Part shown: positions 1-64,000 of the stretch, piece after piece
Numbering within the stretch: position 1 is the first letter of the stretch
Layout: every line of letters starts with the position of its first letter
Assembly (NCBI GenBank): GCA_036172245.1
Contig: JAYWIR010000040.1
Coordinates: 1,426,001-1,490,000 of the forward strand
From: Raillietiella orientalis
Taxonomy: Eukaryota
DNA: 64,000 nucleotides
Direction: 5' to 3'
Translations under genes and position numbers: made by a program
Notes under the pieces: model-generated
Database searches by the model: none
Told to the model about the DNA's origin: nothing
The model's input: only the letters and a program-made list of their open reading frames with translations

Positions 1-60
1 AAAATGTTTTGACACGTTTTTTTTTTTTTTTTTGGCTTCGTGTTCTTCCGCCCTGCAAAG

Positions 61-3000
61 GCTCGAGATGTTTACAACGTCCGCGATTTCCAAGAGCTGT
101 TCGAGCTGTTTGAAGACCAGCGCCATCTTGACATTCCTGAAGTGAATTGCGATCTCGGTGACGCCGACAGTAAGGTTAGTGCGTGTGCCTGTTGTCGTGG
201 GGATGAGAGTGTATGCTGCTGCTGGCGCCTCCTCGGGTGCATGTCGAGCCTACCTGAGCCCCGCGGCTATTTCTTCCTCTCTTCCTCCCTTGCGAAAGGG
301 TGATGGCAGAGTGGCGGAACCTACCGCAAGCCTCTCTCTCTCCCCGAGAGGCGTTTGGGAAGATTCTAAAAGATCCTGGAAAGTGTTCTTCCCGGAAAGA
401 TTTCCTCATGACCTTTGTTTTTTTCTTTTGCTCCTGCGGTAGCCGGTAGCCTGGAAAGCGCGCAGCATCCTGGAAACTGGACCGCCAACGTCCTGCACGG
501 TGAACCATTGCGGCAGTTGGTCTCTGGGGCACGGAGACGCACGTCCACAGCCGGAAGGCTCCTCCTCCTCCACGGGGCCGACCAGCGAAGGGCGTTTCTC
601 TCACGTGTCTTCCTGAGTGCGGAGGCAGGGAGGAAAGGCCGTTCCTTCGTCGCCGCCGGCGTTTGGTCAGGTTTTGCCCCCTGGCATCGGCGGGGAAAAT
701 TCGCTTCCCTTGGGAAGGAATCCGCAGCCCACGGTCCTCGCGACCCGGTCTGTTTCCTCTCGTTGCCGCTGCTCTTCCGGGAGCTCCCCTTTTGACTCCC
801 CGCAAGAGCCGCATGTTCCGGAGGTCTCCCGGAGCATCATGACCTCGGCGTCGAGGGACTCTCATCCCATCGAATCTTCCGGTGCGCTCTCGGTCCTCCC
901 TTGGATGAAACTCCCCTCCCTCAAAATTTTGGCCCCCCACCTCCTCCCCCTTTTCCCGACATCGAGCGGGACCGTCTCAGTCAGCGTCGAATCCGGCTCG
1001 GGAGACCGCTCCCCAGTGACGGGGCCCGCGGGAACCGGTCGCTGGGTCTGGAGGCGCTCTTCGTCTCGTCCGTTTGCTTGCCTTTCCCTTTCCTCCTCTT
1101 TCCCGCCCACCTGGGCGCGGCTGTACTGGGCGGAGGCGAGTGCAGCCGCGCCTAGGCGACTTCCCGTTGACTTTCCTCCCTTAGCCTTTCGGTGCGGGCG
1201 GCCATCTTGTTTCCGGAAGGGAGGGTGGAACGCCTCTCCTCCGACCCCTCAGAGCTCTTCGTCCGTGGGGGCGCGAAGAGGAGGTGCGGAGAGGTGCCTC
1301 CGGCGCAGTAAGCCCTCCGGGTTCGCCGCGGGACGGCGATGCGCGGCGGTTCTCCTTTGACCTTCCCTGCCACCGTCAGGCGGGACAGGGGGCAACGGAT
1401 CCTCCCTCCTGTTGGGAGTCGTCCCGACGCCTGACCACACGTCACCTCGGCCTCCGGCGATCGGAACGGCAGGTGCCAAAGAGCAGGAAGCGCGTCGCGT
1501 GCCCTTACTCTCCTGCCTCACGAGGGGGCACCGAGGGAGAGCGGGACTCCCGAAGGGGGTGAGCGTGGTCAGGCATTCCGGGCGGCAGGAGGCGCTCCTG
1601 GGGGCGCCGCATCCTTTTCGGCAACCGGTCTCTCGGCTTTCCAGTCGCGCGCCTGCCTCCGAAGAGGGGAAGCAGGAACCAAGGGAAGGGGGAGAAAGGG
1701 GGCCTGGAAGTCTGGATGAAGGCGGAGGGGGTGAAGGGGAATCCGAACCTTTCGCCGAGAGCTCACCTGACGCCTGTCCCGCCTCGAATTCTCCCGCCAG
1801 CTGCTTTCCTCGATGCGCGCGTGCGGTCTCCTCTTCCCCGCTCATGGCAGCAGCGCCGGAAGAGGGGAGCGGGGCGGGAAGGCGGTCTCATCCCTTCTTT
1901 CCCCTTCCCCATCTACTGGAGGGGTCGCCTGAAAAACCAGGGGGCACCGACTGGCGCGGAAAAGGAGAGCCTACGGGGTCTGAAAACTTCCTGAAGGGAA
2001 GGAGGAAGGACTGCTCCCTGCTTACCCGAGACACCTCCTCGGACGAAAGGAGAGCGCGTGCGCGCCTTCCTGGAGGAGACGAAAGGGGTCGCCGCCGCGG
2101 GGGAGGAGGACTCACTCGCGGCCGGGGTCCTCGTCGTCTTTCCTTCAACTCTCTCTGTCCCGAGGATGACTCCCGATCCGGGCTTCCCTTTCGGGGCTCG
2201 CACTCAGCGGCTGTGTCCTCCAGGATCTGTACCTGCAGCTGCGCAGCGCGCTCAGCAAATACAAGAAGATCGTGGACGAGATGAAGAACGAGTACATTCT
2301 GGATCAGCTGCAGGTCACATCCGTCCTGAAGGCCTGGATCAACATGTACTTCGATGCTCTCCTGGAGGTGGGTCACGGGAAAGAGGGTGTATCGCTGCAG
2401 CCTCCTCCCGCCCGAGGCGCTCTCCCCCAAGCTGCGCTCGTCTACCCCTCCTGCTGAGGGCAGGCCAAGCGGAGGACTCTGCCGCCCCGAGGCTTGCCTG
2501 TCTGACTCCTCCCACCCTCCCTCCCTTCTCTTCCTTGCCCATCCCTTTCCCCCGACCGCACTACCGTGGTGGCGGTGAGGTCAGAGCGGCGCGGACTCCG
2601 GCAGCATCAGGCCCTCCGGGGACTCTGAGCGTTCCGACAGGCTAGGAAACCGGGGAGCGCGCCTTCCGCTCCCGTGTCTTCTTGAGGATGGAGGCAGGAA
2701 GAAGGGACCCTCGGGGGCACTGCCACTCCTCGAAGAGATCTCGGGGAGCCAAGAGGGTTTCCCAGGATGCGGGGATCGAGCAAGGGATTAGGGGAGGGAG
2801 CCGCGTCTGCCTGAGGGAAGAGTGTCCCCTCAGCGGTGCGCCGGAGACTGAACGTCTCCCTGCATGCTTCCGGGGGACCGCGGCAGGGGGGAGTCGTTCC
2901 GCGCGTGGGGCCGCGTAGTTCAGTGTCCGCTGGTCAGGGGAGAGTCCTGAAATTCTGCGCCGAGGGGCTACGGAGGGAAGGCCGGTTCCTGCTGCTTCTG

Positions 3001-3970
3001 CTTTGTCGGTAGCTCCTCCTGTCGATAGACGGCGGTGCATCCCGGGGCATCAAGGGACAAGGAGGGGGAGGGGGAGCTCTTTGTGGGTGGACGGGTGGCG
3101 GCGCGCTCTCTCCGCTCCGCTTGGGTGTTCACGGCGCCCGAGGGTGATTCGTCCAGGAGACGGGAACGGCGGTTCGCGGGATTCGTCGTTTCGCGAGCCC
3201 TGGGAGAAGGGCGTGGCACCCCCTCCCGGCACACGCGAGCCGGGAGCCTCTCTCGAGCGCGTTGCGCGGAACCAGGGGCGGGTAAGGAAAGACGGGAGAA
3301 GGGAGAGGCTGGGACTCCTTGGGGAAGAGCACTGCCTGCTGCTGCCGCTGCCCTCGATCGCCCGGAGGCGTGGTGCTCATGTTGGCTGCTTGACGCTTGC
3401 GCACACGCACCCCCCTTCTCGGCTGCTCTTTGCCCGGCCGAGCATGGCTGGAGAGAGTGCGCGCGATAAATGTCCCGGGGCTCCTCCTCCCCCTTCCTCT
3501 TCCGCGCCCACTCTGAGCGAGTCCTCGCTGCGCAGTCGAGCTCCCCTGGGGAGGGGCTGCGTCTCCTGTTTGACCTCTATCACCCCCTCCCCCTCTTTCC
3601 TCAATGCTCTCGGCCCTCCTGTCTGCTCCAGCCTGCTCCCCCTTGCTGGAAGCATCAGGATGCTGGTGGGCGAATGGGAGAGGGAGGATGCACCCACCCT
3701 TCGCCTGTCTTCAGTCGCCTACCCCACCCCCATCCCCTTCTCTTGCTTGCCTTCCTCGCCACCTTCGGCCGAATGCTGACCATCTCTCTTGCAAGCCAGG
3801 TATTCCCCTACCTGGACTCCCTCATCTCCGCGGAGAGGTGGAACGTCCCCGAGGAAGAGACGTACCACGTGAAGAAGGACGACGCTGCCACTTGGCTGGC
3901 GGTGATGCTTTCCGTGTCAGTGGTGACGGTGTCGAAAGTCCTGAGAGTGCTGAAAGGACAGGTCAAGTGA
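61..3970 (+). CDS. Paralog A (5'-partial): spliced gene for a predicted helical protein, candidate long-chain four-helix cytokine; exons 61-174, 2224-2367, 3800-3970
   Basis: Three exons with canonical AG/GT boundaries, all phase 0, with GC3-rich codons. They join to ARDVYNVRDFQELFELFEDQRHLDIPEVNCDLGDADSK|DLYLQLRSALSKYKKIVDEMKNEYILDQLQVTSVLKAWINMYFDALLE|VFPYLDSLISAERWNVPEEETYHVKKDDAATWLAVMLSVSVVTVSKVLRVLKGQVK*. Each exon aligns by eye with the matching exon of paralog B. Upstream exon(s) lie outside the window. The gene model is well supported; the product call is inference. Confidence 0.8.
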
Positions 3971-4856
3971 CGGGCGCGTGCCGAGCGCACCGTCCCTCCC
4001 CGATCCCACGAGAAGATCGAGCGGCTCACCGGAAGAACGACTACAGCACTTCTCCCCCCCCCCTCCCTACGCCCACCGCGTGGCCATCCACGGCGCCCAC
4101 GTCGGGACCATGTGAGATTTAAATATACAGCGGAGCTCTTCAGCCGCGCGAGAGAAGCTGTCTGGTTGGTCCCGGGAGAGGGCGCGCTCCTCCGCGGCGG
4201 CGCGGATCCTCTGCGCCCTCCTGCGGAGAGCGGAGGAAGGAAAGGCAGTTCCACCGCCGCTCACGAGGGGGAGGAGGCGGGACTCTTTCTTCAGTGGGTC
4301 CGCGGTGGCTCGCCAGCGACGGGAGTTCAAGCCCCCCTCTTCCTGTCTCGCGCAGCCCACTGGCATCCCTGGTCTTCCTGTGGGTCCTCTGGGTCAAGCG
4401 AAGCAAGGCGGACAGGGGTCTTCTGCGAGGCGACCTCCCTCTGCCCCGCTTCGCTTGATCTGGAGCACCAGGAGGACAGGAGTGGATACGCCGAGCTGCA
4501 GCCCGCTCTCGAGGGAAGGGAACGAGAGCAACGGCAGCCCTCTCCTGCCGCTCTCTGGGGGTATCCGGGGTGCAGATTCAGGGAAATTCTTTCTTCCCTC
4601 CCCTGTTTCCCCGGGGTCGCAAGAGCACTCCTCTTCCGTTGGTTTTGCCGGAGATGGACCTGTTGTCCCTCACTTTTGGGGGAGACCTCCTTTGCCAGTA
4701 GCCGGGAGGCGAGTTCGGGAGAGGCTGCCTCCTGGGTTTGCCCGTCCTTCGCTCGGGCGGCGTGCGACCCCGAGTTTTGTTTTGTTTTTTTGACCGTTCG
4801 CTGTTGGTTTTCCACCCCGAAGGCGGTTAGTTCCACCGCCCTCCATCCTGTCCCGA

Positions 4857-4862
4857 AATAAA
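4857..4862 (+). promoter_or_regulatory. Candidate polyadenylation signal of paralog A
   Basis: AATAAA about 890 nt after the paralog A stop codon, in otherwise GC-rich DNA. Confidence 0.35.
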
Positions 4863-5892
4863 CTGGGGCTCTCGCCACTGGGTGCACGGCTGTTCCGTTC
4901 AGTGGTTTCCCTCCTGGTCCCCCGGGAGACCGCGCGGCCGCGTCCTTCGGAGTCGCCGCCGCTGCCTCCCTTGGTCTCTGGCGGCGCAATCATCCGACTT
5001 TCGATTCCCGGAGGGCGCTGGGGTGTGCGCTCCCTCCATGCCCGTCTCGTCGAGTCCTGGGCAGAAAGGGCTCCTCCTCTTCGACCCCCTCCTCCGGGAA
5101 AGGCGGAAAGGGTTTCGCGTCCATGCTGCGGCCGCCCGCTGCCCTACTCTTCTTGTCGTCAGCGTCCCAGACCCCGGACGGCGAAGACAAGGAGGAAGAA
5201 GCGGAGGGATGCTGAAACCTCGCGCCGTGACCTCTCGGGTCACAAGTAGGCTGGCCTCGAGACGAGAGGTGCACGGAGACGGGAAGGTTACCCTCAGCAA
5301 CGGGCACTTGACCTTCGGCGAGGCCGACTGTTACGGCGCCTGCAAGGCGCCCAGGAGGAGGAGGAGAAGGAGACCATCGAAGAAAGAGGTGCCTTCTCCC
5401 CCCCCCCCTCGCCGCAGCTGAGGACGTCACGAGGACTGCAGAGACCTCTGCCGACGCCGCACCCGGCTCGAGTACTGGGACAGCGGCGATCAGCGGGCGG
5501 TAACTTTCAGGATGAGACTCACAGGAGCGCTAGCGTCGCCACAGCTGACCCTGGACAGGTGAGCTCTCCCGCAACTCTTTCTCTTCCCTTCCCCTCCTCT
5601 ACCCGGTGCTTTCCAAGGGCAGCCAGCTCAAGAGTGGGAGGTTCCCGTTTCCCTGCGTGACCTTTCCTCGCAAGGTTGGAGCGAAGCGTCGGCGGCAGGT
5701 GCACGCGTGCCCACCCTGCCTCTGCCCCATCTGCCAGACTGATGGTGTACCCGCGAACGGGGGAAGCGAGCGAGTTGCTCAGGCGAAGGAGGAGACTCAC
5801 TCGCCCAGACCGCAAGCGTTCGCACGTGCCGCCTCGTCCGTCGGCCTGCCATGTCAGTGAAATCCCGTGAGGAAAGGAGGAGATTCCCACAG

Positions 5893-6140
5893 GATATGGC
5901 GGCGTGGAATCGCACATATATCAGTTATCCCAATGTTTGATGCAGAGGGGCCACAAGGTGATCGTGGTCAGACATGCGTATGGGGACAGAATTGGCATCC
6001 GGTACATGACCAATGGATTAAGGGTCTACTACCTCCCGCTGCCTGTGATGTATGAAGAATGCATTTTCCCCACCGCTGTTTGCAGTCTCCCTCTGCTGAT
6101 ATATATCATTTTGAGAGAAAGAATCACCGTGGTGCACTCT
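5893..6140 (+). pseudogene. PIGA: Isolated fragment of PIG-A (GPI-GlcNAc transferase catalytic subunit)
   Basis: Translates as [81 protein letters not shown], the conserved PIG-A/Gpi3 N-terminal region. The preceding SDFFYPNM motif is absent and similarity ends at VVHS with no splice donor. No other PIG-A exons were seen in the window. Confidence 0.85.
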
Positions 6141-8507
6141 GCATTCTCGTACTCCTCGGTTCCCCCGGACAACCCACCGGCTCGGCATGCCCTCTCGGGA
6201 ACCCACACGCCGCCGCAGAGCGGGAGGGCGTCCCGGACTTCGCCGGGAGGACCCTCCGCACCCCCGACGAGGGGGCTGTCGCAGACTCCTGGAGGTGCTT
6301 TGGAGGAGCTCAAGAGCAGCGGAGGAGGATCTCCCCCTCCCTCTGCCTCAGTCCCTGAGCGCTCTTCTGTCTCCCTCAGCGTGACACCACCATCGGGGAC
6401 GGGACACCACGGGTCGGGAGGGAGGACCTGGCTCCGGGCAGGGGGTTGAGGTCGCTGACAAGTGACCTCCCTCTCTCAGTCGCAGGTGGAACCGTTCCTT
6501 CCCCGCACGCGCCCCCAGGTCATCCCCGGGGGCCTCGCGACCCGCAGCCTCCTTGGACCTCGTCCAGTGGCGACACACGGGAAAGCATCTCCGTCATGAG
6601 GCAGCTGCGGCTCCTGGAAACCCCCTGGACTCACCAGGGTTGGTGCCGTCCCCCAGGTGGCAGTGCCGCGCCGAGAGAACGCTGCCCCTCAGAGCATCTC
6701 TCCCGCCGCCGGAGACCGGGATCGCGCTGGAGTCCCTGGGGAAAGCGGGCAGGGAGCTGTGACTGCTTTCCCTGGTCCCTGGCGTACCACATGGGAGCGA
6801 TCTTTCCAGATCGCGCGAGCAGGCTCCCCACCCCTTTTGCGCGCTTTCAGCGTTGACCTCGTGCCTGCAGCGACCCGGATGCGTCCGCCGCGGATGTGAA
6901 CCACTCCGCCTTCCGGGATACGCAGCGACGGGATTTCGTCCGCAGCGCCCACACGGTGGAGGCGATGGGAAGAGATGCTCCCGGAGTCTCTTTCCCCTCG
7001 CTTCCGGGACTACCGACAAAAGAGTCCCAAAGTTCGTCTCCGGGAGCAGTCTCGAATGAAGGAGGTCGTGGGAACTTCCCAGGAGACAGTGTACGAGAAG
7101 CGAAGGCTGTGGAGGAGTTTCTTCCGGTCACGGTGATGCGGGAGGTTTTCCCATGCACTGCGGAGTCTTCGGGCGGCGGCTTTCCAGAGAAAAAGGGCGA
7201 GAGGGGCTATGGGGCCATCCATCTCGCCCGCCTCGTGTGCGAGCACGGCTTGCTTCGAGGATCGGCCAGGGTAATTCATGGCGACCCTCCTGCTCCTTCC
7301 GTAGCCTCCTCTTTATCTCCCCAGGAAAAGACCGCTTCAAGAAGCTGGAATGCGCCCATCAGCCGGTTGCCGAGCTCCGGGACGAACCCGGAAACGCGTG
7401 CGCGTGCCGCACGGCGCGAGGAAGCGTTCTCGAGGTCCGGGTGGCGGCGGGCCACCCGCTGTGTCCCGAACCCAGTTCGAAAAAATCAACTGCCCGCGGC
7501 AGGAACCTCTCCCTATCGCTCCCGACTCCACTTCTGGCATCTCCTTAGGAGCCCCCGTTGCTAAGGGTACGGACCACCCCTATTGCACCTTTTTTTTTTT
7601 TTTATCTTTTTATCAGGGATGGTTGGGAGAAGAACGAATCGGTAAGCCGCCACCGCGAGCACGTCACGCGGCACCCGAGTCTTCTGATCACGTAGCATGC
7701 ACAATCTTGCGCGAGCCGGATGCAGGATGGGGGGTGGATTGCTCCTTGCAGCTACCGAGGGCAGGCGGGCAACGGAGCTGCAGGATGCCATCTCCAGTTT
7801 GTGGGTCACCCACCCTCCTCTCCCCTTCTCTCTATTTTTCTTTTTTTTTTCCCTGCGGAACGCAGGGAGGGGGCGCACGCACACACATAAACGACCCCCC
7901 TTCCAAAGCGGCCGAGTGGCTCCATCTCGTGAGCGGAAATCACAGCACGGAAACGGCGCAGCCTGCCGGCACCGGGCCAGAAATGGCGGCGGCGACGGAG
8001 TCGGCAGCGGGAAAGCGTCGTGCAGACTTCTCACCTTACTGAGAGAGACGCGTGCTATCGCCCTCGCATCTGCTTCTACGGAACTTTTGTTCTGCACTTT
8101 CTCGCCTCTTTTTTTTGCTTCCCCCCCCCCCCCCCATTTTGTTTCCGTTTTCCTTACGGTTTTCCCCCGTTTCCCCCCCCCCCTCCCTGCTGCTCCTCTC
8201 GATTTTTCCTGTATTCACTTCCGGCTGCTGACGTATCGATTTGTCACTCATTCATAGAACATCAAGGTCATCTTGGAGCGCGCGCGCTTAAGATACTCTG
8301 CATTATTCTCCCACTGTGCCTGTGTCCGTGCAGTCGGCAAGGTAACCCCCGCGCCGTGTGGAGGCCTCTAGTCGGCCTTCGCGCATGCCGCCTAGCACGT
8401 CGGAGGTGCCGCTGCCGGTCGGCCCCTCATGCCCTATTGCGTGAACCTGAGAGGCGAGTCCCGGGCTAAAAGCGACTGCAGAGTCAAGCAGCAGCATTGG
8501 CAGCGTC

Positions 8508-11500
8508 ATGGTCGAAGAAGGTCAACTCCACAACAAGGGCTGGCCCTCCGCGGCATCCGGGATCCGGGAGAAGGACAGCAACAAATTCAAGGAGGCCCTG
8601 AAGCAGGCCGTGGGCAACGCGTACCAGCACACCGAGGGCCAATGGCTCGACGACTTGGTAAGGGACCTTCGTGATTCGGTTCCTCCCTGTCGCTCCTTTC
8701 TCTCTCGCGCCGCATCCAGAGTTTTCTCAAGATGGCAGCGGCGCCTGCTTCCCCCTCCTTCTCCTCCTCCTCTGCCCCCCCCCCTCCCCGCTCGCCCTCG
8801 TGGTTGTCGCCCGCGCGAATCGAGAATTCCAGGTGCTCGTGTCGCCTTGTCTCTCGCACGCGCGCTCTCTTTCCCTCTTTCGAGACAGAGATCCAACGGG
8901 GCCTGCAGGATTATTCCGGAAGGCCTTCTTCCCTCCCGCCGTTCCATCCCTCCCGGAAGTCCGATGTTCCTGGCAGGATGCTCCTTGGACGCCGCCGGGC
9001 TCCTCTCAGCGGCTCCCTCCAGTCCAAAGAAGCACGCGTTCGTCCGCCCCCGTCTTCGGTTCGGTTCACTCGTCCGTGATGTCATCGGGGCGCGCGCGCG
9101 TCGCGGGCAGAGGGATTATTGCGCAGCGCAGTCTCCAAACACAAACATTTTTTTTTTCTTCCCCCTTTCCTTCCTCTCCAGAGTTGTTGTTGTTGTTGTT
9201 GGTTTATCAGTTATCTCACGTCTTTTTTTCTGTGTCCGTGTGTCCTCTCTCTGCCGCGGAGAAGCGCTGATGCGGCGTCGCCCGGAATTCCGCGTCGCGC
9301 GCAGGTGTCCTGTTCTCGTGTTCCCGTCGAAGCGTCGCTCTCTCCAGGCGGTGGTGGTCACCCACACGTCTCTCCGGCCAGGTACGGCGGCGCGATTTCC
9401 GTCCGCCGTCCGAGAGCGCGCTCGTGCGTGCCTTCGGCAGGGTCGTCCGCCGAGACGGTCGCCGATCCGTCGTGGGCACGAGCCGCTCTCCTCCGAACTC
9501 TCGTGGGGAAATAGGGCGGCTGCACATTGAGTGAGCAGAAGAGAGAGGGGGGCAAGAGTCGAGTTCTCTCTCCCTGCTATCCGCCCCTGTTGACCACGCC
9601 TCCATACCTGCGCGTCGGTGCGTCAGACCGTTCCGCCAGAGTTTGCCTCATCTGAGCGCGCATCTTCCGCCGGGAGGTGGCTCTCTGCCTCTGTCGAAAG
9701 GCAAGGGGAAGCCTCCCTCTTTTTTTTTTTTAAAAAAAAAAAGGAGCGCGAGGGGGGGCTGGAAGCGGAGGAACCATTGGAAGCGGAGGAACCAGGAAGT
9801 CCCTGCCAGCTCCGCGCCCATGAAGTTCCTGGTCTCTTCTGGAGGCGGGACGGCGTCCTCGGACGCTCGCGGGCTGACCAGCAGGTCGGCGGCGGTCTGT
9901 GTGGTCGCATGCCTGTTGGCCGAGGCCCACAAGAAGGGAGAAAACCTCCTGGATTGAGGTGCTTCCGTCCAGGTCGTGGGAGTTGTGTGAACGCGGCGAT
10001 CCCATAGAGGGCGCACTGCTAGGAGGACGACGGTCTCCATCAGATACCCCGCCCTGCTTTCTCTCTCCCTCCATCTCTCCTTCCAGAGAGCCTTCTTTCC
10101 CGTCTGCCGTCTCGCGCGAGACCTTGCCATGCGGCGGGAGCGGGGATTCGGAGCTTCTGGGAGAGAGAGGGGGGGGGGCACTCGAAGAAGGAGCGGAAAA
10201 TTGCGTCCTCTTCCCGCATCGTTCCTGGGGAAGAGCGTGGCCTCCCCACGCGGTCTTCCCTCCGGGGGGTCTCGACGGCCTGGCATCGCGGCCGTTCCTG
10301 CCGTCGCCGGGCGCTCGACCTACCCGCTTCCTCCCTTCCCGATAGGGGGGGGAGGTCCACTTTGGCTTTCGAGGTGGGTCGGAGGGACGGCTCAGCGAAC
10401 TCTCGTGAGATACTGCGCCCGCTTGACGACTCGCGAGGGCGTGCAGATAGGGGGAGGGCTGCGTTTCTCCCCCTCCCCTCCTCCTTGGTTTTGCTCTTCC
10501 CCGAGACTGTTCATCCCAGTCTCCCGAGATTCTCTCCTGGACCCTCTGCTGCCGTTGTTCCTGCTGAACTCTCCACGTCCAGGTCCTCCCGTATCCTGCT
10601 TAGAGACGCTCCTTCCGGCTCTCACTGGCGATGCGTCAGCGCAGAAACGACCGCGCGCCCGAACTCCTCTGCGGGAAGGTCACAGCGACGAGTCCACCGG
10701 TCCTTCCTGGACTCTTCCGTCCCGCACCAGCTGCGCGCTCAGTCGGACTAGGGGGAAGCGAGAGGTCGGCGCCGCTCTTGGAGGTCCTCAGCGCCGACCT
10801 CCGAAGGCGGCCAACCGAACAGCAGCTGCCCGGTACGCCCTCCGCGTCGCTTCCGCCTTCCCCAGTTGGGCCGGGAGCACAAGGAGCAAATTTCCCGCAA
10901 GAGCGTAGCAATGGCCGGCCGAGTGGATGCGAGGTCGAGTTCCACGCCTCCTGCTTTTTCTTTTTTTTCTAAAGCCATCGGTTCTGAGAACCGCCTTTGC
11001 TTGCTCCTGCGCGCAACAGTGGCAGTTCGAAGAGTCTCCTCCAGGGTGGTCTTTCCGCCCCCGTTCGTGGACGCTGCCTCTTGCTAGATCGACGGCCGCA
11101 GCGGGAATCCTTCCTCTGGCTGCAAGAGACCAGTACCCCGGCTGACATCCCAAATCTCTTGGTGCTGGCCCGGTCGGCGACCTCCCTACTACATAGCGCC
11201 TCACGTCTCCGGCTTCTGCCCGTGGACCTCCTGCCCACCCTCCCAGGTGTTTTCTGGAATTCCGCTTCCATCCGAGGTCGCATCCAGTGACGCTGGGGGC
11301 TCGTTGCAGTACGCAATTCCTCATCTTCCTCCCGGGAAGCATGTACCTGCCGGAGCCATCGCGAAGTGGTGCTCGCTCCACTCACGGTTGCCGTGGATCT
11401 GGCAGGGTGATCACCTCCGGACCTCAAATGACCTTTTCTTGGTGACCTGGGAGGTTCGTTTCGCTGCTGCATTCCGGCTCGCTCCACCCTTCCCTCCCGT

Positions 11501-14500
11501 TTGTCAAAGGTTTCCGGGCTCAGCTGCCTCCTCGACCCGGGGTGACCTTCTCCCGCCGCCGTTCGACAAGATCGGGAGCCCGAGCGGTCCTCCTCTCGCA
11601 CAGCCTCCGACCACCGGATCATTCCCAGCCCGGATCGGTTGGCTTGGACGTCCCACTTTCAGCGAGCGTCCCTCCCTAGGGTTACCGCTGTAGCTCACTC
11701 TGCTGCCGGGAGCAGGAGGGTAGTGCCAGGAGGTCATGTTGGGCCATTCCCCTTTCTCTTCCGCGTCTCCCCTCCCTCACCTTTCCGCTGGAACGGAGCT
11801 CCTCGACTTGTGCAGCCGATCCCCAGCCTCCAGAAGGGCAGGAAGACGGGCGAGTGGGCTGGGTTCGCCGCTTTGCTCCTCGCTCTCCTGAGATCGATGG
11901 GCGGGAGATTCGTGGAGACCTCCTGCCTCCGCTTCCTTCGTCCCCTTTTGGAAGTTTTGAGAAAACAAGCGAACAAACGAAACGGAAAAATCATCAGAAA
12001 GTTGTGGATTCCTCTTGCGCTTCCGGGAACCCCTGTAGGACTCCCCCTGACCGTCCGTGGCATCAGTGAAGCACGGAGCTGCCGAGGGGGCCTTTCGAGG
12101 CCACACGCACAGTGGACTCAGTTGCTCCAAGGTGCATCGCAGGACAGGACGCGGCCATCCTCCCTCCTTTCCCCTCTTCCTTCAGCTCCAGCCTCCGACT
12201 CGCTTCGGGAGGACCTCAGAACCGAACTGGGGACTCCCGGCAGCATCTTCGATGAGGACGCATGCCGCCCTCCTTCCCGCGCCGAGGGTCCGTTCCTTGA
12301 GGGACTGGCTGCCTCCTCCTCTCGCGCCAACGAGCCCGTCTCCCCGTTTCCTGTTCCGGGGCAGCCGAGAGAACTGCGAGGGATCGCGCGCAGCGTGCTT
12401 CCAGGTCCGTCCCTTCCTCAGAACCACGTGGGAGGGAAGGCGCTCACTCGCTGACCTGCGTTCTCGCGAAACTCCCCTCTCCAAGCGAGCGGGTTTTTTC
12501 TTGCTCCCTTTCTCCTCGAAGGGTTGCTGCACCGCGCGGCGGCTGAAGTCGCTTGGCCGGACGGTGGGTCGCGAACCAGACCAGCCCGACTTCCTTCCTT
12601 CCCCTCCGCGAAACCCTCGCTTCCCCGATCTTTTCTCAAGGGGAGCGACCTTGCAGGATGTTCCCCGAGTAGCCTTTCATCCCAACGGCACTCCGGACGC
12701 GCCCACAGATCTGGAGGGAGAAGGACGGGATCATAGCTTGAGGCTTGCGCAAGCCACGGTCAGCAAGAGTGCTGGAACCCTTCACCCCCGGCCGCCGTCT
12801 CGGTCGCCGTGGTTGCCGCGCAATATGTATATATATATATTTGCTCATCTGATCGCCGTTTAAGTGCACGAAACCTTTTTTTCAGGCTCTGCTGTATGGC
12901 GTGGACACCTTCGAAGACATCTGCGAGATGTTCGACACTACCACACTGGAAATTCCATCGATATGTTGGGATGACGAGCAGACGGAAACGCAGGTCATTG
13001 CACAGTTCCTCTGCCTGCCTCGTCGTGACTCAGCAGCTTGTTTTCTTCTCCATTTTAATAGCAGTTCCTCTTTGTGTGTGGGGGGGGGGGCATAAAACTC
13101 AACATTGCAGACTGCTTTTCCGTCGTTGAGCTTCAGCATCCGCTCCCCAGACTCCGCTTTCCATGTGATGAACACTCGCTGCATGGGAAGGCGAATTTTC
13201 CGTTTGTGTGGTGTATCCGACACGGACGGAAAGTTTCCAGCTTCCTGTGGACTCTTAGCTTGCGTGCCGCTTTGCTTAACTCAGAGCGCGTTCCCTCGGT
13301 TCGTCAAACACACGTCATTGGACCGCGTGTAACGATGCTTCCTCCGACCACTTTTCAAATCCCCTCCGACATCCAGAAGAATCCTCTGCAACCTCCCCGG
13401 GAAGAATCTCCCCGTCCGTTCTTCCTTTCCTGTTCGGTGTTTGCTTTAACCCACGCCTCATTCAAGTCTCAACTTGTTGCATCGTGCACCATGTCTGCAT
13501 ATTCGGTGTTATTTCATGCATCGATCGCGCACATCATTATTGCAAGATTTCATGCAACATTGTTGCGCCGTCGTCGTGCATCACGGCTGCATATTCCGTG
13601 TTATAATCGTGCATCGATCGCGCACATCATTGTTGCAAGATTTCATGCAACATTGTTGCGCCGTCGTCGTGCATCACGGCTGCATATTCCGTGTTATAAT
13701 CGTGCATCGATTGCGCACATCATTGTTGCAAGATTTCATGCAACATTGTTGCGCCGTCGTCCCAGGCGACAGTGTTGCAGTATTCTACACGTCCTTCCCT
13801 GCACATAAGCAACATTGTTGGCGGTGTCGGTGCTTTTTGTCCGAGGTTCGATTCTTGCCAGCTTGCATTTGTTTTAACGGTCTCAAGCAAAGTCATCTCT
13901 GCACGTTCAGGAAGTGCCAGCAAACGCCTCGAATACAAAAATTTGAAGTTGAAGTCTGTGGGTGCCTTTAAATCATTTTCGGGTGTTCACGCATCCTGGA
14001 GTCTGACGTCAGGCACGTTCCTCCACTTAAAAGCATTTGTTTTTGTAGCCGAAAAGGAAAAAGCAGATAACAGATTTGTGGGGAAACCATTTGTTTGACA
14101 TGGAAGCTCACCTTCATTTAATGAAAGTAGACAAGAACCCCCCCCCCCCCCGAGGGCAAATGTATGTTCTCATATTTATAGCGGAGGCTTTAAAGGATAA
14201 GCGGCCTTAAAGGTACCGCCGTGTTGTTGACGTTTCAGGCAAGGTTCAGGATTCCATACTTAAAATAGCATTCTGCATGGAGTTGGTAGACCACTGGAAA
14301 AAAAAAATAAAGTTAAGAAAACAAATCTCGATCGCTATCTTAGTCGGTGAGACCCAGATACGTGGAAGTTATTTCACTCCATCTCATTTGTTCCTGCTCT
14401 GGCACCTCTGCTTTCACTGGACGTATCTGTTTTGTTCCGTGGTGTGTGGCGTCCGTTCGAGGGCGCCTTCCTTCTCCAAGGAATCTGCAGGATTCGAATC

Positions 14501-17500
14501 GGTTCGGGCAAAATGAATGACCTGGACAGTGACTGAGCGGTTGATGACATTTAGCGTCGCTGCTACCAGTTTGCGTGAGGGACTGTCGCGCTCCTTGCTT
14601 TTTTTTTTTGCTTTCTAAAAGCATATGGTTAGCGTTCAAAGCGTACACGGAGTTGGTGGACAGTCTTTGGTTTGGAACGTTCCTCAAGAGACCCATGACG
14701 GTGGGGCGTTGGAAAATGGATTCAATCCTACGGAGATTGACGGCGGCTATCCACCAGTGTGGTGCTGTCATCCGCACTGTGGTATTAGGCAGCGAACATT
14801 AGTGCCTGGCTGTTTACTGTCAGCAATCCACCAATACCGTTCTTTTTTTCATCTCTCGACGTCCCTTTTTTCATTTGTCGAGGTCAGTTCCTAGCTCCTG
14901 CCCTTTCCGGGTTGAAACCTCGACTGCAGTCCGTGCCATCCGCCGCAGCAATCGTGCAACCTCGTGCACTTCCTCGAATTTCATGGTACAGATGCCTCTT
15001 CCTTTGCCTGCTGGAAAAAAAACACGTCGAGACCGATTTTACTTTCTGGTGGTGGTGACGTCATTCGGAGGACATACCGCGACACCCTTCGTTTCCAAGT
15101 GAACGGTTTGCCTTTTATGGCCTCAGTGCCGCCAGCTACAAGTATGCTTCTCCGGGATGATTCGCTCTGGGGCAGCCGCTGCCATCCCAACCTGTGGTAA
15201 ACGACTATCCTGATGTTTACGTGCATCTCCGTAACTTCGTGCACGCGTTGGCGAAGTTTGGAAGCGCAGCTGCAGAGAAGAAAGGCATCCCCTTCGAGGC
15301 GTCTCCTAGCGCTCCCCAGCTCTCAGAGCGGATCCAGGAAGTGAGGAGCTGCTGCGCGTTCTTGCGGGGGCGCGTGGCAGTGCCAACGGCCTAGCCGCCT
15401 CGACAGCGCCGTCCGATATCGCTGTTTTCGCTGGCGCTCGCTCTCGGTGGTGGAGTGCTGGGAAAACGCGTCCGTCTCGGATCCTCTCTGCTTCCTCTTT
15501 GCTTCGTGCAAGGCGGCACGTGTTCCGCACACTTGCCTAGACGGGCGTGTCGTCGCCGCCGCCGCCAGGTTGAGGACGGACCGGCCGATGAACACCAGCA
15601 GACGAAGAGGTTCCCTGCCCTTCCTCGGCCATGCCTTTCGTCTCTCCGTCAGAGACGGTTCCATGGCGTTTCATTTCCGCGGTTTCGGGCGGGAGGCGCT
15701 CTTCGTGTTTCTTGGTGCACTGAAGAGAAGGGCAGAGGAAGGAACTTGGGAGCTTGGTTTTGGAGGGACGATGGTGGTGAAGCATCAGCGCCGGAATATC
15801 GCAGAACTGAGCCGGCATCGGTGGGTGGAGGTCCGTGGAACAGCAGGGGACCTGGAATGGGATTTCACTGCGTTTACGTCCACGTAGGAAATTACATGCA
15901 TGCTGAATTCACGCGCAACAGCAGATGTCTGCGCATTCACTGCATGGTGTATACATAAAAAAATATCAGTTTATTACACGTGATGTGATAAATTGAATTA
16001 CTTTTGAAATAATCATGTATTATTGTCAAATGAATGTCATCATTTCATATTCCGCATTGCGTCTGTCATGTTACGCGACATTTATGATTCTGTTTTCAGA
16101 AGTGAACTTGTGCTCTGGTTCAGGGGTACCATATACGTTTCCAATAGTAAATCAGTCACTGATTGAATGCCATAGCAAACATAAAGTATTAAGCAAATCT
16201 AACCACGCGTACGAGAGCAAAATTGTAAATGAATATGTAATTTGTAATTAAATATCTAATGTTGGAAAAAGGTCGGATTGTGATTTGAGACTCAGAAGCT
16301 TTGCAAAGCTCGAACTGTCCTCTTTGCCCACGTTGCTGTCCTTCTCTACTCTCACGAGTGAGGTCTCACTTCAGTCAGACTCGGTCTCCGGCAGACCGGC
16401 CGGGAAGGTTTTTCCATCTTCGGCATAGACTTCCTGCCACGGGCAAAGGGCGCCGATCGAGCGACGCGCCGCCGGGCAACTATTCGCAGCTGCCTCATTC
16501 GCCGCAAGCCGCGAGGCCAGCGTGTCCCACGCCCAGCACATTCCGCGGAGTCCGTGTTTTGGTCCAGTTGAATCCGGGAGCCGGGAGCGCCGCTCGCTGG
16601 TATTCCTTCCCCTCCGGCGGCGGTCTCTCCTTCCTCCTTGCGGCTCCAGGAGGAATGCGAGGCGCGTACGGCGGGCGTCCCGAAAAAGGGTGCGCCGACG
16701 AGAGAGCCTCGCGTGCGGTCCGGACGAGCAGGTAACGACCTGAACTCCCTGGGGGAGCGCCTCCTCCCGCCTCGGAAACTCTCCCCGAGGGGCTGGTTCG
16801 ACCCCTTCCTCCCTTGCGTGTCCTCCCTCTGCTTGGCAGGCGATCCGAGCGGCTGAGCGCTGCGTCCGCCTCCGGCTACCGTGGCTCTTTTCTCCCCTCC
16901 CTCCTCGTTCGCCCCGCCTCCCCCGCCTTCGAGTGACTTCGTGCTCTTGTGGGCTCACCTCGCCCGTCTGCACCGCCTCCCGTGCCTCCGCGGGCGTCCC
17001 CTGCCGCTCGGAAACGCAGCCTCAGAGAGAGTTTTCCGGCTCCCCTTCCTTGACGGCCTGTTTGGGGGACTGGAAGTTTACTGAGGAGAAGATCGGGCGC
17101 TTCCTTCCTTCCTCTCTCCCTTCTCTTTCCGGCTCCTTTCCCCTTTCCTCCCTCCCTCCTCCCTCTCTCCGAGAAGTAGAGGATCTGGCGGATGTATCAG
17201 CCGCTTCTCCTCTTCCCCATCCTCCTCCCTCTCTCCAAGGATGTCCGCGGGGGACACGACTGCGCTACCGACGTGTGCGCAGCCCTCCGCTCCAGCCAAG
17301 GAGAAGCGGAAAGGAGCGACCGCCGTCGTGGCCGGCAGGCGGCAACACTACCAAGCAGCCCTCACCGTCTTTCCTTCCAGAAGTACGTGGACCTGTACTC
17401 AGTGATGACCGATTACAGCTCCGTGATCGACGCGGTGAAGAACATGAACGTCCTGGATCAGATGGAACTGGGCAAGAGTCTCCAGGAGTGCGTGGAGTCT

Positions 17501-17744
17501 TATTTCGAGTCCCTGAAAGAGGTGAGCGGCGGCGGCCTCGTCCCTTTCAGGGTGAACTCCCTCCCCTTCCCAGATCCCTGCCTATGCGAAGAACATCCTG
17601 GAAGCGGAGTGCTACCCCATCCCGGAAGTGCAGGCGGACCTGTCAGAAGTCCTGGAGTCCGACCCGGCGACGGTGTTGGCTGTCATGCTGAGCATCTCCA
17701 CCAGGACCATAGTGAGCATCTTCAGCTGGTTCAACGAGGCATAG
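8508..17744 (+). CDS. Paralog B: spliced gene for a predicted helical protein (189 aa from ATG 8508), candidate long-chain four-helix cytokine; exons 8508(or 8482)-8657, 12886-12993, 17381-17521, 17574-17744
   Basis: Canonical GT-AG phase-0 introns give MVEEGQLHNKGWPSAASGIREKDSNKFKEALKQAVGNAYQHTEGQWLDDL|ALLYGVDTFEDICEMFDTTTLEIPSICWDDEQTETQ|KYVDLYSVMTDYSSVIDAVKNMNVLDQMELGKSLQECVESYFESLKE|IPAYAKNILEAECYPIPEVQADLSEVLESDPATVLAVMLSISTRTIVSIFSWFNEA*. The last three exons are supported by homology to paralog A (15/47 ungapped identities in the penultimate exon; shared D-x-AT-x-LAVMLS-x-S-x-x-T). The first exon rests only on phase, donor and codon usage, and the true start is uncertain. Confidence 0.78.
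10990..12450 (+). mobile_element. Highly decayed non-LTR retrotransposon remnant (APE endonuclease-like start) inside an intron of paralog B
   Basis: ESFLWLQETS near 11105-11135 resembles the APE motif x-x-LQET. The rest is frameshifted and the boundaries are approximate. Confidence 0.3.
13495..13760. repeat. 93-bp tandem repeat, about 2.8 copies, TGCA-rich with an internal inverted repeat
   Basis: GCATCGAT(C/T)GCGCACATCATT starts at 13518, 13611 and 13704 (period 93). Units contain TGTTGCA-agatttca-TGCAACA. Confidence 0.95.
13800..16260 (+). mobile_element. Unclassified decayed element (possible DNA transposon) in an intron of paralog B
   Basis: A lower-GC insert bounded by TGCA/AT-rich ends. 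It holds broken coding pieces: Cys-rich HCWRCRCFL, DPDTWKLF...LSLDV, LVDSLWFG, and YRDTLRFQ...SMLL...HPNLW. The last piece resembles the remnant at 59.8-60.1 kb. Confidence 0.35.
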
Positions 17745-20700
17745 GAGCCGTCTCTGCAGAGAGGATCGGACCAAAGGAGCCCTTTGCATGCTCACCCCTT
17801 CCTTCCCCCTCCCCTCCTCCTCCACGTCACTGCCCCCTTCCCCGTCTCCAGAGGACGACAGCAGCAGTGCCCCCCTCCTTCCCGCCCGGGGCGTGCGCGA
17901 GTGATGGCATGGCACGCTTGTTAAGGATGTGACTTTGACTCCCTCCCTTGACCCCCCGAGAAATTGGAAGGCTGAGAGCAGCATTTGGTCTCCTTTCCCG
18001 TTGCTTTTTTTCGTGGGAGGACGGGGAAGGGAAGAAAGGGAGGAACAGATGCTCTGGCGGTGTCTCTCGGGGTCTTATTGGGTTGGGGGAGGGGATAGGA
18101 TCCTCCTCGAGCACCCCACGCTTCTCCCCGTCTCTGGGGATGTACTCCGTCCTGCCCCTCCCTCCCAGGAACCGCGCACGTCGATCACCACCCCCCATTT
18201 CGACCTTAAGGCCGCTCCAGCTCCCTCGCTTTCCCAGGGTCTCCCCCTGATGGGAAACGCGCACGGAGCCGACGAGCGTTGCGGAAACTCACGTCGTCCC
18301 CTCCTCCTCCCGTCCCCCTAAGACGCCGGAACCGCAGAGGTCTCCCCTCCCGCACTCCACGGGATGGCCGGATGACTCGAGTCCACCCTTTGGCGGGACG
18401 CTCGGGTACTGAGCGGAACGAGGGACCTCGTGGCCCCGTCCCATCCATCGCCGACCCGGGACCACGCACAACACGGTACGGAAAGGGCCAGTCCGAGAGG
18501 TAAGACGGGCTTTCTGCCGGAGCCAGGCGTCCGGGGGCGATGCTCCCCTGCAAGGGGATCCACTCTACCCTGTCCCCTTCTCTTCCTCCCAACCGTACCC
18601 AGGAGACGGAGCGAAAGGGGGTACTCGTCCCTCGGGCTCCCTTGTGCTGTCCCCAGGGGGTTCTCTCTGGGGTTCATTCGGAAAGACGACCGCCCGCGTT
18701 CCCTTTCGTTCCTCCCTTCCCCATCTCCCTTCTGGATGCGGGACCCCACTCCTCGGAGACCCTCTTCGGCGCGCTCTCCAGACAGGCAGGACCACCGTTG
18801 GAAAGGGTCGGCCCCGCCCCTCGTGGACACGCCCTATCAAGAGGTTCCTTCTTGGCTGGAGGGACGGCTGCGTCGTTCACCCGACCTGACCTCGACCTGC
18901 ACGATGGGTGTCCCTGGTCCATAAATGACCGGGGGCCAGGGGGTACGGCAGGCCTCCCAACGACTCCCACCAGGAGCGCGAGAGCATCTTTCGGTAGCTG
19001 GAAGCGCCCAGCGCGAGCATCGGGCTTCTCCTTGGGGGAGCAGCAGATGACCCCAGGGTAGGTCACTCAGAAGGAAGCACTCGCGGGAACGTGAACCGCA
19101 TGTCCTCCTCCCTTCCTTCTCAGTGGGAGAGGTCAAGCCGAGGACCTTGACCAGTTGACTTGTGCCTCGTGAAGTGCCTGCTGGTGCACGCGAATCCGGA
19201 GGGAACAAACGACCCTTCCCAGGTGGGGGAGTCGGCCGCAGAACCAGTCGTTCCTTTGCTCCCTTGACCAAGCTAGTTAGCGGGGTCCACCCTCCCTCCT
19301 CCAAGGGAGAGAAAGCAGCGACCCCTTCCTCGTAACCATGGCAACCGTCCGTCCGGCGAGGGCGAGGTGTCGTTGGAGCTGCTCCTACGCCTGAAAGTGG
19401 CCCGGTGTCCTCTCCCTCTCCTCTCCGTGCCAGATGAGAAAGGCGACCGTTCCCTTCGCCGGGGGGCGCTCCCACCCGTCCGCGCCGAGACGCCCGTTGC
19501 CATGGCGAACACACGCAGTGAGCAAACCGAGTAGGGGGAGACTCCTCCCTGCGGGAACCTCTGGAGGGCCACCGGCTCGAGGATCGGCTTTCGGCCCGGG
19601 AATAGAGGACAATAAAAAAAAAAAAAAAAAAAAAAAAAAACGAAAAATGAGGCCAGTTCTGGGAGGTGAGATGATCACTTGTCCCCCAGATGCCCTCCTG
19701 CTCCCTGGCAGAAGGCGAGCGGCCAGGGAGGTGCTGCCCCTGCCGGGCGTGAAAAGAGCCTCCTCGGCGACTCCTCGGGGCGAGTTGACGGCGTCTCCCG
19801 GGGGAGTTCCCGCAAAGGGGGTCCTTTAGAGGAGGCTCGGGGTCGCTGCGGACGCGCAGGAGTTAGGCTGCTCCCGCGGATTCCTCCCTCACGTCACGAG
19901 GCGTTTGGATCCGCTTCCCAGACTCCTCCTCCTCGCGGACCCTCAGGCTGCGACTTATCTCCCCCGCCTGCCTTACCGGACAGCGGCCGGCTCTGTCGGC
20001 GAGTGCGACTGGGCGGACGGGGAGGGACTTCTCGCCGGGACTCTCAAAGGGCGGCAGCGGCGGCCTCGGGAGACATCGCGGCTCCCCCCTCCCCGAAGAT
20101 CGCTCTCGCCCCCGCCGCCACCTTCTAGAGCTGCAGTCGCTCCCTTGACGTTCGGAACCGCGGGATGCTCGGCGCTGCTTCCGGAAGGAAACCGACGGCC
20201 TCTCCTCCCCTGGACCGATTCCGGTCTCCGCAGCAGCAGGAGAGGAAAAATGGGCGGGGGCCGCGAAGCCAACCTACCGGTCCCCTGCGCACCTCCGAGC
20301 CGCCGCGAGCTGCTCTTCGGTCGCTGCCGACAACTCGGCGGCGGCGGGGGGTAGGACAGCAGTCGCCTCGTCGCGGTCCCGCCCGCAAGAGCTTCCGGGT
20401 TGCGCACGGGGCAGGGGGGGGGGGGACGAGAGTACCCGGAACCACAGTCTCGCCTCTGCACTGTAGGGAACCCCCCTTGGCCTGTTGGGCGCAGGAAGGA
20501 AGCCCCGTCGGGTGACCCCCCGCGAAGAGTCCACTCTGCACGCGGAGGCGCGAGTGCGGCAGCCCAGCTGCATTCTTTCACCACGTGGGTCACGGGCGGA
20601 GCAACCGTCCGGCGCCCCGAATCCTCGGACGAAAAGCCGAACATCCCGCCTATGATGGGGACCGACCGTCCTCTCGCCGCACAAAGAACTGCCGGCAAAG

Positions 20701-20809
20701 CTGGAGAGGAGCCGCCGTGGCCACGGCGCTTCGCCGGAAATCCCGAGCCATCGGAGTCCCGAATGCCGAAACCCCCAAAGGTCATAGCGGGAAGTCATTT
20801 CCACGCTTG

Positions 20810-21430
20810 TGATGTACATTAATATATTGTTAATACATATTAAAGATTATAGAAATAAATACATATGTATGTAATTCGATAATTACATATTGATTTAACA
20901 TATATCTATTATATGCATCATGCATATATTTATTTACTGATTGTGAACATATGCATATCAATTACATAATAAGCACATATATTTTATAATCTTTAATGTG
21001 TATGTTTGAATAATATATATTATTATATCAATGAATATGTATGCTCAAATTAATCTGTATGTCAATTTATATACAAATGTATGCATTAATATACTTAATA
21101 TGCATATATACTTATTTCTTGTGGTCTGTGTAATATATATTAATCTATGCATTAGTCGATATTATCGATTATATGAATGGTATGCGTGTTAATAAAATAT
21201 CACTAAATATAAACATGAAAGTTTTCAACTAGCAATTATCGCGGCTCCGCACGCGTCCTCGCCCACGATATTGCCCGTGAGCAATACACATTAATGTATA
21301 CATGAAAATAAATATGGATGCATATGCATGTCAAATACTGCTATGCAAAATGCACACGACAATGGGTATTAATAAACGTAAAAATAAACCTGTATTTTAA
21401 TCTATGTACATATACATCTAACCATGTGTT
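20810..21430. other. Sharp AT-rich island (TA/TGCA-rich) inside GC-rich DNA
   Basis: Abrupt compositional switch at both ends. The flanks show imperfect inverted similarity (CGAATGCCGAAACCCCCAAAG at about 20760 vs the reverse complement of about 21432-21452). Confidence 0.8.
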
Positions 21431-22749
21431 TCTTGTGGTCTTTCGGGATTCGATCGGCGCCGCCCGGCCAGAACACGCCGACAGCCAAGCCACCCCCCCC
21501 GGGTTCGACACGAGGGCACAAAACAGCAACACTCCAAGTCACTGCACACCGTTGCCGCCACGGGCTCTTCCGCGGTTCGCGGTGCTGGCGTGGTGGCAAC
21601 TCGACCGCGGGCACCCGGGCGGAAGCACCGCGTGAAGAAACGCACGCCGAGGGTGCACGCGCTCGCTCCCGGCGTCCGCCGGCACTCCGCTTGGGGGGGG
21701 CTCCATCTCCAGGGTACGCGCTGAGGGAAACCGAGAAGCCGGGCACGTCGATCGTTCGTCCGACCTCGCCGGTGCCTCTTCGACCTACGCAGGGAAAAAG
21801 GTGGGAAATTCGGCCGCGCTTTCGCGATCAGGCATCTGTCCGGATGGCGCTGCATCTCCCCGACCCGGCAGCAGTCAGCTCCCCTCAGCACCCCTCCCAT
21901 TCGGAAGACATGTCAGAATTCTGTATCCATTGCGAAAACTTGGCCCCCCGCCCTGCGTGCGCTTATCGGCGCACGTTTCCGCGCAACCGTGCGATATCGT
22001 CCGACGTTCCCGTCCTGGAAGATCCATCCGTCGTTATCTGGGGCACGAGCACGGGTGGATCTCCGCCCGCCGAAGGGATGGAGCTCCCCCCCCCCCACCG
22101 AACCCGCCTTCTGAACTTGTAGAGGGTCCCTCGCTCGATGCGCTCCGGGTCGCTCGCAAGACCTCTCTGGTCGTTAGCCACTCCTCTCGCATCAGCTTCG
22201 CTGCCTCGTCTGGCCGCTGTTCCCTGCCGTGCAGCTCGCAACCCGGGATGCTGCACCCGGAATCCATCGCTCGGCTTTTCTCGATTGCCTCGAATCACTC
22301 GCCGCGCTTCGCCACCGCCGCCACCGCCACCGTTGGTCGGGGATCGCTCCACTCCTTGGCTCTAAGCACGGACTCCCCCGGAATCAGCTGCCCTTCCGCG
22401 GTCTGGATTCCCCCGTTTCTAGCTCGATTCGCCCTCCGCCTTTCTCGGGGGTCCTTAGAGAGATGCCTCTGCCCGCCGCGGAACGGTGGGGCCCTCACTG
22501 TTTCGTGCCCTCAGGGTGCCCGGGCCTCGTGAACGCGAGCAAACCCAATCGGACGCTTTGATCCTCCTGCACGCTGCTCTTTCCCGGTTCAGACAGGGAA
22601 GCTTGGAGATGACAGAGAATGAAGAGGAACCTGTCGGCGTTTGCGTGCCAGGGTCCCATAACAGGGAGGGGCGACGAAGGCTCGAGGCCAGTAGAGAACT
22701 CGCGAAAATTCAAAGCGGGGAGAAAAGACGGGAAGGGGTGGGGGATGGG

Positions 22750-24110
22750 GAGGAGACGTCCGCCATCCTGTCCTCGAGGCGGGCGTATGCTTCCAGAAAG
22801 CGCGGCCGATTTGCCCCAGGAACCGAGACGGGATTCGTTTTGATCGCAGGGCTACCGAAAGATGGACCGAAGTGCGAGAGAAGGAGGGAAGCGGAAGATT
22901 GCCGTTACCAGCGTGTCACCACGGAAACTCTCCTTCTCCAAAGCACGACGATGAAACCCGAGGATGCGAGTTGCGTGGGAAAGTGAGGGGGGGGGGTGCC
23001 TTTGACCTTCCAGTCGTGTGGCGCCGGCCTAACCGGGGTGTCACTCGCTTTCAGCGTGAGAGGATGGAACGAGGAAGGACGCAGTCAGACCATGACTCAC
23101 AGCAGCGAAAGGCGCTGTCCACCGTTATTACACCACTTTCCTCCACTCGCCCTGCGGCGCGAGCGCACAGAACGGCGGCGAGCATTCGTTTCGTCCGACG
23201 AGTGAGACTTCCGTTGCCAATGGAGGTGGCACCTATGTTCCCAAATTTCCGTACTTCGGCACCGGCATTCCACCTTGGCTTCAGCCTCCTGGAAACGCAA
23301 ACCCTATTCCTAAACGAAACCGCAATTCCCGGTCCTCTCAGCCGTGACACTCGCGGTGCTTGATGCGGCAACCGCCGAAGAAAAAGCTGCTGGCCGGAGA
23401 CCACCCAAGTCCTCGATCCAAGCCAGCTTTGGAGGTCCAGACGAACATTCCCCTTCCGTCCTGTAATCCGCGGGAGACGGCTCTCCCCTCCTCCATCCCA
23501 CTCGCAATGACGTTTGGAATTTCCTCCGGGAAGCTGAGGAAGGCCCCGATGCCATTTTCCTCCCTGAAGTGACCGCGACAGTTTAGCTTTCACCCCAAAA
23601 CCGGCCTGGTGCAATTCCTCTCTGATCCGGGAAAAAGGCGAAGCGCCCGCCTGGTTCCGACCAGCAGGAGCCCGCCTCCTTCCCAAGGGATGACAGCTGC
23701 TCAACAGGGGCACTTGGCGTCCGACTGCCGTGGTGAAAGAGGACACCAAATCTCCTCGAGGACTTCCGGGACGAGCGTCCTGGGTGGTTGGCCGGACTAG
23801 TGGTTCGCTCAGAAGCAAACTTGCTCTTAGACCGCACGTGGAGCCAGTTGCAACAAGGGGCTGAGCCGGTCGGCTCAGCAATCCTGGATTCCTAGCGGGC
23901 CAGGGAACGGGAGACCGTTTGGATGCAGAAACACCGGGCGCTCTTGCGTTCATGTGACGAGATACGGGCGGGATGAACATCCTTGTTCCCCTGCTCCTCA
24001 GCACCTGCTCCGAGTTGGTGCTAAGGGCGTACAGGGAGACTCTGACCACCCTGCCAGGCTCGTGCCCCGGCAGACCTGTCGTGTCGGGCCCATTACGACG
24101 ATCTTCCTGC
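22750..24110 (-). mobile_element. Decayed R2/NeSL-like (RLE-clade) non-LTR retrotransposon, 3' half
   Basis: Minus-strand pieces occur in the expected order: QDGRGMFVW...SPASSFF, then FRCCESWSDCVLPRSILSR*KRVTPRLGRRH (degenerate CCHC followed by RH), then a hydrophobic IVVLW...VSVV segment. Many frameshifts. Confidence 0.45.
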
Positions 24111-24159
24111 TCCCCATGTCCACCCCAGCGTCAGCACTCGAGTTTCACCCGGGTACGCC

Positions 24160-25140
24160 GGTGTATTTATTTCTCATGAAGAAGAAAAGAACAATCGGTA
24201 AAGTCTGTGGTTGGACCTCTGGTCCACCAGGCGCAATTCCACGGAAACCTCCCGAGTTACCGGTTCTCAGACAAGTGCGGTACTCCACGGCTGCATAGGA
24301 GAGGGGACAAACGAAAAGAAAAAACAAAAATGAAAGATAAATAAAACAAATTTGGGGGCGGGGAGGCGGGAAAGGATCACTATTTGCTGGGGAGGGTCCT
24401 TTGCATCCTCTGCAGGATGCCGATAAGCTCTTGCTGTATTGGGATGTCCAGGTGAGGTCATCGCGTTGCCATCCTCATGAAAAGGACAACGAAGTCTATG
24501 GCATCCCTATCACTATGCCCTCTTCCAGCATGGATCCAGGGAGCGACGATCCCGCGCAGCAGAGAGCTGCGAGGGAGGCTGCTGGCCGAAGTGCGCCGCG
24601 GATTAAGAGAGGGTTCAGAGCGTCCCTGGAGTTGCCGCGGGGTCGCGGCAAATCGCTCCAAGAGGAGTCGGAGTACAACACAATCCACTAGCAGGTGGAG
24701 AAGGGTTCCCGCTCCTCGCACCTTCGTGTCCAGTGATGCTTGCGGGCATTGCCCGTAAGCATCACTGGAGTGAGTTGGGTGAGGGAGGTCCTAGTGCAGA
24801 AGTAGCAACGGCGCCGACTTCTGCCACATCAAGGGGAGGGTCCGGGTGTTCATGAGCACCGAGAGACACTGCCGGTGTTCAAACAGAACATCCAGTAGCT
24901 CGTCCCAGCGCAAAAGTTCACGAGGTCGAGCATTCGGGGTCGCAGTGTCGGTGAGCTGGACCGTCGTTCACTCGCCTAGTCCTCTTCTCTTGCCGGAGAT
25001 CTCCACGGAGACCTCCAATCTGTCCGTAAGGATGCTGTCCATGTGTTTCCTAAGAGAGGGCAGAGCGGAGGTGAAGGAGGTTCTGCTTGTCCATGCAGCT
25101 GGCATCGCAGCATCCTCGAGCTATCCACTCCTCCAGTCTT
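24160..25140 (-). mobile_element. 3' end of an L1/Tx1-like LINE (zf-RVT region, T-rich 3' UTR, AATAAA); copy 1
   Basis: GAGTLLHLLVDCVV is a degenerate CCHC. Colinear nucleotide homology to 47030-47985 in inverted orientation, e.g. shared ATCTGTCCGTAAGGATGCTGTCCATGTGTT and AAGGAGGTTCTGCTTGTCCATGCA. AATAAA on the minus strand at 24166-24171. Confidence 0.8.
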
Positions 25141-25159
25141 TTACTCCTTCCGGAGATGG

Positions 25160-26100
25160 TCACTGAAACCTCCCATTTCGCCGCGATGCTACTCCGGATA
25201 TTCCTTGAGGAGGGACAGTGCTGTGGCGAGGCGTCAGCACTTGAGGGCTTCTTCTGGACGGCGCTGGCGCGTGTGAGAACAGGACGAAGTTGCCCGTCCG
25301 TCCCGTTGGCGCCGGGGTGGGCTGTACGACCTGACTGGATCCGCTTGGGGATCACCACGGTTCAATATTTTGAGTACCTCGGTGTGCCGCTCGGAAATTT
25401 CTCCCCGGAGGAGACGTGGTCCAACTGTCTTTAGAAGGCAGAGTCGGCACTCGACCCGTTCCAGAATGCCAAAACCCTCCTGCCGGAGCAGGCAGCGGTG
25501 GGTTTGTGGCCCTCATCTTTAGTCAACTGCTTTCTGTTTGCCTCCCCCCCTTCTCAGAGATGCAAAAACCCGAACCGAGGACATTCTGCAGAAAGCCATC
25601 TGGGGGACGCAGAGGTCCCGGGTCCGCTTGAGGGACTTATGAGCTCTGCGTAGAGACGGTGGTCTCGGCCTCTTGACGCTGGAACAGAGGGAATGCCAGT
25701 TTCAGCTCAAAAGACTCGCAATGGAGGGAAAATGCTGGACCACGCGTTAGTGCGTGCCAGCGCTCATCCTCTCCAAGCCAGCAGCCAGCTCGGAAGGACC
25801 GGCGTCCTTCCTGGCCACCGTAGACTACCCCAATGCGCGTATCAGCTTGAGCAGACGGATGCCTTGGCACAGAATCATGCGTGGATCTCCTGCTCGCCCG
25901 TGAACCGTAAAGCCTGGACATAGCAAGCAGTTCAGACGTGGACGAAGACGAATGGCACAATCTTGGAGGAAACGCAACGTCTCGTTGCTCGCTGCAAGAG
26001 ATTCCGAAATGCCTCAGAAGACCTCTTGGGTCCAGAGCCCTCTTGATGCAGCTCTGCCTTCGCTTCGAGGGGAGCAGCGACAGTGACGACTAGGCAGTTG
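25160..26100 (+). mobile_element. L1/Tx1-like reverse transcriptase palm/thumb remnant
   Basis: ALEGFFWTALARVRTGRSC...FEYLGVPLGNFSPEETWSNCL (RT domains 6-7, YLGV motif), followed by KAIWGTQRSRVRLRDL*ALRRDGGLGLLTLEQR (thumb GGLGL motif). The 3' boundary is approximate. Confidence 0.75.
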
Positions 26101-26499
26101 GCAGGGGCCTCGTGAGAAGAAAAAACGCCGCTTGTTGCGTTATTGTACGGCGTGTCAGCGCACCATTTTCACTCGGTTGCACCAAAGCGTTTCTTGTTCA
26201 AACAAAGAAGAAACAAACAAGCAGGCCATGTGGATTGGTGGATCCGCCGATCGATGGAAATTTCAGGGGGAAGTTGGGGGAAAAAGAATAAAAAACCATC
26301 AACGCGCGGGCCGACTACACAAAAGGACAGGGAAGGTGCAAGGCAGGGGACTGCAGACCAAGAAATAAAAGGGGAAGGGACAGGGGTCATCAGCCACATC
26401 GTCGCGTCTCCCGTGACCTGCGTGAGAAGCAGGCGGAATCCTCATTCATTCGGATGTCCTTCAAGGGCCGTTTTGCCGCATCCCTAATCACTGTGGAGG

Positions 26500-27300
26500 C
26501 GAGGCGCACGGTCCTCCTTCCCTGCCGGCGCGCCTCCTCAGTGTCCCGGAACGCCACAGTCCTCTTGACGCAGCGCAGGATCGGGGAAGCAGGCAGAGGT
26601 GAGTCCCGCGTGAAACAGCGCGGCAGCAGCTTTTCCGGGTGTCTCGGGGTCGAAGCAGAGAGGCAGCGAAGCGTTTCCCCTGTTGCTGGATTGTGGTGAC
26701 CTCGAAATCCGAAGGTCACCACTGCAATCCAGCAGCACGTGCGTGAAAATTTCCATCTCCTTGCTGCTGGAGCACTTCGGAGAGATGCCGCCTCCCCTTC
26801 GTCTCCTCTTGTAGCACGGGAAGCCCGGCGCACGAACAGAAATGCCTCCTCGTGCTGCCATCCGAGGGAATGAGCAGAGGGGTCCAGGCAGAGGGAGGGG
26901 ATGGGACGCAATTTCAAAGGGAGGGATGACCATGTATTCTGCCCAGCGGGTCAGCGGGCACTGGGTGTCTCTGCCTCAGCCGCCTGGCCCGCCCTCCATC
27001 GGCCCGCCAGTCTCTTCGCTCCTCCTACGAGATCACCCATCCTGTAGGTTGGTTTCTCTCCCATAGGGGCGAAGAGCTGCGGCTGGCGGCTGGCAGTCTG
27101 TCGGATCCACCACTTCTTCCCGTTCCATCCTACTTCCTCCAGGGAGGCTGCTCCCAGGTTGTGGAAGGGACGCATCGGCGCCGCGTCAGTGCGCGCGATG
27201 CGGATCCGGGCACCCGGTGGGTCCCTGCCGCCAGACGCTGCAGTTTGCGGCCGTCATGGCGAGAGAACCGTTGATGTTTTTCCCACAGGGAAGCGATCTG
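26500..27300 (-). mobile_element. Decayed LINE thumb-region remnant
   Basis: GWNGKKWWIRQTASRQP resembles the FxWxGK..W/V segment that precedes GGLG in L1/Tx1 ORF2. Otherwise degraded. Confidence 0.3.
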
Positions 27301-27441
27301 CCCTGGTGGGAACCCGGATGCCTTCATGCGGTCTCGGTTGCGAGGTGGCAGTGACGCCATTCCCTCGCAACCGAACCACTCGTCTTCAGGATTTCGCGCG
27401 CTGACACCACTAGAAATGTGGTCTGTTCCAGTTCCAGGTTC

Positions 27442-27479
27442 GCACCTGTTAGTGCACCTGTTAATGCACCTGTTAGTGC
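27442..27479. repeat. 12-bp tandem repeat x3 (GCACCTGTTA[G/A]T)
   Basis: Directly visible; each unit contains CACCTG. Confidence 0.95.
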
Positions 27480-27486
27480 CCTCCAG

Positions 27487-27819
27487 AGTCTGTGGAAACG
27501 TTTTGCAACTGCCTTGCAAATCTCGATGAGCAGAACCAAGAACATTTTGAAGCCCTCTTCACGCGGAGCGGAATGTCGGCTGCAGCGGCAGCCGCAAGTC
27601 CCTACTGCTGCGGAATGCGTGCTGGTGTTCCGAAGCTGGCGCCGAGAAGGGGTGGAAAGACAAGGATGCTGTTTCTATCGTCGTTTCCTTCTTGAGGATC
27701 GCGACGAAGTGGCTGCTCTTGACGAGCCACAAGGAGAAGCTCCCCAGCATCCTGGAGAGGAATGCAGAGGACTCCAGGGAGGCTGCTGTGATCTCTTCCT
27801 TTACTCCCATAGTTGGTAA
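27487..27819 (+). other. Possible death-domain-like exon or pseudo-exon
   Basis: After ctccag, an open frame reads SLWKRFATALQISMSRTKNI...ECVLVFRSWRREG...FYRRFLLEDRDEVAALDE, which follows the death-domain pattern. No partner exons were found. Confidence 0.35.
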
Positions 27820-28519
27820 AACAAGCGTTTTTTTTTTTTTTTTTTATCTCTCCCTCACCTACGCGGAGCTTGCTTGGCAGGCCTGCTCCCGAGTTGAGAT
27901 CCTCCCTTAACTCATAACGGTATAGCGAGAGTTACAGTTCGACTACTAATGAATAGATTTTTTAATTTATTTTCGTCAGCACCATTTTACAGCAAACGCC
28001 CCGTGGCGATCGAGCGTCGGCAAACCCTCCGAACGTGGCGACCGTTGCAGCCATTTCCGGTTCCGAAGAGAAAAAAAACTCGCACCGTCGGCGCCTCTCG
28101 GCGGGAAAATCTGTGCTCAGCGAGGATCCTCGGAATCTCGAGCGGATTAACTTCACGAACCACCCACCGACTCACTCCAGTGAAAAAAGGCAGAAATCAG
28201 ATACCACGCTCAGAGACGTGGTGCAGAGGAATCTGGCCAATCTCTCCCGCAAGGTGCCAGCACGGATAGCCGGGATGGGTTGAAGCAGCAAATCGATTTG
28301 GTAGACCGGACTGTCCGGACTGTAGAGTTTCCTTGTTTCGGACTCGAAGCTTCATCTGAGATTGAGGAAATGACGTCACGATTTCGAGAGCCCAATTCCG
28401 TGTAGTTTCTCGTTTTCCTAAGACCAAAACACGGATCAGTCCATTCATCAGTCATTTCGTGTTTGCGGGTCTGTGATGTGTTCGAGCAGATAGCGTTGGA
28501 ATTCCCCGAACGGATTTGC

Positions 28520-28645
28520 TGACCTCAAACTGAAGTTCAAGTGCAATGATTCCGAGAAGCTGAGTACTCTTCTTTCGAAGGATAAGGCTCCGGATCTCAT
28601 TGCCTTCTTCACCGAACGATGGCTGAGATCCGCCTCAGATAAAAT
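28520..28645 (+). mobile_element. APE endonuclease N-terminal remnant (CR1/L2/Jockey-like LINE)
   Basis: NDSEKLSTLLSKDKAPDLIAFFTERWL resembles the consensus NK..EL..LL....PDII.ITETWL. Confidence 0.45.
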
Positions 28646-31119
28646 GTAAGCATTGCTTGGAGTAGATAGTTGCACATCATTTTTTCAAGATATGTGCTAT
28701 ATGTGTAGTACCTCTTTACTCGCAAAGGTGTTCTTGGAAAAGTTATCTTGGAAAGCACCGGCATATTTCGTGTGCTTTATGGAACGCTCTATGCCTCATG
28801 ACAGTTTCGTTTCCGGAAGACTTATTCTTTAGTATAACTTTAGTTTTATGTGTTGGTGAAACTAATGGTAATGGCACGGATATAGAGGAAGAGTCAGATC
28901 AACTCAACTGTAATTATGCAAAAGCATATTTCTTAAGGATCGCCTGAGCTTTTCCTTAATTCCCTCTTGATCATCAGTCTAGAGATGCTGATCTGTATTT
29001 GTTCTTGAAATGAGATAAAAAGTACTGGAGGCGAATTCTAAAACTTGCAAAATACTACAACCACGACTTCTGATTAAGATACTGTAATCCAAAAATGTTT
29101 CCTTTCACAAAAGAACCGCGAAAATAGTAATTCGTTTACGAATCCTGACAAGTGCTAATGAAGACTAAAACTGTCCAAGCCAAAATGACCACTATGAAGT
29201 AACGCGAATTTGTCATTATAGAACAAAATGCTAGGCTAGATATTTCTCAGATGATGATGTGTATTGGAGTAAAAAACTCGTACAGAAGATTTTCTTTGAA
29301 TGAGACAAACGCTTAGAGAGTTATGATTCTTTGCAATTAATCAGCGGTAATTCTGCTTCAAAACTTGGAAGCAGAATGTTTCACAAGATAACCAGAAAAG
29401 GGTTGCCATAGCTGACACACACCTCCTCCCTTATTTTCGCAAGAATAAATGGATCTAACGAACTTCTTCCAAAGTTGGAATGTAGCAACAGGCACGAAGT
29501 GCAAAACATGAAAGCATGATGATAGCAATGCTGATGAGCAGGAACACGTGGAATTTATATCAAGATAGGAATTTAAATAATTGAAAAAACAATTGCTACA
29601 ATTGCTATCTGATGTGGGTTAAGAAATCAAGCGATTTCCTCTGATTCTACGTGTAACGTTTGGGATCTTTAGATTGAAATGCTGGGAGGCTTGTAAGAAA
29701 TGACGATGATATTAGAAATCAATAAAACAGGATGAAAGGATACTGACACCCCTTTTCCAGAAAGGAATATTCTGGAAATATTGTTTCTTTTGTAGATAGG
29801 AATTTATTTCAAACAAGTACTTTGAATCAGGTTACGTTGATAAACTCTCCAATTGTATCTTTTACATTTTGTTTTGTTTTCCAGATAAGCTTCCACAAAT
29901 TTCTCTATTCTCTCTCACTTTTAATTCCGATGTTTCGAATCCATGTGAGACTTCTGCTTTGAAAAATCGACAATGATTAAAATGGAGCATTAGAAGTCTG
30001 GAAGGTACTCAACAAAATAACCATGTAAAAATGTGCACCTCATGTTACATTAATTCGTTACAAGTATCGGTGTTTGCATCTGGCTTTTATGTTGAATTCT
30101 AAATGGTCTAGTGAATCGATTCTCACTATTTGGGATTATATCGTTGAAGAGCATCTTTGCATCGAAATCGCTGCCTGGATTTCGACATATAATCTCGTGA
30201 AACCTTCATATCAGTGAAAGGAGATAATCGTCAACTGTATTTCGGCAAGGATCTGTAAAAAAAAATCACTAAAAAGCAAATAGCAGTTGCCGGTTTTACT
30301 GAAAGCTGCTCTGTTCACATAATGCTGTACTATCTACTCATTAGTTTTTTTTTTTTTCTTTGGAAGCCTTAAGCAAGGTTTTTATTATTCTTTCAAAACG
30401 TGAGCTATGAGAAAAAAAGGTTAAGGATCAAAATTAGCAGAGGAAGGGAGCAAAAGATGGAAACGTGCCCTGAAACCAATACGTAACGTGCTGGAACACG
30501 AGATGAAAAAATACTTGCTGCAAGAGCAGTATATCCAATAAAAAAAAAAAAAAAGAGCAGTCTTAGAAAATTAAAAATTTTTCATAGAACGGCATGGCAC
30601 AATAAATCTGTTACTGGAACCTACGAATGTTGAGCAAAAATGCATGAAATGGGCTTTCCGATAAATAAATTAGCAACATATAGATTAATAATGATTTGGG
30701 CATCCTTATCTGCGCTTGCTTTTATCTACGTGCGGTGCGTTAAAGTACGTTCTCACTAGGTCTTGTTTATATTATGTACTTTTTCATGCCCATACATCTT
30801 AAGCATTTGCCTATTGGAGCGAGAAATCGAGACCCGAATACGGCATGCATTTGTTTTTGTTTTCGTTTTTTTTCACTTTTGGTGGTTTCTATTGTACAGC
30901 AGCGACCATCAGAAGTCGCGATGGGGTGAGAGGAGAATCTCCTCTGGTAAACGGCGGAAGATTACCTCTGAAAAGTACGTTTTCGGAAAAAATGGAGATA
31001 AGAATTGAAAGATGAGAACTGTCATTCTTGAGATAACGTTCGTTTCAGAATGACGGAAATCGGACATGAGGCTGCTTGATGTTTTGTATGTAATATGAAG
31101 TACAAATAATGATTTCAGT

Positions 31120-33773
31120 ATGCGTTTTACCCTAGGTGTGAAGAATTACGAAAACATGATTTGCGATTTTTATCATTTAGCAGTTGGAAAGTTGAAGGAA
31201 TTTTCAATTATCCCAATTAACAGGGAATTGGTAGAGTTGACACTGATTGTTATTATTCTTACCTTGGTGCTCGAACATGCATGGAATTTCAGATACAAGG
31301 GTAATTATTCACAGAAAGCAACATAATATAATTTGTTTGCTGTGCAGATGTGTTGTGGCCAATTACTATTAACTCCATGCATTTTAAAATTTTGTTTTAT
31401 GTTTTGAATCCGTAAAGTCCTCAAAAATCCTATTATAAAATCAAGCTCTTACTATTTTGCCTTTAATCAGCATATATTGCAGTGCAAATAAAAGTTTTGT
31501 CGATTGTTCACAATTTTACTATTGTGGTTTAATACAGTTATAACTCCTTAAATTATTTATTTGCATTCCATTGAGTTGGTGCAATCAGCTTGTGTGTCCT
31601 TTTAGAATCTTTTGGTTACTGGAAGCAGAGAATCTTTCTAATTTTGAGAAAATTGCCCCCAATCAGAAATAGAATTGCTTCAGAGAAAAAAGGACTTTTT
31701 CAGTCTTTTTTGAAAGAATTTGTTAAACACTCAACTGGTATGCCGGAGTTTTCGTTTCTTCCCCAGAAAAGAGAGTCCCCTAAGACAGTTGTGGAGTATG
31801 CAAAAAAATATATGCAGTTAGGTACAATCTGTGTTTTTTATTCAAGTCAATATTATGTGACTTTGTGAAAAATTTAAATTGGTGATCTATGTTCAGTTAT
31901 AATGCATAAAGAGAGTTGGCAGTTATCAAAAAGTGATTTATTTCATTCTATATTTGCATTTTTTGTTCTTGGTGATGTCTTTTCACGTATAATGGATGAT
32001 GTTTTGACTCCTGCATATTATCTGACCAAAGCAGTATTTTTTTTTACTCATAGTATACAAACTTTGTGACATAACACGGATTTTTTTTTCTTTCTCTCCT
32101 TTTGTTATTTTGAAGAAATCTCTTTGTGTCTGATATCACCAGTTTCAAGTGAACTTAGCATATGAAATCTCTGATCTGCAATCATCTCACAGGTCCATAT
32201 GATTGGAAGAGTGGCAAATTATCTGGAGCTGTGTATATAAATGATATGGATCTCTTACAATTGCAAAATGAAGTGTATGCTCTTGCATCTCTGTGTAATC
32301 CTCTTCATGCTGATATATTTCCTGGACTGCGCATAATGGAAGCAGAAATTGTTCGTATGTGCTGTAATCTATTCAAAGGTGGTCCTGATTCAGTTGGCAT
32401 GGTAAGTGTGCTAGTGCTGTAAGTTATAAACATGATATTATAGGTAACATCTGGTGGTACTGAATCAATTTTGTTAGCATGTTTGGCTTACAGAAACTAT
32501 GCCCGTAATGTGAGATGCATCAGTCATCCAGAAATGGTGATTCCTGTTACTGCTCATGCAGCATTTGATAAAGCAGGTGCATTATTTGGTATCCATGTTA
32601 TTCATGTCGATGTTTGTCCAGATACTATGTGTGCCTCTGTCAAGGCCATGAAAAGAGCCATCACAAAGCAGACTTGCATGGTATTACTAGAAATCTTTAA
32701 AACTCTGTAATGTTTTATTAGTTAGTTGCTTCAGCACCAGCATTTCCTCATGGATCTATAGATCCTGTTGCAGAAATTGCCCAGTTAGGGTCTTCCTGTC
32801 AAATTCCTGTTCATATAGATTGTTGCTTAGGTGGATTTTTGCTTCCTTTTATGGAAGAGGCTGGTTTCTCTGTTGCTCCATTTGATTTTTCTGTGCCTGG
32901 AGTGACCAGCATATCTTGTGACACTCACAAAGTAATTTTAGACAGAAGGAATTTCATAACAAAAAGTTCTTTTTAGTATGGTTGTGCCCCGAAAGGCTCA
33001 TCAGTTATTCTTTACAGAAGTGCTGTATATCGTTCACAGCAATATTCTGTGCAACCTAACTGGCCTGGAGGAGTGTATGCTACTCCTACTTTGGCTGGAA
33101 GTCGTCCTGGAGGTGAGACAGCTGTTCTTTTCTTGATGTTCATTCATTCAATCAGGTTTGAGTGCTGCATGCTGGTCATCCTTACTTTACTATGGACGGG
33201 AAGGTTATGTGAACAACACCAAGCGCATTATAAGTACAACACGCTACATAGCTGATAAATTGATAAGTAGGAACACTTGCCAATTCTGATCAACAATTAA
33301 GCTTGTAGGCATCCCCAGCATTTTTATTATAGGCGAACCAAAAGTTTGTGTGATTGCCTTTAGCTCAAATCAGTTTGATATTTATCTGCTGCTAGACAAA
33401 TTACTAAGCAAAGGATGGAATTTAAATCCGTTACAGTTCCCCCCTAGGTTTGTGCTGCAAAGTTTATTGCCTCCTATTCAAGTAGTATACATTTATGTGT
33501 TACACTTTGCCACACACCTGAAGGAATAGCCGATCAGTTTGTGAGTGACTGTAGAGAAGCTGCAGAATCGCTGCTAAAACAGCCTAGTCAGTCAGCACCC
33601 CAAAATGCAGTAAGTTAAGATATTTATGTCTCTAGTTGCTATTGTGGTTCCAGTGCGCCATCTATGGTAGAGCACAGATGCTACCAGATCGTAGTATAGT
33701 GTCTGAATTTGCAAGTTTGTATCTGGATGCATATTATTGTATAGGAGATTCTACAGTGCCCAACTCCCCATGA
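31120..33773 (+). CDS. SGPL1: Sphingosine-1-phosphate lyase (PLP-dependent), about 560 aa, 10 exons: 31120-31300, 31606-31821, 32193-32401, 32444-32680, 32722-32931, 32977-33112, 33156-33266, 33309-33447, 33486-33609, 33654-33773
   Basis: All introns are GT-AG and preserve frame. Motifs: N-terminal hydrophobic anchor, [58 protein letters not shown] (PLP lysine), [29 protein letters not shown]...PDRSIV. The start codon is uncertain (31120, 31156, or an upstream micro-exon at 30921). Confidence 0.97.
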
Positions 33774-34899
33774 CTGATGTTCCATGACTTGAATTACACA
33801 TGTAGTATTTATTACCCACGTTTGTATTTAATGTGTAGGCAATTCAAAAGCCCAGTTATCCTAGCATTTCTGTCCCCGAAGAGAGTTCTACCGGTTTTTA
33901 GGAATCCAATTGTATTCTTATTTGCCTGTTCCTTTTACAAAAAAGGAAGTGAAATGAGTCCTTAGGTTTACCTTCTCTACTAACCATGCCGCGATCATTT
34001 ACTGTTGGCTGGCCATCCATTGTGCGCAGTATTCTTCGTCTCGATTATTGTAGTAGATGAAAGTCATTCCAGCAGTGCCAGGCAGGACATGGTTTTTTTT
34101 TTTTTTTTTTTTTATTTATTCTGTCCTGATGCGCATTTGACTCCCAGCACTTCCGCTGCCCACGAAAAGCGCGCGTCTCGATCGGTTTCATCGTCTCCTA
34201 GCAAGGCAGTTGATGAAAACCTCTGACGTCATGAGACTGGAAGAAATTCTCCGCTGTTCTCGCTGAATGATTCAACGGGCTGCGGTTGTTTTTTTGTTTG
34301 TTGCAGATAGTTCTTTCCTCTCTCTCTCGCTCTCCCCGTAATTCCAATTTTATAACAAGCACAGATTCTCACCGAAGAAGTTGGGCTCGGACTTCTGAAG
34401 TACTTCTGAACCATAATAATATGACTTCTCTCCTAATGATGGGCTTCTCATTCTTCATGACATTCTTCCTACATCTCCTTCGCGCTCCTTACCAAAGAAA
34501 AAACCGAAACAGACTCGAAAGCGCCTCTGTTCGAAGCAGACTTTTTTTGTTTTTTCTTAAATGGAAAGAGTACAAAGCGTCATAGGACGGTGCCTTGGTT
34601 TTGAGCGGATCACATACGGGGGGAGGCCATTGAAGCTTAAGTGTGTTTCATCTGAAAGCTTTGAGCACTCAAGGGAGCCAGTGGACCGTATCTAATGTAT
34701 TCCATCGAGAAGGGCATACAGCGAGTAGACGAGTTGGAATCGCGATCCCACTTGCGATCACAACTTGAAAGTGATTTGTGCGTAAACAGCCTCTGTCTGA
34801 CCTCTTATTCCGTTTGGTGGTTCCGTTGAATTATGGAACGGACCTGATTCGCCCTCGCATACTTTGCGCCTCCTTTTCCGAGGCTGCTGTGGAGGAGGA

Positions 34900-35700
34900 A
34901 CCCTCGACTCATGAAGCCAGCCTACCGACTGAAGGAGCCGAATGAAAATCTTCGCGCTGGGCTTGGCCTAGATCGACCTAAGCGACGTGCGACAGGCAGA
35001 CTCCAGCAGAAAAATCGCCGTGCCGTGACCGTCGCGCTTTCGCGATTCGGCAGGGCTGGGAGGAAGGAACTCCTGCTCGAGGGAAGCAGGAACGCCGCGG
35101 CTTTCGGAGGTGGGGAATGGCGGGTCCTGCGGAAGCGAAGACGTGGCAGGCGCTGCCCGAAGACGTAGAACGGTAGACGACGACTCCCGAGTTGAGAAGC
35201 GCCCTGGGGAGAGAACGGTGCCAGGATCGGATCGCTAGCATCTCTATGAGATTAGGTGCAGGATAAAGGACATTCCGGCAGTCTTGGACGGCCATCCAAC
35301 CATTTGCTGTTTGCAGCTCGGAAAAAAAAAATCACCTGCTAGAAGCTTGCTTGGAGATTCCCCAAGGTCAGTAGAAGAACGAAGCGCTGCTATGAAATAA
35401 GGAATGACAAGGCACGCCGACAGGGAATGGCCATAGACGACAACGCACGTAAATGTGGACCTCGAATTTCTTCCCCAGAGCTGCTGTCTTTGTTTCCCGT
35501 TCTGAGAGCGATGTCTTTGTTCCTCGTTCTGAGTATTTTCCACTATGTGGCCATGTGTGTACGAACCCGTGACTGCATAGGGATGGGGAAGTGAGTGGCT
35601 CTTCGCGAATGTACCCCATTTCTGGCTGATGCTCTCGGGAGAGCTGTGACCGTCGCTTTGATTTCGGACGGGATTATTCGCGCGGATCAGCCTGCCACGC
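34900..35700 (-). mobile_element. Decayed APE-type LINE remnant in a GC-richer patch between the two housekeeping genes
   Basis: FTCVVVYGHS...FIAALRSS...KLLAGDFF resembles the APE VY.P...GDFN motifs. Boundaries are approximate. Confidence 0.35.
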
Positions 35701-38700
35701 ATGGATGTGCGCTCTGTGTGACAAACGGCGACGTCATTCCACGTGAAAGTCGCGTGTTCGTGTTACTCCTTCCGGTTCCTCCGTGCCGTTTCTTCGAAGA
35801 GGAGGAGGAGGCGATGGTCATAGCACCCTCAAGAACTTCAGGTGTTATCTTGGGGCAGTATGGTATCTCCTGGTGACCCTGCAGCGTGCCTTCCCCGTTC
35901 GCAGGCCAAAAACACGCAGGGCACGTTCTTCGCCTCTAGAGAATCGGCCGTTTGGGCGAGATCTCTTACGTCTCCGAGGCCAGGAAGCGTCCGATTCTCT
36001 CTTATTTTCGTGAGGACGCACTTGCTTCAAAGCAGAGGAAGCTCATCAGGGACACCTCAGAGGAGCTCTTGCGCCCTTGGCGGACGAACGTGTCTGCGCA
36101 TGTGCGCCTCTTGCTTTATCCTTCCTAAAGTGACGCGTGTCCTGCTGTTGAGTCTCCATGCGGAGCTCAGCGCCCTCACTACGAGGATGCCCTAACGGCG
36201 AGAGTGAACCTCGGCAGTCGCGTTCTAGCAGATCCTCTTCCCTCCAAAGGAAAAAAAAGGAGGGCAGGGGAGAGAGCAACTTCCAGAGTCGCCCTCTTGT
36301 GCTTTCCCAGTACGGCTTCTTCGGCTGCTCCGCGGACCCTTCGGGGGAGGAGGAAACGACGCGTACCCTACCTGCCATATCCCTGATTCCGGCTTCAAGG
36401 AAGGGGAGAGTCAGGAAGGAAGCGGAAGACACTTCCCCTTGCCCTGGAACTACTCTTCCGTGCCCTGTTGAGCACCCGACTGCACAGCCGGCCGGTCCAC
36501 CGAGCACGGCGAATGTCGCACCTTTGCCCGACGCGGCCTTCCCACCGACGGACGGTCCACCTCCCTCCCCTCCCCCGTAGCGCGAGGAGGGACCGCAGCT
36601 CCTCCATATTGACTTCCCTCCTCGGGCTGCCCAGTGGGGAGGCGGCCCTCCCCCTTCCTTGCCCCTAACTGCCCTGCGATAAGGGCCTCTTTGTCCCTTG
36701 TGCCCGAAAGCTTCGCGAACTTGAATTGCCCGTTCTACAGCCCTTTACTTTAGTGAGTGCAAAGCCCCGGACCGAGAGGTCCTCCCCGCCCGGCTTTCTG
36801 GAGAAGCACGCCAAGGTGGTGCCGTGACGGGGGGGCTTGTGCCATCCGAATGAAAACGAGAATTCTCCAGTCACATCAAATTCGGAGCGACGTCAGTGGA
36901 ACGCGGCGCTCATGTGCTGGACCTCCTTTTTCCTCCACCATCCCCTCTCCTACCGGTGGCAAAACAGGACCCCGGACCCCGGCCTACTTTCACCTCCTGC
37001 TCTCACAAAGCAGAAAGAAAACCGCAGCAGCCGGTTTGTTGCGTACCCCGTTGGCGAAAGCACTGTCTTCTGGTTTCGACGGCGGTGGCGGCCCTCGGGG
37101 ATTCCGCGGTCAAGCGGAATGCTGCCGCTTGATCGACGGAGGATTTTTGCTTCGCATGCGATCTGGCGCGATTCCGCTGGCCTGGAGCGGCGCCCTAGCG
37201 TCTTCTTCGTTTCGGTCCAAGGGAAGGGCGCCAGTTTTCAGAGAGGCGCGCGCGGAGACCGCAGCCGCGGCATGTCGCTGGCGCGACTCCTCACCAGCCG
37301 GAGAGTTCCTAAGCAACGGATCCGGTCAGTTCGAGAGGGCTGGTGGGTGAGAGCGGTTCGTCCGGAGCGAAGCACCAGGAACAAACGAGCCCTCCGGGAT
37401 AGGCGTGGGGGATGCGGAAGTGCCGGGTGGATGGGACTGCCGCGCCTTCCCGAGGGACCTTCGGTGCCGCGACGGAAGCCCGAAGAGAGACTCTGAGCCG
37501 AGCTGCCTCCCAGAGAACGGGGTGTCCACCTGCGCGTCCGGAGGGAGCGAGGGAAGGAGTCACACCCTCCCGAGGAAGCTGACCATGCGGATCGACCCCG
37601 GACAGTGCGAGGTCGGTCGGTCTTGCCAGCGCGGTTGGCGCGGGAGCGTCTTCTTGTCATTTAGGGCGGTGCTCTCTCATGCTGCGCTCTCGCCATGGAA
37701 GTTTCGGTTCCTCCCTCGAGAGACGTGGTGGTAGTCCATCTCCTCCTCCTCCTCAGAATTCACTTCTTTTCTTTTCCTCTTCTCTTTCCTTCTTCGGAGA
37801 CTCAATCTTCAGCATCAGTTCAGCACGCCTCCAAGAAGTGGGTGGGATCAGGTGGGTCAGCCATCCGACCAGCAACAATTTCCATTAAGGGACCCTCGGA
37901 GGAATTCTTGCCCTACTGGTGACCGTGGTTCAGAGTTAGAAAGACCCCTCTCCCTTTCTTGCGGACGCGAAGGCTCCGCCGTGGCTAAAGCCTCTCTCTG
38001 GACCAAGATCACCTTTGGCTAAGAACGAAGGTTCTGGAACGAAAACACCCTCCTTCTCCAGACGTACACACAATCAGCTATGCCACGAAAATTTCCCGCG
38101 CCGACGAGGGCGCGCGTACACGTGGGCGGCACTCGTTCGTCTTCCCTCCTCTCCTGCGTCCCTACTACAGGATCCTACAGAGGAAGGCTTTTCCGCACGC
38201 AGCCAGAGAGCGTAGCAGGAGTGTGCTGAACGTAAGGAGGACGGCAAAGGGCATTGGGGATGTATGAGGTTAGAAGAGGAGTTTCCGTGGAGGCGATTAC
38301 TCTGCGAGGTGCCTCCTCTTTAGCAGCAGGGGCAGCCCCGAGTTGCCCGTCTGCCAGGGTCGGATGCTGGCGAAAGGCGTTGCTCCTTCAGAGCGGGAAG
38401 CTCCTGAGCACTCGAGGGTGACGCTCCGACGAACCTCCACCCCAGCCGCTGCCATCGCCGTGCCAGACCATCTGGAGGCGGATGTTACCCCAGGGGAAAT
38501 TCTCCGAACGGATAAAGGAACCGCCTCCGAGGAGTTTCGCACCGCAGCCTGCAGTCCTCTCATGCAGCATGCGTGGAAACCAGACCACGCCATCTTCCTG
38601 CATCCAAGGAGGACCCTAAGGAGCATTGCAGCTCCCCTTCGCGGATAAGACACCGGGTTGCTCACAGCAGCCCCTTCCCCTTCTGACATTTCCTCTCTCG

Positions 38701-39759
38701 CTCCCCCTCCCTTTCTCGATCCCCTCGGACCGAGAAAGGGGCCGATTCGATCTTTGGGGAGCGGAAGTACCGAAGTCTAGGCCCCTATCTCACTCATCAA
38801 CAAAAGTGCGCGAGTTATCTTGTCCACCACTTCCTCTTCCCTCCTCCTCTTACAGAAAAGGAACTCTCCATTCTCACGCAAATCTGTTAGATTGCAAAGT
38901 TTTCTTGCTCCTCATCCACCCTCGTTTCCGGCGTTAAGACCGGGTGACGAATCTCTTCCGCGGCACCGCCAATTCCAAAGTCCAGCTGCCACAGCCTCGC
39001 GTGGTCCTCCTCGCCGGACCCAGCCACTTCCATCACCTCCTTTTGCCCTCTTTCCTTCCTCCCTGCCCTTCGACATCCTGGCTCTCAGTGCAAAAGCCTC
39101 CTTGGTGCAGAGCGACCGCGAAAGGGAATGTCGAGCGAGAGACACGGCGATGTCCATGGAAACACCAACGAAAATTCACCAAGATGAGAATTCTGGTACT
39201 TCAGAGATTAATTGCATGTTTGATTGAATGCTCTAGTCGATACCTCTGTGCGTTACTTGATGTTATTCTTTTGTCGCATAAAATAATGCCTAACTGATGA
39301 ATTACTATGCACATTTTTTTCATTGCTGTTACATGCATTATTTATTACATTGTCCATATGCCATCCTGCTGTGAGAGGATGAGGGCTGTGACAGAACCAT
39401 GGAGAAGAATATGGATTCAAAAAGCATCACTTTTTTAAAAAAAAAGAAAGGAGGGGGGGGGGAATACAGTACTCAAATAAGACCTTTAAAAAAATAGTAA
39501 TAATAATAATTCAGTATTGCCATGATTCCATGATACGCAGAGAGAATGTGAAAAAGAAACGGAAATCATGAAATGAAACTCAATCGAAGATTATCGAGGT
39601 ACCAGAAAAATGCATTCGCGATGGTGAAACACGGTTGACTTGATTTGCATGAGCAAAATGAGAAATGTAATGGAGAATAAGGGATCCAAGGAAGTTCATC
39701 TGCAGTTTCGATTCTTAGTAAATTATTCAAAAAGAAGCGAACGTCAAAGTCAGATTTCG

Positions 39760-39885
39760 TGTGGGATGCCTCATCAGCGAACCAACGTTGACGAGATATT
39801 GGCAGCAGCTTGGAAGGAGGTAGACGAGAGAAATGAACTTTAAATAAATGCCTGCAAAGCTATGGAAAGTGTGCAAGTGCCGTGC
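39760..39885 (+). mobile_element. Possible Tc1/mariner transposase C-terminal remnant
   Basis: PHQRTNVDEILAAAWKEVDERNEL*INACKAM resembles the Tc1 C-terminal pattern AI..AW.EI....L.NAC.SM. Confidence 0.35.
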
Positions 39886-41294
39886 GGAGTCCACTGGATG
39901 GACTCGTGGACAAGGGTGACCTTGATGACCTCACGCTCCTGTCGAATCGAAGGCAATGGGCATAAGCAGGAGCTTCTCGCACATAACCCACACAGTCAGC
40001 TTTAACGTTAGGATCCGGATGCATCTTCCCAAAATCAACAAAGCAACGGATGAGAAAAGAAATTTATGCATTTCATCTGAAACATGATTCAACTTGCGGA
40101 CTGAAGGAGACATTTTTGATAAGCCAAGCCTTGGGTCACTGAAGAGCTGAATCAGTCAAACGCATGCTTGCGGCTCTTTTCCGTTACATTTCTATCCAAC
40201 CACTGATCCTGTGAGTTCCTGAATCAGTTAACGAACAGATTAGAGTGAGATTCCATTACCTGCAAACACTGTGAAGGCATCGTTTTACAATGGGCATGGA
40301 AAAACATATCATCTCAATACATAAGAGCACAATTTTCTTCGGCTTCCCTTATGATTGTCTGAGGATGAAGAAAAGAGGAAGTTGATGCACGATACATGAA
40401 ACTGAATGAAGATACTGATCTGAAAGCATTTACTTGGCAGAGAACTGAGGTAGAGAGAGATGAACGTGCAAAGAAGCAAAAACTGAACACCTCAGTCCTT
40501 CGTCTCCAACGGTTCAAGAGCATACTCATGGTGATTCTGTGGTAAGACAAAGCCTGGCTTAATCTGACCACTGGCGACTATCAAGGGTAAAAGTTTGGAA
40601 AGACTTTCAAAAACACGACTTTCATAAACAAGTCAAAAACTGAAAACAACAAACCAATTGTGATTAACCTCATAACTTGAATGCAGATATAAAATATATG
40701 GGCTTATGATGGTTATGATTCGTTATGGAAAACATGGAAACTGTACATTCGCATGGAAATTCAGTTCACTAATAGATGGCTTCCCTTGATGCCAGCTTTT
40801 TCTTCTCACTATAAAAGGTGATCCGCATCGATGAAAAAAAATGCGAAAAATCTGTTTATCTGATACATATCAAAGATGCTGCAAGACGCATGGCCTAAAA
40901 ACCGGTTACTTATTCGATACTACAAGAAAAACAAAACGAGGTGCAACCCCGGAACGACTAAAGAAATTTTTTTTATATGCCACAAGTCAAATAGGTGGGT
41001 ACCAGGTTGCTTACACTATTAGGAAACAATTTGAGTCACGGAAAGGCTCAAAAATCATACAGAAATTTTGAAAAGCCATCACAAGGATGCCACAAGTGAA
41101 ACTGCAGCTTCTACAATGCAATACAAGCCTCTGAGTTTACCCAATAACATAACAAAAAGTATTCACATGAAACCCAGTTTTATTTCGTTCAAAGGCAACA
41201 TGGAGATGTATCTGTATGAAATCTAAGTTGTGTATCTTTTTATTCAGCTAAGCATTCATCGACATGAATTAATATTGCACAAATCTAGCCCAGT

Positions 41295-42883
41295 TCAAGG
41301 AATGTACCCAAAGTATTTTTTCAACTGCTCCAAAAATATAAACGTAAGTATGGTGTGTGGCCCAAGTCTAATAAAGGCAGGAACATAACCCTATAACAAT
41401 GGCATTAAATTAGCAAATGAAATCATACATACTTTGAAAAATCCCTTAACACCTAATGAGGCAGTATAGCGCACCAAGTGACTTAGATTCTGAAACACAT
41501 CAAGTAGCTAGAACAACTTGCAATACTACATACTTGATATTCACCCGGTTTTGCATTCATTGCTCTAGTTTTGAGCACATCCAAGGGCTGTGTGAAGCTT
41601 GTAGCTATCAAACCCTACATTAAGATATACAGATCTGCACATGAATGGAGAGTTTTATACTCACAGCACACAAGCTACATATAAAATGTGTACTTAGTGT
41701 ATCTTCAAACCAAGGAGTTTCAAGCAGCAAATACTTCAATTGATCATAAAAAGATATCTGACCAATTGTCATTAGCATAGCTCGAGCAGTAGCCATTGAA
41801 GCACCAGAAAAAAGTGTGGTTACACTTTCTTCTCTGAGAACTCGTCTCAAACCATCCAATGCATGCTTATAGCTAGGCAAGTGCTCATGCAAACAGCAAA
41901 CTCAAAGAAGCTTACTTTCTTCTTTGATCAAATGGTAGTTTGATATCATTTTGCATGCGTACATTGATCATATCAGCTGGTGTACCAACAAACCCACCAC
42001 AGGCACCTGCTACCCCTGCCACAAGGACTTTTTGATAAAATGGAATTCCATGAGAATCCAACAGGTGTTGCTTACTAATCTAAGAATACAGAAGCAACTT
42101 TGTTACAAATTAATCCAAAAAAAAATTTTTTTTATTTGATTATTTGGAATTTTTGAAGAAAATATTTCATAAATAAACACCTTACAGAGATGCTTGGGAA
42201 GCAACCTTTCCAGCTTTTGCTGATATTTCCACCAAACATGGAAATTATCACTTTCATTTTGCTGGACTTCAAAAACTGCAAATCCGTGAACTTACTTCAT
42301 AAATGCCAAATCTAGTAGTTGAATAAGTTGCCTGACGGAGAAGAGATGCAGTTAATCCGTTGTAAAGAGCAGAAACGCCCTGTAACCTTGCAATGTTATA
42401 CAATAATCTGAAGACATTACTGCTGTGTCCTTCTTGTTGTGTTTGTAAATGGACCTAATGAATACAAATGTTTAAATTCCATCTTCAAAACAAAAACAAT
42501 ACTGCTGCCCTTTATTGGTTAGCAATTTTAATTAGATTCTGAGAAATTAGAAATCAATCCCTATATCATTTTCTGATTTAAAATGATGCATTTGAGTTTC
42601 AGTAAACCAATAACCTTCCAAGAATGCTGGATACCAACTAGCCAAATACATGCTCAAATAGTTTTTAAGAACGGATTTTAATGAACACTTCAAAAGTAAG
42701 AAATGGCATCAGAATTCTGGTATTCAACTGAAACTTTCATGCAACTCAAATATAATCAGGCCTTTTGCAATTCACAAAGCAGAGTACCTTCAACAGATCC
42801 AAAGGGTGAGTGAAGCAAGCTGCTGCAGAAGAGGCAACTCCTCCAAAATACCACCTTCCTAAACGTTCCTTTGAGGCTGCCAT
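41295..42883 (-). CDS. SLC25A10: Mitochondrial dicarboxylate carrier (SLC25 family), 286 aa, 7 exons: 42883-42788, 42454-42296, 42079-41916, 41872-41665, 41614-41534, 41489-41433, 41390-41295
   Basis: MAASKERLGRWYFGGVASSAAACFTHPLDLLK|VHLQTQ...LYNGLTASLLRQATYSTTRFGIYE|...GTPADMINVRMQNDIKLP...RRN|YKHALDGL...GQISFYDQ...|...TQPLDVLKTRAMN...|...FFK|GYVPAFIRLGPHTILTFIFLEQL. It has three Px[D/E]xx[K/R]-type carrier signatures and DIC-typical motifs. All introns are GT-AG and in frame. Confidence 0.97.
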
Positions 42884-44109
42884 ATATTATGCATTTACAG
42901 ATTTTTGAAAATCCTAAATTAGAAACGTTGAATGGTGAGAACCGAGGTCAATGACATGCATTTACGAACCCGGTGCTGTGTCATTGGATTAATTTTTGCT
43001 TCACTTAATTAAATCGAAGGGAGAGGAAAACCGTACAATGACCAACAGAACACTCAGCGACTGCATGTACCATTTAAAAAGCAGCGTACTAAATTTGAAA
43101 CGTGTATCGATTTGTTGATGGTTTCCATGATTGCTTTCCCAGATTCTAGTAATTACATGAGTGGGTCGATCATGAACTCAAAGATATGCGTGAATAAGCA
43201 TGAATATTCATCCAAACCGAGAAATTCCCAGAACTACACAAGGATTGTCATCGTCTTCGTGCTACATTAAAATTACCGAACGACACGAGGAAGACGTGGA
43301 CCATTTGGCACAGCTGCACACGCTCGTTAGGGACCGAAAAGATTTCAATCGGCAGTGGGGACAGATCACGGCTGCTTAGGTCAGATCACGACGAAATTCT
43401 CAAAACGTGCATATTCGTTGGAACAGAGAAAAAAAAAAAAGGGGGGGGGGGTAACTTAACACCCATAGATCGTATTGCTTTCCATTATTTACACAGAAAC
43501 TCGCGGTCCGGGGCGGCGGACGCAAATCGATGACACAGCACACAAACAGGAAGGTGTGTGTGGCCCCCCTGAGCATGTCCTGCCGTGGTTGGCAAAACCA
43601 GTTGTTCAAGGCAGTAAACAAACGCCATTTTCGTTTCTGGAGACTGATTGCCTCATTCTCTTTTGGGGGGGGGGGGGGGGAAAGGAGCAGAAAAAGGGTG
43701 TCGCCAAAGCAGGGATCTATCGTTTCACACAACTCAGGGAATGGCTGAGTGGATCGAAATTTCAACATCCGCTTTAACAGCAACAGCAACAATAACAAAT
43801 TACAAGTGCACTTTATCCTTCGTGTAATAAAGCCCTTCAGCAGCAGCACGACCATTTCGCATCAGCATTCTACGATGGCAGCTGTCCCTTCCAGCTTCAC
43901 GACCAACTGGAACTGATACAGTGGCCGATCCTGCACTCAGCGGCACGACTCTGAATTCTAACGAAGCAGACTCTTTCACAGCAGCCAAACAGAAAACCCT
44001 TCGCAGGCACAGCCCAAGTGAAACACCGAAGACTGTTAGGAATTCCAACGAAGAATACGGAAAAAGTAATACAAGTACAAAAGAGTGCATATCTTCATAC
44101 TTTGCATTC

Positions 44110-44340
44110 TAGGAGGGGTTGTCGAAACAGCATCAAGGCAGTCAATTCGAAAAGAAACGGATCTTGGATGACCAAATTATAGAATCGCTGTTCTGAAAGA
44201 TCATTGCGTCAGATACCGTCATCGCGATGTCAGCTTTTCCATTCTCTAAAATGTAAGAAGCAATAGAATTATTAATTAGGTGGTATTCTAACGTCATTTT
44301 AAAATCCGGACTGGAAAGCGACACATTACGGTAATCGAGG
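44110..44340 (-). mobile_element. CR1/L2-like reverse transcriptase remnant
   Basis: DYRNVSLSSPDFKMTLEYHLINNSIASYILEN resembles the RT motif NYRPISL.S...K.LE..I...I..YL. Confidence 0.5.
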
Positions 44341-46199
44341 AGATTGAAATGAGATTCATTTAAAAAGAAAAAAAAAAAAACTTGATCAAATTCAAATTAG
44401 ACGCACGGATGTATCAAACATAGATGGTGGGAAAAATTTTGTTTCTTTAGGGAAAACCGCTGATGATTCTTACGCATAATTCAAAAAGCCCAGCCAGTCC
44501 ACGTTTTGATTCCTGTTTTCCGGACATATGAAACGATTCTAATTGGGGACGAAAATCTAACGATTCGAAATCAAAACGAAAATTTCGCTTCACACTTCAC
44601 CGTTTTAAAAACTCTCTCTTTCCTAATATGTCCTTTCCCTACCATGCTGATGTCTCATTACACTCCATCTCTCGGCCTTATTGAACAGTGTGTGCAGCTG
44701 GAGGAACAACGTACCTCGTGATCCAGAAAAATTCAAAGTCGAATGAGCATGGCATCCCTTTGTTTAGAAAGCGCTCCAGCAGGGCCTAGATTCCATAAAG
44801 TATTCTGGACAGCAGGATTGCGAAATTTTCTTATCCTCGAATATATTCGTTAATAGTCACAGATGCATTGAAAGGCGTATTCTAGATTTTTTGTTTTCTT
44901 TTTCTCCCGATTTTGCAACCTTATCTGATAACCTCTTGCTTCCAGCCCAAGCGCCTGAAAACGACGGAAAGAACGAAAACAAACTTGACGACCGCGAAAC
45001 CCATCATCGACGATCTCAGCCCACCGAAGAGGGAAAAATCAATCAATGGGTGCGGATAGCGACCAGGCATCTTTTCCCCAGACGATCTTTCCCATCACAA
45101 GGCGAAGGCACCCTCACAAAAAGGTAGAGCGGCCTGCGAAGGTTCTTCGCTTTTCTTTGCTTATGCACCCGCTCATGGTTACACTCATGCGCGCGAGCAA
45201 TCTTCTTGCCTCACATCGGCTAGCCCCTATTCTTATCCGCGGGAAATGTGCTTTCCTAACCCAGAGCCCAAGTACCAGTCCACCTATTTTTTGAAGGCCA
45301 TCCAGTTAAAACATCCCAGGTTTCAGGTGCGTGATCTCCTCAAGAACATGGCGTAACGGGTCGAGTCTCCTCGAGACGGCCCGTCCACAAGTGTCCCCTG
45401 GAAGATATGGCAAGCACCGGTAGGTAGTCGTAGCCTTCAGGACCTCACCGTGATTCCCCTAGTTACTGCATGCGTTAAAGCACGCAGTAACTAGGGAATC
45501 GCCGACCAATGTATTTGGAGCTGTCTTAAGCGACTGAAGATTGTGGAGATCTCTGTCCCCCGAAGGAGAGGAATTGTTTTGACCCAGCGGCGAGCCTCCG
45601 ACTCGAGCTGCACGCTAATGGGCGCCCTCCTCCGCCAGCCTGCTTGGGAGGAGGCACTGCGTTCCACCTTTTCCTGGCCTCCCTGTAGTTCCTCCCTCTC
45701 AACAAGGAGCAGCTGGTCTATAGCGCGATATCTCTGCCATGAGGGAAAAGAAGGTGCGGAGCAGAATGGAGCATTTGCTCGTGCTTGTGCTTTGCAAATG
45801 AGGGATGCAGGAAGTGACCCGGTATTTCCATTCCCTCCGACCTCGCTGTCCGTCTGGCATTTCCGTTTCATTCCTCTAGCCGAAGGTGTGGTCCCAGTAG
45901 GGCTTCTTCATCTCGACTGGCAAACACAGGCTGGCGCGTGTCTCCAGTGGCTGCCCGATTCGCTCCGTCTATCTCTCAGGGATCTTTGGTTCTCCTGATG
46001 CTTCGCCGTTTGTGTGGGATCCTGTGACCATCGCCCTGCTGGATGCCGGCTCCCTTCTGTCCTTCGCCTCGCCTCCTCCAGAGCTCCTTCATTCTTCTGT
46101 TCCTGTCGGTTTGGCCGACTGGGGAACGAGTGTTCTCTCTCCACGCTGGGATTCGAGGTCCGGAGGGTGTGCCGAAAGGATGAACCACTCCCTCTCTCT

Positions 46200-46420
46200 G
46201 CACCCTGACGGCTTTTCCTAGCAACTGAGCCGCGCGTCGGTGGCAGACGGCCCAGAACAGGTTCCAGTTGGGTAGTGCCTGCCATACAACTGGGCCAATC
46301 GGGGCGTATCCTAAAGAGATCGGTTTATTTAGATCGATAAACGTTGTCTCTGGCATGCCAACAGAAGATTCGTAGGGGCAGGCGAAGTCGACTGTCCATT
46401 GATTTCCTGTCACGCCAGAG
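46200..46420 (-). mobile_element. LINE RT domain-7-like remnant
   Basis: KPISLGYAPIGPVVWQALPNWNLFWAVCHRRAAQL resembles YLG.PIG......NW...L.KI..RL. Confidence 0.3.
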
Positions 46421-46699
46421 GCATCGAATCCAGCAGTTCGGGATAAATTGACAGGAGGCCATCGGCACCCACTTTTCTCGCTCAGAGACCTGTTGACCTG
46501 GGAGACTGGCTCGGCGTGGCTCCTGGCGATGGCTTCCTCGGCCGGCTCAGCGGTTGGTCCAGGGACTCTCATGCTGCTGACGCCGTCCCCAGTGCGGACT
46601 ATTCGCGCAGGTCAAGCCTCGCCGCGCAAGTCGCGAGCCTCTACCCACAGGAGATGCGCCGACGCAGAACAGAGATCGCCACTTCCTGCGTGGGGATCG

Positions 46700-47985
46700 C
46701 CACAGACAGATCGCTCCGGACACTTGCCCTCGTGGCAAATCTCTGGAGCACCTGGTGCCAACCTGCACGCCTTATCGTCCAGAGAGCCGCTGGCAGCGTG
46801 GGACTCGCAGTCCCTCCTTGCGCGCCGTCCACGCAGCCTCATCCACTGCGGACTGCATCTGCGACAGGTGGCCACGCTGGCCAGGAAAAACGGATGGATC
46901 TCGTGCCGCCTCGCAAACGGTGGTGCCTGGATGCAGGGAACCGTTCGCACACGGGTGAGGATCCAGGAGCCAAGCGCGGAACAGGTGCGACGTTTCCTGT
47001 AGGCGCGTAACAACAACTGCACGCTCCGGGAAGATCCCGCGAAGAGTGCATGGACAAGCAGAACCTCCTTCGCCGTCACGCTGCGCTCCCTTAGGGAACA
47101 CATGGACAGCATCCTTACGGACAGATAGGAGGTCTCTGTGGAGATCTCCGGAAAGAGAAGAGGACTGGGCGAGTGGACGGCGGCTAGCTCACAGACGCTG
47201 TGACCCCGATTGCTCGACCTCGTGAACTTTTGCTCTGGGACATCCTACTGGATATTCCAGAGGAAGACCTGCAGTGGCCTCCGGTGCTCATGAATACCCG
47301 CACCCTCCCCTTCAACTGGAAGGAGTCTGCGTTGACGCTGCTGCACTGGGACCTCCTGCGCAACGCCCGCCGGCATCACTGGACATGGGAGAGTGTGAAC
47401 CCAAACTGCGAGGTGCGGGGTGCAGGAATCCCTCCCGCACCTTCTAGTGGATTGTGTTGCCGTCCGGCCCCTTTGGGAACGCTTTCCGGTGACCCTTGGA
47501 ACCCACGGCTGCAATGCCAGAGATGTGTGATACGACTCTTCTTTGTGCGGGGCACCCTGAAGCCAGCGGCAGTCCTCGCAGCACTGTGCTGTCTCCGTGG
47601 AATTGTGGCAACGTGGAGCGATGCCAACGGAGGAACCAACAGGGACGCCACCCACTTCGCTCTTCAACTTCTATGGATAGCGGGAGGGCAGGTGGCCCTA
47701 CCTGGACATTTATATAAAGCAAGATCTTGCCGGCATCTCCAAAGGATGCAGAGGACAACCTCTAGAAGACTGTGATCCCTTCCCAAACCCACCCCCAAAT
47801 TTTTCTATTTTATTTTGTTTCTTTTTCTTTTGTTTGGAGCCCCCTCCCCCTGCTGCTGTGGAGGACCTCGCCGGTCTGCGTACCGGTAACGCGGCAGGCT
47901 TCCGTTAAATTGCACGTGGCTGGATTACAGATCCATACACAGAGACTGGGATTGTTTATTTTGTACACGAAATAAACGCCCCGGC
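46700..47985 (+). mobile_element. 3' end of an L1/Tx1-like LINE (zf-RVT region, T-rich 3' UTR, AATAAA); copy 2
   Basis: LPFNWKESALTLLHWDLLRNARRHHWTWESVNPNCEVRGAG is zf-RVT-like. Clear inverted nucleotide homology to 24160-25140. AATAAA at 47971-47976. Confidence 0.8.
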
Positions 47986-47989
47986 TCAA

Positions 47990-48500
47990 GCCGGCGAGAA
48001 TCCATCTTGTTCCTCCTAGCTGTGCCGAACGCCTTTTCCACCCTCGAACAGGCAGCAGATGTCCTTGTTCGATTTCATTTCTTCAGTACTAGGTCTGGTC
48101 GCAGGAGAGAATCAATTCCTGGAGCTCTCTGGTTGGTGGACACTAGGGTTCACTTTGCTTCATCCACCGCGGCCATCCTGATCAATTCCTGGATCGCGTC
48201 GTGTCGCGCAGTGGACAGACCAAAGTGCCTCCTGTATCGGTTCAATAGACGAAGCAACGTTCCGTCTTTCATCGGGCAGAGCAGACATGGGCGACCCTTT
48301 GGTTCCATTCTGGGCCCGGCCCTGATTGGTAGGGCCTTTACCCGGACCGCTCGGATGAATCTGTAACCCTGGAACCTTGGGTACTCCCCGTTCGTTGAGG
48401 AAGTAGCTCGAGGCGTGGCGCGTGCCCACACACTGCATGGCTCTCCCTTGACTGGGAGGATCTTGAACGAGGGATCGCCATGCGCGCCCTCTCTGCCCTC
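47990..48500 (-). mobile_element. R2/NeSL-like non-LTR retrotransposon C-terminus (CCHC plus restriction-like endonuclease), decayed
   Basis: YRFIRAVRVKALPIRAG...PCLLCPMKDGTLLRLLNRY...STARHDAIQELI...NQRAPGIDSLLRPDLVL shows the zinc-knuckle, RHD and RPDLV motifs characteristic of RLE elements. Confidence 0.8.
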
Positions 48501-51500
48501 ACGCCGGAGGCAAACTTTCTCCTCATGCTGCTGCTGAAGACGACGACCGTAACTTGGGCTCTGAATCAGTAAGTTTCCAGCGGGCTTTTGCTCTTCTTGG
48601 GGCTCTTCTTCCTTTGGGCCGTGGGCTCTCGATGTTCCTGCTGAGCTGTGCGAATTTTCCCAAGGAAGAGCCCGTCATGAAATCTCTGGAATGCTCATCT
48701 GATGGTGGTTCGAGGATTCATCCTGGCGTAGCCTTCCCTTGGTGACGTAACCTTCCCCGACCCAGGTGCCCTTCGATCACGGGGAGTCACGAGTGATGAG
48801 GGCTGGAGACGATTTTTTCTACCTCGCATGCTGGATCGTGACCTCGGACTCTCCCCTTTTCTCGAGTGCCCACCTCCCCCCTCACTCTGTATCAAGCCTT
48901 TCTTCCCGACGTCTGGATGCCCCTGATGCCCTCTCCAGGTCCACCGAATTTCCTTCTGACGGGATATCCTAGTCCCCCGGATCCCCGTCCGCTGGCGTTG
49001 AACGCAGTCTCCCCCTTCCCTGCCCCTCCCGCAGGGCTTCCTGGAAGGACCCCTGCGCCTCCTGACCCGGTGACGCTCACAGCCCAAAGCGAGCGGGAGC
49101 TGTCGCGATGCAGGAAGCAGCTGGTCCCGCTTGCTGGCTGGGAGGGGATGGCTGGGAGTCCCGCAAGGTGCGGGCGTGAGGCTACGAAGGGAGGGCAGGA
49201 ACCCGAACGCTTTGGCTTTCCGGCAGGGGAAACTTCCGTGATCCCTCCGTCGGGCCCAGTGCCAAGGGAGCGGACGAGATGGGGAGGATGTCGGACTGGT
49301 TTTCGTGCTCTCGAAGCGCGGGCGAGGTCATCCCGGAGCGCTGGCGAGGAACGACGACAACCATGACGTTGGGAAAGAAGGAAGAAGGGTGGGGGGGCAG
49401 ACTGCGAAGCGATACCGAAGGAGATTTTCTTCCTGGAGACGGAAAGCCCCCGGGTCAAGGGAGCAGCCACCAATGGTCATCGCTCGGTTTCCCTTTCGGC
49501 GGAGCTAGAGAGCGCGGGCAGGAGGGCGGGATGCTCCTCGCGAGCATCCCGCCCTCCTGCGGGGAAAGCAGTCCCGGAGCCACGTCAGGAAGGAGGGGAT
49601 GAGCGGGAGAACGGTCGATCCCATGGGCGGCATCCCAGTTTGGGCGGAAAAGAGAACGAGGCGCCATCCCCCCTCGACCAGTCCCTGTTCGAGGTGCTAC
49701 TCGCTGCCTCGAACGCTCTCCACGCGTGCTTTGAAGCGGCGGGAAAAAGAAGGGAAGAAAGAGGAGGGGGGAAGGGGGTAGTGGCTTTCCTCCTCCGCCT
49801 ACACTCCCGCCTGCCAGCGCCGCTGCCCTGGAAGATCGAGGAGATCCCAAATTCACCAAAAGGTCGTCCTCCAGGGATGGATGAGAAGAGAGGTGAGGAA
49901 GAAGGAGGACGGGAAGACGGGAGAGCTCCAGCTCTGCCCCGGAGCGGCGATCTGAAGCAGCACGGGGGATGGGCGAACGAAGGGGAGTCGACGAAGAGTC
50001 CCGGTGTCTTGCCTGGAATGAGGGGGGGGAAGAACTCGTTTCGACCGGGACTCCTATGCGCTCTTCCACAGATCCTCCCTTCTCCCTCCCCACCCCCTCT
50101 CCCTCCGGTAGGCGGCGGGACTCCTGCCGCAGGCGTGTAGCCCTTCAGACCGTTCCCTTGCCTCCATCTTTTGGCTCCCGACTCCCCCTTGGAGGAGACC
50201 CCGAAGGGGAACGGAGGAACCCCTGAAGAGGGGTCGACCTCTTCAGAGATGGTCCCTTACTCCCCCATAGGTTTCCCAGATCCTCCTCCCCTTCCAGGTA
50301 GTTCCTCGCTTCTGGAGAGCGAAAATGGACCGCCCGAAGGGGGCTGGTCGCCAGCCGGCCCTTTGAGGCGGGTCCGAGCGCGGGAACTTCCGTTGCCAGG
50401 AGACGCTCCGAATCTCCTGCTCCCCTCTTTCCCTCCCCATGCACGCCCCTCGCTTCCCGAGGGTCCCTGCGGTCTTTCCTCATCCGCCTACCGATGCTCT
50501 CCTTCCCTCCTCCCTACCGGAAGGAGTGTGCAGGGAGAGAGTGTGACCCAGGCGCGCGGAGAAGGGTGGGAATGGGGGTAGGTGAGCTCCCCTCCCTCGG
50601 GGCTGAGAGCTCGCTCGCCAGGTCGCCCTCGGCGACGGGGAAAGGGAAGCGGCGTCGGTTTGCAGGGGGGAGACGGTAACTCCCTTGTTACAATGTAATA
50701 CACAGCACGCGGCGGGTTCAGGCTCCGCCCACTCAAGCGCTTCCTCTTTCTTCTGCTTTTCGTTCCAACCGGAAGCGCCTCGCCGCCAAAGGCTGGCAGA
50801 AAGGAGGACGCCGCCACCTCCTCTTCCCGCTCCGAGAAAACGGGGAGATTTTCGGGGATGCAGGAGGAGGAGGAAGGACGGCGCCCTTTTCCGGACAAGA
50901 GCCCCTACTAAGACCCGCATTCAGCAAAGCTGCCTGCGGCGCCGAGCCAGCGCTCCCTTCCGCTTACCGTCTCGCCACTCTTCCGCTCGCGCGCGCTCTG
51001 GCGCCTCATAGAAGTGAGGAGAAGGGAGGGGGGGGGAGAAGGAAGGGAAACCCGCAGCCGCCCAACGCGCGGTCGCGCGCCGCCTCGCTTCCGTTTCCCC
51101 TTTCTTCTCTCCCCACATCCCAGGTGTGCGCGCGGAACGGGGACAACGCGCCCCCTATCGACGCGCGGGACGGCGCGTGCTCCCTTCCTCCTCCCCCTCC
51201 AGCCCCGCCCCTCGCGACGACACGCCACACTTTGTTTCTCCGGTGCTGCCGCCCTGCCGGCGGTCAAAAAGAGCATGGAGGAGGCCGCCCGAAAGGCGAT
51301 CGCGCGCGCTTTGGAGCTGCTGCGTTTTCCTTTTCCGGCCGCCGTTGTCGCCGCATGCGCTGCTGAGCTTTGCAGAACGGCCGTCAGATGACACCGCTTC
51401 GCGAGATGGAAGGCTCCGCCGCCGCCGCTGCCGCCGCCTCCCTTGCCTGCGCGAGCGGGAAGGAACGCCAGGAAAGAGGGGAAAAGCTCCGCTCTCCTCC

Positions 51501-54500
51501 ATCTCGGCAGATTCAGAGGCGAGCCTTCCGTCCTCCTGGAGCCCGACCTCGGAGGGAGTCTCGCAGCGACTGGCCAGCCCAGGATGGAGGAACGACAAAA
51601 AGGGTCGGGGACCGAACCGAAGCGCCCGTGGGTCGCTGGGAGAGTCGGACAGGGGCTCGGGGCCCAGGTGGGATGCTCGTTCCCCAAGTCCGGAAGGCGG
51701 TGTCCTCCCGGATGAAACTTGGCGGGGGAAAAGGGAGAGCGGCCCCGTGTCCTGCAAGGGAGAGAGGGGAGGAGGAAGGCCCATCCCCATCCCGAGGCGG
51801 GAGCTCCACTGCGGTCAAGACCGCAGCGGCAGCGTTCGTATCTGCCGACCTCCGAGGTGCGGGAGATCCCGCAGGAAGGCGGTGGAGGGGGGAGAGAGAG
51901 CAGTGGCATCGTATTCCACCCTTGTCCCCAGCGGTCGACGGGATCCGAAGGGATGGCGGGAGGGAACGGCGCGAGCACGGAGCCGCCACGGTCTCCGCTC
52001 TCCCCGGGATTCATGGGGCTCACCTTGGGGAACTGTTGGGGGGTACTCTCGCCCGCGCGACAGCAGCACCGGCAAGGTCGAAATCCCAGAACGGCCCTTC
52101 TCACTCGAGTGGCCCCCTCTTCCCGCCGCGATGGATTTAGCCGCCCCCGGGGCTATAACTCGCCAGGAAGGGAGCGGCGGTGCAGTGCGTACGTAAAAGG
52201 ACCGAGGCGAGCGGTTCTTGCAAGCGCAGCAGCGGCGCGGCGGCGGCGGCTGCTGCTGCGGTGCGTGGGAAAGTCCGTGACGTCACTCCCTCCGCGTCCG
52301 CTGCCGCCGACCGTCCCGCGTTTCCGCAGTGGGGGGGGGGGGGGGGGGGGACGCGCAGCGGCGGACCTTCGCGCTCCCTTCCACTCCCTCACTGGGATGG
52401 AATCGCTGGCGCCTCGCTCGGAGGAGGCTCTCCCCTGCGGACCTCCCTCGGGAAGCGGGGAAAGCCGCGCTCCGCTCCATTCCGTTCGACCTCGCGGCTA
52501 AGCCGCAGCAGGCTGGGACCGCTAGGGGCGCTGCGGCGGCGTTTTTCCCGCCAAATCACTTCCGTCGGGTCGTTCGTCTCGGAGCTCATTGGGAGGCCGA
52601 GCGCGCTCGCTTTCCTCCCCCTCTCCTCCCTTCGCCCCCCGAAGGGAAGCAAGCCTTCGGGATGGGCGACGCGGATTCCTGCAAAGTGCCCTCAGGGAAG
52701 GACGCTCGGAACCGCCCGGAACGGACCTCTCCGACGGGTACAAAAAAAAAAAGGAAAGAAAAGAAAAAAAAAAATCTTTTAACAGCCCTGGGCTGCCCTC
52801 GAAGACCGCATGGAGTCCTGGAGGCACCAGTCGCTTCTACGAGGCCCTTAGCCCCCTCCCCTCGTCCCAGTCTCCTCCGGCCCTCGGAGTGCTCGGCCAT
52901 GACGGGTCCAGGGATCTCTTCCTCCCCGCCGCGGAGGCTTTCTCCCCGTCTTCCCCTTGACCCGCACCTACGCCCTCTGTGTCCTGCCGGTCTCTTCTCC
53001 GGGAACAGCCTTGCCCGCGGGCGAAACTCCCATGGGGCGAGGCGTGAGAGAGGCCGTGGATGGGGAGGGGAGGGAGGGTGCGCCTCCTGGAGCTACTCGC
53101 CCTCTTCCTTCTCCCCATTCCGCTTGCCCAGGGTGGATTACGGCTCCATCCCCCGTCTCTCCCGGAGAGGATGAGGTCCGCGGGAGGTCTTCCACGCAGA
53201 GGGAGGGACATGGCCCCCGGGAGGGGGAGGAAAGGATGCAGCTGCGGATGCTACGCGACGAAGGATCGGTCGCCCGCGGCGACTCGCGCGGGAAGGCACG
53301 ACGCGGCGCCCCTCCGCCTGCTTGCCCTCCGGGGCAGACGGGGAAAGGGAGGGACACATGCCCCCCCTTCCTCCACTCTAGGGAGAGGGACCAGCTTTGC
53401 CCTTTGGCTCGGAATGGATGGACGAGTCTTCCTAGCACGCCCCTCCCTCCCCCACCCACCCCAAAAAGGGAGGCCTTTGGGCATCCGGAGCACTGGGAGA
53501 TCCCAGGGACATCCCCGAGCCCCTTCCGGTCTCCGGGAAGGAGGGGAATTTTTCCCTCCAGACCTCTCCCGCCTCGCGTCCCCCCCTCTTCTGGTGCTTC
53601 TGCTGCCACTCGGAGAATGTCACGAGGGAAATCCGGGAGCGGGAGGCTCCCCCCCTTCCCGGAGGAAGCGCTCCTGCGAGCTCGGGGACGCAGGGGAAAA
53701 CCCCTCGCGCGCATGCGCGCGAGGGAACGGCGCCGCGGCGACCTTGGGACGACCTTGTTTTCACCTCTTCCCCCGGCAGGTTCGTCCCTCACTTCGCCCT
53801 CGGCCTGGAAGAGGGGAGGAGGGGGAGGGGCAGCCTCTCCCCCGCTCCCGATGCAGCAGCAGCGCGCCCCCCGGCGCCTGGCCTTGCTTCCGGGGACCAC
53901 GCTGGGCCCCCCGGAGATCCTGCCGGAAGGCGTCTTCCTCTCACATGACCCGTCCGCGACCACTTTCCTCCCAGCCTTCTCCCCCGTCCCGGACCCCGCG
54001 GAGGAGGAGGGTTGTTGGGAAAGCGAGGGGACGTGGTGACCTCCAGACGGGTAGGGAGACGGGGGGGTCAGAAAGCCCGCGGCGTCTTTCGGGGGAGGAG
54101 GTGCCGGGGACGAACGTAAGGCGCGACGCCCACCGACCCGCCCTCGCAGCCCTTTTTGTCTCCTCCCCCGCGTGCGCTTCCTCCCGCCAAAGTGGAGCAC
54201 GCGTGCCGCAGTTTGCGGGGGGTCCTCCCCCTTCCCGCGCCTCCCATCGAGCTTCTGCTGCCCGCCGCGCGGCGGCAACAGCTGCCGCGGTAGCCAAAAA
54301 AAAAAAAAAACATCTCTGGATGTCTCGGCGAGGAGGGGGAGGGGAAGTAGGGGGTAGCCACAAGTCCCTCGCCGTCAGACTCCCTCCAGACATGGGGTCA
54401 CCCTCAAGGGTGTGTGAGGGTCGGTGGAGTGTTCAGGGAGGTTCCAGCGCGAACCTACGGAGCCACGGGGTGGGGTGGGGGCATCAAGAGGAGACCCCCG

Positions 54501-55864
54501 TCTATCGTCCTGCATAGCCGGAGGCCCCAAGTCGCCTCCACTATCGCCCTCCTTTGAGAACGGAAGGAAGAAGGAGACCCCCTTCTCCCCTCCCCTCAGT
54601 CGTGCATCCGGCGCGTCCTCCTCCTTCGCCCCCCGCCTTTTCTGCGTGACCTGAGGCAGCCCGGACATTGTGGTCCTCGTCGGCGGCCGCCGCCGGCGCG
54701 CGCGCTCGCGCTTGGCTGCGCTCGAAAGGGCGGGCGGGTCAAGTGGAACCGCGGGCGAGGGGGCGGAAGCGGAAAGGGGTGGGAGGCCAGGCCAGGCCAG
54801 GCGAAGCGAAGGGCCTCTCTTCCTCCTCATCGCGCCTCCGTCTCCCGGGGTGACGGCCGGGGATGGCGGGACGGTCGGGGTGGCGGCCAACCGCACTCCG
54901 CGAGTTTCCATGAGACGGGCTGCGCGCGAGAGGCGGCGGAGGCACAGGGAAGCGTGCCGGCGTCGCAGCCGGGCCTCCGGGTCGGTTAAGGAGGCACTCC
55001 CCCTCCTCCTCTCAACCTTTCCTTTCTGCCCGTTTCCATGGAAACGTCTTACGCGGGTCGCCCCCCCGGAAACGCTGCCGCTCGGCGGCCGGCCCCGGCA
55101 GCACGCGCCCCCCTGCCGGGAGCGGCCCAGCGGCGGGAGGGCTCGAGGCGCTGGCGTGAGAAGCGGCGGGGGAGGAGGAGGAGGAGGAGGAGGAGGGGGA
55201 GGGGCGAGGCGGCGATGACCCGGAACGCCTCCGCAGCTGCTGCGTCGCGCGTTCAAGGCCGCAGGGACCGCGGTTCCACCTCCCGCAGGAAGGAGGGACG
55301 ACGGTGGGCGAGGATGGAGGCGCAGCCCCCTAGCGCCGCCGCCCGTCAACGGGAGGCACTCTGTGCAGGCTCCGCCCCAGGGCGTGGTCTGCTCTCTCTC
55401 CGGGCCTCCGGGACCGGGGCCTCCTTCCCATTCCCCCTCCGCCCTTCCACACCGGGTTCCGCTCCGACTGATCCCCCTCCCGCCTTCGCGGGCTTTCCCC
55501 CAGCAGAGCGTCTCCCGGAGGAACGAGAGGGAATCGGGAGCGGAGGCTTCCCGTAAGGAACTTCGGGGATCTCAGGGGCGGAGGAAGGATTCCAAGGAAC
55601 CCTCCCCGGGAACTGCCGCATCGCCCAACGCCTCGCTCCGCCGAACGTGGACGGGCCGCGGAGGCGCGCCCGGTCTCCACGGAGACCGGAAGCCTCGCGC
55701 CGCCGTGAGGACCGCCGCGTTCGCGCGCTGGAAGCGGGAGGTCGGGCTGTCTCCCTCCTCCCCTTTTCCCCCCGCGCAGACGCGCGCTCCCCTCTGAGCG
55801 AGGAGGAGGAGGAAGAGGAGTGCGAACGTGCGAAACCCAAGGTCGTTTCTGGGGCGCGGGAAGC

Positions 55865-55965
55865 GGCGCCGGAAGTGTCCGCCCCTCCGCCTTCCTGCCG
55901 GAAGCAGGGCCTCTGCGCTCCCAGTGTTGGCAGGAGCGCACCGGAAGTAAGGTGGCGCGGAAGCA
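55865..55965 (+). promoter_or_regulatory. Cluster of ETS-type motifs with a GC box in CpG-rich DNA
   Basis: CCGGAAGT at 55869 and 55941, CCGGAAGC at 55898, GCGGAAGC at about 55957, TCCGCCCC at about 55878. No associated gene was identified. Confidence 0.3.
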
Positions 55966-56060
55966 GCTCCACTCCCTCCCGTGCCGAAGAACCGAAGCTC
56001 CCGATGGAGGTGGGGGAAGGAGCTGCCTCCCTCTATCCCCCCTTCCCCCGCCCCCGTCCA

Positions 56061-56095
<35 letters not shown>
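56061..56095. repeat. (GCAC)n microsatellite, about 8-9 units
   Basis: Directly visible. Confidence 0.97.
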
Positions 56096-56096
<1 letters not shown>

Positions 56097-59000
56097 GGAA
56101 GGTTCGCACCTTTCCAGCGGTCGACCACTGGCCCCGAGGCGAGTTTCCCTTTTCAGCAGCAGCACATCCGTGCTCCAAAGAGACGGACGACGGACGGGCT
56201 TGTGGAATGCGCGCGCGCAAGAACTGGCAGCGGCACTTGAAGGAGGGGGGAGGGGAGGGGAGGGGTAGCCGAAATCATTTCGCGGCGTGGCGCCCCGCCA
56301 ACGCTGGGGAAGTAATGGCGACGCTCTTTCTACCCCTTCTCACTTGAAAAGAGAAAAAGGAAAGAAAGGAGGAAGATGCACATCTCTGGAGCGCCCGCAA
56401 AACGCATGCGCACAGACTGAAATTCAGTTCGCCACGAAGGCGCGAGATGGTGCTGGCTGACGCCGCGTCGCGCTAGCGTCACGCCGCCGGTAAACGACGT
56501 ACGCGCGCGGCTGACTCCTGGAGGACTCGTTGCTGCTGCCGGAAGGGGGAAGAGGGCGGTGACGTTTCGCCGAAAACGAATGGCGGGAACACGGCTTGCG
56601 CGCTCAGCACGCGACAACGCGAGACATGGAGGATGGGGGAGGAGAGGGTAACACTTGGCGCGCATCCTTCCACCGTGCTGGGGAGGACGGGGGAGGCGTT
56701 CAGCTGGAGAAGAGAGCCGGCGGCATGTAAGACTTCCGCGGGGTTGGAGCAGACCCCTCGCAAGGTCAAGCGCAGTACCACCCGGGAAAACTGGTAGGTA
56801 GCGCGCTCCTATGCAGCGGGCAGGCAGCCGCTCGCGGTCGGCGGGTCTCCCGACTCTTCCTTGACCCCGCGGCGCAGGTGCTTCTTCCTCACACCGGGTC
56901 GTGCGCCACGCGCACGTAAACACGGTGCCCCCTCTGGAAGGGAAGGGGGAAGGGAGCGTCCGTCTGTCTTTCGTCACCGAGGACGCCTCCTCCTCTTCGG
57001 GAGAGCAGCTGGCGTTCGGGTCGCGCCGCCGGGCGCTTCGAGGAAAGGGACGGAATCTGCGATGACGCTCGTGGCAGCTGCCGCAGGGCAGGCGCTCCGT
57101 GCCGTCCCTGGAGGAGCTACGGGCGGCGCCGGAGCCTTCGTAGGCCCCCGGGGGATGCCCTTCCAGTCCACCGCCGGAGATGCAGTTCTCCTGGTTCCTC
57201 TCGGTTCGCGGCCCAGCGTGACCTACGCGCCCTTTGGCCCCGTCTCCATCCTACGGCGGGAGACGCCTCCCCGCCCGCCAGCGCGCGTCACGTGGCCCGA
57301 CTGTAGCCGAGGGAGAGCTCCTAGGATCAGAGGACGAGGAGGGGCCGAGCACCCTCGAGCACGCAGCTTTCCCGTGAAAGAAGCCCCCTGCCTCCTGGTC
57401 CAGGACGGGAGCTGGAGGGAACCGACGACTCCGCCCGGACCCGCCTCCTTAGGCGCAGGGTCGCGCGAGGCCCTGCCGCGGACTCAGGAACGCAGGAGGG
57501 TCTCTCCCGGTCGGTCCCAGCGTGGCAGCAGAGAAAGATGCCGGTTCTTCTCTGTCACCCCGAGAGAAGGAGAGGTCCAGGGGAAACCGGGCACTCGCCA
57601 ACTCTTTAAGAGGGTGAGGCTGATGGGGTGGGGGGTACAATACCCGAGACCCGCTCGAAGCAGTCGGACTGCCGGCCCCGGAGGTGTTCCAGGAGACTCC
57701 TCCCGCGCCGGCTGTCCAGAGAGAGACCGACTGTCTCAAGATTCCTAGGGCACGCAAACCTATTCTTCGAACGTCCCCTCCGTCGGCGGTCGGGCAGAGG
57801 CCGAAGGATCGCTCGACCGTAAGTCGGAGGAGCTGAGGTTAGGTCAAGGCCCAGCATGATGGTCCTTCATAGCGCAGTCGCAAGGACATGGACCGCGCCT
57901 ACCCTCCACTTCCCTCTCCTTCAGCCCCAAGAGATTCAGGGGAGGGGCAAGGGTCGCGGACGGGGAGCGGAGGAGGGGGGAGGTGAATAGAGTTATCCAC
58001 TCCTCCATTTGTTGGGATAGGGGACCTCTGACCCCCCTCCCCCCTCAGTATCTCCCCCCTGATGGATGAATCGAGCCGCGGGCGCAACGGGAGCGTCTTT
58101 TCGGAAGGCGGCGCTACGGGAGGGGGGCGTGCGCATTTCGCACTTGGTGACGCAACAAAGATGAGCGACGCGTTCGTCTCGACGCGAGAGAGGAAAAGCT
58201 GCTGACGTCACCGAGGCGGAGCGTGACGAGCCTCCTTTCTCCCTCCTTCCCTCCCGCTGACACCGCAATCCTCTCCCTCGAGCACGCAGCTTTCCTGGGG
58301 AAGAAACCCTTGCCTCCTGGTCCAGAACGGGCGGACGCCGGGGTCCCCTCTCGCCGGAGGGGAGGGTGGCGACTAAGACCTGCTGCGGTCCGGGAAGGAA
58401 ATTGAGGGGGGGGGGGCCGAGGATCTCCACAAGAGGACGAGGTCCTGTCGGGGAAAGAATCCGCGGACGGGGAAAGGTCGCATCCCTCGCGGAGGTCAAC
58501 CTCCGTCGCCACTTCTTCTTACCTTCCAACCGGTAGGAAAAGCTCAGCGCGACCCTTGAATGGTGACGTCATGCCTGGGAGGTGTGAGCTCGCTCGAGAC
58601 GGAGTGCGAACCGTTCTGCCGATTCCCCGTCACTCCCTTCTCCCCCTTTCAGGGGAACAAACAAATGAAACAGACGGACGATTCGGGGGAGAAGGAAAAG
58701 GACCAACACGTCCGCACCTTCTGGTTCCTCCTCAAGCAGCGGGACCCACCTCCCCCTGCACCGAGGCGCAGCATCAGAATCCGGTGGGAAGCCGCGGCAG
58801 CGGCGTGCCCACGCGCCTTCACGGCAGGGAGGAGATCCCGGGATGCTTTGGGCGCGCGGTCCGGGAAGAGAGGGAGGGGGGAAAGAGTAACTCCGGTAGG
58901 CAGTGCTGACCGCTGACCGCGGGAAGGAGCCCGCCGCGGTTTTCCTTGGAGGGGGACGGACGTGGCGGTGTCCCCGCGGGTTCCGCAGGTCGGGCGCGGC

Positions 59001-59779
59001 GGCTGTCCCTCGGAGCGCGGACGGGGCCGTAAAGTGCACCGGCCCTCTTCCCCCCTCAGTGCGCGGCCGGGAGAGGAGGCCCGTCGTCCTAGAGCCCGCT
59101 TCGTCCACAGGAGGGACCGGAACTGCCGAAAAGCAGCGGCTTCAGCAGTCGCTGATCTCCCGCCTCGGGACCGGGCTCTTCAACTTTGGGGAGATCTGGA
59201 CCTGTGCAGCATTCACAAGTTCCGGAAAGGGCAGCTCCTTGTCGTAGGGTTTTTTTTTTTTTGTTTTGCTATGAAACTCGCTTCCAAAGAGGACGAAGGG
59301 TGTGTGTGTTTCCCCAGCCCCCCTTTTTGCTTCAGAATGCAGGCTCTGAGGACGCGGCGTGCCAAGGGAGAGTGCGGTGGGGGTGGAGGGTCAGATCCGT
59401 AACCCGAAACCCCAGTCCAATATCTCTGAAAATCCGATAGCCCCGAAACGGGAACCTTGCTCCAAGGCAAGGCAATGCGCGCGCGCGCGCGCCCGTGTTA
59501 ATTGGAGGAAGAGAGAAGCTTCTGGACTCTTCAGTCCCGTGCGGAAAACAAGAGGCTTTCAGGACCGACACGGCTTACTCGCAGAAACACTCCCGAACCG
59601 TGAGCGGGCGGCGTGGCTTGCTCGACACACAGCGAACACAAACACGGGAGCTGTAAGAAGCAGCTGATATGTATAAATCGTTCCGAGCAAACCAGGAAGA
59701 GAAAAAAACACATATAGTTATGCGCGCACACACACATACAAACCGCCGAAAGTGGGAAAGGTAATAGCAGGAAGGGCTT

Positions 59780-60800
59780 CCTTAAGGTTAAGATGCTGAT
59801 GCAGGGGTGTGAACGTCCTGCCGACGCTTCTTCCCCATCGTGGAAATCAGTCCTGAAATATCTCTCAGCGACCTCTGTCATGAATTCGCTTTACGTCGTC
59901 AAGGACTTGTGGGGGTAACGCTTCCATCAACCGGGGATGGACGTAATCTATCCGATGCTGCTTTGATTCTTGCAGCAGACGAGAGTGAGTCCCAGGGATG
60001 ACCTCGCGGAGCCGGGACTCGGGCTGGAGAAGAAACGTATCCCCCCATTCTTCATAGGACGCGGCCGGCAGCTTATTTTTTCCAACATCTCTCTCCATTG
60101 GATTCTGCTAATAAGCGTGGCCAGTGCCGCGCTGTGATAAGCATCCATTCTAATTATTATTTGAGAGCGAGTCTATATCATTATGGTTACGAGGTTGGGA
60201 TGGGAGAAATTTCGCCCATTTAATCTCCAAATTAATGGGTTCCGGAATATATGGATACACTGATTCAGGTCAGTGAGTACCCTAATTTTATGGAAGTTTC
60301 TTTTTTTTTTTTTTTTCCTTTTTCCTTGTAATGGCAGCGGAGCAGTATCTGCCCACAGAGTGTTGTTTCCTGGATGTCGGCACCCGAGGTTTTCTTTCAC
60401 TGCCCGTGGATTTTCTCCCATCTTTAAGCTGAAGGCAGACTTTATCTTTGGCATCTTCCTCCTGGCTTACTTATCTCGGTGCTTAAAAATAAAATCCATA
60501 GTGCTGTCTTACAGCAATATTAACGCAGTGATGCATCCAAAATTGCAAACAACCAGCCTCGTATCCGAGCGTCTGCATTTTAATGGCATAATGTGTGTTT
60601 TGTATGGGATAACAGACCGGATGTGCATGCGTTATTCGATTTGGATGTCCGCATGAACATATGGGATGAAACCTGTACTGCACTCAAACATGCGTACACG
60701 TGCGAGTGTAGTGTATATGTTGCATCACACATGCATGGTGCAGCATTCCATGGTATCCGTGTCGTGAGCCACACGTACATTCCACGCCACTGTAAAGTAC
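59780..60800 (-). mobile_element. Unclassified decayed element related to 13.8-16.3 kb
   Basis: A TGCA-rich segment (60.5-60.8 kb) precedes a coding remnant, YEEWGDTFLLQ...PGTHSRLLQ...HPRLMEALPPQVLDDVKR, that aligns loosely with the 15.07-15.25 kb remnant. Confidence 0.35.
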
Positions 60801-63800
60801 TTTTTGTTTATTTTCGTTTTGCTTCACTCCAGCCAGAGGATGTGGAAAAAGGAAAGGGGGAGGGGAGGTGACATTTCTCCAACACCAGGCGAAATTCGCC
60901 GAGTGGTGTGGAATCTTACGTTGTCCTCGGCAAGTTGTTCCAGAAAACGATTTGCAAAACTACTGTAATAATAATAATAATAATTAGATTTTGATTTTCC
61001 AGTTGACCCATTCATTCATCCGTTGATCCCAGTTTGATTCCCGAGTTTCCTTACTATCGCACGTCCAAGCACGCATTTTCCTTACCCATAGTATCGGCGC
61101 TGTAATTTAGTTTCCTGTACGACTTAATATTGAATGCACCAATCAGATAGCGATACCAGTTGCCATGACAGATCTAGCGTGAGGAGAACAAGGAACAACC
61201 AGTACAACGGCAGAATGTGAACATGGTGACGGTTGCCAGTGGAAATAGGTGAACTTTTTCGACAGTGAGCATTCTGATTGTCCTTCCACTTGTAGAAAAA
61301 GGGAAAAAAAGGAAAAAAAAAAAAAAAAAGGAAAAGAAAGGAAAAAAGAAAAAAGTTCGCAAGTTGTGTGGTGAATGTAAAATCGCAACACGCGTACGGC
61401 ATTAGCGTAAATAGTAATGTGCATAGTGTAGGCCGTGTGTTTGCCTCTCTCGAAAGTGTAGTTTCCATTTTGAAACACTCATGTGTTTTTTGAGTCACGT
61501 ATCCAGTGGTGCGAGCATTGAGTTGTTTGCGAATTTGATGATGTCATTTGCTTTTCAATTGAATTTCGTTCGTAGGTGCTAACATTTACGTCTGTGGACA
61601 CATAATGGTGCAGTATAACGTATAACTGGGGAAGGAAGGAAGAAAAAAAAAAAAGAAAGGTACGAAAAAAATAAAAATAAAAATGTTTCCGCATGTGAGC
61701 CGAAGTGCAAGAGTCGTGTTGTGAAGTGAATGTCACGGGTGTACGTAACGAGGCTGCCCGTGTACATGCTGGCGACCAGGTATCGGAACACCCAGTCGCT
61801 GTGTTCGAAAATAGGGGAGCCTGTGGCTGCCACTTCCCCAGTTTTCGTTCCTTTTTGCACATCCCTCGAAAAAGTTTAAAAATAAATCAGAATTTCATTC
61901 GTTGAGGGCGTTTGTGTGTGGTGGTGGTGGTGGATGCTGCGGTTCTTGTGGTGTTTGCCTGGAAGGGTGCCTCTCGAGTATCCCGTGCCTGCCAATTATG
62001 ATGGAATTGTAATACAAAATTGTACTCTCTCGGATTTCTGTACCCGACTGCATACGAAACCCGTGATCGTTTTCCTCCATGTTGCATGTTACAAGTCACA
62101 GTTGGCACCCTTGTTCGTTTGCATGTGTACACGAAAGTACATCCACGTACGTAGAAAAAAAAAGAAAAAAAGAGAGAGAGAGAGAGAGAAAAAAAAAAAC
62201 AGGGTTCGTCTTTGTTTAGCATCATTTGCATAAGCTGGATGGGAAATTATGAAATTCTTGTACGCTGCCTACCGAGCTCGGGTAATGAGTACACTCGATT
62301 AATGCGATTTCCCAGCATTCCGCCCAAGTGAGAATACAGTTGAGATCAAAGCTGCTTGTATTTTCCATTCGTTTCGAATTACGAATCACCCTGGGCGAAA
62401 ACGTCGGTGTGTGTTTGGTTCGTGTCCAGAAGTGGTGGTGGTGGTGGTGGCGGCGGCGTGGGTGTGATCCGAGTGACCGCTGCGTGCACGGCAAAGCGGA
62501 ACTCCCATTGCATTTCTCTTCACGACCACAAGGCCTGTTTTTGTATTGATCAGTGTCCATTAATGTTTATTACCTCTATATTGATCATTTTTCATTTTGG
62601 AACACGTCCAAGTACGCTTTCATTTCTCTGCTGTGGCAGGAGAAGAAGAAAAAAAAAAAAACGCCACCACCACCACCATTACCACCACCACGGTCAGGCC
62701 GCTGTTACGCGGCAAGGAATTCACTTTGAGGAATTTCGGTGTGGTAACCGCGGTTTCCGGGTTTTGTCACGCAAAACGGTTGCTTTTCTCGGGTTCGGTT
62801 CGCAGGGGAATGTGGAACTTGGTCAGGCTGGTTCGAACCGTGTCCTGGACACGGGTCGTCCTACAGGGATTCTTCCTACAGGGGAAACCTCGCCTCCGCC
62901 TGGGATTGCATTTCAGACTGGACGAGTTCAGGGAATGGGTCCCTTTTGCTTTTGCTTCTTTCATGCCGAAAGTAGGAGGACCCGATCCCTTTCGACGCCA
63001 ACTGCTTTAATAGGTTCCTTCCCCTCCCCCCCCCCCTTCTCCTCCTCCTCCCAGAATTTTCTCTTTCCATAAACTTTGATTACGTTGGTATGAAGAAGGC
63101 AGCTGTATTATCAAATGTAAATACTGCAGCTGCACTTTGTTCTTTAACGATTCGGAAATTGAACAAAGGAAAATATTTATGAAGATAATAATAACTAACA
63201 GCGCTGGTAATGGTAGCGTTCGTTTCGTTCCGATTGCGTGCTCCGGGCATCCTGTAGCTCCGTGGACCACGGCTGTCTGTCGTAGGTTTGACGCACAGCC
63301 GTTGCTAGGGTCGGTTCCTCCTGGGTGATAGCAGCAAAAGTGCTCAGCCCACTCTCACGTCGAAGACGGACGGAATGCTTCCGAATTGGGATGATGGCTG
63401 CACCTGCGGTTGCTGATGATCTCGCTAGGCATTCAGTTCATTCTGAAACGGTCCCCCCGGGTGCTTCGGCTGACCAAGGTGTGTTATTAAGTGCCCGGTC
63501 CCCCGTCGTATTTCGCTGGGAACCCACCGGAGAATCGGCAGGTCGTCAACGAAAGTTTCCCGGATGTGTGCCGCGGAGGACACCTACCACACCACCAGGT
63601 GGCACGCGGATCCTGCCTCCTGCCTCGTGAATATCTGGTGAACTGCCTTGCAGATCTCTCTCTCTTTTGAGGGACGTGCGTGCGCTTTGCCCGTTGCTTT
63701 GCGCTCCCCCAAACCCCAAAGTCCTGTAAACAGTCCCGAACGTCGGTCCAGCATTTTTCCACGGCCCCGGTAGCAGCGCATCTTCTTGTCTAGCGGGGAT

Positions 63801-64000
63801 TACATTTTTGTTTGTGTATTTATTTTTTTGCGATGTCCTCCTCGTTTTCTTATTTATTTGCTCCTGCTTACTGTGTGTTTCGTGTTTTTCCCTCGCTGGC
63901 CGAGCGCGGATCGAAAACGGGGGCGGGGGGGGGGGAGGGCCTGGATGGTGTTTCCCTGCCGTGTGTTCCCGTAGCCGTCCACTTTCGGCGAGTGGACGCC

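Follow-up and report, generated by a model that had tools for sequence, protein, structure and literature searches.

Tandem genes of Raillietiella orientalis as candidate leaderless helical cytokines with an IL6/CSF3-like exon plan

The coding sequence of human IL6 is divided into exons of 19, 191, 114, 147 and 168 nt and that of human CSF3 into exons of 40, 155, 108, 147 and 165 nt. These sizes, for which no numeric values were found in the literature and the one supplement searched, add up to whole codons (213 for IL6 and 205 for CSF3), in agreement with the lengths of the precursors. In the vertebrate IL-6/G-CSF genes, one intron lies close to the end of helix A, one ahead of helix B and one where helix C ends. 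IL23A, encoding the 189-aa IL-23 p19, has four coding exons of 162, 99, 147 and 162 nt, all in phase 0, its product carrying a leader and pairing with p40. CNTF has no signal peptide, and its intron plan differs from that of the genes described here, A and B; the exon sizes of the class II IFN/IL-10 genes differ from theirs as well. The class II plan, given as five phase-0 exons in the accessible part of its source (10.64898/2026.05.30.728932), was considered for A and B and rejected. In the portions available of two further sources, the genes of the IL-6/G-CSF family have five exons and four introns in both fish and mammals (PMC3271213, PMC6389648), and the family signature is C-x9-C-x6-G-L-x2-[FY]-x3-L (PMC3271213).

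In arthropods, helical ligands of the Domeless pathway are reported from Drosophila only, as far as the accessible texts of PMC5385356 and PMC5778769 go. Within these texts, Unpaired (Upd) homologs are annotated only in Drosophila species while Domeless homologs are found in 48 invertebrates (PMC5385356), and no Upd3 was detected in hemipterans (PMC5778769). Upd2 has been modelled as a four-helix bundle (PMC5385356, accessible part) and Upd3 is helical by CD (PMC7378365, accessible part). A survey of malacostracans recovered 47 Domeless proteins, and the word 'unpaired' is absent from its text (PMC5437397), and a shrimp Domeless is bound by a Vago protein (10.64898/2026.10.26.761873). Our literature search, outside which most subscription papers fall, returned no description of a gene of this kind in an arthropod outside the Diptera.

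The genes A and B of Raillietiella orientalis resemble the vertebrate IL-6/CSF3 genes (PF00489, PF16647) in encoding a core of about 190 aa and in carrying three phase-0 introns, with exon sizes near those given above, but four coding exons can be demonstrated instead of five. With IL23A they share the exon count and the phases, whereas no leader is supported for A and B; in being leaderless, the ATG-started products are comparable to CNTF. The Drosophila proteins Unpaired 1-3 are arthropod helical JAK/STAT ligands of Domeless, the role that we propose for A and B, but no exon of A or B gave a match to the Unpaired family (PF15972), whose Pfam model has 273 positions versus about 190 aa. We propose, with a probability of roughly 55%, that A and B are long-chain class I helical cytokines of about 190 aa, likely leaderless, that signal via JAK/STAT.

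Gene models of the tandem paralogs

The window analysed here, a stretch of 64,000 nucleotides, corresponds to C40:1426001-1490000 within a 210-Mb assembly of 491 contigs. The region switches between compact, AT-rich islands of housekeeping genes and GC-rich stretches, and both genes are located in one of the latter. The first conserved coding exon of A lies upstream of the window at C40:1418744-1418878 (L001:2644-2778), 7.2 kb upstream of the next exon; it comprises 45 codons from the ATG to a phase-0 GT donor at L001:2779 and matches the end of the B exon that ends at 8657. The following three exons of A, on the plus strand, are found at 61-174 (114 nt, phase 0-0, AG/GT sites), coding for the putative end of helix A and an AB loop with an Ile-Pro and a Cys, at 2224-2367 (144 nt, phase 0-0), coding for the putative helices B and C, and at 3800-3970 (171 nt including the TGA), coding for a short helix, a 16-residue loop and a putative helix D. 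Paralog B, on the same strand, starts with a segment at 8508-8657 that runs over 50 codons from an in-frame ATG to a phase-0 donor and covers a putative helix A; it continues with 12886-12993 (108 nt, phase 0-0, putative AB loop), 17381-17521 (141 nt, phase 0-0, putative helices B and C) and, after an intron of 52 nt, 17574-17744 (171 nt including the TAG, CD loop and putative helix D). Inside the window, AG acceptors are present at all these exons and GT donors at the internal ones, and the last three introns are in phase 0 in both genes. The splice sites and frames confirm the exon sizes of 114, 144 and 171 nt with phase 0,0 that a preliminary description had given for A, as well as the 108, 141 and 171 nt and the phase-0 introns given for B, the coordinates of B being shifted by one base.

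The exon pairs of A and B, aligned in exon order, scored z values of 4.5, 5.7, 11.0 and 7.9 against 2000 shuffles each, the observed score being reached by 2, 0, 0 and 0 shuffles, respectively, and high scores were obtained for the matching pairs only (4/4 on the diagonal). Within two blocks aligned without gaps, the paralogs agree best at codon position 2, with an identity of 0.68-0.70 versus 0.41-0.47 at positions 1 and 3, and in 5/8 exons GC3 amounts to 0.82-0.86. In a blind exon scan of 8660-17600, with codon usage taken from two further GC-rich genes and splice weights set by hand, the 141-nt exon of B ranked first (31.4) and the 108-nt exon second (15.0), the next of the 18 candidates listed scoring 6.5. 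In the same type of scan the 114-nt exon of A was not recovered in frame, its codon score being weak (-3.1). Since the exon-pair scores, the bias at position 2 and the ranking in the blind scan all point in this direction, A and B are, judged from their sequences, real tandem paralogous genes whose last three introns are well supported. Genome searches for further paralogs returned A and B only. We regard them as old tandem duplicates, so that the two copies count as one observation of the exon plan.

The preliminary description had also let B start at 8258, with a phase-1 first intron and with a 176-nt exon if the acceptor at 8481 is used; neither the phase nor this size is established. The acceptor is weak, with a pyrimidine fraction of 0.45, versus 0.60-0.85 at the six conserved acceptors of A and B and a background median of 0.5, and the other AGs within about 25 nt of 8481 would give phase 0, 1 or 2. 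The 84-nt candidate exon at 8258-8341 (plus strand) is open in two frames and contains no ATG; its hydrophobic frame was rejected as a signal exon with a codon score of -10.5, the lowest of the 13 segments scored. Another candidate 5' exon of B, of 25 nt at 7617-7641 on the plus strand, has strong splice sites (acceptor pyrimidine fraction 0.90, GTAAG donor) and could be UTR or coding; an ATG at 7619 would end in phase 2. Upstream of A, no exon comparable to 8258-8341 was found; its open frame starts after a stop located 83 codons before the donor, and the in-frame AGs have pyrimidine fractions of 0.30-0.50. Both paralogs possess an in-frame ATG flanked by G at positions -3 and +4, at 45 (A) and 50 (B) codons before the donor. 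An ATG-bearing phase-1 signal exon is thus supported for neither gene, and in the ATG-started products no leader is seen by inspection. The simplest reading of the sequence would be four coding exons with phases 0-0-0 and products of 187 and 189 aa, without a signal peptide.

Several other features occupy the region. Between A and B, an isolated N-terminal fragment of PIG-A (5892-6179, plus strand, Pfam PIGA E 4.8e-22), AT-richer than its flanks, runs into unrelated GC-rich sequence and looks like a captured gene piece, and 5347-5558 (plus strand) holds segments that look like exons, with a strong acceptor at 5417 and a strong donor at 5559, outside any assigned gene. In the second intron of B, a 92-93-nt unit occurs about three times in tandem (13482-13761). 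Inverted repeats of 0.9 kb, 71% identical, are found at 24204-25097 and 47047-47943, and a frame at 47188-47772 shows a Cys/His spacing suggestive of a retroelement remnant, with no Pfam match. A near-perfect 49-nt palindrome is located at 45452-45500, and further inverted repeats, either AT-rich or short, at 20833-21003, 24729-24769 and 49518-49560. In an AT-rich island at 31500-33800 (plus strand), a gene with a PLP-aminotransferase Pfam match, which by its motifs we take to be a probable sphingosine-1-phosphate lyase, has introns of roughly 30-50 nt, in contrast with the kilobase introns of A and B. A mitochondrial carrier gene lies at about 41600-42300 on the minus strand (Mito_carr E 7.5e-7, one exon). 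At 10-30 kb upstream of the window (L002, L003), a minus-strand gene for a HERC-type ligase (HECT E 3.6e-47, with RCC1-like repeats recognised by eye) and a plus-strand DM13-domain gene could serve together as synteny anchors.

Exon plan, predicted helices and signature residues

The last three exons of A and B are within 0-6 nt of the IL6/CSF3 sizes, and all are in phase 0. Under log-normal exon models with assumed parameters, the probability of such a match in size and phase is 1.3e-5 to 9e-5 per gene, which corresponds to 0.03-0.22 expected chance genes among 2,500 genes and 0.12-0.81 among 9,000, and, with five cytokine templates admitted, to as many as 4 per genome. Taken by themselves, size and phase are suggestive and strongly raise the odds for one gene, but they are not decisive. 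Of the IL6/CSF3 plan proposed earlier, the match of the three final exons and of the phase-0 introns stands, whereas the five-exon part with its phase-1 signal exon is unsupported; the ancient shared structure suggested by that plan keeps the agreement of the three exons in its favour, but since the model null lets 0.03-4 genes per genome arise by chance, ancestry is not established by the gene structure on its own.

The placement of the introns was compared with predicted helices, those of B, C and D coming from single-exon models and that of helix A from propensity only. For the peptide of the 144-nt exon of A alone, AlphaFold2 returned helices at residues 2-21 and 25-47 (pLDDT 74), the putative helix B beginning at the exon start and helix C extending to the exon end in an antiparallel hairpin. 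Over its full length this 48-aa model aligns with antiparallel hairpins, every one of them generic (VIA-align, Z<=6.9); no cytokine was among the 50 matches listed, which does not exclude the family, and Foldseek gave 0 matches with the same model. In the last exon of A, helices were predicted at 3-12 and 29-51 with a 16-residue loop between them (pLDDT 63, pTM 0.27); the short helix sits at the exon start and may be an extension of helix C. According to the propensity profiles of both paralogs, the first exon encodes, over its second half, a long helix that is mostly amphipathic, and the 108/114-nt AB-loop exon encodes a stretch with proline and with low helix propensity. A co-prediction of the four A exon peptides as separate chains scored 0.01 (mark 0.34), gave no answer and is not counted as evidence.

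On these predictions the first of the three phase-0 introns lies close to where helix A ends, the second immediately ahead of helix B and the third where helix C ends, in agreement with the positions that the preliminary description had expected. As in vertebrate IL-6/CSF3, long AB and CD loops and a short BC turn are predicted for A and B, and an up-up-down-down bundle requires a long loop, a short turn and a long loop (PMC7378365, accessible part). The predicted local helices and loops fit a long-chain class I cytokine bundle, consistent with it rather than diagnostic of it, because short amphipathic peptides are easily predicted to be helical.

With a Cys close to the loop-exon end as zero and the count carried over the intron, A has Leu at +10, Ala at +17, Leu at +18, Tyr at +21 and Val at +25, and B has Lys, Val, Met, Tyr and Ile at the same positions. 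The spacing of the first Cys, +18, +21 and +25 is common to A, B and the vertebrate IL-6/CSF3 proteins, and the Cys-to-Tyr distance is 21 in both paralogs although the intron follows +8 in A and +9 in B. The other loop Cys of B does not fit the signature. A relaxed pattern, picked after inspection of the A and B sequences, was reached by 520 (A) and 905 (B) of 200000 exon shuffles with intron offsets of 5-11, and by 1406 (A) and 2528 (B) of 200000 with offsets of 0-19. The strict signature fails in both, the second Cys (disulfide) and the Gly being absent and the exact Leu (+18) present in A only; we therefore do not file A and B in the IL-6/G-CSF family. The vertebrate proteins differ from A and B in these two residues and have a signal peptide, which is not supported for A and B; a match to the family profiles was seen neither with single exons nor in genome searches, whose controls also gave nothing. 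The site-III Trp of IL-6 is located in helix D. In A, a Trp is the fourth residue of the predicted helix D, comparable to the site-III Trp described for IL-6 in the accessible part of PMC7378365, and B has no helix-D Trp. The cysteines have also been lost in carp G-CSFs (PMC6389648, accessible part).

Homolog searches and rival explanations

Searches by similarity placed A and B in no family. Among 10 exon peptides searched against Pfam at E<=10, 3 matched any family, none above its cut-off and 0 a cytokine; an EF-hand reading of the 108/114-nt exon was dropped for want of a Pfam match. PDB sequence searches gave 2, 11 and 2 matches at E 0.16-5.7, none of them a cytokine, and recognition in the Atlas searches stayed below threshold. 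Profile searches of the genome for GCSF, IL6 and Unpaired yielded no candidates, and the controls also gave nothing. A search of 1.84 billion representative sequences returned 3 matches, all repeat-driven and none a homolog, and no homolog was confirmed among 243 longer candidates (0/243) or 600 metagenome pattern matches (0/600).

This absence of homologs agrees with a strong rival explanation, to which we give an appreciable though minor likelihood: A and B could be lineage-specific all-helical orphans, probably intracellular or membrane-associated and unrelated to cytokines, whose exon plan and motif are coincidental features of a genome-wide pick. The lack of a leader, the Met-Gly start of A with its two Cys, and the model null of 0.03-4 genes per genome are in the same direction. 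Phase patterns are moreover common: in the accessible part of a lamprey phase screen, 132 genes showed 0-0-0-0, 14 were short and secreted, and one, helical, passed these further filters (10.64898/2026.05.30.728932). Against the orphan explanation, it needs three coincidences, namely the exon sizes and phases, the placement of helices and loops, and the Cys-to-Tyr register in both paralogs.

A weak and rather improbable rival is that A and B are degenerate stand-alone REM (RasGEF N-terminal) proteins derived from an SOS-like gene. The 144-nt exon of A matches RasGEF_N at E 0.092 and Atlas REM clusters at 0.86-0.89, and the A product scores 9.5 bits on an SOS REM profile built from 115/120 SOS proteins, above 1000/1000 shuffles, the weak similarity to PF00618 covering A residues 57-126. 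B shows no such similarity, its -1.5 bits being reached by 192/1000 shuffles, so that the profile match is not found in both paralogs, and the Trp of REM is a Cys in B. A also falls far below the true remote REM of this genome, in PDZ-GEF (31.7 bits); the HHalign probability is 1.2%, and the one matching A exon reaches 13.4 bits against a Pfam cut-off of 28.3, for a family picked out of 24,736. Furthermore, 0/7 genome-wide PF00618 matches lie inside the window, A and B have no GEF domain, and the SOS intron is at a different place in the domain. That the exon chain is mis-assembled or the genes decayed, making the size pattern an artefact, is very improbable: the donor of the 108-nt exon of B is weak (0.6), the codon score of the 114-nt exon of A is negative and the 5' ends of both genes are ambiguous, but the four exon pairs match on the diagonal only and with open frames, conservation is biased to position 2, GC3 is high in most exons and no competing candidate above 6.5 was found in the introns of B.

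JAK/STAT context and significance

The genome contains a STAT (156 bits), which at L020:940-2523 forms an uninterrupted frame of 527 codons from the DNA-binding to the SH2 region and is about 45-51% identical to the STATs of insects, spiders, crustaceans, molluscs and fish, with beetles on top among the best 120 of 1117 matches, as suits an invertebrate that evolves fast. A JAK is present on C3, with the FERM domain, the second kinase-like segment and the tyrosine kinase domain in order. The JAK sequence (L028:4043-7977) is followed on the same strand, within about 40 nt, by an FKBP39-like gene (L029:135-926). Family searches of the genome for Domeless gave sub-threshold matches only, at loci without a recognisable receptor.

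Taken together with the gene models, the presence of JAK and STAT is in agreement with our proposal that A and B are class I helical cytokines. In such proteins a long helix A would be followed by a long AB loop, helix B, a short turn, helix C, a long CD loop and helix D, with three phase-0 introns retained in common with the IL6/CSF3 lineage and no signal-peptide exon. A and B would exit the cell without a classical leader and bind a Domeless-type receptor, and the signal may then pass through the JAK and STAT of the genome itself. The consensus for a lipid anchor is a Met-Gly start with nearby cysteines; A, which has both, is possibly lipid-anchored. A more specific reading, on which we would not bet at even odds, places A and B, as leaderless proteins, in an arthropod branch of the IL-6/G-CSF/IL-23p19 lineage in which the intron trio of the bilaterian ancestor and half of the signature survive, and has them act as the ligands of Domeless in an arthropod outside the Diptera.

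Arthropods widely possess Domeless, JAK and STAT, and A and B are plausible, unproven candidates for the ligands missing outside flies. If this is true, the intron plan of IL6/CSF3 predates the protostome-deuterostome split, and a filter for phase 0-0-0 and exons of roughly 110, 145 and 170 nt would allow a similarity-free search for ligands across arthropod genomes. If verified, the A/B pair would supply testable ligands of the JAK/STAT pathway.
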